From positions 1 through 24,217 of the forward strand of contig JAGVLI010000732.1 in NCBI GenBank assembly GCA_020054355.1: a stretch of DNA of 24,217 bases. The letters run 5' to 3'. The position numbers were made by a program, and so were the translations under genes. The notes under the pieces were generated by a model, which did not search any database, had not been told where the DNA came from, and saw only the letters and a program-made list of their open reading frames with translations. Source of the DNA: Planctomycetales bacterium. Lineage in GTDB: Bacteria > Planctomycetota > Planctomycetia > Gemmatales > Gemmataceae. Shown one piece after another: positions 1 to 24,217 of this stretch (positions within the stretch are counted from its first letter, which is position 1; each line of letters starts with the position of its first letter).

Positions 1-1122
1 CGCGGCCCGCTGCGGATCGTCAGCTCCGACGCCAGCCACTACTGCCGGCTCAACGTGGCCGCCTGGCTGGGGCTGGGCACGGACAGCGTGGTGACCGTGC
101 CCACGGATCGCGACAGTTCCATGAGCCTCCCCGGTCTGGAGGCCGCCCTGCGCCGCCTTTTCCAGGCCGGCGAGCGGGTCGCGTGCATCATTGCCACGAT
201 GGGGACCACCGATGCCTTCGGGCTCGACAACATTGAGGCCATTGTCCGGCTGCGTGACGCCTTGGCCGAAGAATTCCGCCTGCCGTATCGTCCACACGTC
301 CACGCGGACGCCGTGATCGGTTGGCCCTGGGCCGTGTTCTGCGATTATGATTTCGCGGCCAACCCCATGGGCTTCCCTTCGCGTACGCTGCGCTCACTCT
401 GGGACGCGCGAACGGCCTTGCGCGGTCTGCACTTGGCGGACTCGATCGGCCTCGACTTCCACAAGACAGGCTATGGCCCGATCATCTCCAGCCTGTTTTT
501 GTGCAAGGACCGCGCCGACCTGAACCTGATCAGCCGTGATCCGGCGCTGATGCCGTACCTGTTCCAGTTCGGCAGCTACCATCCCGGAGTTTACACGCTG
601 GAGACTTCCCGGCCGGGCAGTGCCGTCCTGGCCGCGCTGGCTAACCTCCGGCTGCTGGGTAAGGAAGGATACCGCGTCTTGATCGGGCATATCGTCACGA
701 TGGCCGAGGTCCTGCGCGCCAAGCTGGAGAAGGCCCCGCATGCCTGTGTGGTCAACGACGCCAACCACGGCATGGTGACGCTGTTCCGCGTCTACCCGGA
801 CGGCGTGGACGCCAACCGCGCCTACCACGAGGAAACCACCAGACCGGAGAAGGCAGAGCAGCTCAAGGCACACAACGCCTATAATCATCGGGTGTTCGAG
901 GCACTTCGCCGCCAGGTGGAACGCGGGGAGGGCATGAATCTCGGGATGACGGACCGGTATCGCCTGACGCCCTTTGGCGTCCCGATTGTTGCGTTGAAGT
1001 CCTTCGTCATGTCGCCGTTCGTGGACGAGGCGGCGATGGATTACCTGGTCGCCTGCGTGGAGCGGGCGCGCCAGGAAGTTGCCTGCCCGGCGGGCGAGGC
1101 ATTGGTGGACGGAACGGGGTGA
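1..1122 (+). CDS. Group II PLP-dependent amino acid decarboxylase (GAD/DDC-like), 5'-truncated by the window edge
   Basis: Frame 1 is open from base 1 ([14 protein letters not shown]...). Family motifs: SHY, ATMGTT, HADAV (HxDAA-like) and [12 protein letters not shown] with the PLP lysine. The substrate cannot be assigned. Confidence 0.88.
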
Positions 1123-1182
1123 ACGCGAACCCCACAGAGCCGGTCATGGGGAAGGAGGGCCGAGAGATGGCGTTCGGGATGC

Positions 1183-1438
1183 GCCGGCGTGATGTTGGTC
1201 CGGGGAGACTTGCGGGGCATTGCCCGTACTCGCCGTCTCAGCCGGGTGACGATGCGAAATATCCGCAAAACCTGTTCTTGGCCTTCGTTTACAACGTCGT
1301 CAGCGTGCCGGTGGTAGCCGGAGTGTTCTATCCTGTCATCGGCATGCTCAGCAGCCCGATGTGGACCAGTGCCGCCATAACCTTGAGTTTCTCTCGGTAG
1401 CGGGGAACTCGCTTCGCTTGCGGCAGGTGCGCCTCTAG
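1183..1438 (+). pseudogene. C-terminal remnant of a CopA-like heavy-metal P1B-type ATPase with two 1-nt frameshifts
   Basis: Three frames join into [28 protein letters not shown] / [41 protein letters not shown] / [14 protein letters not shown]. This matches the typical CopA tail, including the YN motif. Shifts are at about 1266 and 1390; the rest of the ATPase is absent. Confidence 0.85.
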
Positions 1439-1474
1439 CAGCCTAGCCTCGACACCTGTGCGAAAAGAGGAAGA

Positions 1475-1505
1475 GGTCAGGCGTGCCAAATTCGCACACC
1501 TGACC
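1475..1505. other. Inverted repeat (12-bp arms, 1 mismatch, 7-nt loop) upstream of galT
   Basis: GGTCAGGCGTGC-caaattc-GCACACCTGACC. No U-tract; function unknown. Confidence 0.35.
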
Positions 1506-1551
1506 ACAGTGTGGGGTGCAAACCCTGTAGCGGATTCTTCTGGGGACGAAC

Positions 1552-2556
1552 ATGTCTCTCCTACGCCATGACATCACTACCAATGATTGGGTAATCTTCG
1601 CGCCAGAGAGAGCACGGCGTCCACACGACCGCGAGAGCGGCCGTGCCAGTTCGTCCCCACCAAGTGGTTGCCCGTTCTGCCCAGGCAATGAGCGTCTGGC
1701 TGGCCCGGAAATCTACACCCTGCGGGGCGGCACGGCTGCGAATTCTCCCGGCTGGAGCATCCGCGTCATCCCGAACAAGTTCCCGGCCTTGCGGATCGAG
1801 GACGATTTTCGCCGGGTAGAAGAAGGTCCGTTGTTTCGGTTCATGGGCGGTTGCGGCGCCCACGAAGTCATTATCGAAACCCCGCAGCACGATCGCATCC
1901 TCGCCCAGCAAACCCCGCTGGAAATCGAGTTCGTCCTGCGGACGTTGCAACTTCGGTTCAACGATCTCCTGCGGGACCTGCGCTTCCAGACCATCGTGAT
2001 ATTCAAGAACCACGGGGAATCGGCGGGTACATCGCTCCGGCATCCGCACTGGCAACTGATTGCCACGCCCGTGGTGCCCCGCACTCTCCGCATCAAACAT
2101 GCAGTGGCCGAGGATTATTTCGACGCGACCGGCCAATGCCTCTACTGCGTCTTGCTGCACGAGGAACTGGCAGCACGTAAAAGACTCGTCGCCGAAAACG
2201 ACCATTTTGCGGCCGTCATGCCCTACGCATCTCGCGTGCCTTTCGAGACCTGGATATTACCCAAGGCTCATCAATCGTCCTTTGGTCTGGTCGAGCCGGC
2301 CCGGTTTCGGCCCCTGGCGGAACTCCTTCAGGCCGTTCTGGGAAAGCTCTGGACGGGCCTCGATGACCCGGACTTCAACCTGACCATCAACACGGCCCCG
2401 CGCGGAGACGAGGGAAAGGAGTATTTCCTCTGGCACATCGAGATTGTGCCGCGTTTGAGTCGTCCGGCCGGGTTCGAGATGGGCAGCGGGATGGCTATCA
2501 ACACCGTGTTGCCGGAAGATGCGGCACTGTTCTTGCAGAGCGTCGAAAGCGGCTGA
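1552..2556 (+). CDS. galT: Galactose-1-phosphate uridylyltransferase (GalT)-family nucleotidyltransferase
   Basis: N-terminal WVIFAPERARRP, Zn-binding CPFCPGNE, IPNKFP, HEVIIETP, catalytic HPHWQ (HxHxQ) and C-terminal WHIEIVPRL...GFEMGSG. Confidence 0.92.
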   Translation: MSLLRHDITTNDWVIFAPERARRPHDRESGRASSSPPSGCPFCPGNERLAGPEIYTLRGGTAANSPGWSIRVIPNKFPALRIEDDFRRVEEGPLFRFMGGCGAHEVIIETPQHDRILAQQTPLEIEFVLRTLQLRFNDLLRDLRFQTIVIFKNHGESAGTSLRHPHWQLIATPVVPRTLRIKHAVAEDYFDATGQCLYCVLLHEELAARKRLVAENDHFAAVMPYASRVPFETWILPKAHQSSFGLVEPARFRPLAELLQAVLGKLWTGLDDPDFNLTINTAPRGDEGKEYFLWHIEIVPRLSRPAGFEMGSGMAINTVLPEDAALFLQSVESG

Positions 2557-2698
2557 AACCATGAGGCAACCCTCGTAACGGCCAGAGGCGGGGAGTCAAC
2601 TGCCAGCAGCAACCGTACAACGGACAAGAGAAGGCATTGGCGCAACCGAGTTGGGGGATGGAACTTTGCGCTTTTTCTTGAGCGGGGAGCGATCAGCC

Positions 2699-3367
2699 AT
2701 GACCGATTTCAACGAACTGGACCAGCAAATTGCCCAGAAGCTGGCCGCCCACAAGGAAGACTGCCTGAAGCGGTACAACCGCGCGGCAGAGCGCATGCAC
2801 GCCATCGGAGAGCGGCATCGGCGGTTCACGGTCATTGGCGACCGGCTGATCCAGGAGGTGATACGACCACGCTTCGAACGGCTGGCCGCCCACTTTGACA
2901 ATGGCATGCTCCTGAGCCAGGAGCAAACCGGACGCCACCACTGCATTTGCACATTCCAGCACACGCCCCGCTTTCCCGCCACAACCAAGCTGGAGATGGG
3001 CGTCAGTCGTGATGGCAACGCGGAGAACGTGGAGGTCTACAGCGATGTGTCCATCCTGCCGCTGTTTTTTCAGCTGAGCGGGGAAGATCGGATGGCCATG
3101 CCGCTTGACCAGGTTGATGAGTCGCAGGTCGCCAGCTGGATTGACAAGAAGATCATGCACTTCCTGGAGGCTTACCTGCGTCTGGAAACGCAGGACCAGT
3201 ACCAGGCCGAGAACGCAGTCTTTTGTCCGGTCTGCAATATGCAGGTCAACAAACTCTATGCGCCGGCACAACTGGAGCACCAGGGGAAACAGTATTTCTT
3301 CTGCGTCCCCGAGTGCAAGGAGAAGTTCGAGGCCGATCCCGAGAAATACCTGGCTGGAAAAAGGTGA
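2699..3367 (+). CDS. YHS/TRASH-domain protein, probably cytoplasmic, with an uncharacterised ~170-aa N-terminal region
   Basis: ATG at 2699 follows GGGGAG. C-terminal CPVCNMQV...QYFFCVPECKEKFEADPEKYL is a YHS pattern. No signal peptide. The stop is 3 nt before cusB. Confidence 0.85.
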   Translation: MTDFNELDQQIAQKLAAHKEDCLKRYNRAAERMHAIGERHRRFTVIGDRLIQEVIRPRFERLAAHFDNGMLLSQEQTGRHHCICTFQHTPRFPATTKLEMGVSRDGNAENVEVYSDVSILPLFFQLSGEDRMAMPLDQVDESQVASWIDKKIMHFLEAYLRLETQDQYQAENAVFCPVCNMQVNKLYAPAQLEHQGKQYFFCVPECKEKFEADPEKYLAGKR

Positions 3368-3370
3368 ACC

Positions 3371-4693
3371 ATGACAGAGCAGCTCCAACAGCCGAAGCGA
3401 TTTCGTTCTTCATTCATCATGCTCGCCCTGGGCTTGGGCCTGGGTGCCGGTGCGACGACCCTGCACTTCAGCGGGCGGCTGGCACCGGTTTACCACGCCC
3501 TGGGATGGCACTCGCTGATGCCGATGAGCGAGCCGCGGGAAAATGCCAGCCCGTCCTCGCCGGGCGGACACGCCGGCCACGGCGGCATGAGCATGCCCCA
3601 AGGAACGAGCACGGGGGAACCATCCCAGATTTCCGGCTATTCCATTGTGGCCATCACCCCGGAACGCCAGCAGCTCGTCGGCGTGCGCACGGGCCGGGTC
3701 GAGCGCGACAAGCTCCTCATGTCGATCCGGGCGGTCGGCATCATCGAGCCAGACCAGACCCGGCTGGCCCGCATCCAGACGCGGATCAGCGGCTGGGTCA
3801 CGAAGGTGTATGCCAACTTCGTCGGGCAGACCGTCAAGAAGGGCGACCCTCTCCTGGAGATCTACAGCCCGGACCTGCTCGCCACTCAGGAAGAATATCT
3901 GATCGCCATGGACGGCGGACAGAAGTCCCTGGCGGACTCGGCCCGACGCCGGCTGGAATTGTGGGGAGTTCCCCAGGACGAAATCAAGGAGCTGGTCAAG
4001 ACCAAGACGGCCCGGGAAACGCTCATGTTGCGCGCTCCGATCAACGGCCGGGTCTTGGAGCGTAACGCGCTGGAGGGAACGCGCGTCGAGCCGACCACGG
4101 AGCTGTACCGCATCGCCGACCTCTCCGTCGTCTGGCTGCAGGCGAAGATCTACGAATACGAACTGCCGCACGTCGAGATCGGACAGCCGGTTCGCATCGC
4201 CCTTCTCTCCCACCCGGAAACCGAGTTCAAGAGCAAGGTGGCCTTCGTCGAACCCGTGTTCCAGGAGACGACGCGGACCGTGAAAGTGCGCATCGTGATC
4301 GACAATCCCAAAGATGAGTTCAAGCCGGGCATGTATGCGAACCTCCGCATCGAGCACGACATGGGTGAAGGGCTTCTGGTCCCGGAGTCGGCCCTGCTGC
4401 GGACGGGGGAACGCAACCTGGCCTTCCGCGTTTTGCCGGAAGGGCGTTTTGAGCCCGTGGAGGTCAAGGTGGGCGCGCGCTTCGGCGAGCGTTTCGAGGT
4501 GCTGGCGGGGCTCGCCGCCGGCGACCGGATCGTTACGTCGGCCAACTTCTTGATCGACGCAGAGTCCCGGCTGAAGTCCGCGACCTCGGGGATGGGCGGA
4601 CACCAGCACGGCTCAGGGGGTGCCGCAGCGCCCAAGTCGGACGGCACCCCGGCGAAAGCCCCTGGCGCCGGCGACAAGCAGCACAAACATTAA
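3371..4693 (+). CDS. cusB: CusB-like RND efflux periplasmic adaptor subunit
   Basis: N-terminal hydrophobic anchor; His/Met patch GGHAGHGGMSM; adaptor motifs ISGWVTKVY, VKKGDPLLEIYSPDL, RIADLSVVWL, FKPGMYA, GDRIVTSANFLIDAES; His-rich tail; directly upstream of cusA. Confidence 0.92.
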   Translation: MTEQLQQPKRFRSSFIMLALGLGLGAGATTLHFSGRLAPVYHALGWHSLMPMSEPRENASPSSPGGHAGHGGMSMPQGTSTGEPSQISGYSIVAITPERQQLVGVRTGRVERDKLLMSIRAVGIIEPDQTRLARIQTRISGWVTKVYANFVGQTVKKGDPLLEIYSPDLLATQEEYLIAMDGGQKSLADSARRRLELWGVPQDEIKELVKTKTARETLMLRAPINGRVLERNALEGTRVEPTTELYRIADLSVVWLQAKIYEYELPHVEIGQPVRIALLSHPETEFKSKVAFVEPVFQETTRTVKVRIVIDNPKDEFKPGMYANLRIEHDMGEGLLVPESALLRTGERNLAFRVLPEGRFEPVEVKVGARFGERFEVLAGLAAGDRIVTSANFLIDAESRLKSATSGMGGHQHGSGGAAAPKSDGTPAKAPGAGDKQHKH

Positions 4694-4706
4694 TGGGGTG
4701 CCGATC

Positions 4707-7700
4707 ATGATCGAAAAAATCATCAAGTTCTCCGCGAAGAACAAGTTCCTCGTCCTGATCTTCACCGTGGTGGCCGTGGTCGGAGCTATCCACTGGATGC
4801 GCGAAACCCCCCTGGACGCCATCCCGGACCTGTCGGACACCCAGGTCATCATCTATTCCCGCTGGGACCGCAGCCCGGACATCATCGAGGACCAGGTGAC
4901 CTACCCCATCGTGACGGCGATGCTGGGGGCCCCCAAGATCAAGGCGATTCGCGGCTTCTCCGATTTCGGTTTTTCCTACGTCTACGTCATCTTCCAGGAC
5001 GGCACCGACATCTACTGGGCGCGGAGCCGGACCATCGAGTATCTCTCCAAGATCTTGCCGCGGTTGCCGGAAGGAGTGCGGACCGAGCTCGGCCCAGACG
5101 CCACCAGCGTCGGCTGGGTCTTTCAGTACAGCCTGGTCGATAAGAGCGGTCAGAACGATCTCGCCCAGTTGCGCACATTTCAGGATTGGTATCTGCGCTA
5201 CCAGCTTCAGTCCGTCCCAGGAGTGGCGGAAGTGGCGTCGATCGGCGGGTTCCAGAAGCAGTACCAGGTCAACATCAACCCCAACGCCTTGAACGCCTAC
5301 AACGTGACCCTGCCGACCGTCGTCCAGGCGATCCGGGAGGGCAACAACGACGTCGGCGGCCGCGTCGTCGAGTTCAGCGGCGCCGAGTACATGGTGCGCG
5401 GCCGCGGCTATGTCAAGAGCGTTGCCGACGTCGAAAACATCGTGGTCGGCCGCGACGCGCAGGGCACGCCGATCCTGATCAAGAACCTGGGCCACGTCGC
5501 GCTCGGACCGGACATCCGCCGCGGGATCGCGGACCTGGACGGAGAGGGCGACACCGTTGGCGGCATTGTGGTCATGCGCGCCGGTGAGAATGCTCTCAAC
5601 GTCATCGAACGGGTCAAGGACAAGCTGGAGGACCTGAAGCCCTCCATGCCCAAGGGGGTCGAGGTTGTCACGACCTACGACCGTTCCGTGCTGATCGACC
5701 GCTCCATTGATACCCTCAAGGAAGAACTGCTGGTCGAGATCCTCATCGTCAGTGCGGTCATCCTCATCTTCCTGTGGCACATCCCGTCGGCGATCATCCC
5801 CATCTTGACGATCCCCGTTTCCGTGGTGCTGGCCTTCATCCCCATGTACTTCATGGGGCTGACCACGAACATCATGTCGATCACGGGGATCGCCATCTCC
5901 ATCGGCGTGCTGGTGGACGGCGCGATCGTCGAGGTGGAGAACGCCTATAAACGCCTGGAACAATGGATCGCCGGCGGCCGGCAAGGCGATTTCCACGACG
6001 TGCGTCTGCGCGCCCTCAAGGAGGTCGGGCCATCGGTCTTCTTCTCCCTGCTCGTCATCGCGGTGGCCTTCATGCCGGTGTTCACGCTCGTGGACCAGGA
6101 GGGCCGGCTGTTCAAGCCGCTGGCGTTCACCAAGAACCTGGCCATGGCCATCGCCGCGCTGCTCGCCATCACCCTCGACCCCGCGATGCGGATGATGTTC
6201 ACGCGCATGGACTATGTCCACTTCCGGCCCAGGTGGCTGGCCTGGATGGTCAACACGGCGACGGTGGGCCGCTACTATCCCGAGGAACAGCATCCCATCA
6301 GCAAGCGTCTGTTTCGCCTTTACGAGCCCGCGTGCAACTTCGTGCTGCGCCACAAGGCATTGATCATCATCGGCGCCTTCGCCCTCGTGCTGCTGACGAT
6401 CCCGGCCTACTCGCAGCTCGGCTCCGAGTTCATGCCCCCACTCGACGAGGGGACGCTCCTCTACATGCCGACGACCTTACCCGGGCTTTCGGTCACCGAG
6501 GCGCAAACCCTGCTGGGGACGATGGACCGGGTGCTGAAAATGTTTCCCGAGGTGGAGCGCGTGTTTGGCAAGGCCGGGCGAGCGGAGACCTCCACGGACC
6601 CGGCGCCGTTCTCCATGATGGAAATCACCATCGTGCTCAAGCCACACGAGCAGTGGCGCCGGAAGGAACGCTGGTATTCCGGCTGGCCCGGCTGGTTGCA
6701 AGTTCCCCTGCGGCACATCTGGCCCGACCGGTTGAGCACCGAGGAGCTGGTCGCGGAGATGGACCGCGCCATGCAGTTCCCCGGCGTCGTGAACGCCTGG
6801 ACCATGCCCATCAAGGCGCGCATCGACATGCTCAGCACCGGCGTCCGGACGCCGGTTGGAATCAAAATCCTTGGCGCGGACCTCAACGAGATCGAACGGC
6901 TCGGGGCCCACGTCGAGATGATCCTTAACCAGGTCCCCGGTACGCGGAGCATCTACGCCGAACGGACGGGGGGCGGGTATTTCATCGATTTCGTGCTCAA
7001 GCGGGAGCAGCTCGCCCGCTACGGTTTGACGGTCAAGGAAGCCGAGATGGTGGTCACGTCCGCCGTCGGTGGCGAAGCGATCACGACCACGGTGGAAGGG
7101 CGCGAGCGCTACACGATCAACGTCCGTTACGCCCGCGAGCTGCGCGACGACCTCGACAAGCTGCGCCGCGTGCTCGTCCCCACCTCGGCCGGCGCCCACG
7201 TGCCCCTCGCCGAGCTAGCCGACATCAAGCTCGTGACCGGTCCGGCGATGATCCGGGACGAGAACGGCCTGCTCTCCGGCTATGTTTACGTCGATCTGGC
7301 GGGGCGGGACGTGGGCGGCTACGTGGAGGAAGCCAAGGAGTTGGTCGCGAAGGAATTGCAGCTCCCGACCGGCTACACCCTCACCTGGAGCGGGCAGTAC
7401 GAGAACATGATTCGCGTGCGCGAGCGCTTGAAGCTCGTCGTGCCGATCACGATCTTTCTGATCTTCCTTCTGCTGTACATGAACACCGGCTCGGCGGTGA
7501 AGGCCGGCATCGTCATGCTTGCAGTCCCGTTTTCGCTGATCGGCGCCGTCTGGTTCCTGTGGTTGCTCGGCTACAACATTTCGATTGCCGTGTGGGTCGG
7601 CATGATCGCCCTGATGGGCCTGGACGCGGAAACCGGGGTCTTCATGCTGCTGTTCCTCGACCTGTCCTATTACGACGCAGTCCGCAAAGGCAAGATGAAG

Positions 7701-7997
7701 ACCTACGAGGACCTCAAAGAAGCCATCATCCACGGAGCTGTGAAACGCATCCGGCCGAAGATGATGACGGTGGCCGCGGCGATGATGGGCCTGTTGCCGA
7801 TCATGTGGTCGCTGGGCACCGGCGCCGACATGATGAAGCGGATCGCGGCGCCCATGATCGGCGGCCTGGTCACCAGTTTCATTCTCGAGCTCCTGGTCTA
7901 TCCGCCGATCTACGCCATCTGGAAATGGCGCTACGAGATGAAGTACGGCACGGTGGATGTCAGCCAGTTGCCGATCCCGGAGTTGCGGGCGCATTGA
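4707..7997 (+). CDS. cusA: CusA/SilA-family Cu(I)/Ag(I) efflux RND transporter (1096 aa)
   Basis: MIEKII start, DAIPDLSDTQVII and LGPDATSVGWV. Methionines lie in the contexts of the E. coli CusA triad (LLYMP, PFSMME, RIDMLSTG). Proton-relay residues lie in LVDGAIV, LDAETG and RIRPKMMT. Many TM segments. Confidence 0.96.
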   Translation: MIEKIIKFSAKNKFLVLIFTVVAVVGAIHWMRETPLDAIPDLSDTQVIIYSRWDRSPDIIEDQVTYPIVTAMLGAPKIKAIRGFSDFGFSYVYVIFQDGTDIYWARSRTIEYLSKILPRLPEGVRTELGPDATSVGWVFQYSLVDKSGQNDLAQLRTFQDWYLRYQLQSVPGVAEVASIGGFQKQYQVNINPNALNAYNVTLPTVVQAIREGNNDVGGRVVEFSGAEYMVRGRGYVKSVADVENIVVGRDAQGTPILIKNLGHVALGPDIRRGIADLDGEGDTVGGIVVMRAGENALNVIERVKDKLEDLKPSMPKGVEVVTTYDRSVLIDRSIDTLKEELLVEILIVSAVILIFLWHIPSAIIPILTIPVSVVLAFIPMYFMGLTTNIMSITGIAISIGVLVDGAIVEVENAYKRLEQWIAGGRQGDFHDVRLRALKEVGPSVFFSLLVIAVAFMPVFTLVDQEGRLFKPLAFTKNLAMAIAALLAITLDPAMRMMFTRMDYVHFRPRWLAWMVNTATVGRYYPEEQHPISKRLFRLYEPACNFVLRHKALIIIGAFALVLLTIPAYSQLGSEFMPPLDEGTLLYMPTTLPGLSVTEAQTLLGTMDRVLKMFPEVERVFGKAGRAETSTDPAPFSMMEITIVLKPHEQWRRKERWYSGWPGWLQVPLRHIWPDRLSTEELVAEMDRAMQFPGVVNAWTMPIKARIDMLSTGVRTPVGIKILGADLNEIERLGAHVEMILNQVPGTRSIYAERTGGGYFIDFVLKREQLARYGLTVKEAEMVVTSAVGGEAITTTVEGRERYTINVRYARELRDDLDKLRRVLVPTSAGAHVPLAELADIKLVTGPAMIRDENGLLSGYVYVDLAGRDVGGYVEEAKELVAKELQLPTGYTLTWSGQYENMIRVRERLKLVVPITIFLIFLLLYMNTGSAVKAGIVMLAVPFSLIGAVWFLWLLGYNISIAVWVGMIALMGLDAETGVFMLLFLDLSYYDAVRKGKMKTYEDLKEAIIHGAVKRIRPKMMTVAAAMMGLLPIMWSLGTGADMMKRIAAPMIGGLVTSFILELLVYPPIYAIWKWRYEMKYGTVDVSQLPIPELRAH

Positions 7998-8058
7998 GCT
8001 GGTCCCGGGTCACGCGCCTTTCTCCAGGTAGAACCGTTGCCCGTCGGAGGCTTCTGCG

Positions 8059-9915
8059 ATGGCCAATCCTCTCAAGGACCCCGTTTGCGGCATGAACGTG
8101 CAAGCCACTTCAGGGTGGACTGCTTCTTACAGGGGGGCCGTTTACTACTTCTGCTCGGAGTATTGCCGGCGGTTGTTTGTGGAAAGTCCGGGAAAGTACG
8201 TTGCGCCGAGATCGCCGTCGCTCGGAGCCGAGCTGGACACTTCGCGGCGCATCGCGTACTTCTCCATGGAAGTGGGAGTGGACTCCCGGATGCCCACTTA
8301 TAGCGGCGGGCTCGGAGTGCTGGCGGGCGACACGTTGACATCGGCCGCGGACCTTCGCATCCCGATGGTCGCGGTCAGCTTGCTGCCGGCCAACGGCTAC
8401 TTCGACCAGCAGCTCGACGAGTGGGGCAACCAACGGGAAGCTCCGGTAATCTGGGACCCAGCGGCTCTGGCCCGCAAGCTCCCCACGACGGTGGAAGTCA
8501 TGATCGAAGGCCGGCGGGTGCTTGTCGGTGGCTGGCAATATGACATTGTCGGGGCTACCGGCTACTCGGTGCCGCTGTTCCTTCTCGACTGCCGAGTGGA
8601 CCAGAACACTCCGGCGGACCGGGAATTGACCGCCTGGCTCTATGGCGGCGATTTGCGCTACCGGCTCGCCCAGGAGATCATCCTGGGCCTCGGCGGCCTC
8701 CGCCTGTTGCGGGCCCTGGGATACGCGCAGCTGGAACGGTATCACATGAACGAGGGGCATGCGGCCTTGCTGGTCATCGAACTCCTGCGCGAAAGGGAGA
8801 ACCAGGGGCTGGGCCGGTGGGATTTCAACGGCGTCCGGGCGCAGTGTGTCTTCACTACGCATACCCCCGTCCCCGCCGGCCATGACCAGTTCCCCTACGA
8901 CCTCGTTCATCAGATGCTCGGAGAGCCGGTACCTGGCGACGTCCTGCGCATGCTCGCCGGCACCGATCGATTGAACATGACCTACCTGGCCTTGAACATG
9001 AGCAACCACATCAACGGCGTGGCCAAGAAGCACGGGGAAGTTTCCCAGGCCATGTTCCCCGGTTATGCGATCCATTCCATTACCAACGGTGTCCATGCCG
9101 GGCGCTGGACCGCGGACAGTTTCAAGGCCCTGTTCGATCGCTGCATCCCCGGCTGGGCCAACGACCCGTTCTCTCTGCGGCACGCCGTTGCCATCCCGCG
9201 GGAGGAAATTGGCCAGGCTCATGCGCTGGCCAAGCAAGCCTTGCTTGCCGAAGTACATCGGCGAACAAACGTTGCCCTCGACCCGGAAACGTTTACGATC
9301 GGCTTCGCCCGGCGAGCTACGCAGTACAAGCGGGCGGACTTGCTCTTCACGGACTCCGGACGCCTCCGAGAGATCGTGGCGAACGCCGGCCCGATCCAGA
9401 TTCTCTTCGCGGGGAAGGCCCATCCGCAAGATCAAGGCGGCAAGGAAAGCATCCGGCGAGTGTTCGAGGCCGCGCGCCAGCTGCGAGACAAGGTCGCGAT
9501 CGTGTACCTCGCCAACCACGACATGGCCTTGGCCCAACTGCTTACTGCCGGGGTCGATCTCTGGCTGAACACGCCGCTGCGGCCCCTGGAGGCTTCGGGC
9601 ACCTCCGGCATGAAAGCGGCCCTGAACGGCGTGCCGAGCCTCAGCGTCTTGGACGGCTGGTGGATCGAAGGACACCTGGAGGGGATTACCGGCTGGTCCA
9701 TCGGGCCTGCGTCCGCTAAGTCTCTTCCCCAGGGGGACGTCAATCGGGAAGATGTCGAGGACCTGTACCGTAAGCTCGGCAGCGTCATCGTACCGCTTTA
9801 CTACCGCGACCGAACAGGCTGGGGCGACATCATGCGGCAGACGATTGCACTCAACGCCTCCTTCTTCAACACTCACCGGATGCTTCAGCAATATGCTGCG
9901 AATGCCTACGTTTGA
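8059..9915 (+). CDS. glgP: Alpha-glucan (glycogen/maltodextrin) phosphorylase, short GT35 type, with an N-terminal YHS domain
   Basis: GGAGG precedes the ATG. Residues 1-48 are KDPVCGMNV...YYFCSEYCRRLF (YHS). They are followed by IAYFSME, YSGGLGVLAGD, HMNEGH, FTTHTPVPAGHD, GFARRATQYKR and EASGTSGMKAALNG (PLP lysine). Confidence 0.93.
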   Translation: MANPLKDPVCGMNVQATSGWTASYRGAVYYFCSEYCRRLFVESPGKYVAPRSPSLGAELDTSRRIAYFSMEVGVDSRMPTYSGGLGVLAGDTLTSAADLRIPMVAVSLLPANGYFDQQLDEWGNQREAPVIWDPAALARKLPTTVEVMIEGRRVLVGGWQYDIVGATGYSVPLFLLDCRVDQNTPADRELTAWLYGGDLRYRLAQEIILGLGGLRLLRALGYAQLERYHMNEGHAALLVIELLRERENQGLGRWDFNGVRAQCVFTTHTPVPAGHDQFPYDLVHQMLGEPVPGDVLRMLAGTDRLNMTYLALNMSNHINGVAKKHGEVSQAMFPGYAIHSITNGVHAGRWTADSFKALFDRCIPGWANDPFSLRHAVAIPREEIGQAHALAKQALLAEVHRRTNVALDPETFTIGFARRATQYKRADLLFTDSGRLREIVANAGPIQILFAGKAHPQDQGGKESIRRVFEAARQLRDKVAIVYLANHDMALAQLLTAGVDLWLNTPLRPLEASGTSGMKAALNGVPSLSVLDGWWIEGHLEGITGWSIGPASAKSLPQGDVNREDVEDLYRKLGSVIVPLYYRDRTGWGDIMRQTIALNASFFNTHRMLQQYAANAYV

Positions 9916-10173
9916 TTCAACACCCGCTTCCGGTCGCCACCAGGGCTCAGGCGAAGGGCCGGACGGCGCGGGCCTCGGCTGAAGATTCCGTACATTCTTC
10001 TTGGCAGCTAAATAGCGGTTATAAGCTCTTGGGCCGGGAGAATCTTCCTTGGCCCTGCCTTGGTCCGTCGAGCCTCGGCCGTAATTTTTCCGATGTTACC
10101 AACAACGCTCGGATTCTGGGGCACCGGGTATTTCCGGTGATTTGAAGGAATCGCACCGCGATGGGAGGGACCC

Positions 10174-10746
10174 GTGCAATCGACGGCAAATAAAGCGATC
10201 TTCTGGACAGCGGGAGCGCTGGTGACGGTCCTTGGTGCAGCCGTGACGTGGTTCACCATCGGTGTCCGGGATGCACATGCTTCTCCGTTGGTCGGTTGGG
10301 GCGGAGGTCATGCCTGGAAGAAGCCGGTTTGCAGCTGCGATGGCGAGGACGTGTCTGACACCGTAGGCGGCACCTGGTACTGGCTCCGCAGTCCGGATGA
10401 GGAAAAGCGCGTCATCGCCGGCCTCTATAACCGCTACTGTATTCGCTGTCATGGGGTGGACGGCCGGGGTGTTTGGGACATCCCCGACGTGCCCGACTTT
10501 ACCAACTCCCGCTGGCAGGCTTCGCGCTCCGATGCTCAGCTGGCGCGGCTCACCCTGGAAGGCCGCGGGGCAGTCATGCCGCCGTTCCGCGGGGCGCTGA
10601 GCCTCGAAGAGGCTTGGGGCATGGCCCGTTATTTGCGCACTTTTGTGCCGGGGACCGAAGTGTCGCGCCCTCGGTTTGACGAACCGGGAAAACCCGTCGC
10701 AGCCGAGTTGCCTGCGCCGAAGAAGATCGAGCCCGCCCCAAAGTAG
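10174..10746 (+). CDS. Exported or membrane-anchored monoheme class I (c6-like) cytochrome c
   Basis: GGAGGG precedes a GTG start; N-terminal hydrophobic segment; CIRCH at 10438-10452; probable distal Met in AVMPPF. Confidence 0.88.
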   Translation: MQSTANKAIFWTAGALVTVLGAAVTWFTIGVRDAHASPLVGWGGGHAWKKPVCSCDGEDVSDTVGGTWYWLRSPDEEKRVIAGLYNRYCIRCHGVDGRGVWDIPDVPDFTNSRWQASRSDAQLARLTLEGRGAVMPPFRGALSLEEAWGMARYLRTFVPGTEVSRPRFDEPGKPVAAELPAPKKIEPAPK

Positions 10747-11076
10747 CAATTTGGCCCGGACAGAGGTCCCCGGTCGGATTGTTTCCTGGCGTAGTCCACG
10801 ACGGCGCGCTTGATGCCTGATTCTTTCCGCCATCAACTGCGGCCATTTTCGCAACCGTGTTCGTCTTTTCCCCCTCTCTGGCCTTGCCCAATTTCAAGTG
10901 ACTGTCGATCTTGCCCGTCCCGCTTGCGCCGAGGTGAGCGGGGCCGGGTTTCCACGTTCCCAGAAGAAACACGGCCCACGGCCTATCCTGACTCCTATCG
11001 GAGTTTCCCACGCGGGCCGCGTCGTGAGCAAAACCAGCTTTGCTACTAATCCTCAAACTCCGTCCGACCGATATTA

Positions 11077-11104
11077 TCGACAAGTCCGGAAAGATCGATA
11101 GAAT
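11077..11104 (+). promoter_or_regulatory. Candidate sigma70-type promoter for the beta-barrel/cytochrome genes
   Basis: TCGACA-N16-TAGAAT. The -35 element overlaps the inverted repeat CGATA-T-TATCG (11069-11079). Confidence 0.35.
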
Positions 11105-11245
11105 CGCAATTCTCGCCTGCCGTTCGCGTATCGGTGGCGAATCGTTGCCAGCGCGTTCAGCGGTTGCGCTCTTGCTTCTCCAGAGCAGCTGGAATTGCTG
11201 CGGAGCAGGTTTTCGTTTCCTGGGCTATCTGGCCGGGAGTTCGGT

Positions 11246-12841
11246 ATGCGCATTCTGCCCTCGTTCATCTTGCTGGGGATTGCCATGCTGGCCCTACCCA
11301 GGATGGGTGAAGCCCAATCTCCCAGTACCGTGAGCAATCCCGGCGACGAGGTCGGGGCGCCAGACCACGGTCGGGAAGTATCGCCGGCAGGCGAAGGTCC
11401 GTCTCCTGAGGAACAACTCGTCCGCTTGCAGAAAAACATCGAAGCCTTGCGCGCGGAGCAGGCAGTCGTTCAAGCGGCAGTCCAGCCGGATGACAAGCTG
11501 AAAAAGCAGTTCGATCTCCTGCAGAAGCAGATCGAAACCCAGCAAAAGATGATCGAGCTGCTCTTGGATCACGTGAAGAAGCAGCCGCTGGCCGGTACGC
11601 CAGTCGAAAAGTTGCAAGGCCAGGTCGCCACCGTGCAAGCCCGTTCCAAGCAGGCTGCCCAGCGCGACCAGGAGCTGTCGCAGGCGCTCGACAATGTCGT
11701 CGAGCAGCGGGACGCCGACCAGCGAAACGGGCCGCAACTGCCGGCACCTCTGAAAGAGCTATTCCTGCCCAGCGGAACGAACGAGTCGCCCCTGAGCATC
11801 TATGGCACGCTGGCAACGGGCTATACCCACTTTGAAGGGCGCCATGGGAACTTTGAATTCCCGGATTTCGCCCCATTCTTCCTCTTGCAGCTCAATGATC
11901 GGTTCCTGCTCGAAGCGGAGATCGAATTCGGCGCCGAGGAAGTTGAAGTCTCCCAGGCGCAGGTTGACTTCATCGCCAACGATTGGCTGACCGTGGTCGC
12001 CGGCCGATTCCTGGTTCCCGTGGGATTCTTCAACGAACGGTTGCATGCGAACTGGATCAACAAGCTGCCCGATTTTCCCTTGATATTCCGTCAGGTCACT
12101 CCTGTTAGTGACCTGTCCCTCAACGGCGTCCAGTTGCGCGGCGCCAAGTACCTGGGATGTTGGCCCGTGAAACTTGAATACGCATTGTTCTTTGCCAACG
12201 GCCTCCGCTTGCCAGAAACCGAAGCGCCAGAACTGGCAGAATTGGCAACTCTCGACGAACTGAAGGAAACCTCTCGCGAACTGACCAATGTCTGGGCCTC
12301 CGGCGGGCGCCTGGGCATCTGGCTGCCGGAAATCGGGCTGGTTGCCGGGATTTCCGGGTTTTTCAACGGTCCCTATACGGCGGTAGTCTTCGAAGAGGAC
12401 CCACCCCGCCGGGCCAATGACGACTTCCAGGTTTTGCAAGTCGATGCCGGTTACCACAAGGGCAACTGGGACGTGCGCTTCGAGTATGCCCACATGTTCC
12501 AGGACGCGCGTTCGTTCATCGGCGAGAGGATCGAGCGGCGCGGGCTTTACGCCCAGGTTGCTTATCGGCCGTACCACGCGCAGTGCAAGTACGTGCAAAA
12601 CACCGAGCCGGTGTTCCGCTTCAGCTCCGCCCGATTCAAAGGAATTGATCCGGCAGGTTTGGATATCGGTGCCTTTGCCTCGCCGCTCGATGTCCCGGTC
12701 GACCGCGATCAGTACACCTTCGGCGTCAACTACTATTTCTATCCATCCCTGGTGCTGAAGCTGGCCTACGAGTTCAATCACGAGCGCGGCATCGATCTCA
12801 AGGACAACGTGTTCCTGGCCCAGCTGGCCTGGGGGTTCTAG
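11246..12841 (+). CDS. Putative outer-membrane beta-barrel (porin-like) protein with an N-terminal coiled coil
   Basis: GGGAG precedes the ATG at 11246. A signal peptide (MRILPSFILLGIAMLALP...A) is followed by a Gln/Glu/Lys heptad region, then alternating amphipathic strands (e.g. YTFGVNYYF, VLKLAYEF). It ends LAQLAWGF with a terminal aromatic residue. Confidence 0.75.
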   Translation: MRILPSFILLGIAMLALPRMGEAQSPSTVSNPGDEVGAPDHGREVSPAGEGPSPEEQLVRLQKNIEALRAEQAVVQAAVQPDDKLKKQFDLLQKQIETQQKMIELLLDHVKKQPLAGTPVEKLQGQVATVQARSKQAAQRDQELSQALDNVVEQRDADQRNGPQLPAPLKELFLPSGTNESPLSIYGTLATGYTHFEGRHGNFEFPDFAPFFLLQLNDRFLLEAEIEFGAEEVEVSQAQVDFIANDWLTVVAGRFLVPVGFFNERLHANWINKLPDFPLIFRQVTPVSDLSLNGVQLRGAKYLGCWPVKLEYALFFANGLRLPETEAPELAELATLDELKETSRELTNVWASGGRLGIWLPEIGLVAGISGFFNGPYTAVVFEEDPPRRANDDFQVLQVDAGYHKGNWDVRFEYAHMFQDARSFIGERIERRGLYAQVAYRPYHAQCKYVQNTEPVFRFSSARFKGIDPAGLDIGAFASPLDVPVDRDQYTFGVNYYFYPSLVLKLAYEFNHERGIDLKDNVFLAQLAWGF

Positions 12842-12888
12842 GTGTGCCGCTTGGTGTTACCGGTGCTGCAAGTGAGGAGGACGGAGTC

Positions 12889-13410
12889 ATGCTGACGATT
12901 CGAACCATCGCTGCCGGTGTCATGCTGGCTCCTGCTTTCGGCCTGGCATTCGTGCTCGGCTGCCACAACACGCCGGCGGACACCTCGGATTACGCCCGGG
13001 GCCCGACTCCGCTGCGGACCCCTTCTCCTGCCCGGGAGGGTGAGGAAGGCTGTTGTTACGAATCGTCCCTGACCGGCGGACACATCTTCGAAATGTACTG
13101 CGGCGCCTGTCACAACGCGCGCAGTCTGGCGGAACGTCCCTTTTCGAATTACCAGAACGTTGCTGCCCACATGCGCGTCCGCGCCAACCTCACGGGAGAA
13201 GAATACGCCAAGCTGATGGCCTGGCTGCGCCGCTGGCACGACGTGCCGCCGCCGAATCCGCCGCTCGAGCCGTCGCCCAAGCGATTCATTTTCGCACAGC
13301 CGATCCCGGAACTTCGGGACCAGGCTGCCCCCGCGCCCGCACCCGCTCCGAAAGCGGGGGAGGAAGAAGAGTCTGAAGACCCCCAGCCCCGCGAGTCGGC
13401 CAAACCCTGA
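12889..13410 (+). CDS. Putative lipoprotein monoheme cytochrome c
   Basis: Strong RBS (GAGGAGG...GGAG); signal ending in lipobox-like VLG-C; CGACH at 13099-13113; candidate distal Met in AHMR; Pro/Glu-rich tail. Confidence 0.82.
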   Translation: MLTIRTIAAGVMLAPAFGLAFVLGCHNTPADTSDYARGPTPLRTPSPAREGEEGCCYESSLTGGHIFEMYCGACHNARSLAERPFSNYQNVAAHMRVRANLTGEEYAKLMAWLRRWHDVPPPNPPLEPSPKRFIFAQPIPELRDQAAPAPAPAPKAGEEEESEDPQPRESAKP

Positions 13411-13587
13411 AGCGAATCCACAACACTTCGCGCTCCTGCTGCCTCTTCGAGCGCTCGCTCCCGCTTCAATGTCCCTTTCGGCCAGCATGTGCGGAAGGCG
13501 CACCAGCGCATGTGCGGTTTTCGCTCGCCGCGCCGCGCGCCCTGCTGGAAATCGCTTGATTTCGTGAGCAAGCGAGGGAACGGAAAA

Positions 13588-13603
13588 TGGCACGAGATTT
13601 GAT
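13588..13603 (+). promoter_or_regulatory. Imperfect sigma-54 (-24/-12)-like site upstream of the TIGR03000 gene
   Basis: TGGCACG-AGAT-TTGAT: perfect -24 element and correct spacing, but GA replaces the conserved -12 GC. Confidence 0.3.
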
Positions 13604-13676
13604 GGTATTTCTATCAGGGCAATTGAAAGAGAGGGACAAGAGTTGGCGAACTGGCTGAAGGAAAGGAGGCATCATC

Positions 13677-14324
13677 ATGTACCGGCACCGATTCACAAAT
13701 GCTCGAGTTCTGGCTGTCGCGGCGGCAGCTTTGCTGTTTGCCGCGGGTCCCGCAACTGCCCAGCATGGCCGCGGGCACGTCGCGGTACATCATGGTAGTC
13801 CCCACGTCGCCGTCCATCATGCCAGTCCTCACGTGACTGTGCATCATGCCGGCTACTACCGGCACCCCACGTACTATTACCCCACCGCGCGATATTCCAC
13901 CTGGCGCCCCAGTGTGTACTATCACTACTATTACCCGCGGTACTGGGGTTACTACCCGTCGTTCTTCAACTACGGGAGCTATCCGTATGCGGAGTATGGG
14001 CCGGGGTACAATCCTTACGGTTCGCCGCCGGGTGGTTACCAGGCGTTCTACCCTCCGACAGCTCAGCCTGAGCTGACTGCCCAGGTGGCGGTCCGTGTCC
14101 CGGCCAATGCCGAGGTTTGGTTCAATGGAGCGGCAGCAGCTCAGAAAGGCCCGCTGCGCGAGCTTGTATCGCCGCCGCTGACCCCTGGGCTGGAATTCAA
14201 CTATGAAATCCGTGCCCGCTGGCTGGAAAACGGACGGGAGGTGACCAAGGTGCGGCAGGTCACCGTCCGGGCGGGTGATCGGCTGACAGTCGATCTAACC
14301 TCCGCCACAGCCAAGAAAGGCTGA
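13677..14324 (+). CDS. Exported TIGR03000-domain (planctomycete) protein with His repeats and a Tyr-rich linker
   Basis: GAAAGGAGG RBS and a signal peptide ending ATA-Q. C-terminal VRVPANAEVWFNG...SPPLTPG...YEIRARW...VTVRAG is the pattern recognised for this domain. Confidence 0.85.
   Translation: MYRHRFTNARVLAVAAAALLFAAGPATAQHGRGHVAVHHGSPHVAVHHASPHVTVHHAGYYRHPTYYYPTARYSTWRPSVYYHYYYPRYWGYYPSFFNYGSYPYAEYGPGYNPYGSPPGGYQAFYPPTAQPELTAQVAVRVPANAEVWFNGAAAAQKGPLRELVSPPLTPGLEFNYEIRARWLENGREVTKVRQVTVRAGDRLTVDLTSATAKKG
13776..13853 (+). repeat. Three in-frame 27-bp tandem repeats encoding HV(A/T)VHH(G/A)SP
   Basis: CACGTCGCGGTACATCATGGTAGTCCC / CACGTCGCCGTCCATCATGCCAGTCCT / CACGTGACTGTGCATCATGCCGGC. 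Confidence 0.85.
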
Positions 14325-14366
14325 GTCCGCGAAGAAAAACGCTTCGCTTACCGATTTCCGCCAAAC

Positions 14367-14404
14367 GGGTCGTCAGGAGTCCTTCCTCTGGCGACCCCTT
14401 ATTT
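14367..14404. terminator. Putative terminator hairpin between convergent genes
   Basis: GGGTCGTCAGG...TCTGGCGACCC (about 11-bp stem with G-U pairs) followed by CTTATTT, in the 90-bp gap between two stop codons. Confidence 0.45.
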
Positions 14405-14414
14405 GCCCGGGCGA

Positions 14415-16640
14415 TCAGGGTTTGCGGGGTGGGGCAGACAACTCCTGCAATTGCCTCTGCAATTCACGCCACTGGTCTTGCAATTCTCGGAAACGCTTCT
14501 CAAAATCGCCGGGAGGCGGTTCACTGGTTGCTGGCCGGAATGGGCCGAATGCCCGCACGTAGGCAACCAAGTCTTGTGCCTGTTCCTCGCCCACGCGCCC
14601 GCGGAAGGCAGGCATGAGCGTTCCCTTGCCGTCGAGGATACTCACCGCCAGCTGGGGATTACCGACTCCTTCCTGCCAGGTACGACTGGTGAAATCCTGG
14701 ATCGTCGGCATGCTCGCTTTCAGTTCCAGCCCACGCCCATCCGCGCCGTGACAGATCAGACAATACTGCCGGTACAAGCTGGCGGCCACGCGCATCCGCG
14801 CCGCGGTTTCCGGCGAAGGCCCAGAAGGCGTCTTCGGGCCGGGGATAATCGCCGGCTGTTCCGGGGCGGGCGGCACGACCGGAGGTTGCGGCTCCAACTT
14901 GACAACCTGCTTGCCCTCCTGGAATGCCCGCACGTAAGCGACCATTTTCTCGGCGTCGGCCTTGCCCATCTTGTCCTTCATCGGCAGCATGAACTTGCCT
15001 TTGCCTTCCAAGATGGAGTGCAGCAATTCCTCATCTTTCCGAGAGGCTTGCCACTTGGGATCGGTGAAATCGGACATGTCGGGCATCGCCTTGCGTACAG
15101 TGTTGCCGCGTCCGTCGGCGTCGTGGCAGGCCAGGCAGTAGGCCCGGTAGATTTGTACCGGAGACATCTGGGCCGTGACCGGCCCGGGCGGCGGCGGGAC
15201 AGGTTTAGGCGGCAGGGCTTCACCGCTGCCGACCGCAAAGGCGCGAGTGTAGATCGACAGCGCCAGGATCTGTCGCTCGCCGAGCTTGTTCCGATAGGCC
15301 GGCATCAACGGCTCGTTGCCGTCTTGGATGCGGTGCGTGATCTCCAGGTCGGTCTGGGACATCTGCCAGGTCAGGCTGGTGAAATCAGGGATCGTCGGCA
15401 TGCCTTGCCGAATCTGGCTGCCGGAGCCGTCCACGCCGTGGCAGGCCGCACAGTTCGCGTTGTACAACTTGGCCACGTCGGCCCGCTGCAGAAGACCGGC
15501 TGGTTCGGTCGGCACCGGCGGCTGGACCACGGCGATGGCCGGCTCCCTCATCCGCACATCCGTGGCGATCGCGTAGATGGTCAAGCCGATCAGCCCGATG
15601 GTTCCTCCGCTGAGCAAGCCCAGGGCCAACGGCCGTTTGCGGGGTTTCAGTTGCGGGTTGCGGTCCAGAAACGGCCAGAATAATAGCAGCAGGAAAAACA
15701 GGGTCGGCAGGACAAACGTGCCGACGATCTCGTAGGGGCCTTCGAAGTACCTCAGGAGCTGGAAGAGGAACATGAAGTACCATTCCGGCCGGGCCTCGTA
15801 AGGCTGGGAAGGGTCCGCTTGGGCTTCCAGGGGGGCCGGCTGATAATAGCACCAAACGCCTAGGCCCAGGAGGAACACCAGGGCAAACACGCCGTCTTTC
15901 CAGGCTTGCCTGGGCCAGAACGGTTCTTGCTTGGCTTCCAGCTGAGCGCCGGATTCCCACCAGGAAGGCGTGATGCCGTGCAGTCGGAACAGGTAGAGGT
16001 GGACCACGATCAGAAAGATGATCAGTCCCGGCAGGATGAATGCGTGAATGGTGAAGAAGCGGGTCAGGGTCAGGTTGCCCATCTGCGGCCCACCCTGGAG
16101 CAGACTCCGGATGCTATCGCCGATGACCGGCGTGGTGCTGGCAATACCCAGGCCGACCTTGGTTGCCCAGTATGCTTTCTGGTCCCAGGGGAGAAGGTAG
16201 CCTGTGAAGGACAGGCCCAACACGCAGAACAGCAGCAAGACCCCCACCATCCAGGTGAATTCACGCGGTTTCTTGTACGCTCCCCAGACGAACACCTGGA
16301 TCAGGTGAAACAGCAAGAGGATGACCATGGCGCTGGAGCCCCAGTGGTGCAGCGCCCGGATAAAACCGCCAAGGGGCACTTCTTCCTGGATGTACTTGAC
16401 GCTCGGCCAAGCGGTCTCGACCGAGGGGGCGTAGCACGTGGTCAGGAGAATGCCGGTGATGACCTGCAGCGTGAAGGCGAAAAGGAGCAAGCTGCCGAAA
16501 GCCGCCGTCCAGCGCGAGCCGCCCGGCAGCGGTTCGAGCAGAAGCAGCTGCTTCAGCCGGCTCCAGCCCGTTCGCGATTCCCAGAATCCGGGCTGAGGCT
16601 TTGGTTCGACCGCAGGTTGTTGTTCGTGCTCGTTGTCCAT
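14415..16640 (-). CDS. qcrB: Cytochrome b (b6 + subunit IV-like, unsplit) of a Rieske/cytb complex, fused to three C-terminal cytochrome c domains
   Basis: Heme b His pairs in RALHHWG...FHLIQVF and IHAFILP...VVHLYL; GYLLPWDQKAYWA; Qo motif RPEWYF. CxxCH at 15438-15452, 15123-15137 and 14748-14762. Confidence 0.93.
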   Translation of the reverse strand: MDNEHEQQPAVEPKPQPGFWESRTGWSRLKQLLLLEPLPGGSRWTAAFGSLLLFAFTLQVITGILLTTCYAPSVETAWPSVKYIQEEVPLGGFIRALHHWGSSAMVILLLFHLIQVFVWGAYKKPREFTWMVGVLLLFCVLGLSFTGYLLPWDQKAYWATKVGLGIASTTPVIGDSIRSLLQGGPQMGNLTLTRFFTIHAFILPGLIIFLIVVHLYLFRLHGITPSWWESGAQLEAKQEPFWPRQAWKDGVFALVFLLGLGVWCYYQPAPLEAQADPSQPYEARPEWYFMFLFQLLRYFEGPYEIVGTFVLPTLFFLLLLFWPFLDRNPQLKPRKRPLALGLLSGGTIGLIGLTIYAIATDVRMREPAIAVVQPPVPTEPAGLLQRADVAKLYNANCAACHGVDGSGSQIRQGMPTIPDFTSLTWQMSQTDLEITHRIQDGNEPLMPAYRNKLGERQILALSIYTRAFAVGSGEALPPKPVPPPPGPVTAQMSPVQIYRAYCLACHDADGRGNTVRKAMPDMSDFTDPKWQASRKDEELLHSILEGKGKFMLPMKDKMGKADAEKMVAYVRAFQEGKQVVKLEPQPPVVPPAPEQPAIIPGPKTPSGPSPETAARMRVAASLYRQYCLICHGADGRGLELKASMPTIQDFTSRTWQEGVGNPQLAVSILDGKGTLMPAFRGRVGEEQAQDLVAYVRAFGPFRPATSEPPPGDFEKRFRELQDQWRELQRQLQELSAPPRKP

Positions 16641-16659
16641 GCGTCTGGTCCTGTCTCGA

Positions 16660-17187
16660 TCAAGTGCTCACCGGAACTCGCTGGGCCACGCCGATCTTGA
16701 ATTCTTGCCAGCGCACCAGCAAGCGGCCCGCACGGACCTGGAACTCGATAGGGTCCATGGAACGCGGAGGCGGGCCCGCGATGTAGCGGCCCTCGGCGTC
16801 GAAGACCCCGCCGTGGCAAGGCGACACAAACTGGGAGCGATCCGGATGCCAGTTGATGGGACAGCCCAGGTGCGGGCAGATCGGCGACAAGACAGTGACT
16901 TCCTGGTCGGACGCTGCTTTGCGCCGGACCCACAGGGAATGGCGGAACTTGGCCTTTTTCCAGCCGTCCTGGTGAACCATCTCCAGGGCCAGCAGCCGCC
17001 ATTCGCCGATCGGCAGATCGGCGAGTCGTCCCATGTCGATGAAGCCCGCCTCGGCGCCTTCGCGTTTCCATAGGGGGGCCAGCAGATACCCGATCGCGGG
17101 GATGGCCACCAGCAGGCTGAGTCCCGCGAGCAAGATTTCCGTACAGTACGTCATGAAACGCCTGCGGTGGTCGTTCGCTTCGGACAT
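16660..17187 (-). CDS. qcrA: Rieske [2Fe-2S] subunit of a Rieske/cytb complex, with a variant box II
   Basis: Tat-like RRRFM followed by a TM helix; box I CPHLGC; box II SPCHGGVF; GPPPRSMD tail. It ends 19 nt before the cytochrome b start. Confidence 0.9.
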   Translation of the reverse strand: MSEANDHRRRFMTYCTEILLAGLSLLVAIPAIGYLLAPLWKREGAEAGFIDMGRLADLPIGEWRLLALEMVHQDGWKKAKFRHSLWVRRKAASDQEVTVLSPICPHLGCPINWHPDRSQFVSPCHGGVFDAEGRYIAGPPPRSMDPIEFQVRAGRLLVRWQEFKIGVAQRVPVST

Positions 17188-17443
17188 GACATCCTCCAGA
17201 AGGTCGGAAGCCGAACTGGATCGGTCGGCTGTCAGCGCGGTTCACCGCCATCTTAGCAAAATCGGTTCGCTTGCAAAGCCGCCAGGATGGCCTTTCTGGC
17301 ACACGCCGGTGTGCGGCAAGGGCACGGATCGGGCTGTTGCCCAGGTCCCCGTACCGTTGTCTCGGCGTCTCAGCCGGGGCGCGAGCCTGGCCCGCTGCTG
17401 GGTTTGCGCGTCTGTGTCCAGGCGATGTGAATGCAGGGCCAAT

Positions 17444-17459
17444 TGGAACGGGGCTTGCA
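17444..17459 (+). promoter_or_regulatory. Sigma-54 (-24/-12) promoter candidate
   Basis: TGGAACG-GGGC-TTGCA against consensus TGGCACG-N4-TTGCW: GG and GC are correctly spaced with one mismatch. It lies about 57 nt upstream of the ATG at 17517. Confidence 0.55.
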
Positions 17460-17516
17460 TCAGCAACTTTCAGCGATGCAAGACCGGGGCCTGCCAACTA
17501 ATGAAAGGAGAGGGCC

Positions 17517-17873
17517 ATGCCGACTCAAGTGGAACTCGCCGAGTACCTGGAAGAGATTCGCAGCCAAGTCTGCAGCCGTTGTGTCGAACGGCCGCCGGGC
17601 GGCCCACCCTGCGCGCCTTTGGGCAAGCAGTGCGGCATCGAGTTGCACTTGCCCGCGCTGATCGATTCGATCCACCAGGTGAAGAGCGAATACTGGATCG
17701 AGCCGTACCTGGAGCACAACCGCGAGCAAGTCTGCACCACGTGTCCGCATTTGCACAGCAGCATCTGCCCCTGCCCGATGGACTACCTGGCCGTGCTGCT
17801 GGTGCAAGCCGTTGAAACCGTGGATGAGCGCCGCACGGCAAGGCAGCTCGCGGCTGAAGAGGGCAAACCGTGA
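17517..17873 (+). CDS. Small Cys-rich hypothetical protein with an internal duplication (putative metal or Fe-S binding)
   Basis: GGAGAGGG RBS; repeats YLEEIRSQVCSRC and YLEHNREQVCTTC; 8 Cys in 118 aa; no signal peptide. Confidence 0.8.
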   Translation: MPTQVELAEYLEEIRSQVCSRCVERPPGGPPCAPLGKQCGIELHLPALIDSIHQVKSEYWIEPYLEHNREQVCTTCPHLHSSICPCPMDYLAVLLVQAVETVDERRTARQLAAEEGKP

Positions 17874-17935
17874 CCGGCTAGGCGCGGCTAGCGCCACAAT
17901 GGAGACGCCGCAGCTTTGAGGGAGGAGGAAAGACC

Positions 17936-18187
17936 ATGAGCACGCTCCGAAACAAAACTGATACGCTGCCAGACCGCTTTCACGAATTCCCCGTCAATAC
18001 CCCGCCGCAGGTCCGTCAAGAACGGAGACGGCGTCCGCTCGAAACCGACCAGGCCGATTGGGACCCCTGGCTGGCGTCCAAGAATGGCAGCCCTGAAATC
18101 GCCGGGCCGCTGAAAGTGACCGCCTTGCTGATCCTGCTCTTGTTGGCATTCTTCACAGGGATCGTGGCCCTGTTGTTTCTGCGCTGA
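17936..18187 (+). CDS. Small hypothetical membrane protein with a C-terminal TM helix
   Basis: Strong RBS GGAGGAGG; hydrophilic N-terminus; C-terminal TALLILLLLAFFTGIVALLFLR. Confidence 0.65.
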   Translation: MSTLRNKTDTLPDRFHEFPVNTPPQVRQERRRRPLETDQADWDPWLASKNGSPEIAGPLKVTALLILLLLAFFTGIVALLFLR

Positions 18188-18213
18188 CTTGTCCTGGTTA
18201 CTCGGGAGGGGCT

Positions 18214-19773
18214 TCAGGGAAGGCTGTTCCGCGGCACCAAGCCGAGAGGTCCGCCGACCGAGCGTTCCAAGGCGGCCAGCCGGCGGAAGTAGTCGGCAAT
18301 GGCTTCATAGTAACGGTCTTCCAGGCTGACGACATTTCTTTGGGCCTCAATCAGGCTCAGGAACGGAACCCGTCCCGTCACATAAGCCGCCTGCGCGGCT
18401 CTGACGTTATTTTGCGCCGCGGGCAGGATTTCTTCTTCATACAGCCGGATGACTCGCTGACTTTCCCGGACCTGGGCAAATGCCTGCTGGACCTCGTAGT
18501 TTGATTGATCGGTGAGCCTGGCCAGTTCGGCGCGACGCTGGGTTATCCGGGCCTGGGCCTCGCTGACGGCTCCGTAACGTCGTGCACGCCGGACCGGCAG
18601 ATTCACTCGCACAGCGAGCTGGGTGCGCAGGTCTTTTTCCTCTGGCTGCCAGAAGGCGTCGTAGGCCGCCAGCACGTCAAAGTCCGGGTAGAATTCTCGG
18701 TTGGCCAGGCCAAGCGCGGCTTCCTCGGCGGCGATCCGGTTCGCCAGCGCTTGCAAATCGGGACGCCGCGACAAGGCAAGCGCACGCAATTGTTCCGCTT
18801 CGGGCAAGGGATCCGGCTGAAAGCGAGATGCGACCGTCAGCCCCGCGGCGAACAGGCCGCTGACGGGTGGGGGCAGGAAGAGGAGAATGCCCACGCTCGA
18901 TTGCCAGGACGCGGGCCTGGGCGCCGGCGGCAAGGAGAGATCGGGCGGCAGGTGCATCAGGGTATTGAGGCGGGCGACCGCGACCTGGCGGAGTCGGTCC
19001 AGAAGCACACCGCGTTCGCGCTGGCGGCCAATCTCCACGTCGGCCTGGAAAACATCTTGCTGGACTGCCTGGCCGGCGCGGTAGCGCGCCTCGGCATTCT
19101 GACGGAACTCACGCAACAGCCGGAGGCCTTTCTCGTTGACCGCCGTGGCCCGGTGGACCAGATAGTAATCGTAAAAGGCGCTCTTGGCCGCCTCGATCAG
19201 TTGCAGGGCCGCGTCATCCACCTCATTACCGGCAGCGCTTGCCTCCGCCAGGGCATTCTCCCCCCGCAACCGCAGTTTGCCGGGGAACGGGTATCTCTGC
19301 GATACTTCCAGTCGGTAAGCGAAGTCCACTTGATCGGAGCCAATGGAGGCTGGGCCAAAGGTGGCGCCGAAGGTCGGGTCGTCCAACGAAGTCACCTGCG
19401 GGTAGCGGGCCGAGGCCGCTTGCCAGGCCGCGATCATCTGGGGCAACGTGGGATTTCGGGCAAGCACTTGCTGGACCAACGCCTCCAGGGAAAGTTCGCT
19501 CATTCCCTCAAAGGGAGGAGCATTCCCGAGGTCATCGGTCGCGCATGTTGATGTCGGAGTGGGAGCCGGCAGGGTGGGGATCGGCGATGGAGGAGCCTCA
19601 AGAGCAGGAACGGCCTCAGTCGCCGGTGATGGCGCGACAAGTTTTGCGTTTTGTGCAGCCGGTGGCACCTGCGCGGTTGGCGACAGAAGCGGCAGCGAAT
19701 CACATCCCGCCTGGAGGGCCAGGATCAATGAAGCGCAATACCGTATCGCTCGGTTAGACCTTGCTCGTAGCAT
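18214..19773 (-). CDS. TolC/CusC/CzcC-family outer-membrane efflux lipoprotein
   Basis: The ATG at 19773 gives a basic-hydrophobic signal with lipobox LQAG-C (alternative start 19836). OEP repeats: LVQQVLARNPTL, QRYPFPGKLRLRG, AKSAFYDYYL, ALSRRPDL, EFYPDF, YVTGRVPFLSLIEAQR. Confidence 0.9.
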   Translation of the reverse strand: MLRARSNRAIRYCASLILALQAGCDSLPLLSPTAQVPPAAQNAKLVAPSPATEAVPALEAPPSPIPTLPAPTPTSTCATDDLGNAPPFEGMSELSLEALVQQVLARNPTLPQMIAAWQAASARYPQVTSLDDPTFGATFGPASIGSDQVDFAYRLEVSQRYPFPGKLRLRGENALAEASAAGNEVDDAALQLIEAAKSAFYDYYLVHRATAVNEKGLRLLREFRQNAEARYRAGQAVQQDVFQADVEIGRQRERGVLLDRLRQVAVARLNTLMHLPPDLSLPPAPRPASWQSSVGILLFLPPPVSGLFAAGLTVASRFQPDPLPEAEQLRALALSRRPDLQALANRIAAEEAALGLANREFYPDFDVLAAYDAFWQPEEKDLRTQLAVRVNLPVRRARRYGAVSEAQARITQRRAELARLTDQSNYEVQQAFAQVRESQRVIRLYEEEILPAAQNNVRAAQAAYVTGRVPFLSLIEAQRNVVSLEDRYYEAIADYFRRLAALERSVGGPLGLVPRNSLP

Positions 19774-19949
19774 TGTGCAGACCCCCATCGTCGCCGTCCC
19801 TGGCTTGCGAGACGTGCCGGTCTCGGCAGTTTGCATGTTTCCCTGAACGAAACCGGAAAAACTAGCGAGACGTTCCTTGGTCATTCTTATCGGCCTGGAA
19901 TATTCGGCGTCATCAGCAAACCTTGCCCCGCCGCAACATTGGCGATGGG

Positions 19950-19979
19950 TTGACTCCGCGCAGGTCGCGGGCATACAAT
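19950..19979 (+). promoter_or_regulatory. Sigma70-type promoter candidate for the distal Cys/His-rich gene run
   Basis: TTGACT-N18-TACAAT, each hexamer one mismatch from consensus, 38 nt upstream of the ATG at 20018. Confidence 0.55.
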
Positions 19980-19994
19980 GCAGGGAGTTATCGT

Positions 19995-20008
19995 CCTAGC
20001 TAGCTAGG
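19995..20008. promoter_or_regulatory. Perfect 14-bp palindrome (operator candidate)
   Basis: CCTAGCTAGCTAGG is its own reverse complement and lies between the -10 element and the start codon. Confidence 0.45.
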
Positions 20009-20017
20009 GTAACCGAC

Positions 20018-20422
20018 ATGGACAGGCGAACGGGACACTCTATGGCTCTTACCGCTCTAGCGGGGTTGCTGCTGCAGCCGGTGGGCTGCCCCCGGACGGC
20101 CGTGTCTGTCGCCTCAGTCACTCCAGTTAAGATGAGCTGCGGCCACGCTTGCCATCCGCAGGGCGACCAGCCTGCCAAGCAGTGTCCAGCCGGCACGAAA
20201 TGCTGCTCTGCAACGCAAGAGACGGTACTTACCAACTTGAGGATCTCCAGAACGGATTCAGAGGAACAGGGAAACTGGCTTGTATTGTATGCACTTCATC
20301 CCAGCCTGATGTCCCGGATGGGCCGCTCACTTTCGCAAGCTCCCCACGTCAGCGCGAATTCCGCAAATTCCGCCTTTACCGCAGGGAACCTCTGCGCACT
20401 GCTCTCGCGCTGGCTGATCTGA
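20018..20422 (+). CDS. Hypothetical Cys-rich protein with a signal-like N-terminus and hydrophobic C-terminal tail
   Basis: Hydrophobic ALTALAGLLLQPVGC; central SCGHACH...QCPAGTKCC; ends LCALLSRWLI. The RBS is weak. Confidence 0.55.
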   Translation: MDRRTGHSMALTALAGLLLQPVGCPRTAVSVASVTPVKMSCGHACHPQGDQPAKQCPAGTKCCSATQETVLTNLRISRTDSEEQGNWLVLYALHPSLMSRMGRSLSQAPHVSANSANSAFTAGNLCALLSRWLI

Positions 20423-20560
20423 CCAGTTCGATCCCGGGATCCCGCCTATCCCTATCGGCATTGACTCATGCTTCGCTTTCCGTTAGCCGATAGTCTCAAT
20501 TGAGGTGAACGTCGGCGATGCCGACCGAGCGTGCCTCGAATGACCGTGGTAAGGCAGACC

Positions 20561-21007
20561 ATGTTGCGGATTGCAGTAACCTCTTACCTGTTGCTTACGA
20601 TAATGGCAGGCCCATGGCTGTGCTGCTGTAACGTCGCGCGCCTCGCTACCCTGCTGCAATCCTCCACTGAACCAGCAGCGAAGGGTTGTCATCGCAGCCA
20701 GTGCTGTCAACACCAGGCAGCGCGGCACCAGGGCAGCGAACCGGCCGCTCCCAGCCAGCCCAAACCGGAACCGGCCAAGCCGTGTCCGTGCAACGAAAAC
20801 CACCCCGTGGCTACATCGGCAGATTCCACCGGACAGGAAATCGTGCGGCAGCTGGAACGCGGGCTGCCGTCGGTTAGTCCGTTCATTTCGCTGATCGGTC
20901 TCGACCCGACCTGTCACATCAACTTCCGGCATTCTTTGGAGTCCCAGGCCTTCCCCTATCTCACGGGCCGGGAGATTCTCCAGACCTTGCAGACCTATCT
21001 CTGCTAA
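20561..21007 (+). CDS. Hypothetical Cys-rich protein (CCC motif) with a signal-like N-terminus
   Basis: AAGG precedes the ATG. MLRIAVTSYLLLTIMAGPWLCCC is followed by GCHRSQCCQH and PCPC; it ends EILQTLQTYLC. Confidence 0.7.
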   Translation: MLRIAVTSYLLLTIMAGPWLCCCNVARLATLLQSSTEPAAKGCHRSQCCQHQAARHQGSEPAAPSQPKPEPAKPCPCNENHPVATSADSTGQEIVRQLERGLPSVSPFISLIGLDPTCHINFRHSLESQAFPYLTGREILQTLQTYLC

Positions 21008-21201
21008 ATCCAGCTCTCTCCCATTGCCTGCCCGTACTTGAGTTCGCGCGTGGGTTGGCAGGCACATTCTTTGCACGAATAGCATTTGACCAACACAAGG
21101 ATGTCGCAGGTCGTTGCGCGCCTGCTTCAAGCCGGCAGCTTCGCCGTGCCAAAGGTCGGCGACGCAATCGGACTCTATCCCTGAAAAGGAGGACAAAGAC
21201 C

Positions 21202-22068
21202 ATGTTCCGCAAATACGCTTGGTTCGCCATTCCATTCGCTCTGGCGTCGGTCGTGCTTTACACCGGCTGCAACGCCTCCAACAGTAACCCGCCGCAGGCC
21301 GCTGGCCCGGACAAAGGCAAGGATTCCAAGGCTGCGGAAGTCAAGAAAGACGACGAGCACGCCCACAAGCCCGGCGCGCACGGCGGCATCATCGTCGAGA
21401 TCGGCCGGGACAACTACCACGCCGAAGCCGTCTTTGAGAAGGGTGGCACGCTGCGGCTGAACACCCTGGGCAAGGATGAAGCAAGGGTGCAGGAAGTCGA
21501 GGCCCAGACAGTGGCGGCCTACGTCAAGCCCGAAGGCGGGACCGAAGCGTCGTCGATCCTGCTCAAACCGGCACCGCAGCCGGGAGACAAGCCGGGGATG
21601 ACCTCGCAGTTTGTCGGCCAGCTGCCCGCCGAGATGGTCGGCAAGGCCGTGGAAGTGACTATCCCCAGCATGACCATCGCGGGCGAGCGCTTCCGGCTTG
21701 GCTTCAAGTCGGCCAGCGAAGCGCACGCCGACTCAGGGATGCCTCCCGGCGCGTCCGGAGAAGAGGCAAAGGACCTCTACCTCAAGCCCGGCGGCATCTA
21801 CACTGAAGCCGATATCAAGGCCAACGGCAACATGACGGCCGCGCAGAAGTTCAAGGGCATCGTCTCTAACCACAACGCCAAGCCGAAACCCGGTCAGAAG
21901 ATCTGCCCGATCAGCATGACTCAGGCCAATCCGAAGTTTACCTGGATCGTCGGCGGTAAGCCTTACGAGTTCTGCTGCCCGCCGTGCGTGGACGAGTTCG
22001 TCAAGACCGCCAAGAACAATCCAGAGGAAATTCTGCCTCCGGAAAAGTACGTGAAGCAGCAGCAGTAA
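21202..22068 (+). CDS. Putative metal-binding lipoprotein: His-rich HGG domain plus C-terminal YHS/TRASH-like domain
   Basis: AAGGAGG RBS; signal ending YTG-C; EHAHKPGAHGG...NYHAE; C-terminal ICPIS...YEFCCPPCVDEF. Confidence 0.85.
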   Translation: MFRKYAWFAIPFALASVVLYTGCNASNSNPPQAAGPDKGKDSKAAEVKKDDEHAHKPGAHGGIIVEIGRDNYHAEAVFEKGGTLRLNTLGKDEARVQEVEAQTVAAYVKPEGGTEASSILLKPAPQPGDKPGMTSQFVGQLPAEMVGKAVEVTIPSMTIAGERFRLGFKSASEAHADSGMPPGASGEEAKDLYLKPGGIYTEADIKANGNMTAAQKFKGIVSNHNAKPKPGQKICPISMTQANPKFTWIVGGKPYEFCCPPCVDEFVKTAKNNPEEILPPEKYVKQQQ

Positions 22069-22082
22069 TCCGGAACCGAGAG

Positions 22083-22115
22083 AGGCACCCGCGCCGTGCT
22101 GACGGCCGGGTGCCT
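22083..22115 (+). other. Strong intergenic stem-loop without a U-tract
   Basis: AGGCACCCG-c-GCCGT-gctg-ACGGC-CGGGTGCCT (14 bp with one bulge), 14 nt after the stop at 22068. Confidence 0.6.
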
Positions 22116-22166
22116 GCTCGCCCACCGGAAAACGCTACACGACCATTGATGAACCAGGAGGGACGC

Positions 22167-23021
22167 ATGGCCAAGCGACGGAAAAGCAAGTTCCGTCCTC
22201 CGCAATCGCGGCAAAGCGACACGCGCAAACTGCTGGGCGTTCTCGCATTGCCCGTTGGGGTGATCCTGCTCCTGCTTGGCGTGCATTTCGCCAACCTCTT
22301 TCGGCAAGGCTCCCCCGAGGACGCAGATCACGAGCATGAACCGCCTCCGCATGGTGGGCTGGTGGTCCGGGTCGGCGATGGCGACCAGCATTATCACCTG
22401 GAAATGGTTCGGAAACAGGGGGGCTTCTTGATGCTGTACACCCTGGGCGAGGACGCCAAGAAGGCCGTGGCAGTGGCCACGCAGATGCCCCAGGCCCAAA
22501 TGAAACAACTCGGAAGCGAGTCGGGCGTCAGCCTGGAGTATATGCCGTTTCCCCGAACGGGCGACGGGGCCGGGAAGACATCCCGCTTCCTGGCTAAATT
22601 GCCGAGAGAGCTGCGGGGCAGTCCCTTGACCGTTTCCATTGCCTCGGTCGTGTTCGACGCGTCGCGGCTTCCAGTCGAGTTCAGCTTGCCGCCGGAACGT
22701 GGCAGCACGCCGGGGGATTTCGAGAAGAAACTCTTCCTCACCGCCGCTGGGAAATACACCGACGAGGATATCCAGGCCAATGGCCAGCAGACGGCGGAGG
22801 AGCGGTTCCCCGCGTTCAAACCCCATCATGACGTGAAGCCGCGGCCGGGAGAAAAGGTTTGCCCGATCACCAGAATTAAGGCGACCGCCACGTGTTCCTG
22901 GGTCGTTGCCGGCCATAACTACGAGTTTTGCTGCCCGCCGTGCATCGAGCAGTTTGTCAAGGCAGCGAAAGAATGTCCCGGGATGATTCAGAATCCGGAA
23001 GAATACGTCCAGAAGCAGTAA
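22167..23021 (+). CDS. Membrane-anchored paralog of the preceding gene (HGG domain plus TRASH-like domain)
   Basis: AGGAGGG RBS; basic N-tail followed by a TM segment (LLGVLALPVGVILLLLGVHF); DHEHEPPPHGG...HYHLE; VCPIT...YEFCCPPCIEQF. It is colinear with 21202..22068. Confidence 0.85.
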   Translation: MAKRRKSKFRPPQSRQSDTRKLLGVLALPVGVILLLLGVHFANLFRQGSPEDADHEHEPPPHGGLVVRVGDGDQHYHLEMVRKQGGFLMLYTLGEDAKKAVAVATQMPQAQMKQLGSESGVSLEYMPFPRTGDGAGKTSRFLAKLPRELRGSPLTVSIASVVFDASRLPVEFSLPPERGSTPGDFEKKLFLTAAGKYTDEDIQANGQQTAEERFPAFKPHHDVKPRPGEKVCPITRIKATATCSWVVAGHNYEFCCPPCIEQFVKAAKECPGMIQNPEEYVQKQ

Positions 23022-23075
23022 CCGGCATGTTCGGAAGCATGCCGATTTTCCCTGGTGTGGTGTTGGAGGACCCCA

Positions 23076-23411
23076 ATGATGCGGAACAGAATGATGGCTT
23101 CCCTGGCCCTGCTCGTGGCGATCGGCCTGTCGGCCGGCCGGGCGCAAAACCCGCCTTCGCCGGTGACGGCGATCACCGTGCCGGACATGCACTGCATGGG
23201 CTGCGCCAAGAAGATGGCGGCGCAGTTGCAGGCCGTGCCCGGCGTGGGCAGCGTGCAGGCCAACGTCCAGGCGACGGCCATGCTGGTCAATCCCAAGCCG
23301 GGCGCCGCTCCCTCGCCCCGCGGCCTGTGGGAGGCCATCGAAAAGGCAGGCTACAAACCGGCCCGGCTGGACGGGCCGAGTGGCAGCTTCGCCAGCAAGC
23401 CGCAGTCGTAA
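23076..23411 (+). CDS. Exported HMA-domain (CopZ/MerP-like) metal-binding protein
   Basis: GGAGG precedes the ATG at 23076; signal peptide ending GRA-Q; ITVPDMHCMGC (MxCxxC); EAIEKAGY. Confidence 0.88.
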   Translation: MMRNRMMASLALLVAIGLSAGRAQNPPSPVTAITVPDMHCMGCAKKMAAQLQAVPGVGSVQANVQATAMLVNPKPGAAPSPRGLWEAIEKAGYKPARLDGPSGSFASKPQS

Positions 23412-23423
23412 CCACCCCTGTCC

Positions 23424-23459
23424 GGGCCGCCGGCGTTCTGCCCCTGGCGTCGGCGGCCC
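23424..23459 (+). other. Strong intergenic stem-loop without a U-tract
   Basis: GGGCCGCCGGCG-N12-CGTCGGCGGCCC (12 bp with one G-U pair). Confidence 0.55.
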
Positions 23460-23502
23460 CCCGATTATTGATGGCTGGGCGCCAGCACAAAGGAGAGACA
23501 GC

Positions 23503-23907
23503 ATGAGTGAAATCTTTCGACAGCAGTGGTGGGCTTGGGCAGCGGCAGTCCCCTTGCTCCTGGCCGGATGTGGTCAAGGTCCGGTTGCCTCCGGCACTAA
23601 GACCGCTCCTCCGACCACGCCCACGACCTCCCCGGTCAATGCCGAGGAGGAAGCCTACATCAAGGAAGCCCGGGCGGAACTCAGCCCCGACGACCGTCGC
23701 CTAGTGGAAGCCCAGGAGTTCTGCCCGCTGATGCCCGACAACCGCCTGGGGGTGATGGGCAAGCCGATTAAAGTCATGGTCGAGGACCAGCCGGTGTTCG
23801 TCTGCTGCAAAGGCTGTATCCGCAAAGCCCAGAAGGATCCCGACAAGACCTTGGCCAAGGTGGAGGAATTCAAAGCCAAGGTGAAGGCTAGCGCGGCAAA
23901 GAATTAA
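23503..23907 (+). CDS. Lipoprotein with a YHS/TRASH-like domain
   Basis: AAGGAG RBS; lipobox LLAG-C; FCPLM...LGVMGKP...VFVCCKGCIRK. Confidence 0.85.
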   Translation: MSEIFRQQWWAWAAAVPLLLAGCGQGPVASGTKTAPPTTPTTSPVNAEEEAYIKEARAELSPDDRRLVEAQEFCPLMPDNRLGVMGKPIKVMVEDQPVFVCCKGCIRKAQKDPDKTLAKVEEFKAKVKASAAKN

Positions 23908-23978
23908 CTTCATGGACTTGGCAGCGGCGCCTGTTGCGCCGGCGGGCCGGTTCAACAAACGTCGAGGAGGGTCTGGTC

Positions 23979-24116
23979 ATGGCGACAGGGAAGTTGCCTT
24001 CATTCGGAAGGTGGTTGCTCGTTCTGTTGCTGGCGCTGGCCCCGGTCCTTGGGGCGGGCTGCCGGAGCACAGGAGGGGGGAGAGGTAGTGACGGTCATGT
24101 GGGACATTCCCATTGA
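23979..24116 (+). CDS. 45-aa His-tailed small lipoprotein
   Basis: GAGGAGG RBS; signal with lipobox LGAG-C; mature peptide CRSTGGGRGSDGHVGHSH. Confidence 0.7.
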   Translation: MATGKLPSFGRWLLVLLLALAPVLGAGCRSTGGGRGSDGHVGHSH

Positions 24117-24153
24117 CCAATTGGATCAGAACCCAAGGAAAGGGGGAGGGGAC

Positions 24154-24217
24154 ATGATCGTAAGGATGCGGCATATGCAACAACTAGGCCACTGGGGAGT
24201 CGTGGCCCTGGGGCTTC
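24154..24217 (+). CDS. Probable start of the next gene, truncated by the window edge
   Basis: GGAGGGG followed by ATG and an open frame to the end (MIVRMRHMQQLGHWGVVALGL), consistent with a signal peptide. Confidence 0.4.
   Translation, partial: MIVRMRHMQQLGHWGVVALGL

Follow-up and report, generated by a model that had tools for sequence, protein, structure and literature searches.

A putative metal-binding YHS domain fused to an alpha-glucan phosphorylase in copper-homeostasis islands: a candidate for metal-responsive glycogen breakdown

Glycogen phosphorylase is a textbook case of allosteric regulation, and we know of no description, including in the literature that we searched, of a metal ion acting on it through a dedicated sensor domain. 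The locus analyzed here raises the question of whether such an input exists. The window, a stretch of 24,217 nucleotides from a Planctomycetales bacterium (contig JAGVLI010000732.1), carries a gene, YHS::glgP, that joins a putative metal-binding domain to a short-type alpha-glucan phosphorylase (Table 1).

Table 1. Features of the YHS::glgP locus, in positions of the window
Feature	Position	Strand	Remarks
YHS leader protein	2651..3367	+	N-terminal domain without assignment, C-terminal YHS (C-x2-C variant); Pfam YHS at residues 193-235, 52.3 bits
cusB-type membrane fusion protein	3371..4693	+	Pfam HlyD_D23 and HlyD_D4 of CusB
cusA-type heavy-metal RND pump	4707..7997	+	Pfam ACR_tran; NCBIfam TIGR00914 CusA/CzcA, 1079 bits
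GGAGG ribosome-binding site	8046..8050	+	8 nt 5' of ATG 8059, read directly
YHS::alpha-glucan phosphorylase gene, 618 aa	8059..9915	+	ATG 8059 to TGA 9915, stop included
YHS (TRASH-type) putative metal-binding domain, residues 6-49	8074..8205	+	Pfam PF04945
Putative ligands D7, C10, C32, C36	8077-8079, 8086-8088, 8152-8154, 8164-8166	+	D/C-x2-C...C-x3-C
M12 codon	8092-8094	+	invariant Met in YHS domain
Flexible linker, residues 50-62 (13-14 aa)	8206..8244	+	variable alignment columns, low pLDDT, near-neutral dN/dS
Short-type GT35 alpha-glucan phosphorylase body, residues 63-618	8245..9912	+	NCBIfam TIGR02094, Pfam PF00343
PLP-lysine motif E511-ASGTSGM-K519	9613-9615 (K519)	+	invariant in 40 fused relatives
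Pair of weak hairpins resembling terminators, 3' of the phosphorylase stop	10026-10040, 10067-10079 (10026..10079)	+	count not above shuffled expectation

An earlier note on this DNA had described a single frame that runs from a GGAGG-led ATG and joins the YHS domain to the phosphorylase, and the 618-aa frame at 8059-9915 on the plus strand confirmed this. The frame is open throughout and encodes, in order, the YHS domain (DPVCGM...FCSEYC at residues 7 to 36), a linker, and a complete short-type phosphorylase that opens at R63-R64-IAYFSME. The public gene call on the contig is shorter (541 aa) and starts at M78, which speaks for an artefact, either because a YHS mini-gene was joined to glgP through a mistake in assembly or frame or because an internal start leaves the YHS frame unexpressed. 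We rejected the M78 start because it would remove the invariant RRIAYFSME strand, the first of the phosphorylase, with which the fold opens; the 541-aa call is a truncated product. Also against an artefact, more than 100 independent assemblies share the frame, as do closed plasmids from cultured strains, its YHS part is under purifying selection, GGAGG stands ahead of the ATG at the distance given in Table 1, and independent contigs from other runs span 8027-8360 and 8132-8966 without indels. An artefact is therefore highly improbable. Internal translation starts, which the same note had named as grounds for giving up the fusion, are unlikely given the conservation pattern of YHS::phosphorylase.

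The linker was the least constrained part of the product, with pLDDT values below 50 in the AF2 model and dN/dS values of 0.47 to 0.95, which are near neutral. Its codons (GCG CCG AGA TCG CCG TCG CTC GGA GCC GAG CTG GAC ACT TCG CGG CGC) bear out the previous statement that it holds no in-frame ATG, GTG, or TTG and only a CTG five bases past a GGAG. A fusion from Bathyarchaeota (L079) has no linker at all.

The phosphorylase body matched TIGR02094 with 527.7 bits (cutoff, 191.7) over residues 65 to 617, corresponding to positions 1 to 598 of the 600 in the model, and the product also matched Pfam Phosphorylase PF00343. In GT35 enzymes, the PLP-binding lysine sits in E-A-S-G-T-x-x-M-K, and a G-G-L-G loop lines the phosphate site. 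The glycine loop is present as Y81-SGGLG-86, and its residues G83-G84-L85-G86 were invariant in the 40 fused relatives. The AF2 model (pLDDT 80.8) was assigned by Foldseek to the GT-B phosphorylase fold, with a match to glycogen phosphorylase of Segatella copri (9l6i; E value of 2e-41, TM score of 0.82, and 34% identity over residues 64 to 613) and TM scores of approximately 0.73 to the E. coli and muscle enzymes. The phosphorylase appears to be complete and catalytically intact, given the lack of variation in EASGTSGMK and GGLG and the agreement in fold with 9l6i.

The YHS domain was recognized by PF04945 with 42.8 bits (gathering score, 30.3), with residues 6 to 49 aligned to positions 2 to 45 of the 47 in the model, and it contains the full ligand pattern D/C-x2-C...C-x3-C. 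D7, C10, M12, C32, and C36 were invariant among the fusions, with invariant columns in alignments of 119, 40, and 42 sequences; the 40 diverse fusions also shared S33 and F40 without exception. C10, M12, C32, and C36 also occurred in the YHS domains of a copper ATPase and of the cus leader protein. Predicted by AF2 with pLDDT values of 66 to 93, the region forms two beta-hairpins and a helix. Foldseek searches with the isolated domain model (pLDDT 78.6) gave no match at an E value of 0.001 or below, the top matches being weak ones to C-terminal parts of toluene/phenol hydroxylases and to L24e (E values of 0.3 to 2.4; probability of 0.96 at most), the proteins known for the small, treble-clef-like fold of beta-hairpin and helix. 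In relatives, the YHS part had dN/dS values of 0.02 to 0.15, alongside 0.08 to 0.12 for the catalytic part. From these conserved residues, we infer that D7, C10, C32, and C36, together with M12, form a binding site for a soft metal, with Cu(I) or Ag(I) as the most likely ion. The set of one Asp and three Cys is that proposed for the YHS domain of a mycobacterial adenylyl cyclase (PMC4626032).

A search for the YHS-GT35 architecture across genomes, which had been suggested as a check, showed that the fusion is widespread and not unique to this assembly. The PF04945-PF00343 pair was present in more than 115 of the best 120 database relatives, and fusions were found in Planctomycetota, Nitrospirota, NC10, Acidobacteriota, Bacteroidota, Omnitrophota, Desulfobacterota, and Bathyarchaeota, as well as on plasmids from cyanobacteria in culture (Leptolyngbya boryana, WP_017292204.1, and Stanieria PCC 7437). 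When residues 1 to 110 were compared with 1.84 billion representatives, proteins with several YHS domains and fragmentary genes confounded the cluster count, and at least approximately 30 of the 150 representatives listed, a lower bound, spanned the junction in one stretch. The earlier remark that this architecture was not recognizable among characterized phosphorylases agrees with the literature, in which a search for the YHS domain with phosphorylase found no paper on the architecture and one on DUF3417 found only an unrelated survey; however, the pair is plainly visible in public annotations, where the fused proteins are named only "alpha-glucan family phosphorylase." An approximately unbiased (AU) test rejected a single clade for all 17 fused rows (p-AU of 1.8e-61), while 15 of the 17 may form one clade; by this test, the fusion arose at least three times. 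The YHS::phosphorylase gene is conserved, belongs to the accessory genes, and moves horizontally. The alternative suggestion in the earlier note, that a YHS mini-gene following cusA was fused by accident, is refuted by this wide spread, by purifying selection, and by the identity of only 37% between the domain and the other YHS domain of the window. That same identity, together with C-x2-C in the other domain versus D-x2-C in the fusion, led us to reject a recent local duplication of the other domain onto glgP.

In the window, the fusion gene is the last of a co-oriented run, YHS protein-cusB-cusA-YHS::glgP. The cusBA unit opens with the gene for the YHS leader protein, which ends 3 nt ahead of cusB; the N-terminal domain of this protein had no NCBIfam match and no Atlas lead. 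For the cusB-type protein, the best NCBIfam model was PRK09783 (CusB), with a score under the cutoff of that model. The gene cusA lies directly upstream of the fusion, and no terminator-like site was found in the 61-nt gap between its stop and the phosphorylase ATG; the hairpins that follow the phosphorylase gene are the probable end of the operon. In an RNA library, one contig of 151 nt spans 7931-8081 and another covers 8072-8222, both with 0 differences, which gives a weak hint of cotranscription of cusA and the fusion gene, although DNA carryover could explain these contigs. Copper induction of the operon is assumed, because no regulator was identified within the window.

The association with metal genes extended to other loci. 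A marker scan with equal flanks found metal-homeostasis genes within approximately 10 kb of 14 of 17 fused loci and 0 of 64 unfused loci; no metal gene was found nearby in three fused loci (L015, L024, and L079). This was replicated in the phylum of the window at loci that had not been used in choosing the markers, with metal-homeostasis genes at all five new fused loci versus 0 of 14 unfused loci. Unbiased clustering of neighbors returned ICMT (5 of 17 fused versus 0 of 66 unfused loci), OEP (4 versus 0), and CusA (4 versus 1, the one "unfused" locus being truncated). The order OEP-cusB-cusA-(x)-fusion was repeated in three loci (L001, L014, and L059), and CusA/CusB adjoined the fusion in two (L091 and L094). 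On the cyanobacterial plasmids, the fusion lies amid genes for an HMA protein, a P1B ATPase, a multicopper oxidase, MerR, RppAB, and a four-helix copper-binding protein. Stand-alone small YHS proteins and YHS-tagged P1B ATPases occurred in the same islands as the fused genes. We also considered whether P-type ATPases near unfused phosphorylases were hidden copper genes and rejected this: five of the six open reading frames were P2-type cation ATPases, the sixth (L083) had core ATPase domains only, and none of the six contained HMA or YHS domains. The fusion resides almost exclusively inside copper/heavy-metal homeostasis islands.

What the YHS domain might do to the enzyme is suggested by the class IIIc adenylyl cyclase of Mycobacterium phlei (Linder 2015, PMC4626032), in which a short linker (8 aa versus 13 to 14 aa here) likewise connects an enzyme to one YHS domain and the domain was proposed to be a copper sensor with one Asp and three Cys as ligands. 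That cyclase was stimulated approximately 6-fold by 1 to 10 µM Cu2+, and the YHS domain was required (PMC4626032). The two proteins differ in that the cyclase has its YHS domain at the C terminus and cAMP as its output, whereas the phosphorylase has it at the N terminus of a catabolic enzyme; moreover, copper activation has been measured for the cyclase and is predicted by analogy for the phosphorylase. By this parallel, when cytoplasmic metal rises, the YHS domain of the fusion would take up Cu(I) or Ag(I), and the occupied domain would alter phosphorylase activity. Activation would be the likelier direction, because the phosphorylase appears to be coexpressed with the pump. Phosphorolysis of glycogen would then yield glucose-1-phosphate, which would supply the ATP, proton motive force, and reductant that efflux and repair consume. 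That a Cu(I)/Ag(I)-responsive YHS module tunes glycogen phosphorolysis during copper stress is the likeliest function of the fusion and, in our judgment, an evenly balanced proposition. The metal-sensing appendage first proposed from the DNA alone is therefore partly supported, in that it would fit the invariant ligands, the replicated association with copper genes, and the M. phlei precedent. More tentatively, it is possible that cytoplasmic Cu(I)/Ag(I) gates the phosphorylase directly and posttranslationally through a fused YHS domain, a solution that was reached on three or more occasions and travels with copper islands and plasmids; it would be part of a wider, undescribed strategy in which YHS-tagged catabolic enzymes draw on energy reserves to power metal efflux.

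The domain could instead be a structural zinc ribbon or a protein-docking module, with no allosteric control by metal and a copper link that is only transcriptional. Such a module could aid oligomerization or tether the enzyme to YHS or HMA proteins or to pumps, and several further YHS proteins are encoded next to the fused genes. The nearest solved folds, the YHS-like C-terminal parts of toluene/phenol hydroxylase alpha subunits and ribosomal L24e, have a structural or empty site, and the hydroxylase YHS domains have no known copper role (PMC4626032, introduction); in addition, the longer S. copri phosphorylase has a different N-terminal domain in the YHS position. However, a soft-metal site would account for the Met that invariably follows the first Cys and for the copper ATPase-like ligand pattern, unfused sisters function without an N-terminal domain, and three independent fusions with one domain type are harder to explain structurally. 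We consider this reading unlikely. Alternatively, the YHS domain might buffer or chaperone Cu(I) in the cytoplasm, as an extra thiolate site on an abundant soluble enzyme that sequesters copper or passes it to CopA or the Cus system and leaves catalysis unaffected. The YHS proteins and YHS-tagged ATPases of the same islands would suit this role, as would the YHS protein that opens the cus unit of the window, but these loci already have stand-alone YHS genes, one site per 68-kDa protein makes a poor buffer, and the choice of a glucan phosphorylase as the carrier in three independent fusions is left unexplained. We give this explanation little credence.

The sign of the effect also could be the opposite, with metal inhibiting the enzyme and high copper halting glycogen breakdown, which would spare reserves or slow metabolism. 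Enzymes are often inhibited by thiol-bound metals, and in Synechocystis glgP and glgX are repressed by high copper (PMC4182526). This glgP is of the ordinary long type; we rejected the Synechocystis transcriptome as support for our proposal, and because glgP is repressed there, glycogen breakdown is not universally induced by copper. Against inhibition, a gene at the end of an efflux operon would be produced mainly while its product is switched off, and the sole characterized fusion of YHS to an enzyme is activated (PMC4626032); we regard inhibition as slightly less credible than buffering.

If the YHS domain does gate the enzyme as we propose, copper homeostasis would gain an energy supply arm beyond pumps, oxidases, and chaperones. 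The arm would be present in nitrifiers, anammox bacteria, NC10 methanotrophs, and cyanobacteria and would be relevant to water treatment and copper-plumbed drinking water, and the function would be only the second assigned to the widespread and poorly understood YHS domain. Since cultured L. boryana and Stanieria PCC 7437 carry the fusion on plasmids, the idea is testable by ordinary biochemistry and genetics.

Related systems share single elements with this locus. The S. copri enzyme and the maltodextrin phosphorylase of Thermococcales (NF041129) have the same TIGR02094-type catalytic body, with conserved PLP-lysine and glycine loop motifs; unlike the 618-aa fusion, 9l6i is extended at length at its C terminus and has an N-terminal region of approximately 108 aa that is not YHS. 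No solved TIGR02094-type member has a metal-binding domain, and none was found in the literature searched. Classical GT35 enzymes (muscle glycogen phosphorylase and E. coli GlgP, 9s8k) likewise place phosphorolysis under N-terminal or allosteric control, but they are long-type proteins of approximately 800 aa with 18 to 21% identity to the fusion, and their inputs are AMP, phosphorylation, and HPr, whereas the input proposed here is metal through a fused domain. The same small Cys-rich YHS/TRASH domain occurs in copper loci on P1B copper ATPases and archaeal CopR/CopT, where it sits on transporters and transcription factors rather than on a metabolic enzyme. Finally, E. coli CusCFBA shares a CusB-type adaptor and a CusA/CzcA-family RND pump with the run in the window; unlike in E. 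coli, the run has no cusF, cusC, or cusRS and instead begins with a cytoplasmic YHS protein and ends with the phosphorylase. The open reading frame listed for cusA begins at 4620, and its likely start is at 4707.

The frame that the earlier note had described was present exactly as read there, from the GGAGG-led ATG through the YHS motif (DPVCGM...FCSEYC, residues 7 to 36) to a phosphorylase part opening with R63-R64-IAYFSME, and the Ser/Pro/Gly-rich linker (residues 49 to 62) indeed contained no in-frame ATG, GTG, or TTG. In the full-length protein (P0001), residues 6 to 49 matched the Pfam YHS domain (42.8 bits versus a gathering score of 30.3), followed by the Phosphorylase family, and NCBIfam TIGR02094 "alpha-glucan family phosphorylase" spanned residues 65 to 617 end to end (527.7 bits; cutoff, 191.7). 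The AF2 model (pLDDT 80.8) showed a confident GT-B phosphorylase body, a YHS part of two beta-hairpins and a helix (pLDDT 66 to 93), and a disordered linker (pLDDT below 50). The nearest solved structure was Segatella copri glycogen phosphorylase 9l6i (34% identity; TM, 0.82), whose first ~108 residues had no counterpart in P0001. The best matches of the YHS model, all weak, were the YHS-like C terminus of toluene/phenol hydroxylase alpha subunits and ribosomal L24e.

Features of the co-oriented run in the window
Feature	Position	Strand	Remark
GalT-type uridylyltransferase	1552-2556	+	First in co-oriented run
238-aa protein, unknown N-terminal part and C-terminal YHS	2651-3367	+	Opens cusBA unit
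cusB	3371-4693	+	
CusA/CzcA-family RND pump	likely 4707-7997	+	TIGR00914, 1079 bits
GGAGG	8046-8050	+	8 nt before ATG of YHS::phosphorylase
YHS::phosphorylase ORF	8059-9915	+	618 aa

The sequence comparisons indicate that the YHS part is a translated sequence under constraint. D7, C10, M12, C32, S33, C36, and F40 were invariant in 40 diverse fusions, and the linker columns varied freely. For three sequence pairs with unsaturated synonymous sites, dN/dS values were 0.15, 0.02, and 0.04 in the YHS segment, 0.12, 0.08, and 0.09 in the enzyme body, and 0.95, 0.55, and 0.47 in the linker. The public call of the gene (P0002; 541 aa, window positions 8290 to 9915) begins at M78, a start that we rejected, as it would remove the invariant RRIAYFSME strand, the first of the fold; lacking both this strand and the YHS domain, P0002 is thus an annotation error. 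The internal start that the earlier note had considered is disfavored by the conservation and low dN/dS of the YHS segment.

Independent contigs of other runs spanned 8027 to 8360 and 8132 to 8966 with zero indels. In a lake metatranscriptome library, two contigs of read length had 0 differences, one bridging the cusA stop and the ATG (7931 to 8081) and the other covering the YHS region (8072 to 8222); because DNA carry-over is possible in such a library, they are only a weak hint of cotranscription. Across 6500 to 10300, a lake-water metatranscriptome library (X2) yielded 10 contigs of at least 99% identity, and a drinking-water metagenome (X4) yielded 11. In a second drinking-water run (X3), a variant had 8 differences within 8147 to 8239, all, by our own frame reading, in the linker or at nonconserved YHS positions.

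The earlier note had also allowed that the fusion might be accidental and unique to this assembly, which the architecture search ruled out. Among the best 120 matches from 5.8 billion clustered proteins, all except P0002 and one 549-aa entry carried PF04945 plus PF00343; the fused homologues were about 618 aa long and 63 to 72% identical, with source names including NC10/Methylomirabilis, Nitrospirales, Planctomycetes, Phycisphaerae, and Binatia. GTDB species genomes added Brocadiaceae, Thermoanaerobaculia, Edaphobacter, Ignavibacteriales, Bacteroidota, Desulfobulbia, Omnitrophota, Nostocales, and one Bathyarchaeota archaeon. Plasmids of cultured cyanobacteria carried the fusion in Leptolyngbya boryana NIES-2135 and IU 594, Chroococcidiopsis CCNUC1, Stanieria cyanosphaera PCC 7437 (a conjugative plasmid), and Aulosira laxa NIES-50/Tolypothrix PCC 7101. 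An artefact is therefore extremely improbable. Within the window's phylum the distribution is sporadic and accessory: a junction-spanning match was found in only 7 of 301 sampled genomes, the window's own included, and in 0 of the 16 from the same class. One fused gene in a closed-looking genome (L095; G132:C1:288500-308499) matched residues 5 to 548 only, in a 545-aa open frame, and may be truncated at the C terminus.

In a tree of the catalytic domain alone (74 rows, 17 fused), 15 fused proteins grouped in one region, while the Desulfobulbia fusion (L026, with CKM in place of CGM) and the Bathyarchaeota fusion (L079, wholly without a linker) each nested in a well-supported unfused clade. Imposing one clade on all 17 cost 251 log-likelihood units (p-AU 1.8e-61), whereas one clade of the 15 was compatible (p 0.57). 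Thus, YHS and this phosphorylase were fused on at least three separate occasions, and the mixture of six or more phyla and plasmids in the main fused clade shows that it has moved horizontally.

YHS::phosphorylase is the last gene of its run, separated from the pump by 61 nt with no terminator-like site and followed by weak hairpins 3' of its stop. The rest of the MAG (5.6 Mb in 1115 contigs; completeness, about 70%) includes a TIGR02094 paralogue that is unfused (45% identity), so the fused enzyme is an additional copy tied to the metal island; contig C882 has a weaker match to the core of P0001 (34% identity over residues 229 to 537). A P1B-type ATPase with N-terminal YHS plus HMBD (L008:1-1626, minus strand, contig C83) adjoins a DsbD-like thiol-disulfide protein, and there is a second "unknown plus YHS" protein, a 284-aa paralogue of the cusBA leader protein with the same build (L007:802-1653, plus strand). 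The leader itself has an N-terminal domain of ~185 aa, for which Pfam, NCBIfam, and Atlas gave no lead, and a C-x2-C variant of YHS. YHS appears to be the usual cytoplasmic metal-binding module of this genome. Relatives of the uridylyltransferase lie ~7 kb from unfused glgP in Scalindua and Brocadiaceae genomes (L049:2131-3129, L063:2501-3499, and L067:2660-3655), so the window's copy may be part of glucan metabolism and not of the cus unit.

Unbiased clustering of all neighboring ORFs placed an ICMT-family membrane methyltransferase near 5 of 17 fused but 0 of 66 unfused genes, an outer-membrane efflux protein at 4 versus 0 loci, and CusA at 4 versus 1, the latter beside a contig-truncated, probably fused gene; CusB was likewise enriched beside fused genes. 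At least one marker (CusA, CusB, P1B ATPase, multicopper oxidase, additional YHS domains, Metal_resist protein, or ICMT) occurred at 14/17 fused and 0/64 unfused loci (mean flanks, 15.0 and 14.5 kb). Since these markers had been picked from fused loci, we repeated the test on new own-phylum loci: CusA/CusB, multicopper oxidase, CopA, or YHS genes lay within 10 kb in 5/5 fused loci and 0/14 unfused controls. The Stanieria plasmid carries a single-strand array of HMA protein, heavy-metal P-type ATPase, DUF5676, Usp, multicopper oxidase, DUF2933, ICMT, TVP38, SAM methyltransferase, and glgP, with MerR, RppAB, further ATPases, and a four-helix copper-binding protein beyond; the Leptolyngbya array is similar, with phosphoketolase after YHS::glgP.

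These data demonstrate the architecture with its conservation and selection, repeated origin, mobility, and genomic copper link. We propose that a putative D/C/C/C site (D7, C10, C32, and C36, plus M12) would bind Cu(I) or Ag(I) and that the metal-bound YHS would change phosphorylase activity. RND pumps require proton-motive force and P1B pumps require ATP; glycogen breakdown could supply both, and reductant, by a physiological logic drawn from established knowledge. Activation is the favored direction in our analysis, because the gene is placed for production together with the pump and because copper at 1 to 10 µM activates the M. phlei adenylyl cyclase, the sole YHS-enzyme fusion characterized so far, an effect that requires its YHS domain (PMC4626032). 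A purely structural or docking zinc ribbon is an unlikely competitor; a copper buffer or chaperone is less probable, and inhibition of the phosphorylase by metal slightly less so again. A general rule that copper induces glycogenolysis cannot be invoked, as the ordinary glgP of Synechocystis was repressed in its copper transcriptome (PMC4182526).

Both domain families are already known, and the architecture can be seen in databases, where public records label the gene just "alpha-glucan family phosphorylase." Full-text literature searches found no paper combining YHS with phosphorylase, in line with the view that the architecture is absent from characterized phosphorylases. What seems new is an uncharacterized, putatively regulatory architecture of a classic enzyme, of which the window's gene is one more member.

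In cyanobacterial plasmids and Nitrospirales, a recurring module 5' of the fused gene comprised DUF2933, ICMT-family methyltransferase, DUF5676, universal stress proteins, TVP38, and class I SAM methyltransferase (L089:5688-12004 and L090:6521-12008; also L003:5695-9647, L012:8037-9782, and L025:23-1596), with the methyltransferase stop overlapping the glgP start by 4 to 8 nt. The Leptolyngbya phosphoketolase gene lies directly 3' of YHS::glgP (L089:13950-16331); together they would make a glycogen-to-acetyl-phosphate route within a metal island. In the Bacteroidota and Ignavibacteriales loci, the fused gene was surrounded by three or four distinct YHS domains (L018:1873-2007, 4355-4480, and 11595-11771; L017:18863-19021), of which one belongs to a YHS+HMA copper ATPase encoded two genes downstream. 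Additionally, a P-type ATPase cluster occurred in 11/83 loci, with P2-type cation ATPases (Cation_ATPase_N/C) adjoining short-type phosphorylases, fused or unfused (L011:5633-8398, L013:18385-21168, and L014:8030-9775; unfused L033, L035, L036, and L080), a second recurring combination of phosphorylase and ion pump that copper does not explain. P-type ATPases adjoining unfused genes were mostly P2-type cation pumps, and none had an HMA or YHS domain.

Follow-up and report, generated by a model that had tools for sequence, protein, structure and literature searches.

Canonical Rieske/cytochrome b complexes use one cytochrome c1 or f, and in actinobacteria QcrC is a separate, dihaem subunit. A c-type acceptor can also share a frame with the cytochrome b: in Firmicute b6c complexes, which have a split cytochrome b with haem cn, QcrC consists of subunit IV and a monohaem c domain, and the cytochrome b-c1 polyprotein FbcH of Bradyrhizobium, with one haem c, yields two proteins on cleavage. 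Complex III and alternative complex III (ACIII) are usually regarded as unrelated solutions to one task. Non-anammox planctomycetes, common in soil and drinking-water systems, have enlarged periplasms. In Planctomycetes and in other phyla, cytochromes b fused to class I c domain(s) form the 'PEWY-cyt c clade' (PMC4122944), and the fused Schlesneria and Kuenenia proteins carry two c haems (PMC4986455). The background given by the sequence-only reading of the present locus was therefore incomplete, one- and two-c fusions being already described (PMC4122944, PMC4986455), and for the same reason the three-c fusion reported here is a variant of a published type and not a new type.

Like the published planctomycete fusions, the window (the whole stretch of DNA analysed, 24,217 nucleotides of a Gemmataceae planctomycete) encodes a long, unsplit PEWY cytochrome b with class I c domains on the same polypeptide; the Rieske gene lies upstream, and c1 has no gene of its own. 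By domain content, a class I c domain C-terminal on a PEWY cytochrome b, it belongs with the PEWY-cyt c clade (PMC4122944). It differs in having three c domains on long Pro-rich linkers, where the published planctomycete fusions have one or two, ~90 residues apart; in the subfamily of these domains and their conserved heptad helix, which the dihaem planctomycete fusions lack; and in carrying a module that is common to ACIII. With actinobacterial QcrCAB of the bcc-aa3 supercomplex it would share a complex III that oxidises menaquinol, the replacement of a soluble carrier by two or more c haems and, judging by sequence, probably a low-potential Rieske cluster, whereas QcrC is separate with two haems and the window has three fused c domains. 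Scores against the actinobacterial NCBIfam families were far below the cut-offs (109.7 bits against 500 for bc1_QcrB_actin and 48.8 against 200 for bc1_QcrC_actin). Having the c-type acceptor in one frame with the cytochrome b, or part of it, is a likeness to Firmicute b6c and Bradyrhizobium FbcH as well.

The Rieske [2Fe-2S] subunit gene (175 aa; 16660..17187, minus strand) lies 19 bp upstream of the cytochrome b fusion gene (741 aa; 14415-16640, minus strand). Both open reading frames gave Pfam matches, confirming the two-gene Rieske/cytochrome b complex of the sequence-only reading, and the Rieske gene was found directly upstream of the fusion in every related locus examined. On the 741-aa protein Pfam detected Cytochrome_B (E 9e-48), Cytochrom_B_C and three Cytochrome_CBB3/Cytochrom_C stretches. 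Its cytochrome b core (aa 1-360; 15561..16640, minus strand), delimited by Pfam, alignment, AlphaFold2 and Foldseek, has seven predicted TM helices, b6-like four and subunit-IV-like three, fused in one chain; with seven helices, the C-terminus is periplasmic. The His pairs of helices B and D that ligate haems bL/bH are both present, and the haem-b histidines (H98/H99, H112, H199, H214) as well as the Qo motif P285-E286-W287-Y288 were invariant in 107 aligned full-length homologues. Helices E, F and G are recovered in the AlphaFold2 model. The 14 residues between H199 and H214 are a b6-like spacing in helix D, but neither a split into b6 and subunit IV nor the haem-cn motif CxGG of b6f-type complexes was found in the core, a single fused polypeptide with AAFGS instead; a true b6-type operon with CMGG is located elsewhere in the source genome (contig C521). 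With Foldseek, the core aligned to bacterial and mitochondrial cytochromes b at TM-scores of 0.68-0.78 depending on the target. PDB sequence and fold searches returned cytochrome b cores and single c domains only, with no solved fused architecture among them, and the AlphaFold2 model of the whole protein (mean pLDDT 78) has a pTM of 0.52, so the arrangement of the domains is not set by the model.

The Rieske protein has a Tat-type twin-arginine motif (RRRF) followed by an N-terminal TM anchor, and a GGAGGA ribosome-binding site precedes its ATG. It matches the Pfam Rieske family, and its NCBIfam b6f/bc1 Rieske matches lie under the equivalog cut-offs. The cluster ligands are present in box I (CPHLGC) and box II (SPCHGG), and G127 and F129 after the CH suggest a low-potential, menaquinol-type cluster under the classification of PMC4122944. 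The first Cys of box II, one of the disulphide pair, is replaced by Ser122 (codon TCG, 16822-16824), while all of the ~50 relatives compared have CPCH or CACH; the same Ser was seen in one low-depth contig from run X1. The missing Cys might impair this particular copy. No GG-N10-GC match to a sigma-54 promoter was found by eye upstream of the Rieske gene. Genes for a protoglobin kinase and a sigma-54 activator were present near the operon in three related loci (L069, L072, L073).

Past the last cytochrome b helix the chain continues into three c domains, all on the minus strand: domain 1 (aa 389-468; 15237..15476; C397xxC400H401, M446), defined by alignment, and domains 2 (aa 494-574; 14919..15161; C502xxC505H506, M551) and 3 (aa 613-699; 14544..14804; C627xxC630H631, M676), defined by alignment and AlphaFold2. 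The sequence-only reading had called them class I CxxCH/Met domains, and each indeed combines CxxCH, a distal Met ~45-50 residues on and a helical fold (pLDDT about 80-90), with the Cys/His and Met ligands invariant in all three domains across the 107 homologues. Their PDB sequence matches were CcoP and Kuenenia c-552. Domain 1 is the most conserved, with a mean identity to the query residue of 0.78 against 0.79 for the cytochrome b core, and is joined to helix G by a short, conserved linker (DVRM.EP; 28-36 residues among homologues). This conservation, equal to that of the b core, together with the short linker leads us to propose that domain 1 docks on the complex as the cytochrome c1 equivalent. 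Domain 2 is flanked on both sides by Pro-rich linkers of variable length. The interdomain linkers contain 28-33% Pro (19% in the first and last segments) and span 29-54 and 45-88 residues between anchor residues among homologues; segments 377-384, 472-487, 594-606 and 703-711 were modelled at pLDDT <50. The low pLDDT and the variation in length argue for flexibility, and with three c domains on such linkers the tethered electron wire of the sequence-only reading, which had also noted the Pro-rich separation, is the natural interpretation.

The short C-terminal coiled coil that closed the earlier description corresponds to a predicted amphipathic heptad helix (aa 712-735; 14436..14507, minus strand; AlphaFold2 and alignment), followed by a Pro/Lys tail. 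Its hydrophobic 4-3-4-3 seam (F713, F717, L720, W724, L727, L731) is nearly invariant. The helix is a signature of a wider cytochrome c family with one to four haems, and recurs on free, signal-anchored three-haem proteins, whose neighbouring genes were uninformative, and on proteins in the ActE position of ACIII. The latter have ActA/B/C/D genes upstream and carry the module C-terminally, after an ActE-like monohaem domain, collinear with ours at 48-53% identity over about 350 residues; the canonical ActE is a monohaem protein of ~190 aa (e.g. in G552). The host in the window, in contrast to these ActE relatives, is a cytochrome b. In one locus (L100) an ACIII with the ActE fusion lies directly upstream of a Rieske/cytochrome b fusion. 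In a tree of the module, one clade held the main b-linked forms, another the ActE-linked and a third the free forms, and a small second b-linked group branched beside the ActE clade. As far as sequence comparison goes, the three-haem-plus-helix piece is a portable module.

Cytochromes b with fused c domains are common across the phylum. The three-haem fusion is rare among Gemmataceae species genomes (5/252), where the module in any setting occurs in 14 of 252, and no match to it at E <= 1e-50 turned up among 400 evenly sampled genomes from elsewhere in the phylum. Several matches lie in near-complete genomes, such as G406 and G563. The architecture is abundant in metagenomes and shared by >100 protein clusters. 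The sequence-only reading had considered that it might already be common and characterised; our literature search found no experimental characterisation, and nothing specific on the three-haem cytochrome b fusion, on ActE fusions or on Gemmata respiratory chains, although an earlier mention is possible. New here are the three-haem-plus-helix module on ActE and as a free protein, and the position of the host gene beside a porin/cytochrome cassette. Some metagenome proteins with the module are labelled Pirellulales or 'Deltaproteobacteria'.

The cassette (10174-13410) comprises three genes on the plus strand. The first (10174..10746; Pfam Cytochrome_CBB3) encodes a membrane-anchored monohaem cytochrome c of 190 aa, 36-44% identical to the three fused c domains and bearing a variable Cys/His-rich segment; its orthologues, 55-85% identical, are placed likewise in 12 loci or more. 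The second (11195..12841, likely start M18 at 11246) encodes an outer-membrane porin with a signal peptide, a conserved helical, coiled-coil-like stalk of ~110 aa, a predicted 16-strand beta-barrel and the end AWGF. It was assigned from its AlphaFold2 model (mean pLDDT 68, from an alignment of only 14 sequences), OprO/OprP-like Atlas neighbours and sub-threshold Porin_O_P and Porin_4 matches. The third (12844..13410), identified by motifs and synteny, starts 3 bp after the porin gene and encodes a lipoprotein monohaem cytochrome c (lipobox VLGC, haem site CGACH), with orthologues of 47-72% identity immediately after the porin in each of the loci examined. The two cassette cytochromes lack the end helix.

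In about 20 loci the cassette is syntenic with a gene that hosts the module. With its genes in conserved order (cytochrome c, porin, lipoprotein cytochrome c) it adjoins the host in the window, in L070, L100, L101, G539, G549 and G349, and also in G383, G648, G649, G533, G563 and G554; in L068/G406 and L069 the cassette is not near the operon. Of the 252 Gemmataceae genomes, 14 have the module, 18 the porin and 12 both, so that the porin is found in 12/14 module genomes (none was seen in G406 and G623) against 6/238 others; these synteny and co-occurrence counts overstate independence, since related genomes share ancestry. The suggestion that neighbouring cytochromes could be the acceptor gains real support from this gene order.

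We favour, as somewhat the better bet, a complex that acts as a menaquinol:cytochrome c reductase, with domain 1 serving as c1 and domains 2-3 as a flexible relay to the outer-membrane cassette and/or a caa3 oxidase. The Rieske/cytochrome b complex of this planctomycete looks functional and would run a Q cycle as a menaquinol:cytochrome c oxidoreductase; domain 1 would play the part of cytochrome c1 or f in accepting electrons from the Rieske head, and domains 2 and 3, on their variable linkers, would pass them outward as a tethered carrier. Because the host gene, whichever it is, stands beside the conserved cassette, we propose that it is through the module that the quinol pool is connected to the outer-membrane unit. 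The long periplasmic stalk of the porin may be the docking site of the end helix, an idea that we put forward purely as a hypothesis, a defined and testable one. Electrons could alternatively pass to the caa3-type oxidase encoded in the same genome (CoxB with a fused c domain). How monohaem proteins alone would span the outer membrane is not obvious, which counts against the cassette route. More tentatively, and with the odds rather against it, the Gemmataceae may possess a hitherto undescribed, modular periplasmic route in which the module, on Rieske/cytochrome b or on ACIII, is joined physically through the stalk of a trimeric porin to outer-membrane cytochromes, for exchange with an external or periplasmic partner such as a metal or mineral. 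As both quinol oxidisers carry the same three-haem output module and adjoin the same cassette, their output side looks exchangeable, with a dedicated partner of its own. If that partner is the outer-membrane unit, this would be the first indication that non-anammox planctomycetes have a bc-/ACIII-coupled path for electrons to the outer membrane, and the system offers natural examples of tethered multi-domain electron carriers.

A simpler possibility, which we also hold to be short of even odds, is an ordinary aerobic complex III whose tethered c domains replace soluble cytochrome c and feed caa3, like QcrC in bcc-aa3, the cassette being a separate, co-travelling function. The oxidase in the same genome fits this, as do the c domains fused to cytochrome b throughout the phylum and the loci that have no cassette nearby; moreover, ActD of ACIII was not found in G000 or G379 (the latter 95% complete), where the fused complex may be the main quinol:cytochrome c route. 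It leaves unexplained the conserved end helix, the module on ACIII and the free helix-bearing forms beside the cassette in about 20 loci, and the rarity of the module when caa3/ACIII respiration is general. Electrons might instead flow inward: a reductant outside the cell or in the periplasm, for example Fe(II), Mn(II) or Cu(I), would give them up at the porin/lipoprotein cytochrome, and the wire would carry them to the oxidase and, with bc or ACIII working in reverse, to the quinone pool. We consider this unlikely. In models proposed for neutrophilic Fe(II) oxidisers, ACIII or bc1 is connected with a periplasmic cytochrome c and a cytochrome of the outer membrane (PMC5566968); these models count for our favoured reading as well, and the component logic of this Cyc2-Cyc1-ACIII/bc1 scheme, with bc and ACIII interchangeable as here, matches ours; near-identical fragments of the window in drinking-water metagenome runs from at least three studies agree with it too. 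Looked at as a putative porin-cytochrome conduit, the window has a predicted barrel, with the lipoprotein cytochrome gene 3 bp downstream in every locus. What it shares with Cyc2, MtoAB, PioAB and PCC is at the level of component logic (an outer-membrane barrel and c cytochrome, periplasmic c cytochromes, interchangeable ACIII/bc). Its porin has a helical stalk, its monohaem cytochromes are separate and its carrier is tethered to the inner membrane. Unlike in Cyc2, porin and cytochrome are encoded by separate genes, whose order is reversed, and the nearest Atlas clusters of the porin are anion porins.

A metal as acceptor was the other suggestion of the earlier note, and it found weak support in a flank that is conserved within one subclade only. 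On the plus strand, Pfam identified a YHS protein (2651-3367), a CusB-like protein (3371-4693), a CusA-like RND pump (4620-7997) and a YHS-phosphorylase fusion (8059-9915); upstream of the Rieske gene lies a TolC/CusC-like outer-membrane efflux protein, OEP (18214..19974, minus strand; Pfam OEP). These genes would enclose a copper (or other metal) homeostasis device in which electrons from quinol adjust the Cu(II)/Cu(I) state of the periplasm, or serve to reduce a different metal, for handling by the Cus-type pump. L101 has the Cus/YHS genes beside the system in the same order, and G379 and the P0025 contig keep this arrangement in part, with an OEP homologue in the same position in all three, and the Cys/His-rich segment of the anchored cytochrome c as well as an MbnB-family gene in L101 would suit such a role. 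We nevertheless rate it as very unlikely, given that no Cus/YHS/OEP homologue was found in ten other loci with cassette and module host (stretches of 12-20 kb), which makes the flank specific to the subclade of the window, L101, G379 and the P0025 contig. Lastly, we see practically no chance that assembly or gene calling created the fusion, or that the gene is dead. The source genome is a fragmented MAG (1115 contigs, 69.6% complete), the Rieske protein has its odd Ser at the disulphide position, and in the relative G549 the fusion gene is broken into three ORFs. Against this, 120/120 best database matches are ~740 aa long with exactly three CxxCH, so the fusion is not an artefact of assembly, an explanation the sequence-only reading had raised against itself; across 107 independent sequences, some on contigs up to 3.5 Mb, a single open frame is kept, 66-82% identical and with no change at any cofactor ligand. 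The near-identical fragments in drinking-water runs speak against an artefact as well. For the three-c architecture, the artefact explanation is already refuted.

Apparently 'split' forms, with a cytochrome b of ~270-330 aa followed by a three-haem gene of 405-440 aa (P0147, P0139), were read as long-read frameshift errors: two copies of one region received different gene calls, and the genes around are fragmented too. In run X3, a joint of 22 nt (16063 to 16862) was taken to come from another organism, since its one side is short and the contig continues unlike the window. A small share of the window's sequence words was present in metatranscriptome run X10. Between the Rieske and OEP genes, a Cys-rich 118-aa protein (17517..17873, plus strand) without a Pfam match recurs near the system, with homologues of 60-73% identity beside it in L101, L114 and L117.

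The two-gene unit proposed by the sequence-only reading, a Rieske protein and a cytochrome b continuing into a three-haem c chain on Pro-rich linkers with a helical end, was confirmed by open reading frames, Pfam, homologue invariance and AlphaFold2. On the minus strand, the Rieske gene (16660-17187; 175 aa; Pfam Rieske) is separated by 19 bp from the downstream cytochrome b fusion gene (14415-16640; 741 aa), whose product matches Pfam Cytochrome_B, Cytochrom_B_C and, in three separate stretches, class I cytochrome c. The window (24.2 kb, GC ~0.62) also carries the planctomycete-specific domain TIGR03000 in the ORF at 13677-14324, and its best protein matches bear Gemmataceae or Planctomycetaceae labels. 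Across 107 aligned full-length homologues of the fusion (66-80% identity), the four haem-b histidines, PEWY and all three CxxCH motifs are invariant, each of the latter being followed by an invariant methionine 45-50 residues later; the helix D histidine spacing is b6-like, and the haem-cn motif CxGG is absent. AlphaFold2 (mean pLDDT 78, pTM 0.52, the relative placement of domains not being fixed by the model) predicted seven transmembrane helices; with this number the C-terminus ends up in the periplasm, where haem c has to be attached. Foldseek matched the b core alone to solved bc1 cytochromes b, and a sequence search of the PDB returned no fused relative. The unit is shown to have all cofactor ligands of a Q-cycle enzyme, and flexible tethers carry its three periplasmic c haems.

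A twin-arginine motif and the two cluster boxes are present in the Rieske protein, and the Gly and Phe after CH, read via PMC4122944, suggest a low-potential, menaquinol-type cluster. Its residue 122 (16822-16824, codon TCG) is Ser at the position of the first Cys of box II (CPCH); this conserved disulphide Cys is kept in all ~50 related genes compared, Ser being found in the window's genome only. The Ser base is repeated in one contig (depth 3.9) of the sequencing run X1, which may be the source sample. Elsewhere in the same genome (G000 contig C521; loci L002/L066) lies another Rieske/cytochrome b operon, of b6f type; it encodes a Rieske protein whose box reads canonical CPCHGS, a cytochrome b6 that is short and bears the haem-cn motif CMGG, and a separate subunit IV.

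The fusion is not an assembly artefact: all of the best 120 matches in a 5.8-billion-protein collection are ~740 aa long with exactly three CxxCH, the contigs carrying homologues reach 3.5 Mb, and near-identical fragments are held in drinking-water metagenome runs of several studies. It is rare, being present in 5 of the 252 Gemmataceae species representatives (G000, G379, G406, G539 and G550) and absent from the other genome of the window's genus in that census. One further copy (G549:C23, locus L116, 6965-9226) is split into three overlapping ORFs of 553, 289 and 99 aa, reflecting either decay or sequencing frameshifts.

The three c domains are modelled as compact helical units (pLDDT 80-90) among four low-confidence linkers, and are paralogues with 38-47% mutual identity. 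Domain 1 is conserved to the same level as the b core (0.78 versus 0.79 in the 107-homologue alignment) and is joined to helix G by a conserved linker that is short and hardly varies in length, so it would be the domain that, fixed in place like c1, accepts electrons from the Rieske head. Domains 2 and 3 are conserved less and are flanked by Pro-rich linkers of 29-54 and 45-88 residues across homologues, and for these reasons may act as mobile relays. The predicted end helix (residues 712-735) has a regular, almost invariant 4-3 hydrophobic seam (F, F, L, W, L, L).

As an architecture, the fusion is a variant of a described type, since cytochrome b-class I c fusions are already known from Planctomycetes and other phyla (PMC4122944; PMC4986455; PMC4013037), and the original interpretation is partly supported. 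Our literature search, with key subscription papers outside its reach, did not turn up the three-haem form. In the phylum at large, forms of cytochrome b with none, one or (most frequently) two c domains behind it are common; the c domains of the dihaem fusions in other planctomycete families are of a different kind, and the end helix is lacking there. An unrelated 854-aa fusion with three CxxCH in another planctomycete family (L022, G200:C4) has a different C-terminal part without the end helix, and its third c haem therefore seems to have arisen independently.

The most interesting result is the three-haem part with its end helix, a module shared by two host enzymes, together with its putative porin/cytochrome partner. 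Proteins of ~565 aa in relatives match fusion residues ~380-740 collinearly at 48-53%, end helix included, behind an ActE-like monohaem N-terminal part. Their genes directly follow those for multihaem ActA, molybdopterin-like ActB, NrfD-like ActC and ActD, and hence occupy the ActE position of alternative complex III (ACIII). Free, signal-anchored three-haem forms with the same helix were also found. In a search of 1.84 billion representatives, the end helix proved to be the signature of a larger cytochrome c family with one to four haems (228 representatives at E <= 1e-30), dihaem forms being the commonest. A sample of 400 genomes from elsewhere in the phylum yielded no match to the module. 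In the module tree, most cytochrome b-linked, ActE-linked and free forms fall into separate clades, and a small second b-linked group branches beside the ActE clade; the fusions are therefore old and arose more than once.

The suggestion that neighbouring cytochromes could be the acceptor gained support. In the first three relatives' loci compared, the two-gene unit alone was conserved; wider sampling revealed a cassette (window 10174-13410) that recurs with unchanged order and orientation in ~20 loci of the family. Its first product is an anchored cytochrome c with one haem and a variable segment rich in Cys and His; a 548-aa porin comes second, and the third gene, 3 bp further downstream, encodes a lipoprotein cytochrome c, likewise monohaem. 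In each locus it adjoins the carrier of a helix-bearing cytochrome: the Rieske/cytochrome b fusion (window, L070, L100, L101, G539, G549 and the P0025 contig), ACIII with the ActE fusion (G349, G383, G533, G648, G649) or a small free helix-bearing cytochrome (G554, G563). On one metagenome contig (L100, 464-12313), both hosts share a single cluster, a full ACIII operon with module-carrying ActE lying immediately upstream of the Rieske/cytochrome b fusion, which is followed by the cassette. The porin is present in 12 of 14 module genomes versus 6 of 238 others in the 252-genome family census, a contrast inflated by shared ancestry; the linkage spans at least 10 genera and both host enzymes. A shallow model predicts a 16-strand barrel after an N-terminal stalk of ~110 residues of conserved helices. 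The porin's nearest Atlas clusters are OprO/OprP-like, and no Pfam family covers it or the lipoprotein cytochrome c.

Beyond cofactor binding, we infer function as follows. Menaquinol would be oxidised at Qo, and one electron would pass from the Rieske cluster through c domains 1, 2 and 3 in turn. Domain 3 with its end helix would meet the next carrier, and the porin stalk is proposed here as the docking site of the helix. Electrons could leave towards an acceptor or come in from a donor; models proposed for iron oxidisers (Cyc2-Cyc1-ACIII/bc1; PMC5566968) offer a parallel for the inward direction. Because the window's genome (69.6% complete) encodes a caa3-type oxidase with its own c domain and ACIII was not found in it, delivery to this oxidase is the conservative reading. 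Since the cassette linkage is shared with ACIII, it is likely that electrons also, or instead, go to the outer membrane.

The flanking genes for a Cus-like pump, YHS proteins and an OEP have counterparts in L101, G379 and the P0025 contig only; ten other loci examined lack them. At 8059-9915, a 618-aa protein joins an N-terminal metal-binding YHS domain to a glycogen-phosphorylase-like domain, and is kept in the same position in L101 and G379 (69-72% identity). In three relatives' loci (L069, L072, L073) the Rieske/cytochrome b fusion adjoins a protoglobin-domain sensor kinase, a sigma-54 activator and Usp and CBS proteins, none of which is encoded in the window; these neighbours hint at gas- or stress-dependent regulation there. 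In L101, L114 and L117, homologues (60-73% identity) of a Cys-rich 118-aa ORF (17517-17873), itself without a match in family searches, adjoin the system as well. After the OEP gene, two ORFs (20531-22068), one of 158 aa and very Cys/His-rich with CCC and CC runs, the other of 337 aa with a weak TRASH/YHS-like C-terminus, fit a metal-handling island.

Follow-up and report, generated by a model that had tools for sequence, protein, structure and literature searches.

The window, i.e., the whole stretch of 24,217 nucleotides that was analyzed, harbors on its minus strand a gene for a Rieske iron-sulfur subunit (positions 16660–17187), which was identified by its open reading frame, its translation and a match to the Pfam family PF00355 (30.9 bits at a cut-off of 20.3) and codes for 175 amino acids plus a stop codon. 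A twin-arginine motif, R8-R9-R10-F11 (17155–17166, minus strand), was assigned from the alignment and precedes the N-terminal membrane helix; R8, R9, and F11 are invariant in the clade alignment. The AF2 model has a mean pLDDT of 84.7, with values of 87–96 across the cluster loops, and places a helix at residues 2–40 as N-terminal anchor. The top Foldseek matches of this model are without exception Rieske subunits from Rieske/cytochrome b complexes, namely those of Kuenenia, Chlorobaculum, Thermus and the b6f complex.

Two cluster-binding loops can be recognized. Box I reads C104-P-H106-L-G-C109 (16861–16878, minus strand), as assigned by translation and alignment, and comprises the Cys ligand, the His ligand and the disulfide Cys; it is invariant in the same clade alignment. 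Box II reads F120-V-S122-P-C124-H125-G-G-V-F129 (16801–16830, minus strand) and was assigned by translation and by a gapless alignment to the CPCHGSQY segment of 2zt9_D. Rieske subunits of the bc1/b6f-type carry a [2Fe-2S] cluster held by two His and two Cys, with an EPR signal at g about 1.90. The protein shares with them the PF00355 domain, the fold and the Box I motif C-x-H-x-G-C, and furthermore the Tat signal with a membrane anchor and an adjoining cytochrome b gene. Box II is where it departs, since S122-P-C124-H125 stands in place of C-x-C-H.

The partner gene begins 19 nt downstream of the Rieske gene (14415–16640, minus strand). It is intact and codes for a protein of 741 amino acids, a cytochrome b that has the PEWY Qo motif and continues into three fused c-type haem domains, as seen from its open reading frame and from Pfam (Cytochrome_B with 163 bits, Cytochrom_B_C and three Cytochrome_CBB3/Cytochrom_C stretches). 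By these features, the Rieske and cytochrome b-c pair is to be counted among the “PEWY-cyt c” complexes of Kao and Hunte (2014; PMC4122944).

The pair is embedded in a metal-efflux neighborhood. At 3371–7997 on the plus strand and at 18214–19974 on the minus strand lie genes of the CusB-like (HlyD_D23, 249 bits), CusA/AcrB-like (728 bits) and TolC-like (OEP) types, and these flanking efflux genes appear unrelated to the respiratory pair. Immediately downstream of the cytochrome b-c gene region, two open reading frames are present on the plus strand, one of 188 amino acids with one CGACH haem motif (12844–13410) and one of 215 amino acids rich in His and Tyr (13677–14324), neither of which gave a Pfam match at E ≤ 0.001. 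A Cys-rich open reading frame of 118 amino acids (17517–17873, plus strand) is divergent from the Rieske gene.

The HMMER alignment with the Nostoc b6f Rieske chain 2zt9_D (CTHLGC...CPCHGSQY) is gapless and sets Ser122 opposite the first Cys of CPCH, which in the accepted assignment is the second ligand of the Cys-side iron, with C109 and C124 as the disulfide pair. The codon is TCG at 16822–16824 (minus strand), as obtained by a pattern match and from the coordinate table. A preliminary description of this DNA had reported Ser at a canonical cluster-ligand Cys, and this is confirmed to the base. It had also assigned the first Cys of box II as ligand, the second as disulfide partner and the G-F pair as a mark of low potential, which agrees with the PDB alignment and with the literature (PMC4122944). 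In the two orthologs compared at the DNA level (L006 and L007) the corresponding codon is TGC; relative to these, TCG indeed lies two changes from a Cys codon and equals a swap of GC to CG, as had been remarked. TCG accounts for 24% of the Ser codons in the window and is thus an ordinary Ser codon. Since it is two steps away from TGC, it is unlike a single-base miscall and suggests a Ser state of some duration.

Low-potential Rieske proteins of the menaquinol type have a midpoint potential near +150 mV. Their signature consists of G at +2 and F at +4 after CxCH, replacing S and Y, respectively (PMC4122944). The protein of the window reads HGGVF and hence carries the G-F pair of the menaquinol type. 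However, although the G-G-x-F tail that had been noticed is real, its G-F signature is common to nearly all of 119 close homologs and so nothing special to this protein; judged from the aligned sequences, the signature describes the whole clade and not the single member. The Val at +6 (GGVF) was considered as a second-site mark of the Ser type and was rejected: it is typical of the Ser clade, but it is also the commonest residue in Cys sequences of the GG type and occurs in 16/119 members of the window's own clade.

Among 5.8 billion protein clusters searched, 441 hits were obtained; the best 119 of them, with 55–71% identity, were taken as close homologs. All of these 119 best hits carry CPCH. 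Likewise, Cys was found in 79/79 metagenome relatives, which had been collected with two clade patterns, one of them biased toward Cys. No other true Rieske protein with SPCHGGxF was found in a 400-genome sample of the phylum scanned with TCN and AGY DNA patterns, the AGY pattern giving 0 hits. With the TCN pattern, three additional hits were obtained in a single genus (g195), and these were discarded. All three species (L051–L053) share an identical 24-mer, TCACCATGCCATGGAGGCCGTTTC, which in L051 is not read in the SPCHGGRF frame and lies outside any Rieske gene. This case illustrates that motif scans at the DNA level require frame checks. The exact Rieske sequence of the window occurs once in public data, in a cluster of one member on one contig. 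As no close relative with Ser was found, selection for Ser in the lineage of the window is not demonstrated. The preliminary description had proposed that its case would fall if all close homologs kept Cys and the protein bound no cluster; the first half of this corresponds to what was found.

The source genome is a fragmented MAG of 1115 contigs with a completeness of 69.6%. On another of its contigs (C521; L003, 1–1667) a canonical Rieske gene is present, which reads CTHLGC...CPCHGSGF with the S-F signature of medium potential and has a separate cytochrome b gene behind it. At least two Rieske/cytochrome b complexes are therefore encoded by this organism.

Beyond this clade the picture is different. 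The suggestion that proteins with CxHLGC...SPCH might form a conserved clade does not hold for the window's own relatives, which all keep Cys, but SPCH is conserved in two distant clades. The interpretation offered in the preliminary description is supported in part. Among the matches listed (150 of roughly 6000 representatives at 50% identity), at least six more distant proteins with SPCH were present, two of which were followed up. With P0170 as query, from a clade of the Dehalococcoidia/Rokubacteria/Acidobacteria type, Ser was found in 65/120 hits at 40–83% identity, mostly as SPCHGGVF. With P0178 as query, from a clade of the Anaerolineales type, SPCH[DNH]G[HR]F was found in 117/120 hits. 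Such proteins were met in many independent assemblies, with 43 members in one 90% cluster and 23 contigs bearing one and the same protein; the sequences of the SPCH clades are therefore no sequencing errors. When species-representative genomes were scanned with a pattern, 25 SPCH loci were found in MAGs of at least seven phyla, with the labels Chloroflexota/Dehalococcoidia, Rokubacteria/Methylomirabilales, Acidobacteriota, Deltaproteobacteria, Actinomycetota, Gemmatimonadota, and Cytophagia. In 21/25 of these loci a cytochrome b lies directly downstream and, where readable, it contains PEWY and CxxCH and is of the same type as the partner in the window. Literature searches found no description or biochemical characterization of a natural Ser-type Rieske protein.

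One argument for function, that organisms of the Ser type would lack a canonical Rieske protein, had to be abandoned, as canonical CPCH paralogs are present in 5/5 SPCH-bearing MAGs checked. Some of these genomes are instructive in their own right. MAG G443 encodes two similar paralogs, L055 with CTHLGCIVSW...FFSPCHGGVF and L060 with CTHLGCIISW...FQCPCHGGIF, which represent a natural Ser/Cys pair. A Dehalococcoidia MAG of about 1.4 Mb (G442) carries three Ser-type Rieske genes (L054, L059, and L064) and one canonical CPCH gene. Within the Anaerolineales-type clade (P0387–P0505) the Gly of box I is often replaced, giving CTHLAC in 36/120 and CTHLSC in 18/120 sequences, and the second Cys is always kept. 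In another Rieske homolog, P0261, both ligand His are apparently replaced by Asp (CPDMSC...CPCDAS) and three Cys are kept; this might represent a further non-canonical cluster site or, alternatively, a dead domain.

The Ser of the window arose independently of the SPCH clades. In a PMSF IQ-TREE analysis of 66 sequences, the Ser-bearing proteins are split over three parts of the tree, and the window falls into a clade (support value 95) with 17 Cys-bearing sequences, where its terminal branch of 0.13 compares with 0.15 for its sister. Constraining all Ser rows to one clade costs 391 lnL (p-AU = 1.6e-5), by which a single origin is rejected. A FastTree analysis of 280 sequences gave at least 11 changes between Cys and Ser, 6 of them forced by well-supported branches; across the trees, at least 4–6 such changes are forced in this way. 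The codons agree with an independent origin, since the distant clades use AGC, AGT or TCC, counted as one step from TGC, and the window uses TCG, counted as two.

Taken together, the reading we lean toward, with a confidence somewhat short of even, is a real and independent replacement of a ligand Cys by Ser in a functional low-potential Rieske subunit, in which the Ser would itself ligate the iron. Here, the change would have occurred at the iron-ligand position of box II in a menaquinol-type subunit that is still under constraint and that would act within a two-gene Rieske/cytochrome b-c complex. The [2Fe-2S] cluster would most likely still be assembled, with one iron bound by Cys104 and Ser122 and the second by His106 and His125, and the C109–C124 disulfide that joins both loops would be retained. 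On the Cys-side iron, which is not reducible, the Oγ of Ser122 would stand in for the thiolate of Cys. In a Rieske centre this iron remains ferric upon reduction, so that a hard oxygen ligand is chemically reasonable there, and such O-ligation would be expected to shift the potential only modestly. Since Ser is the normal residue in two large and unrelated groups of uncultured bacteria, Ser-for-Cys at this site is probably a working natural variant that is uncharacterized in the literature.

The main rival, rather unlikely but to be taken seriously, is an impaired or dead subunit, in which the substitution is real and destroys or destabilizes the cluster as the first decay step of a redundant paralog. 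This would fit to the Ser being a singleton in an otherwise Cys-invariant clade and to the canonical Rieske/cytochrome b pair on contig C521, which could cover for the loss, so that a recent inactivating change could be buffered. In addition, engineered bc1 mutants with Cys-to-Ser at the ligands lose the cluster; Graham and Trumpower in 1991 and Davidson et al. in 1992 reportedly observed that changing ligand or disulfide Cys to Ser in the Rieske proteins of the yeast and Rhodobacter bc1 complexes abolished it. The protein also departs in 5/65 cases from columns that are at least 90% conserved, which lies in the upper tail of its clade (median 2, maximum 7). The other four departures, however, are conservative (M/L, I/L, Q/E, and E/D).

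Against a dead subunit stands the evolutionary rate of the gene. Maximum-likelihood branch lengths were estimated on a shared topology for 13 orthologous Rieske and cytochrome b gene pairs, and the ratio of the terminal branches is 1.97 for the window compared with 2.01 tree-wide (range 1.85–3.7); thus no acceleration relative to cytochrome b is present. The terminal branch of 0.13 in the Rieske tree is not long either. An about 2.2-fold acceleration of the Rieske gene relative to its cytochrome b, as estimated from three-taxon distances, was removed by the analysis of the 13 pairs. The reading frame contains no stops and no frameshifts, and apart from Ser122 all invariant residues are preserved; the Pro loop, the Tat motif and the two His are intact, and so is the partner cytochrome b-c gene. 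The normal branch ratio, the few departures and the intact reading frames together give no sign of a long-term relaxed constraint. Moreover, the replacement is exactly the residue found in two natural clades, where a random hit might give several others, and the two-step codon speaks for a Ser that has persisted for some time. Simple decay, which the preliminary description had named, is furthermore opposed as a default reading by the conservation of SPCH in two distant clades of genuine Rieske/cytochrome b operons, which argues for a tolerated ligand replacement.

A functional protein with a ligand switch, which the preliminary description had proposed beside Ser ligation and a dead subunit, is improbable. 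Here, Cys124 would ligate the iron, the disulfide would be lost, C109 would become a free thiol and Ser122 would move to the second sphere. Arithmetically this is possible, as three Cys and two His remain to supply a 2Cys/2His set, and engineered [2Fe-2S] ferredoxins are known to swap a ligand for a free Cys nearby. Geometrically it appears strained, since Cys124 adjoins His125, the ligand of the other iron, which would be tighter than the native i, i+3 spacing. A switch would also release both position 122 and C109, yet neither shows such a release. A total of 505 homologs were collected, and in the 500 that could be parsed, the parse itself requiring the second Cys of box II, the ligand position holds Cys in 314 and Ser in 186, never Ala, Gly, Thr or any other residue. 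All of these (500/500; 186/186 of the Ser-type and 314/314 of the Cys-type) retain the second Cys of box I, and the second Cys of box II is invariant in an alignment of 42 SPCH sequences. A position restricted to Cys or Ser, the two residues whose γ-heteroatom can ligate, with both disulfide Cys kept, is the pattern that Ser-O ligation with an intact disulfide would predict; as far as conservation can tell, the patterns favor Ser ligation over the switch.

An assembly or consensus artefact, in which the true codon is TGC and the contig carries a GC-to-CG error, is very improbable: TCG is TGC with its last two bases swapped, the MAG is of low quality with no second copy of the sequence for a cross-check, and findings picked for their oddity are enriched for errors, but two adjacent wrong bases would be needed that happen to yield the one alternative residue nature uses here, the changes between Cys and Ser counted above among a few hundred sequences are far commoner than a double miscall at a given codon, and the remaining contig reads as intact genes.

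Returning to the replacement of the ligand Cys by an iron-ligating Ser, the window would then not stand alone. It is conceivable, though we hold it tentatively and at less than an even chance, that a natural class of Cys1-Ser1-His2 Rieske proteins, with a single oxygen ligand on the iron locked in the ferric state, exists with several independent origins in low-potential complexes and that the window is one further case, at the tip of a planctomycete clade that otherwise has Cys throughout. If true, this class would be the norm in complexes of the Anaerolineales type and common in Dehalococcoidia, Rokubacteria, and Acidobacteria. The rule of a strictly conserved CxCH would then be wrong, and an exchange of Cys and Ser would be a natural tuner of the potential or the stability of the cluster.

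For the window alone the stakes are smaller, since it represents one tip lineage with a putative function. The broader finding concerns the Ser-type Rieske subunits as such, which occur commonly in uncultured Chloroflexota as well as in several further phyla. The four cluster ligands of Rieske proteins are treated as invariant, yet Ser stands at one of them in hundreds of natural Rieske/cytochrome b operons, and the swap arose several times, the window included. The SPCH operons point to a Rieske centre that is oxygen-ligated or otherwise re-wired, which is of consequence for how complexes that oxidize quinol set the potential of the cluster, its proton coupling and its stability against oxidation. 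Such an oxygen-ligated centre of natural origin is a concrete hypothesis that can be tested cheaply, and soluble domains of Rieske proteins are readily expressed.

Compared with known systems, the protein of the window is most readily set beside the low-potential “PEWY-cyt c” Rieske proteins (PMC4122944). It resembles these in the Tat motif, the single membrane helix, the fold and box I CxHxGC, as well as in the second Cys and the His of box II, the G-F pair and the GPPPR loop, and its gene likewise immediately precedes that of a PEWY cytochrome b to which class I cytochrome c domains are fused. It is unlike them in the Ser at the first Cys of CxCH, a motif that has been termed “strictly conserved” in Rieske/cytochrome b complexes (PMC4122944).

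Among solved structures, the Rieske proteins 2zt9_D, 1vf5_D, 1rfs, 1nyk, 9rk4, 9rk3, and 1rie are the best matches in sequence and fold, and the cluster loops align without gaps. We take 2zt9_D, 1vf5_D, and 1rfs to be PetC of cyanobacterial or plant b6f complexes, 1nyk to be the Thermus and 1rie the bovine protein, and 9rk4 and 9rk3 to be kuste4569 and kustd1480 of Kuenenia. In the alignment, CPCH is seen in 2zt9_D and in two other top b6f chains, where the window has Ser at the first Cys. In kuste4569 and kustd1480 the cluster is held by the canonical two Cys and two His (PMC12954380).

A chemical precedent is offered by engineered [2Fe-2S] ferredoxins and rubredoxins with Cys-to-Ser changes, where, as proposed here, a serine oxygen takes over from one of the thiolate ligands. 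[2Fe-2S] clusters with a serinate ligand have been described in engineered proteins and can be recognized by their Raman signature, with bands at 332–356 and 289–302 cm−1, and in rubredoxin a Cys-to-Ser change of a ligand lowers the potential by 100–200 mV (PMC6006211). These are laboratory mutants of all-Cys sites, whereas the change in the window is natural and affects a 2His/2Cys Rieske site.

The closest parallels are the SPCH clades themselves. The window belongs to neither of them, as it nests among Cys-bearing sequences of the planctomycete type, and it differs from them in its box I (CPHLGC instead of CTHLGC) and in its Ser codon. Nevertheless, it has in common with them the Ser-for-Cys replacement, the presence of both disulfide Cys, a partner cytochrome b with PEWY and a c-type haem domain, and a canonical paralog in the genome. 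With the clade of the Dehalococcoidia/Rokubacteria/Acidobacteria type it even shares the whole octapeptide SPCHGGVF, which in the Anaerolineales-type clade reads SPCHDGHF.
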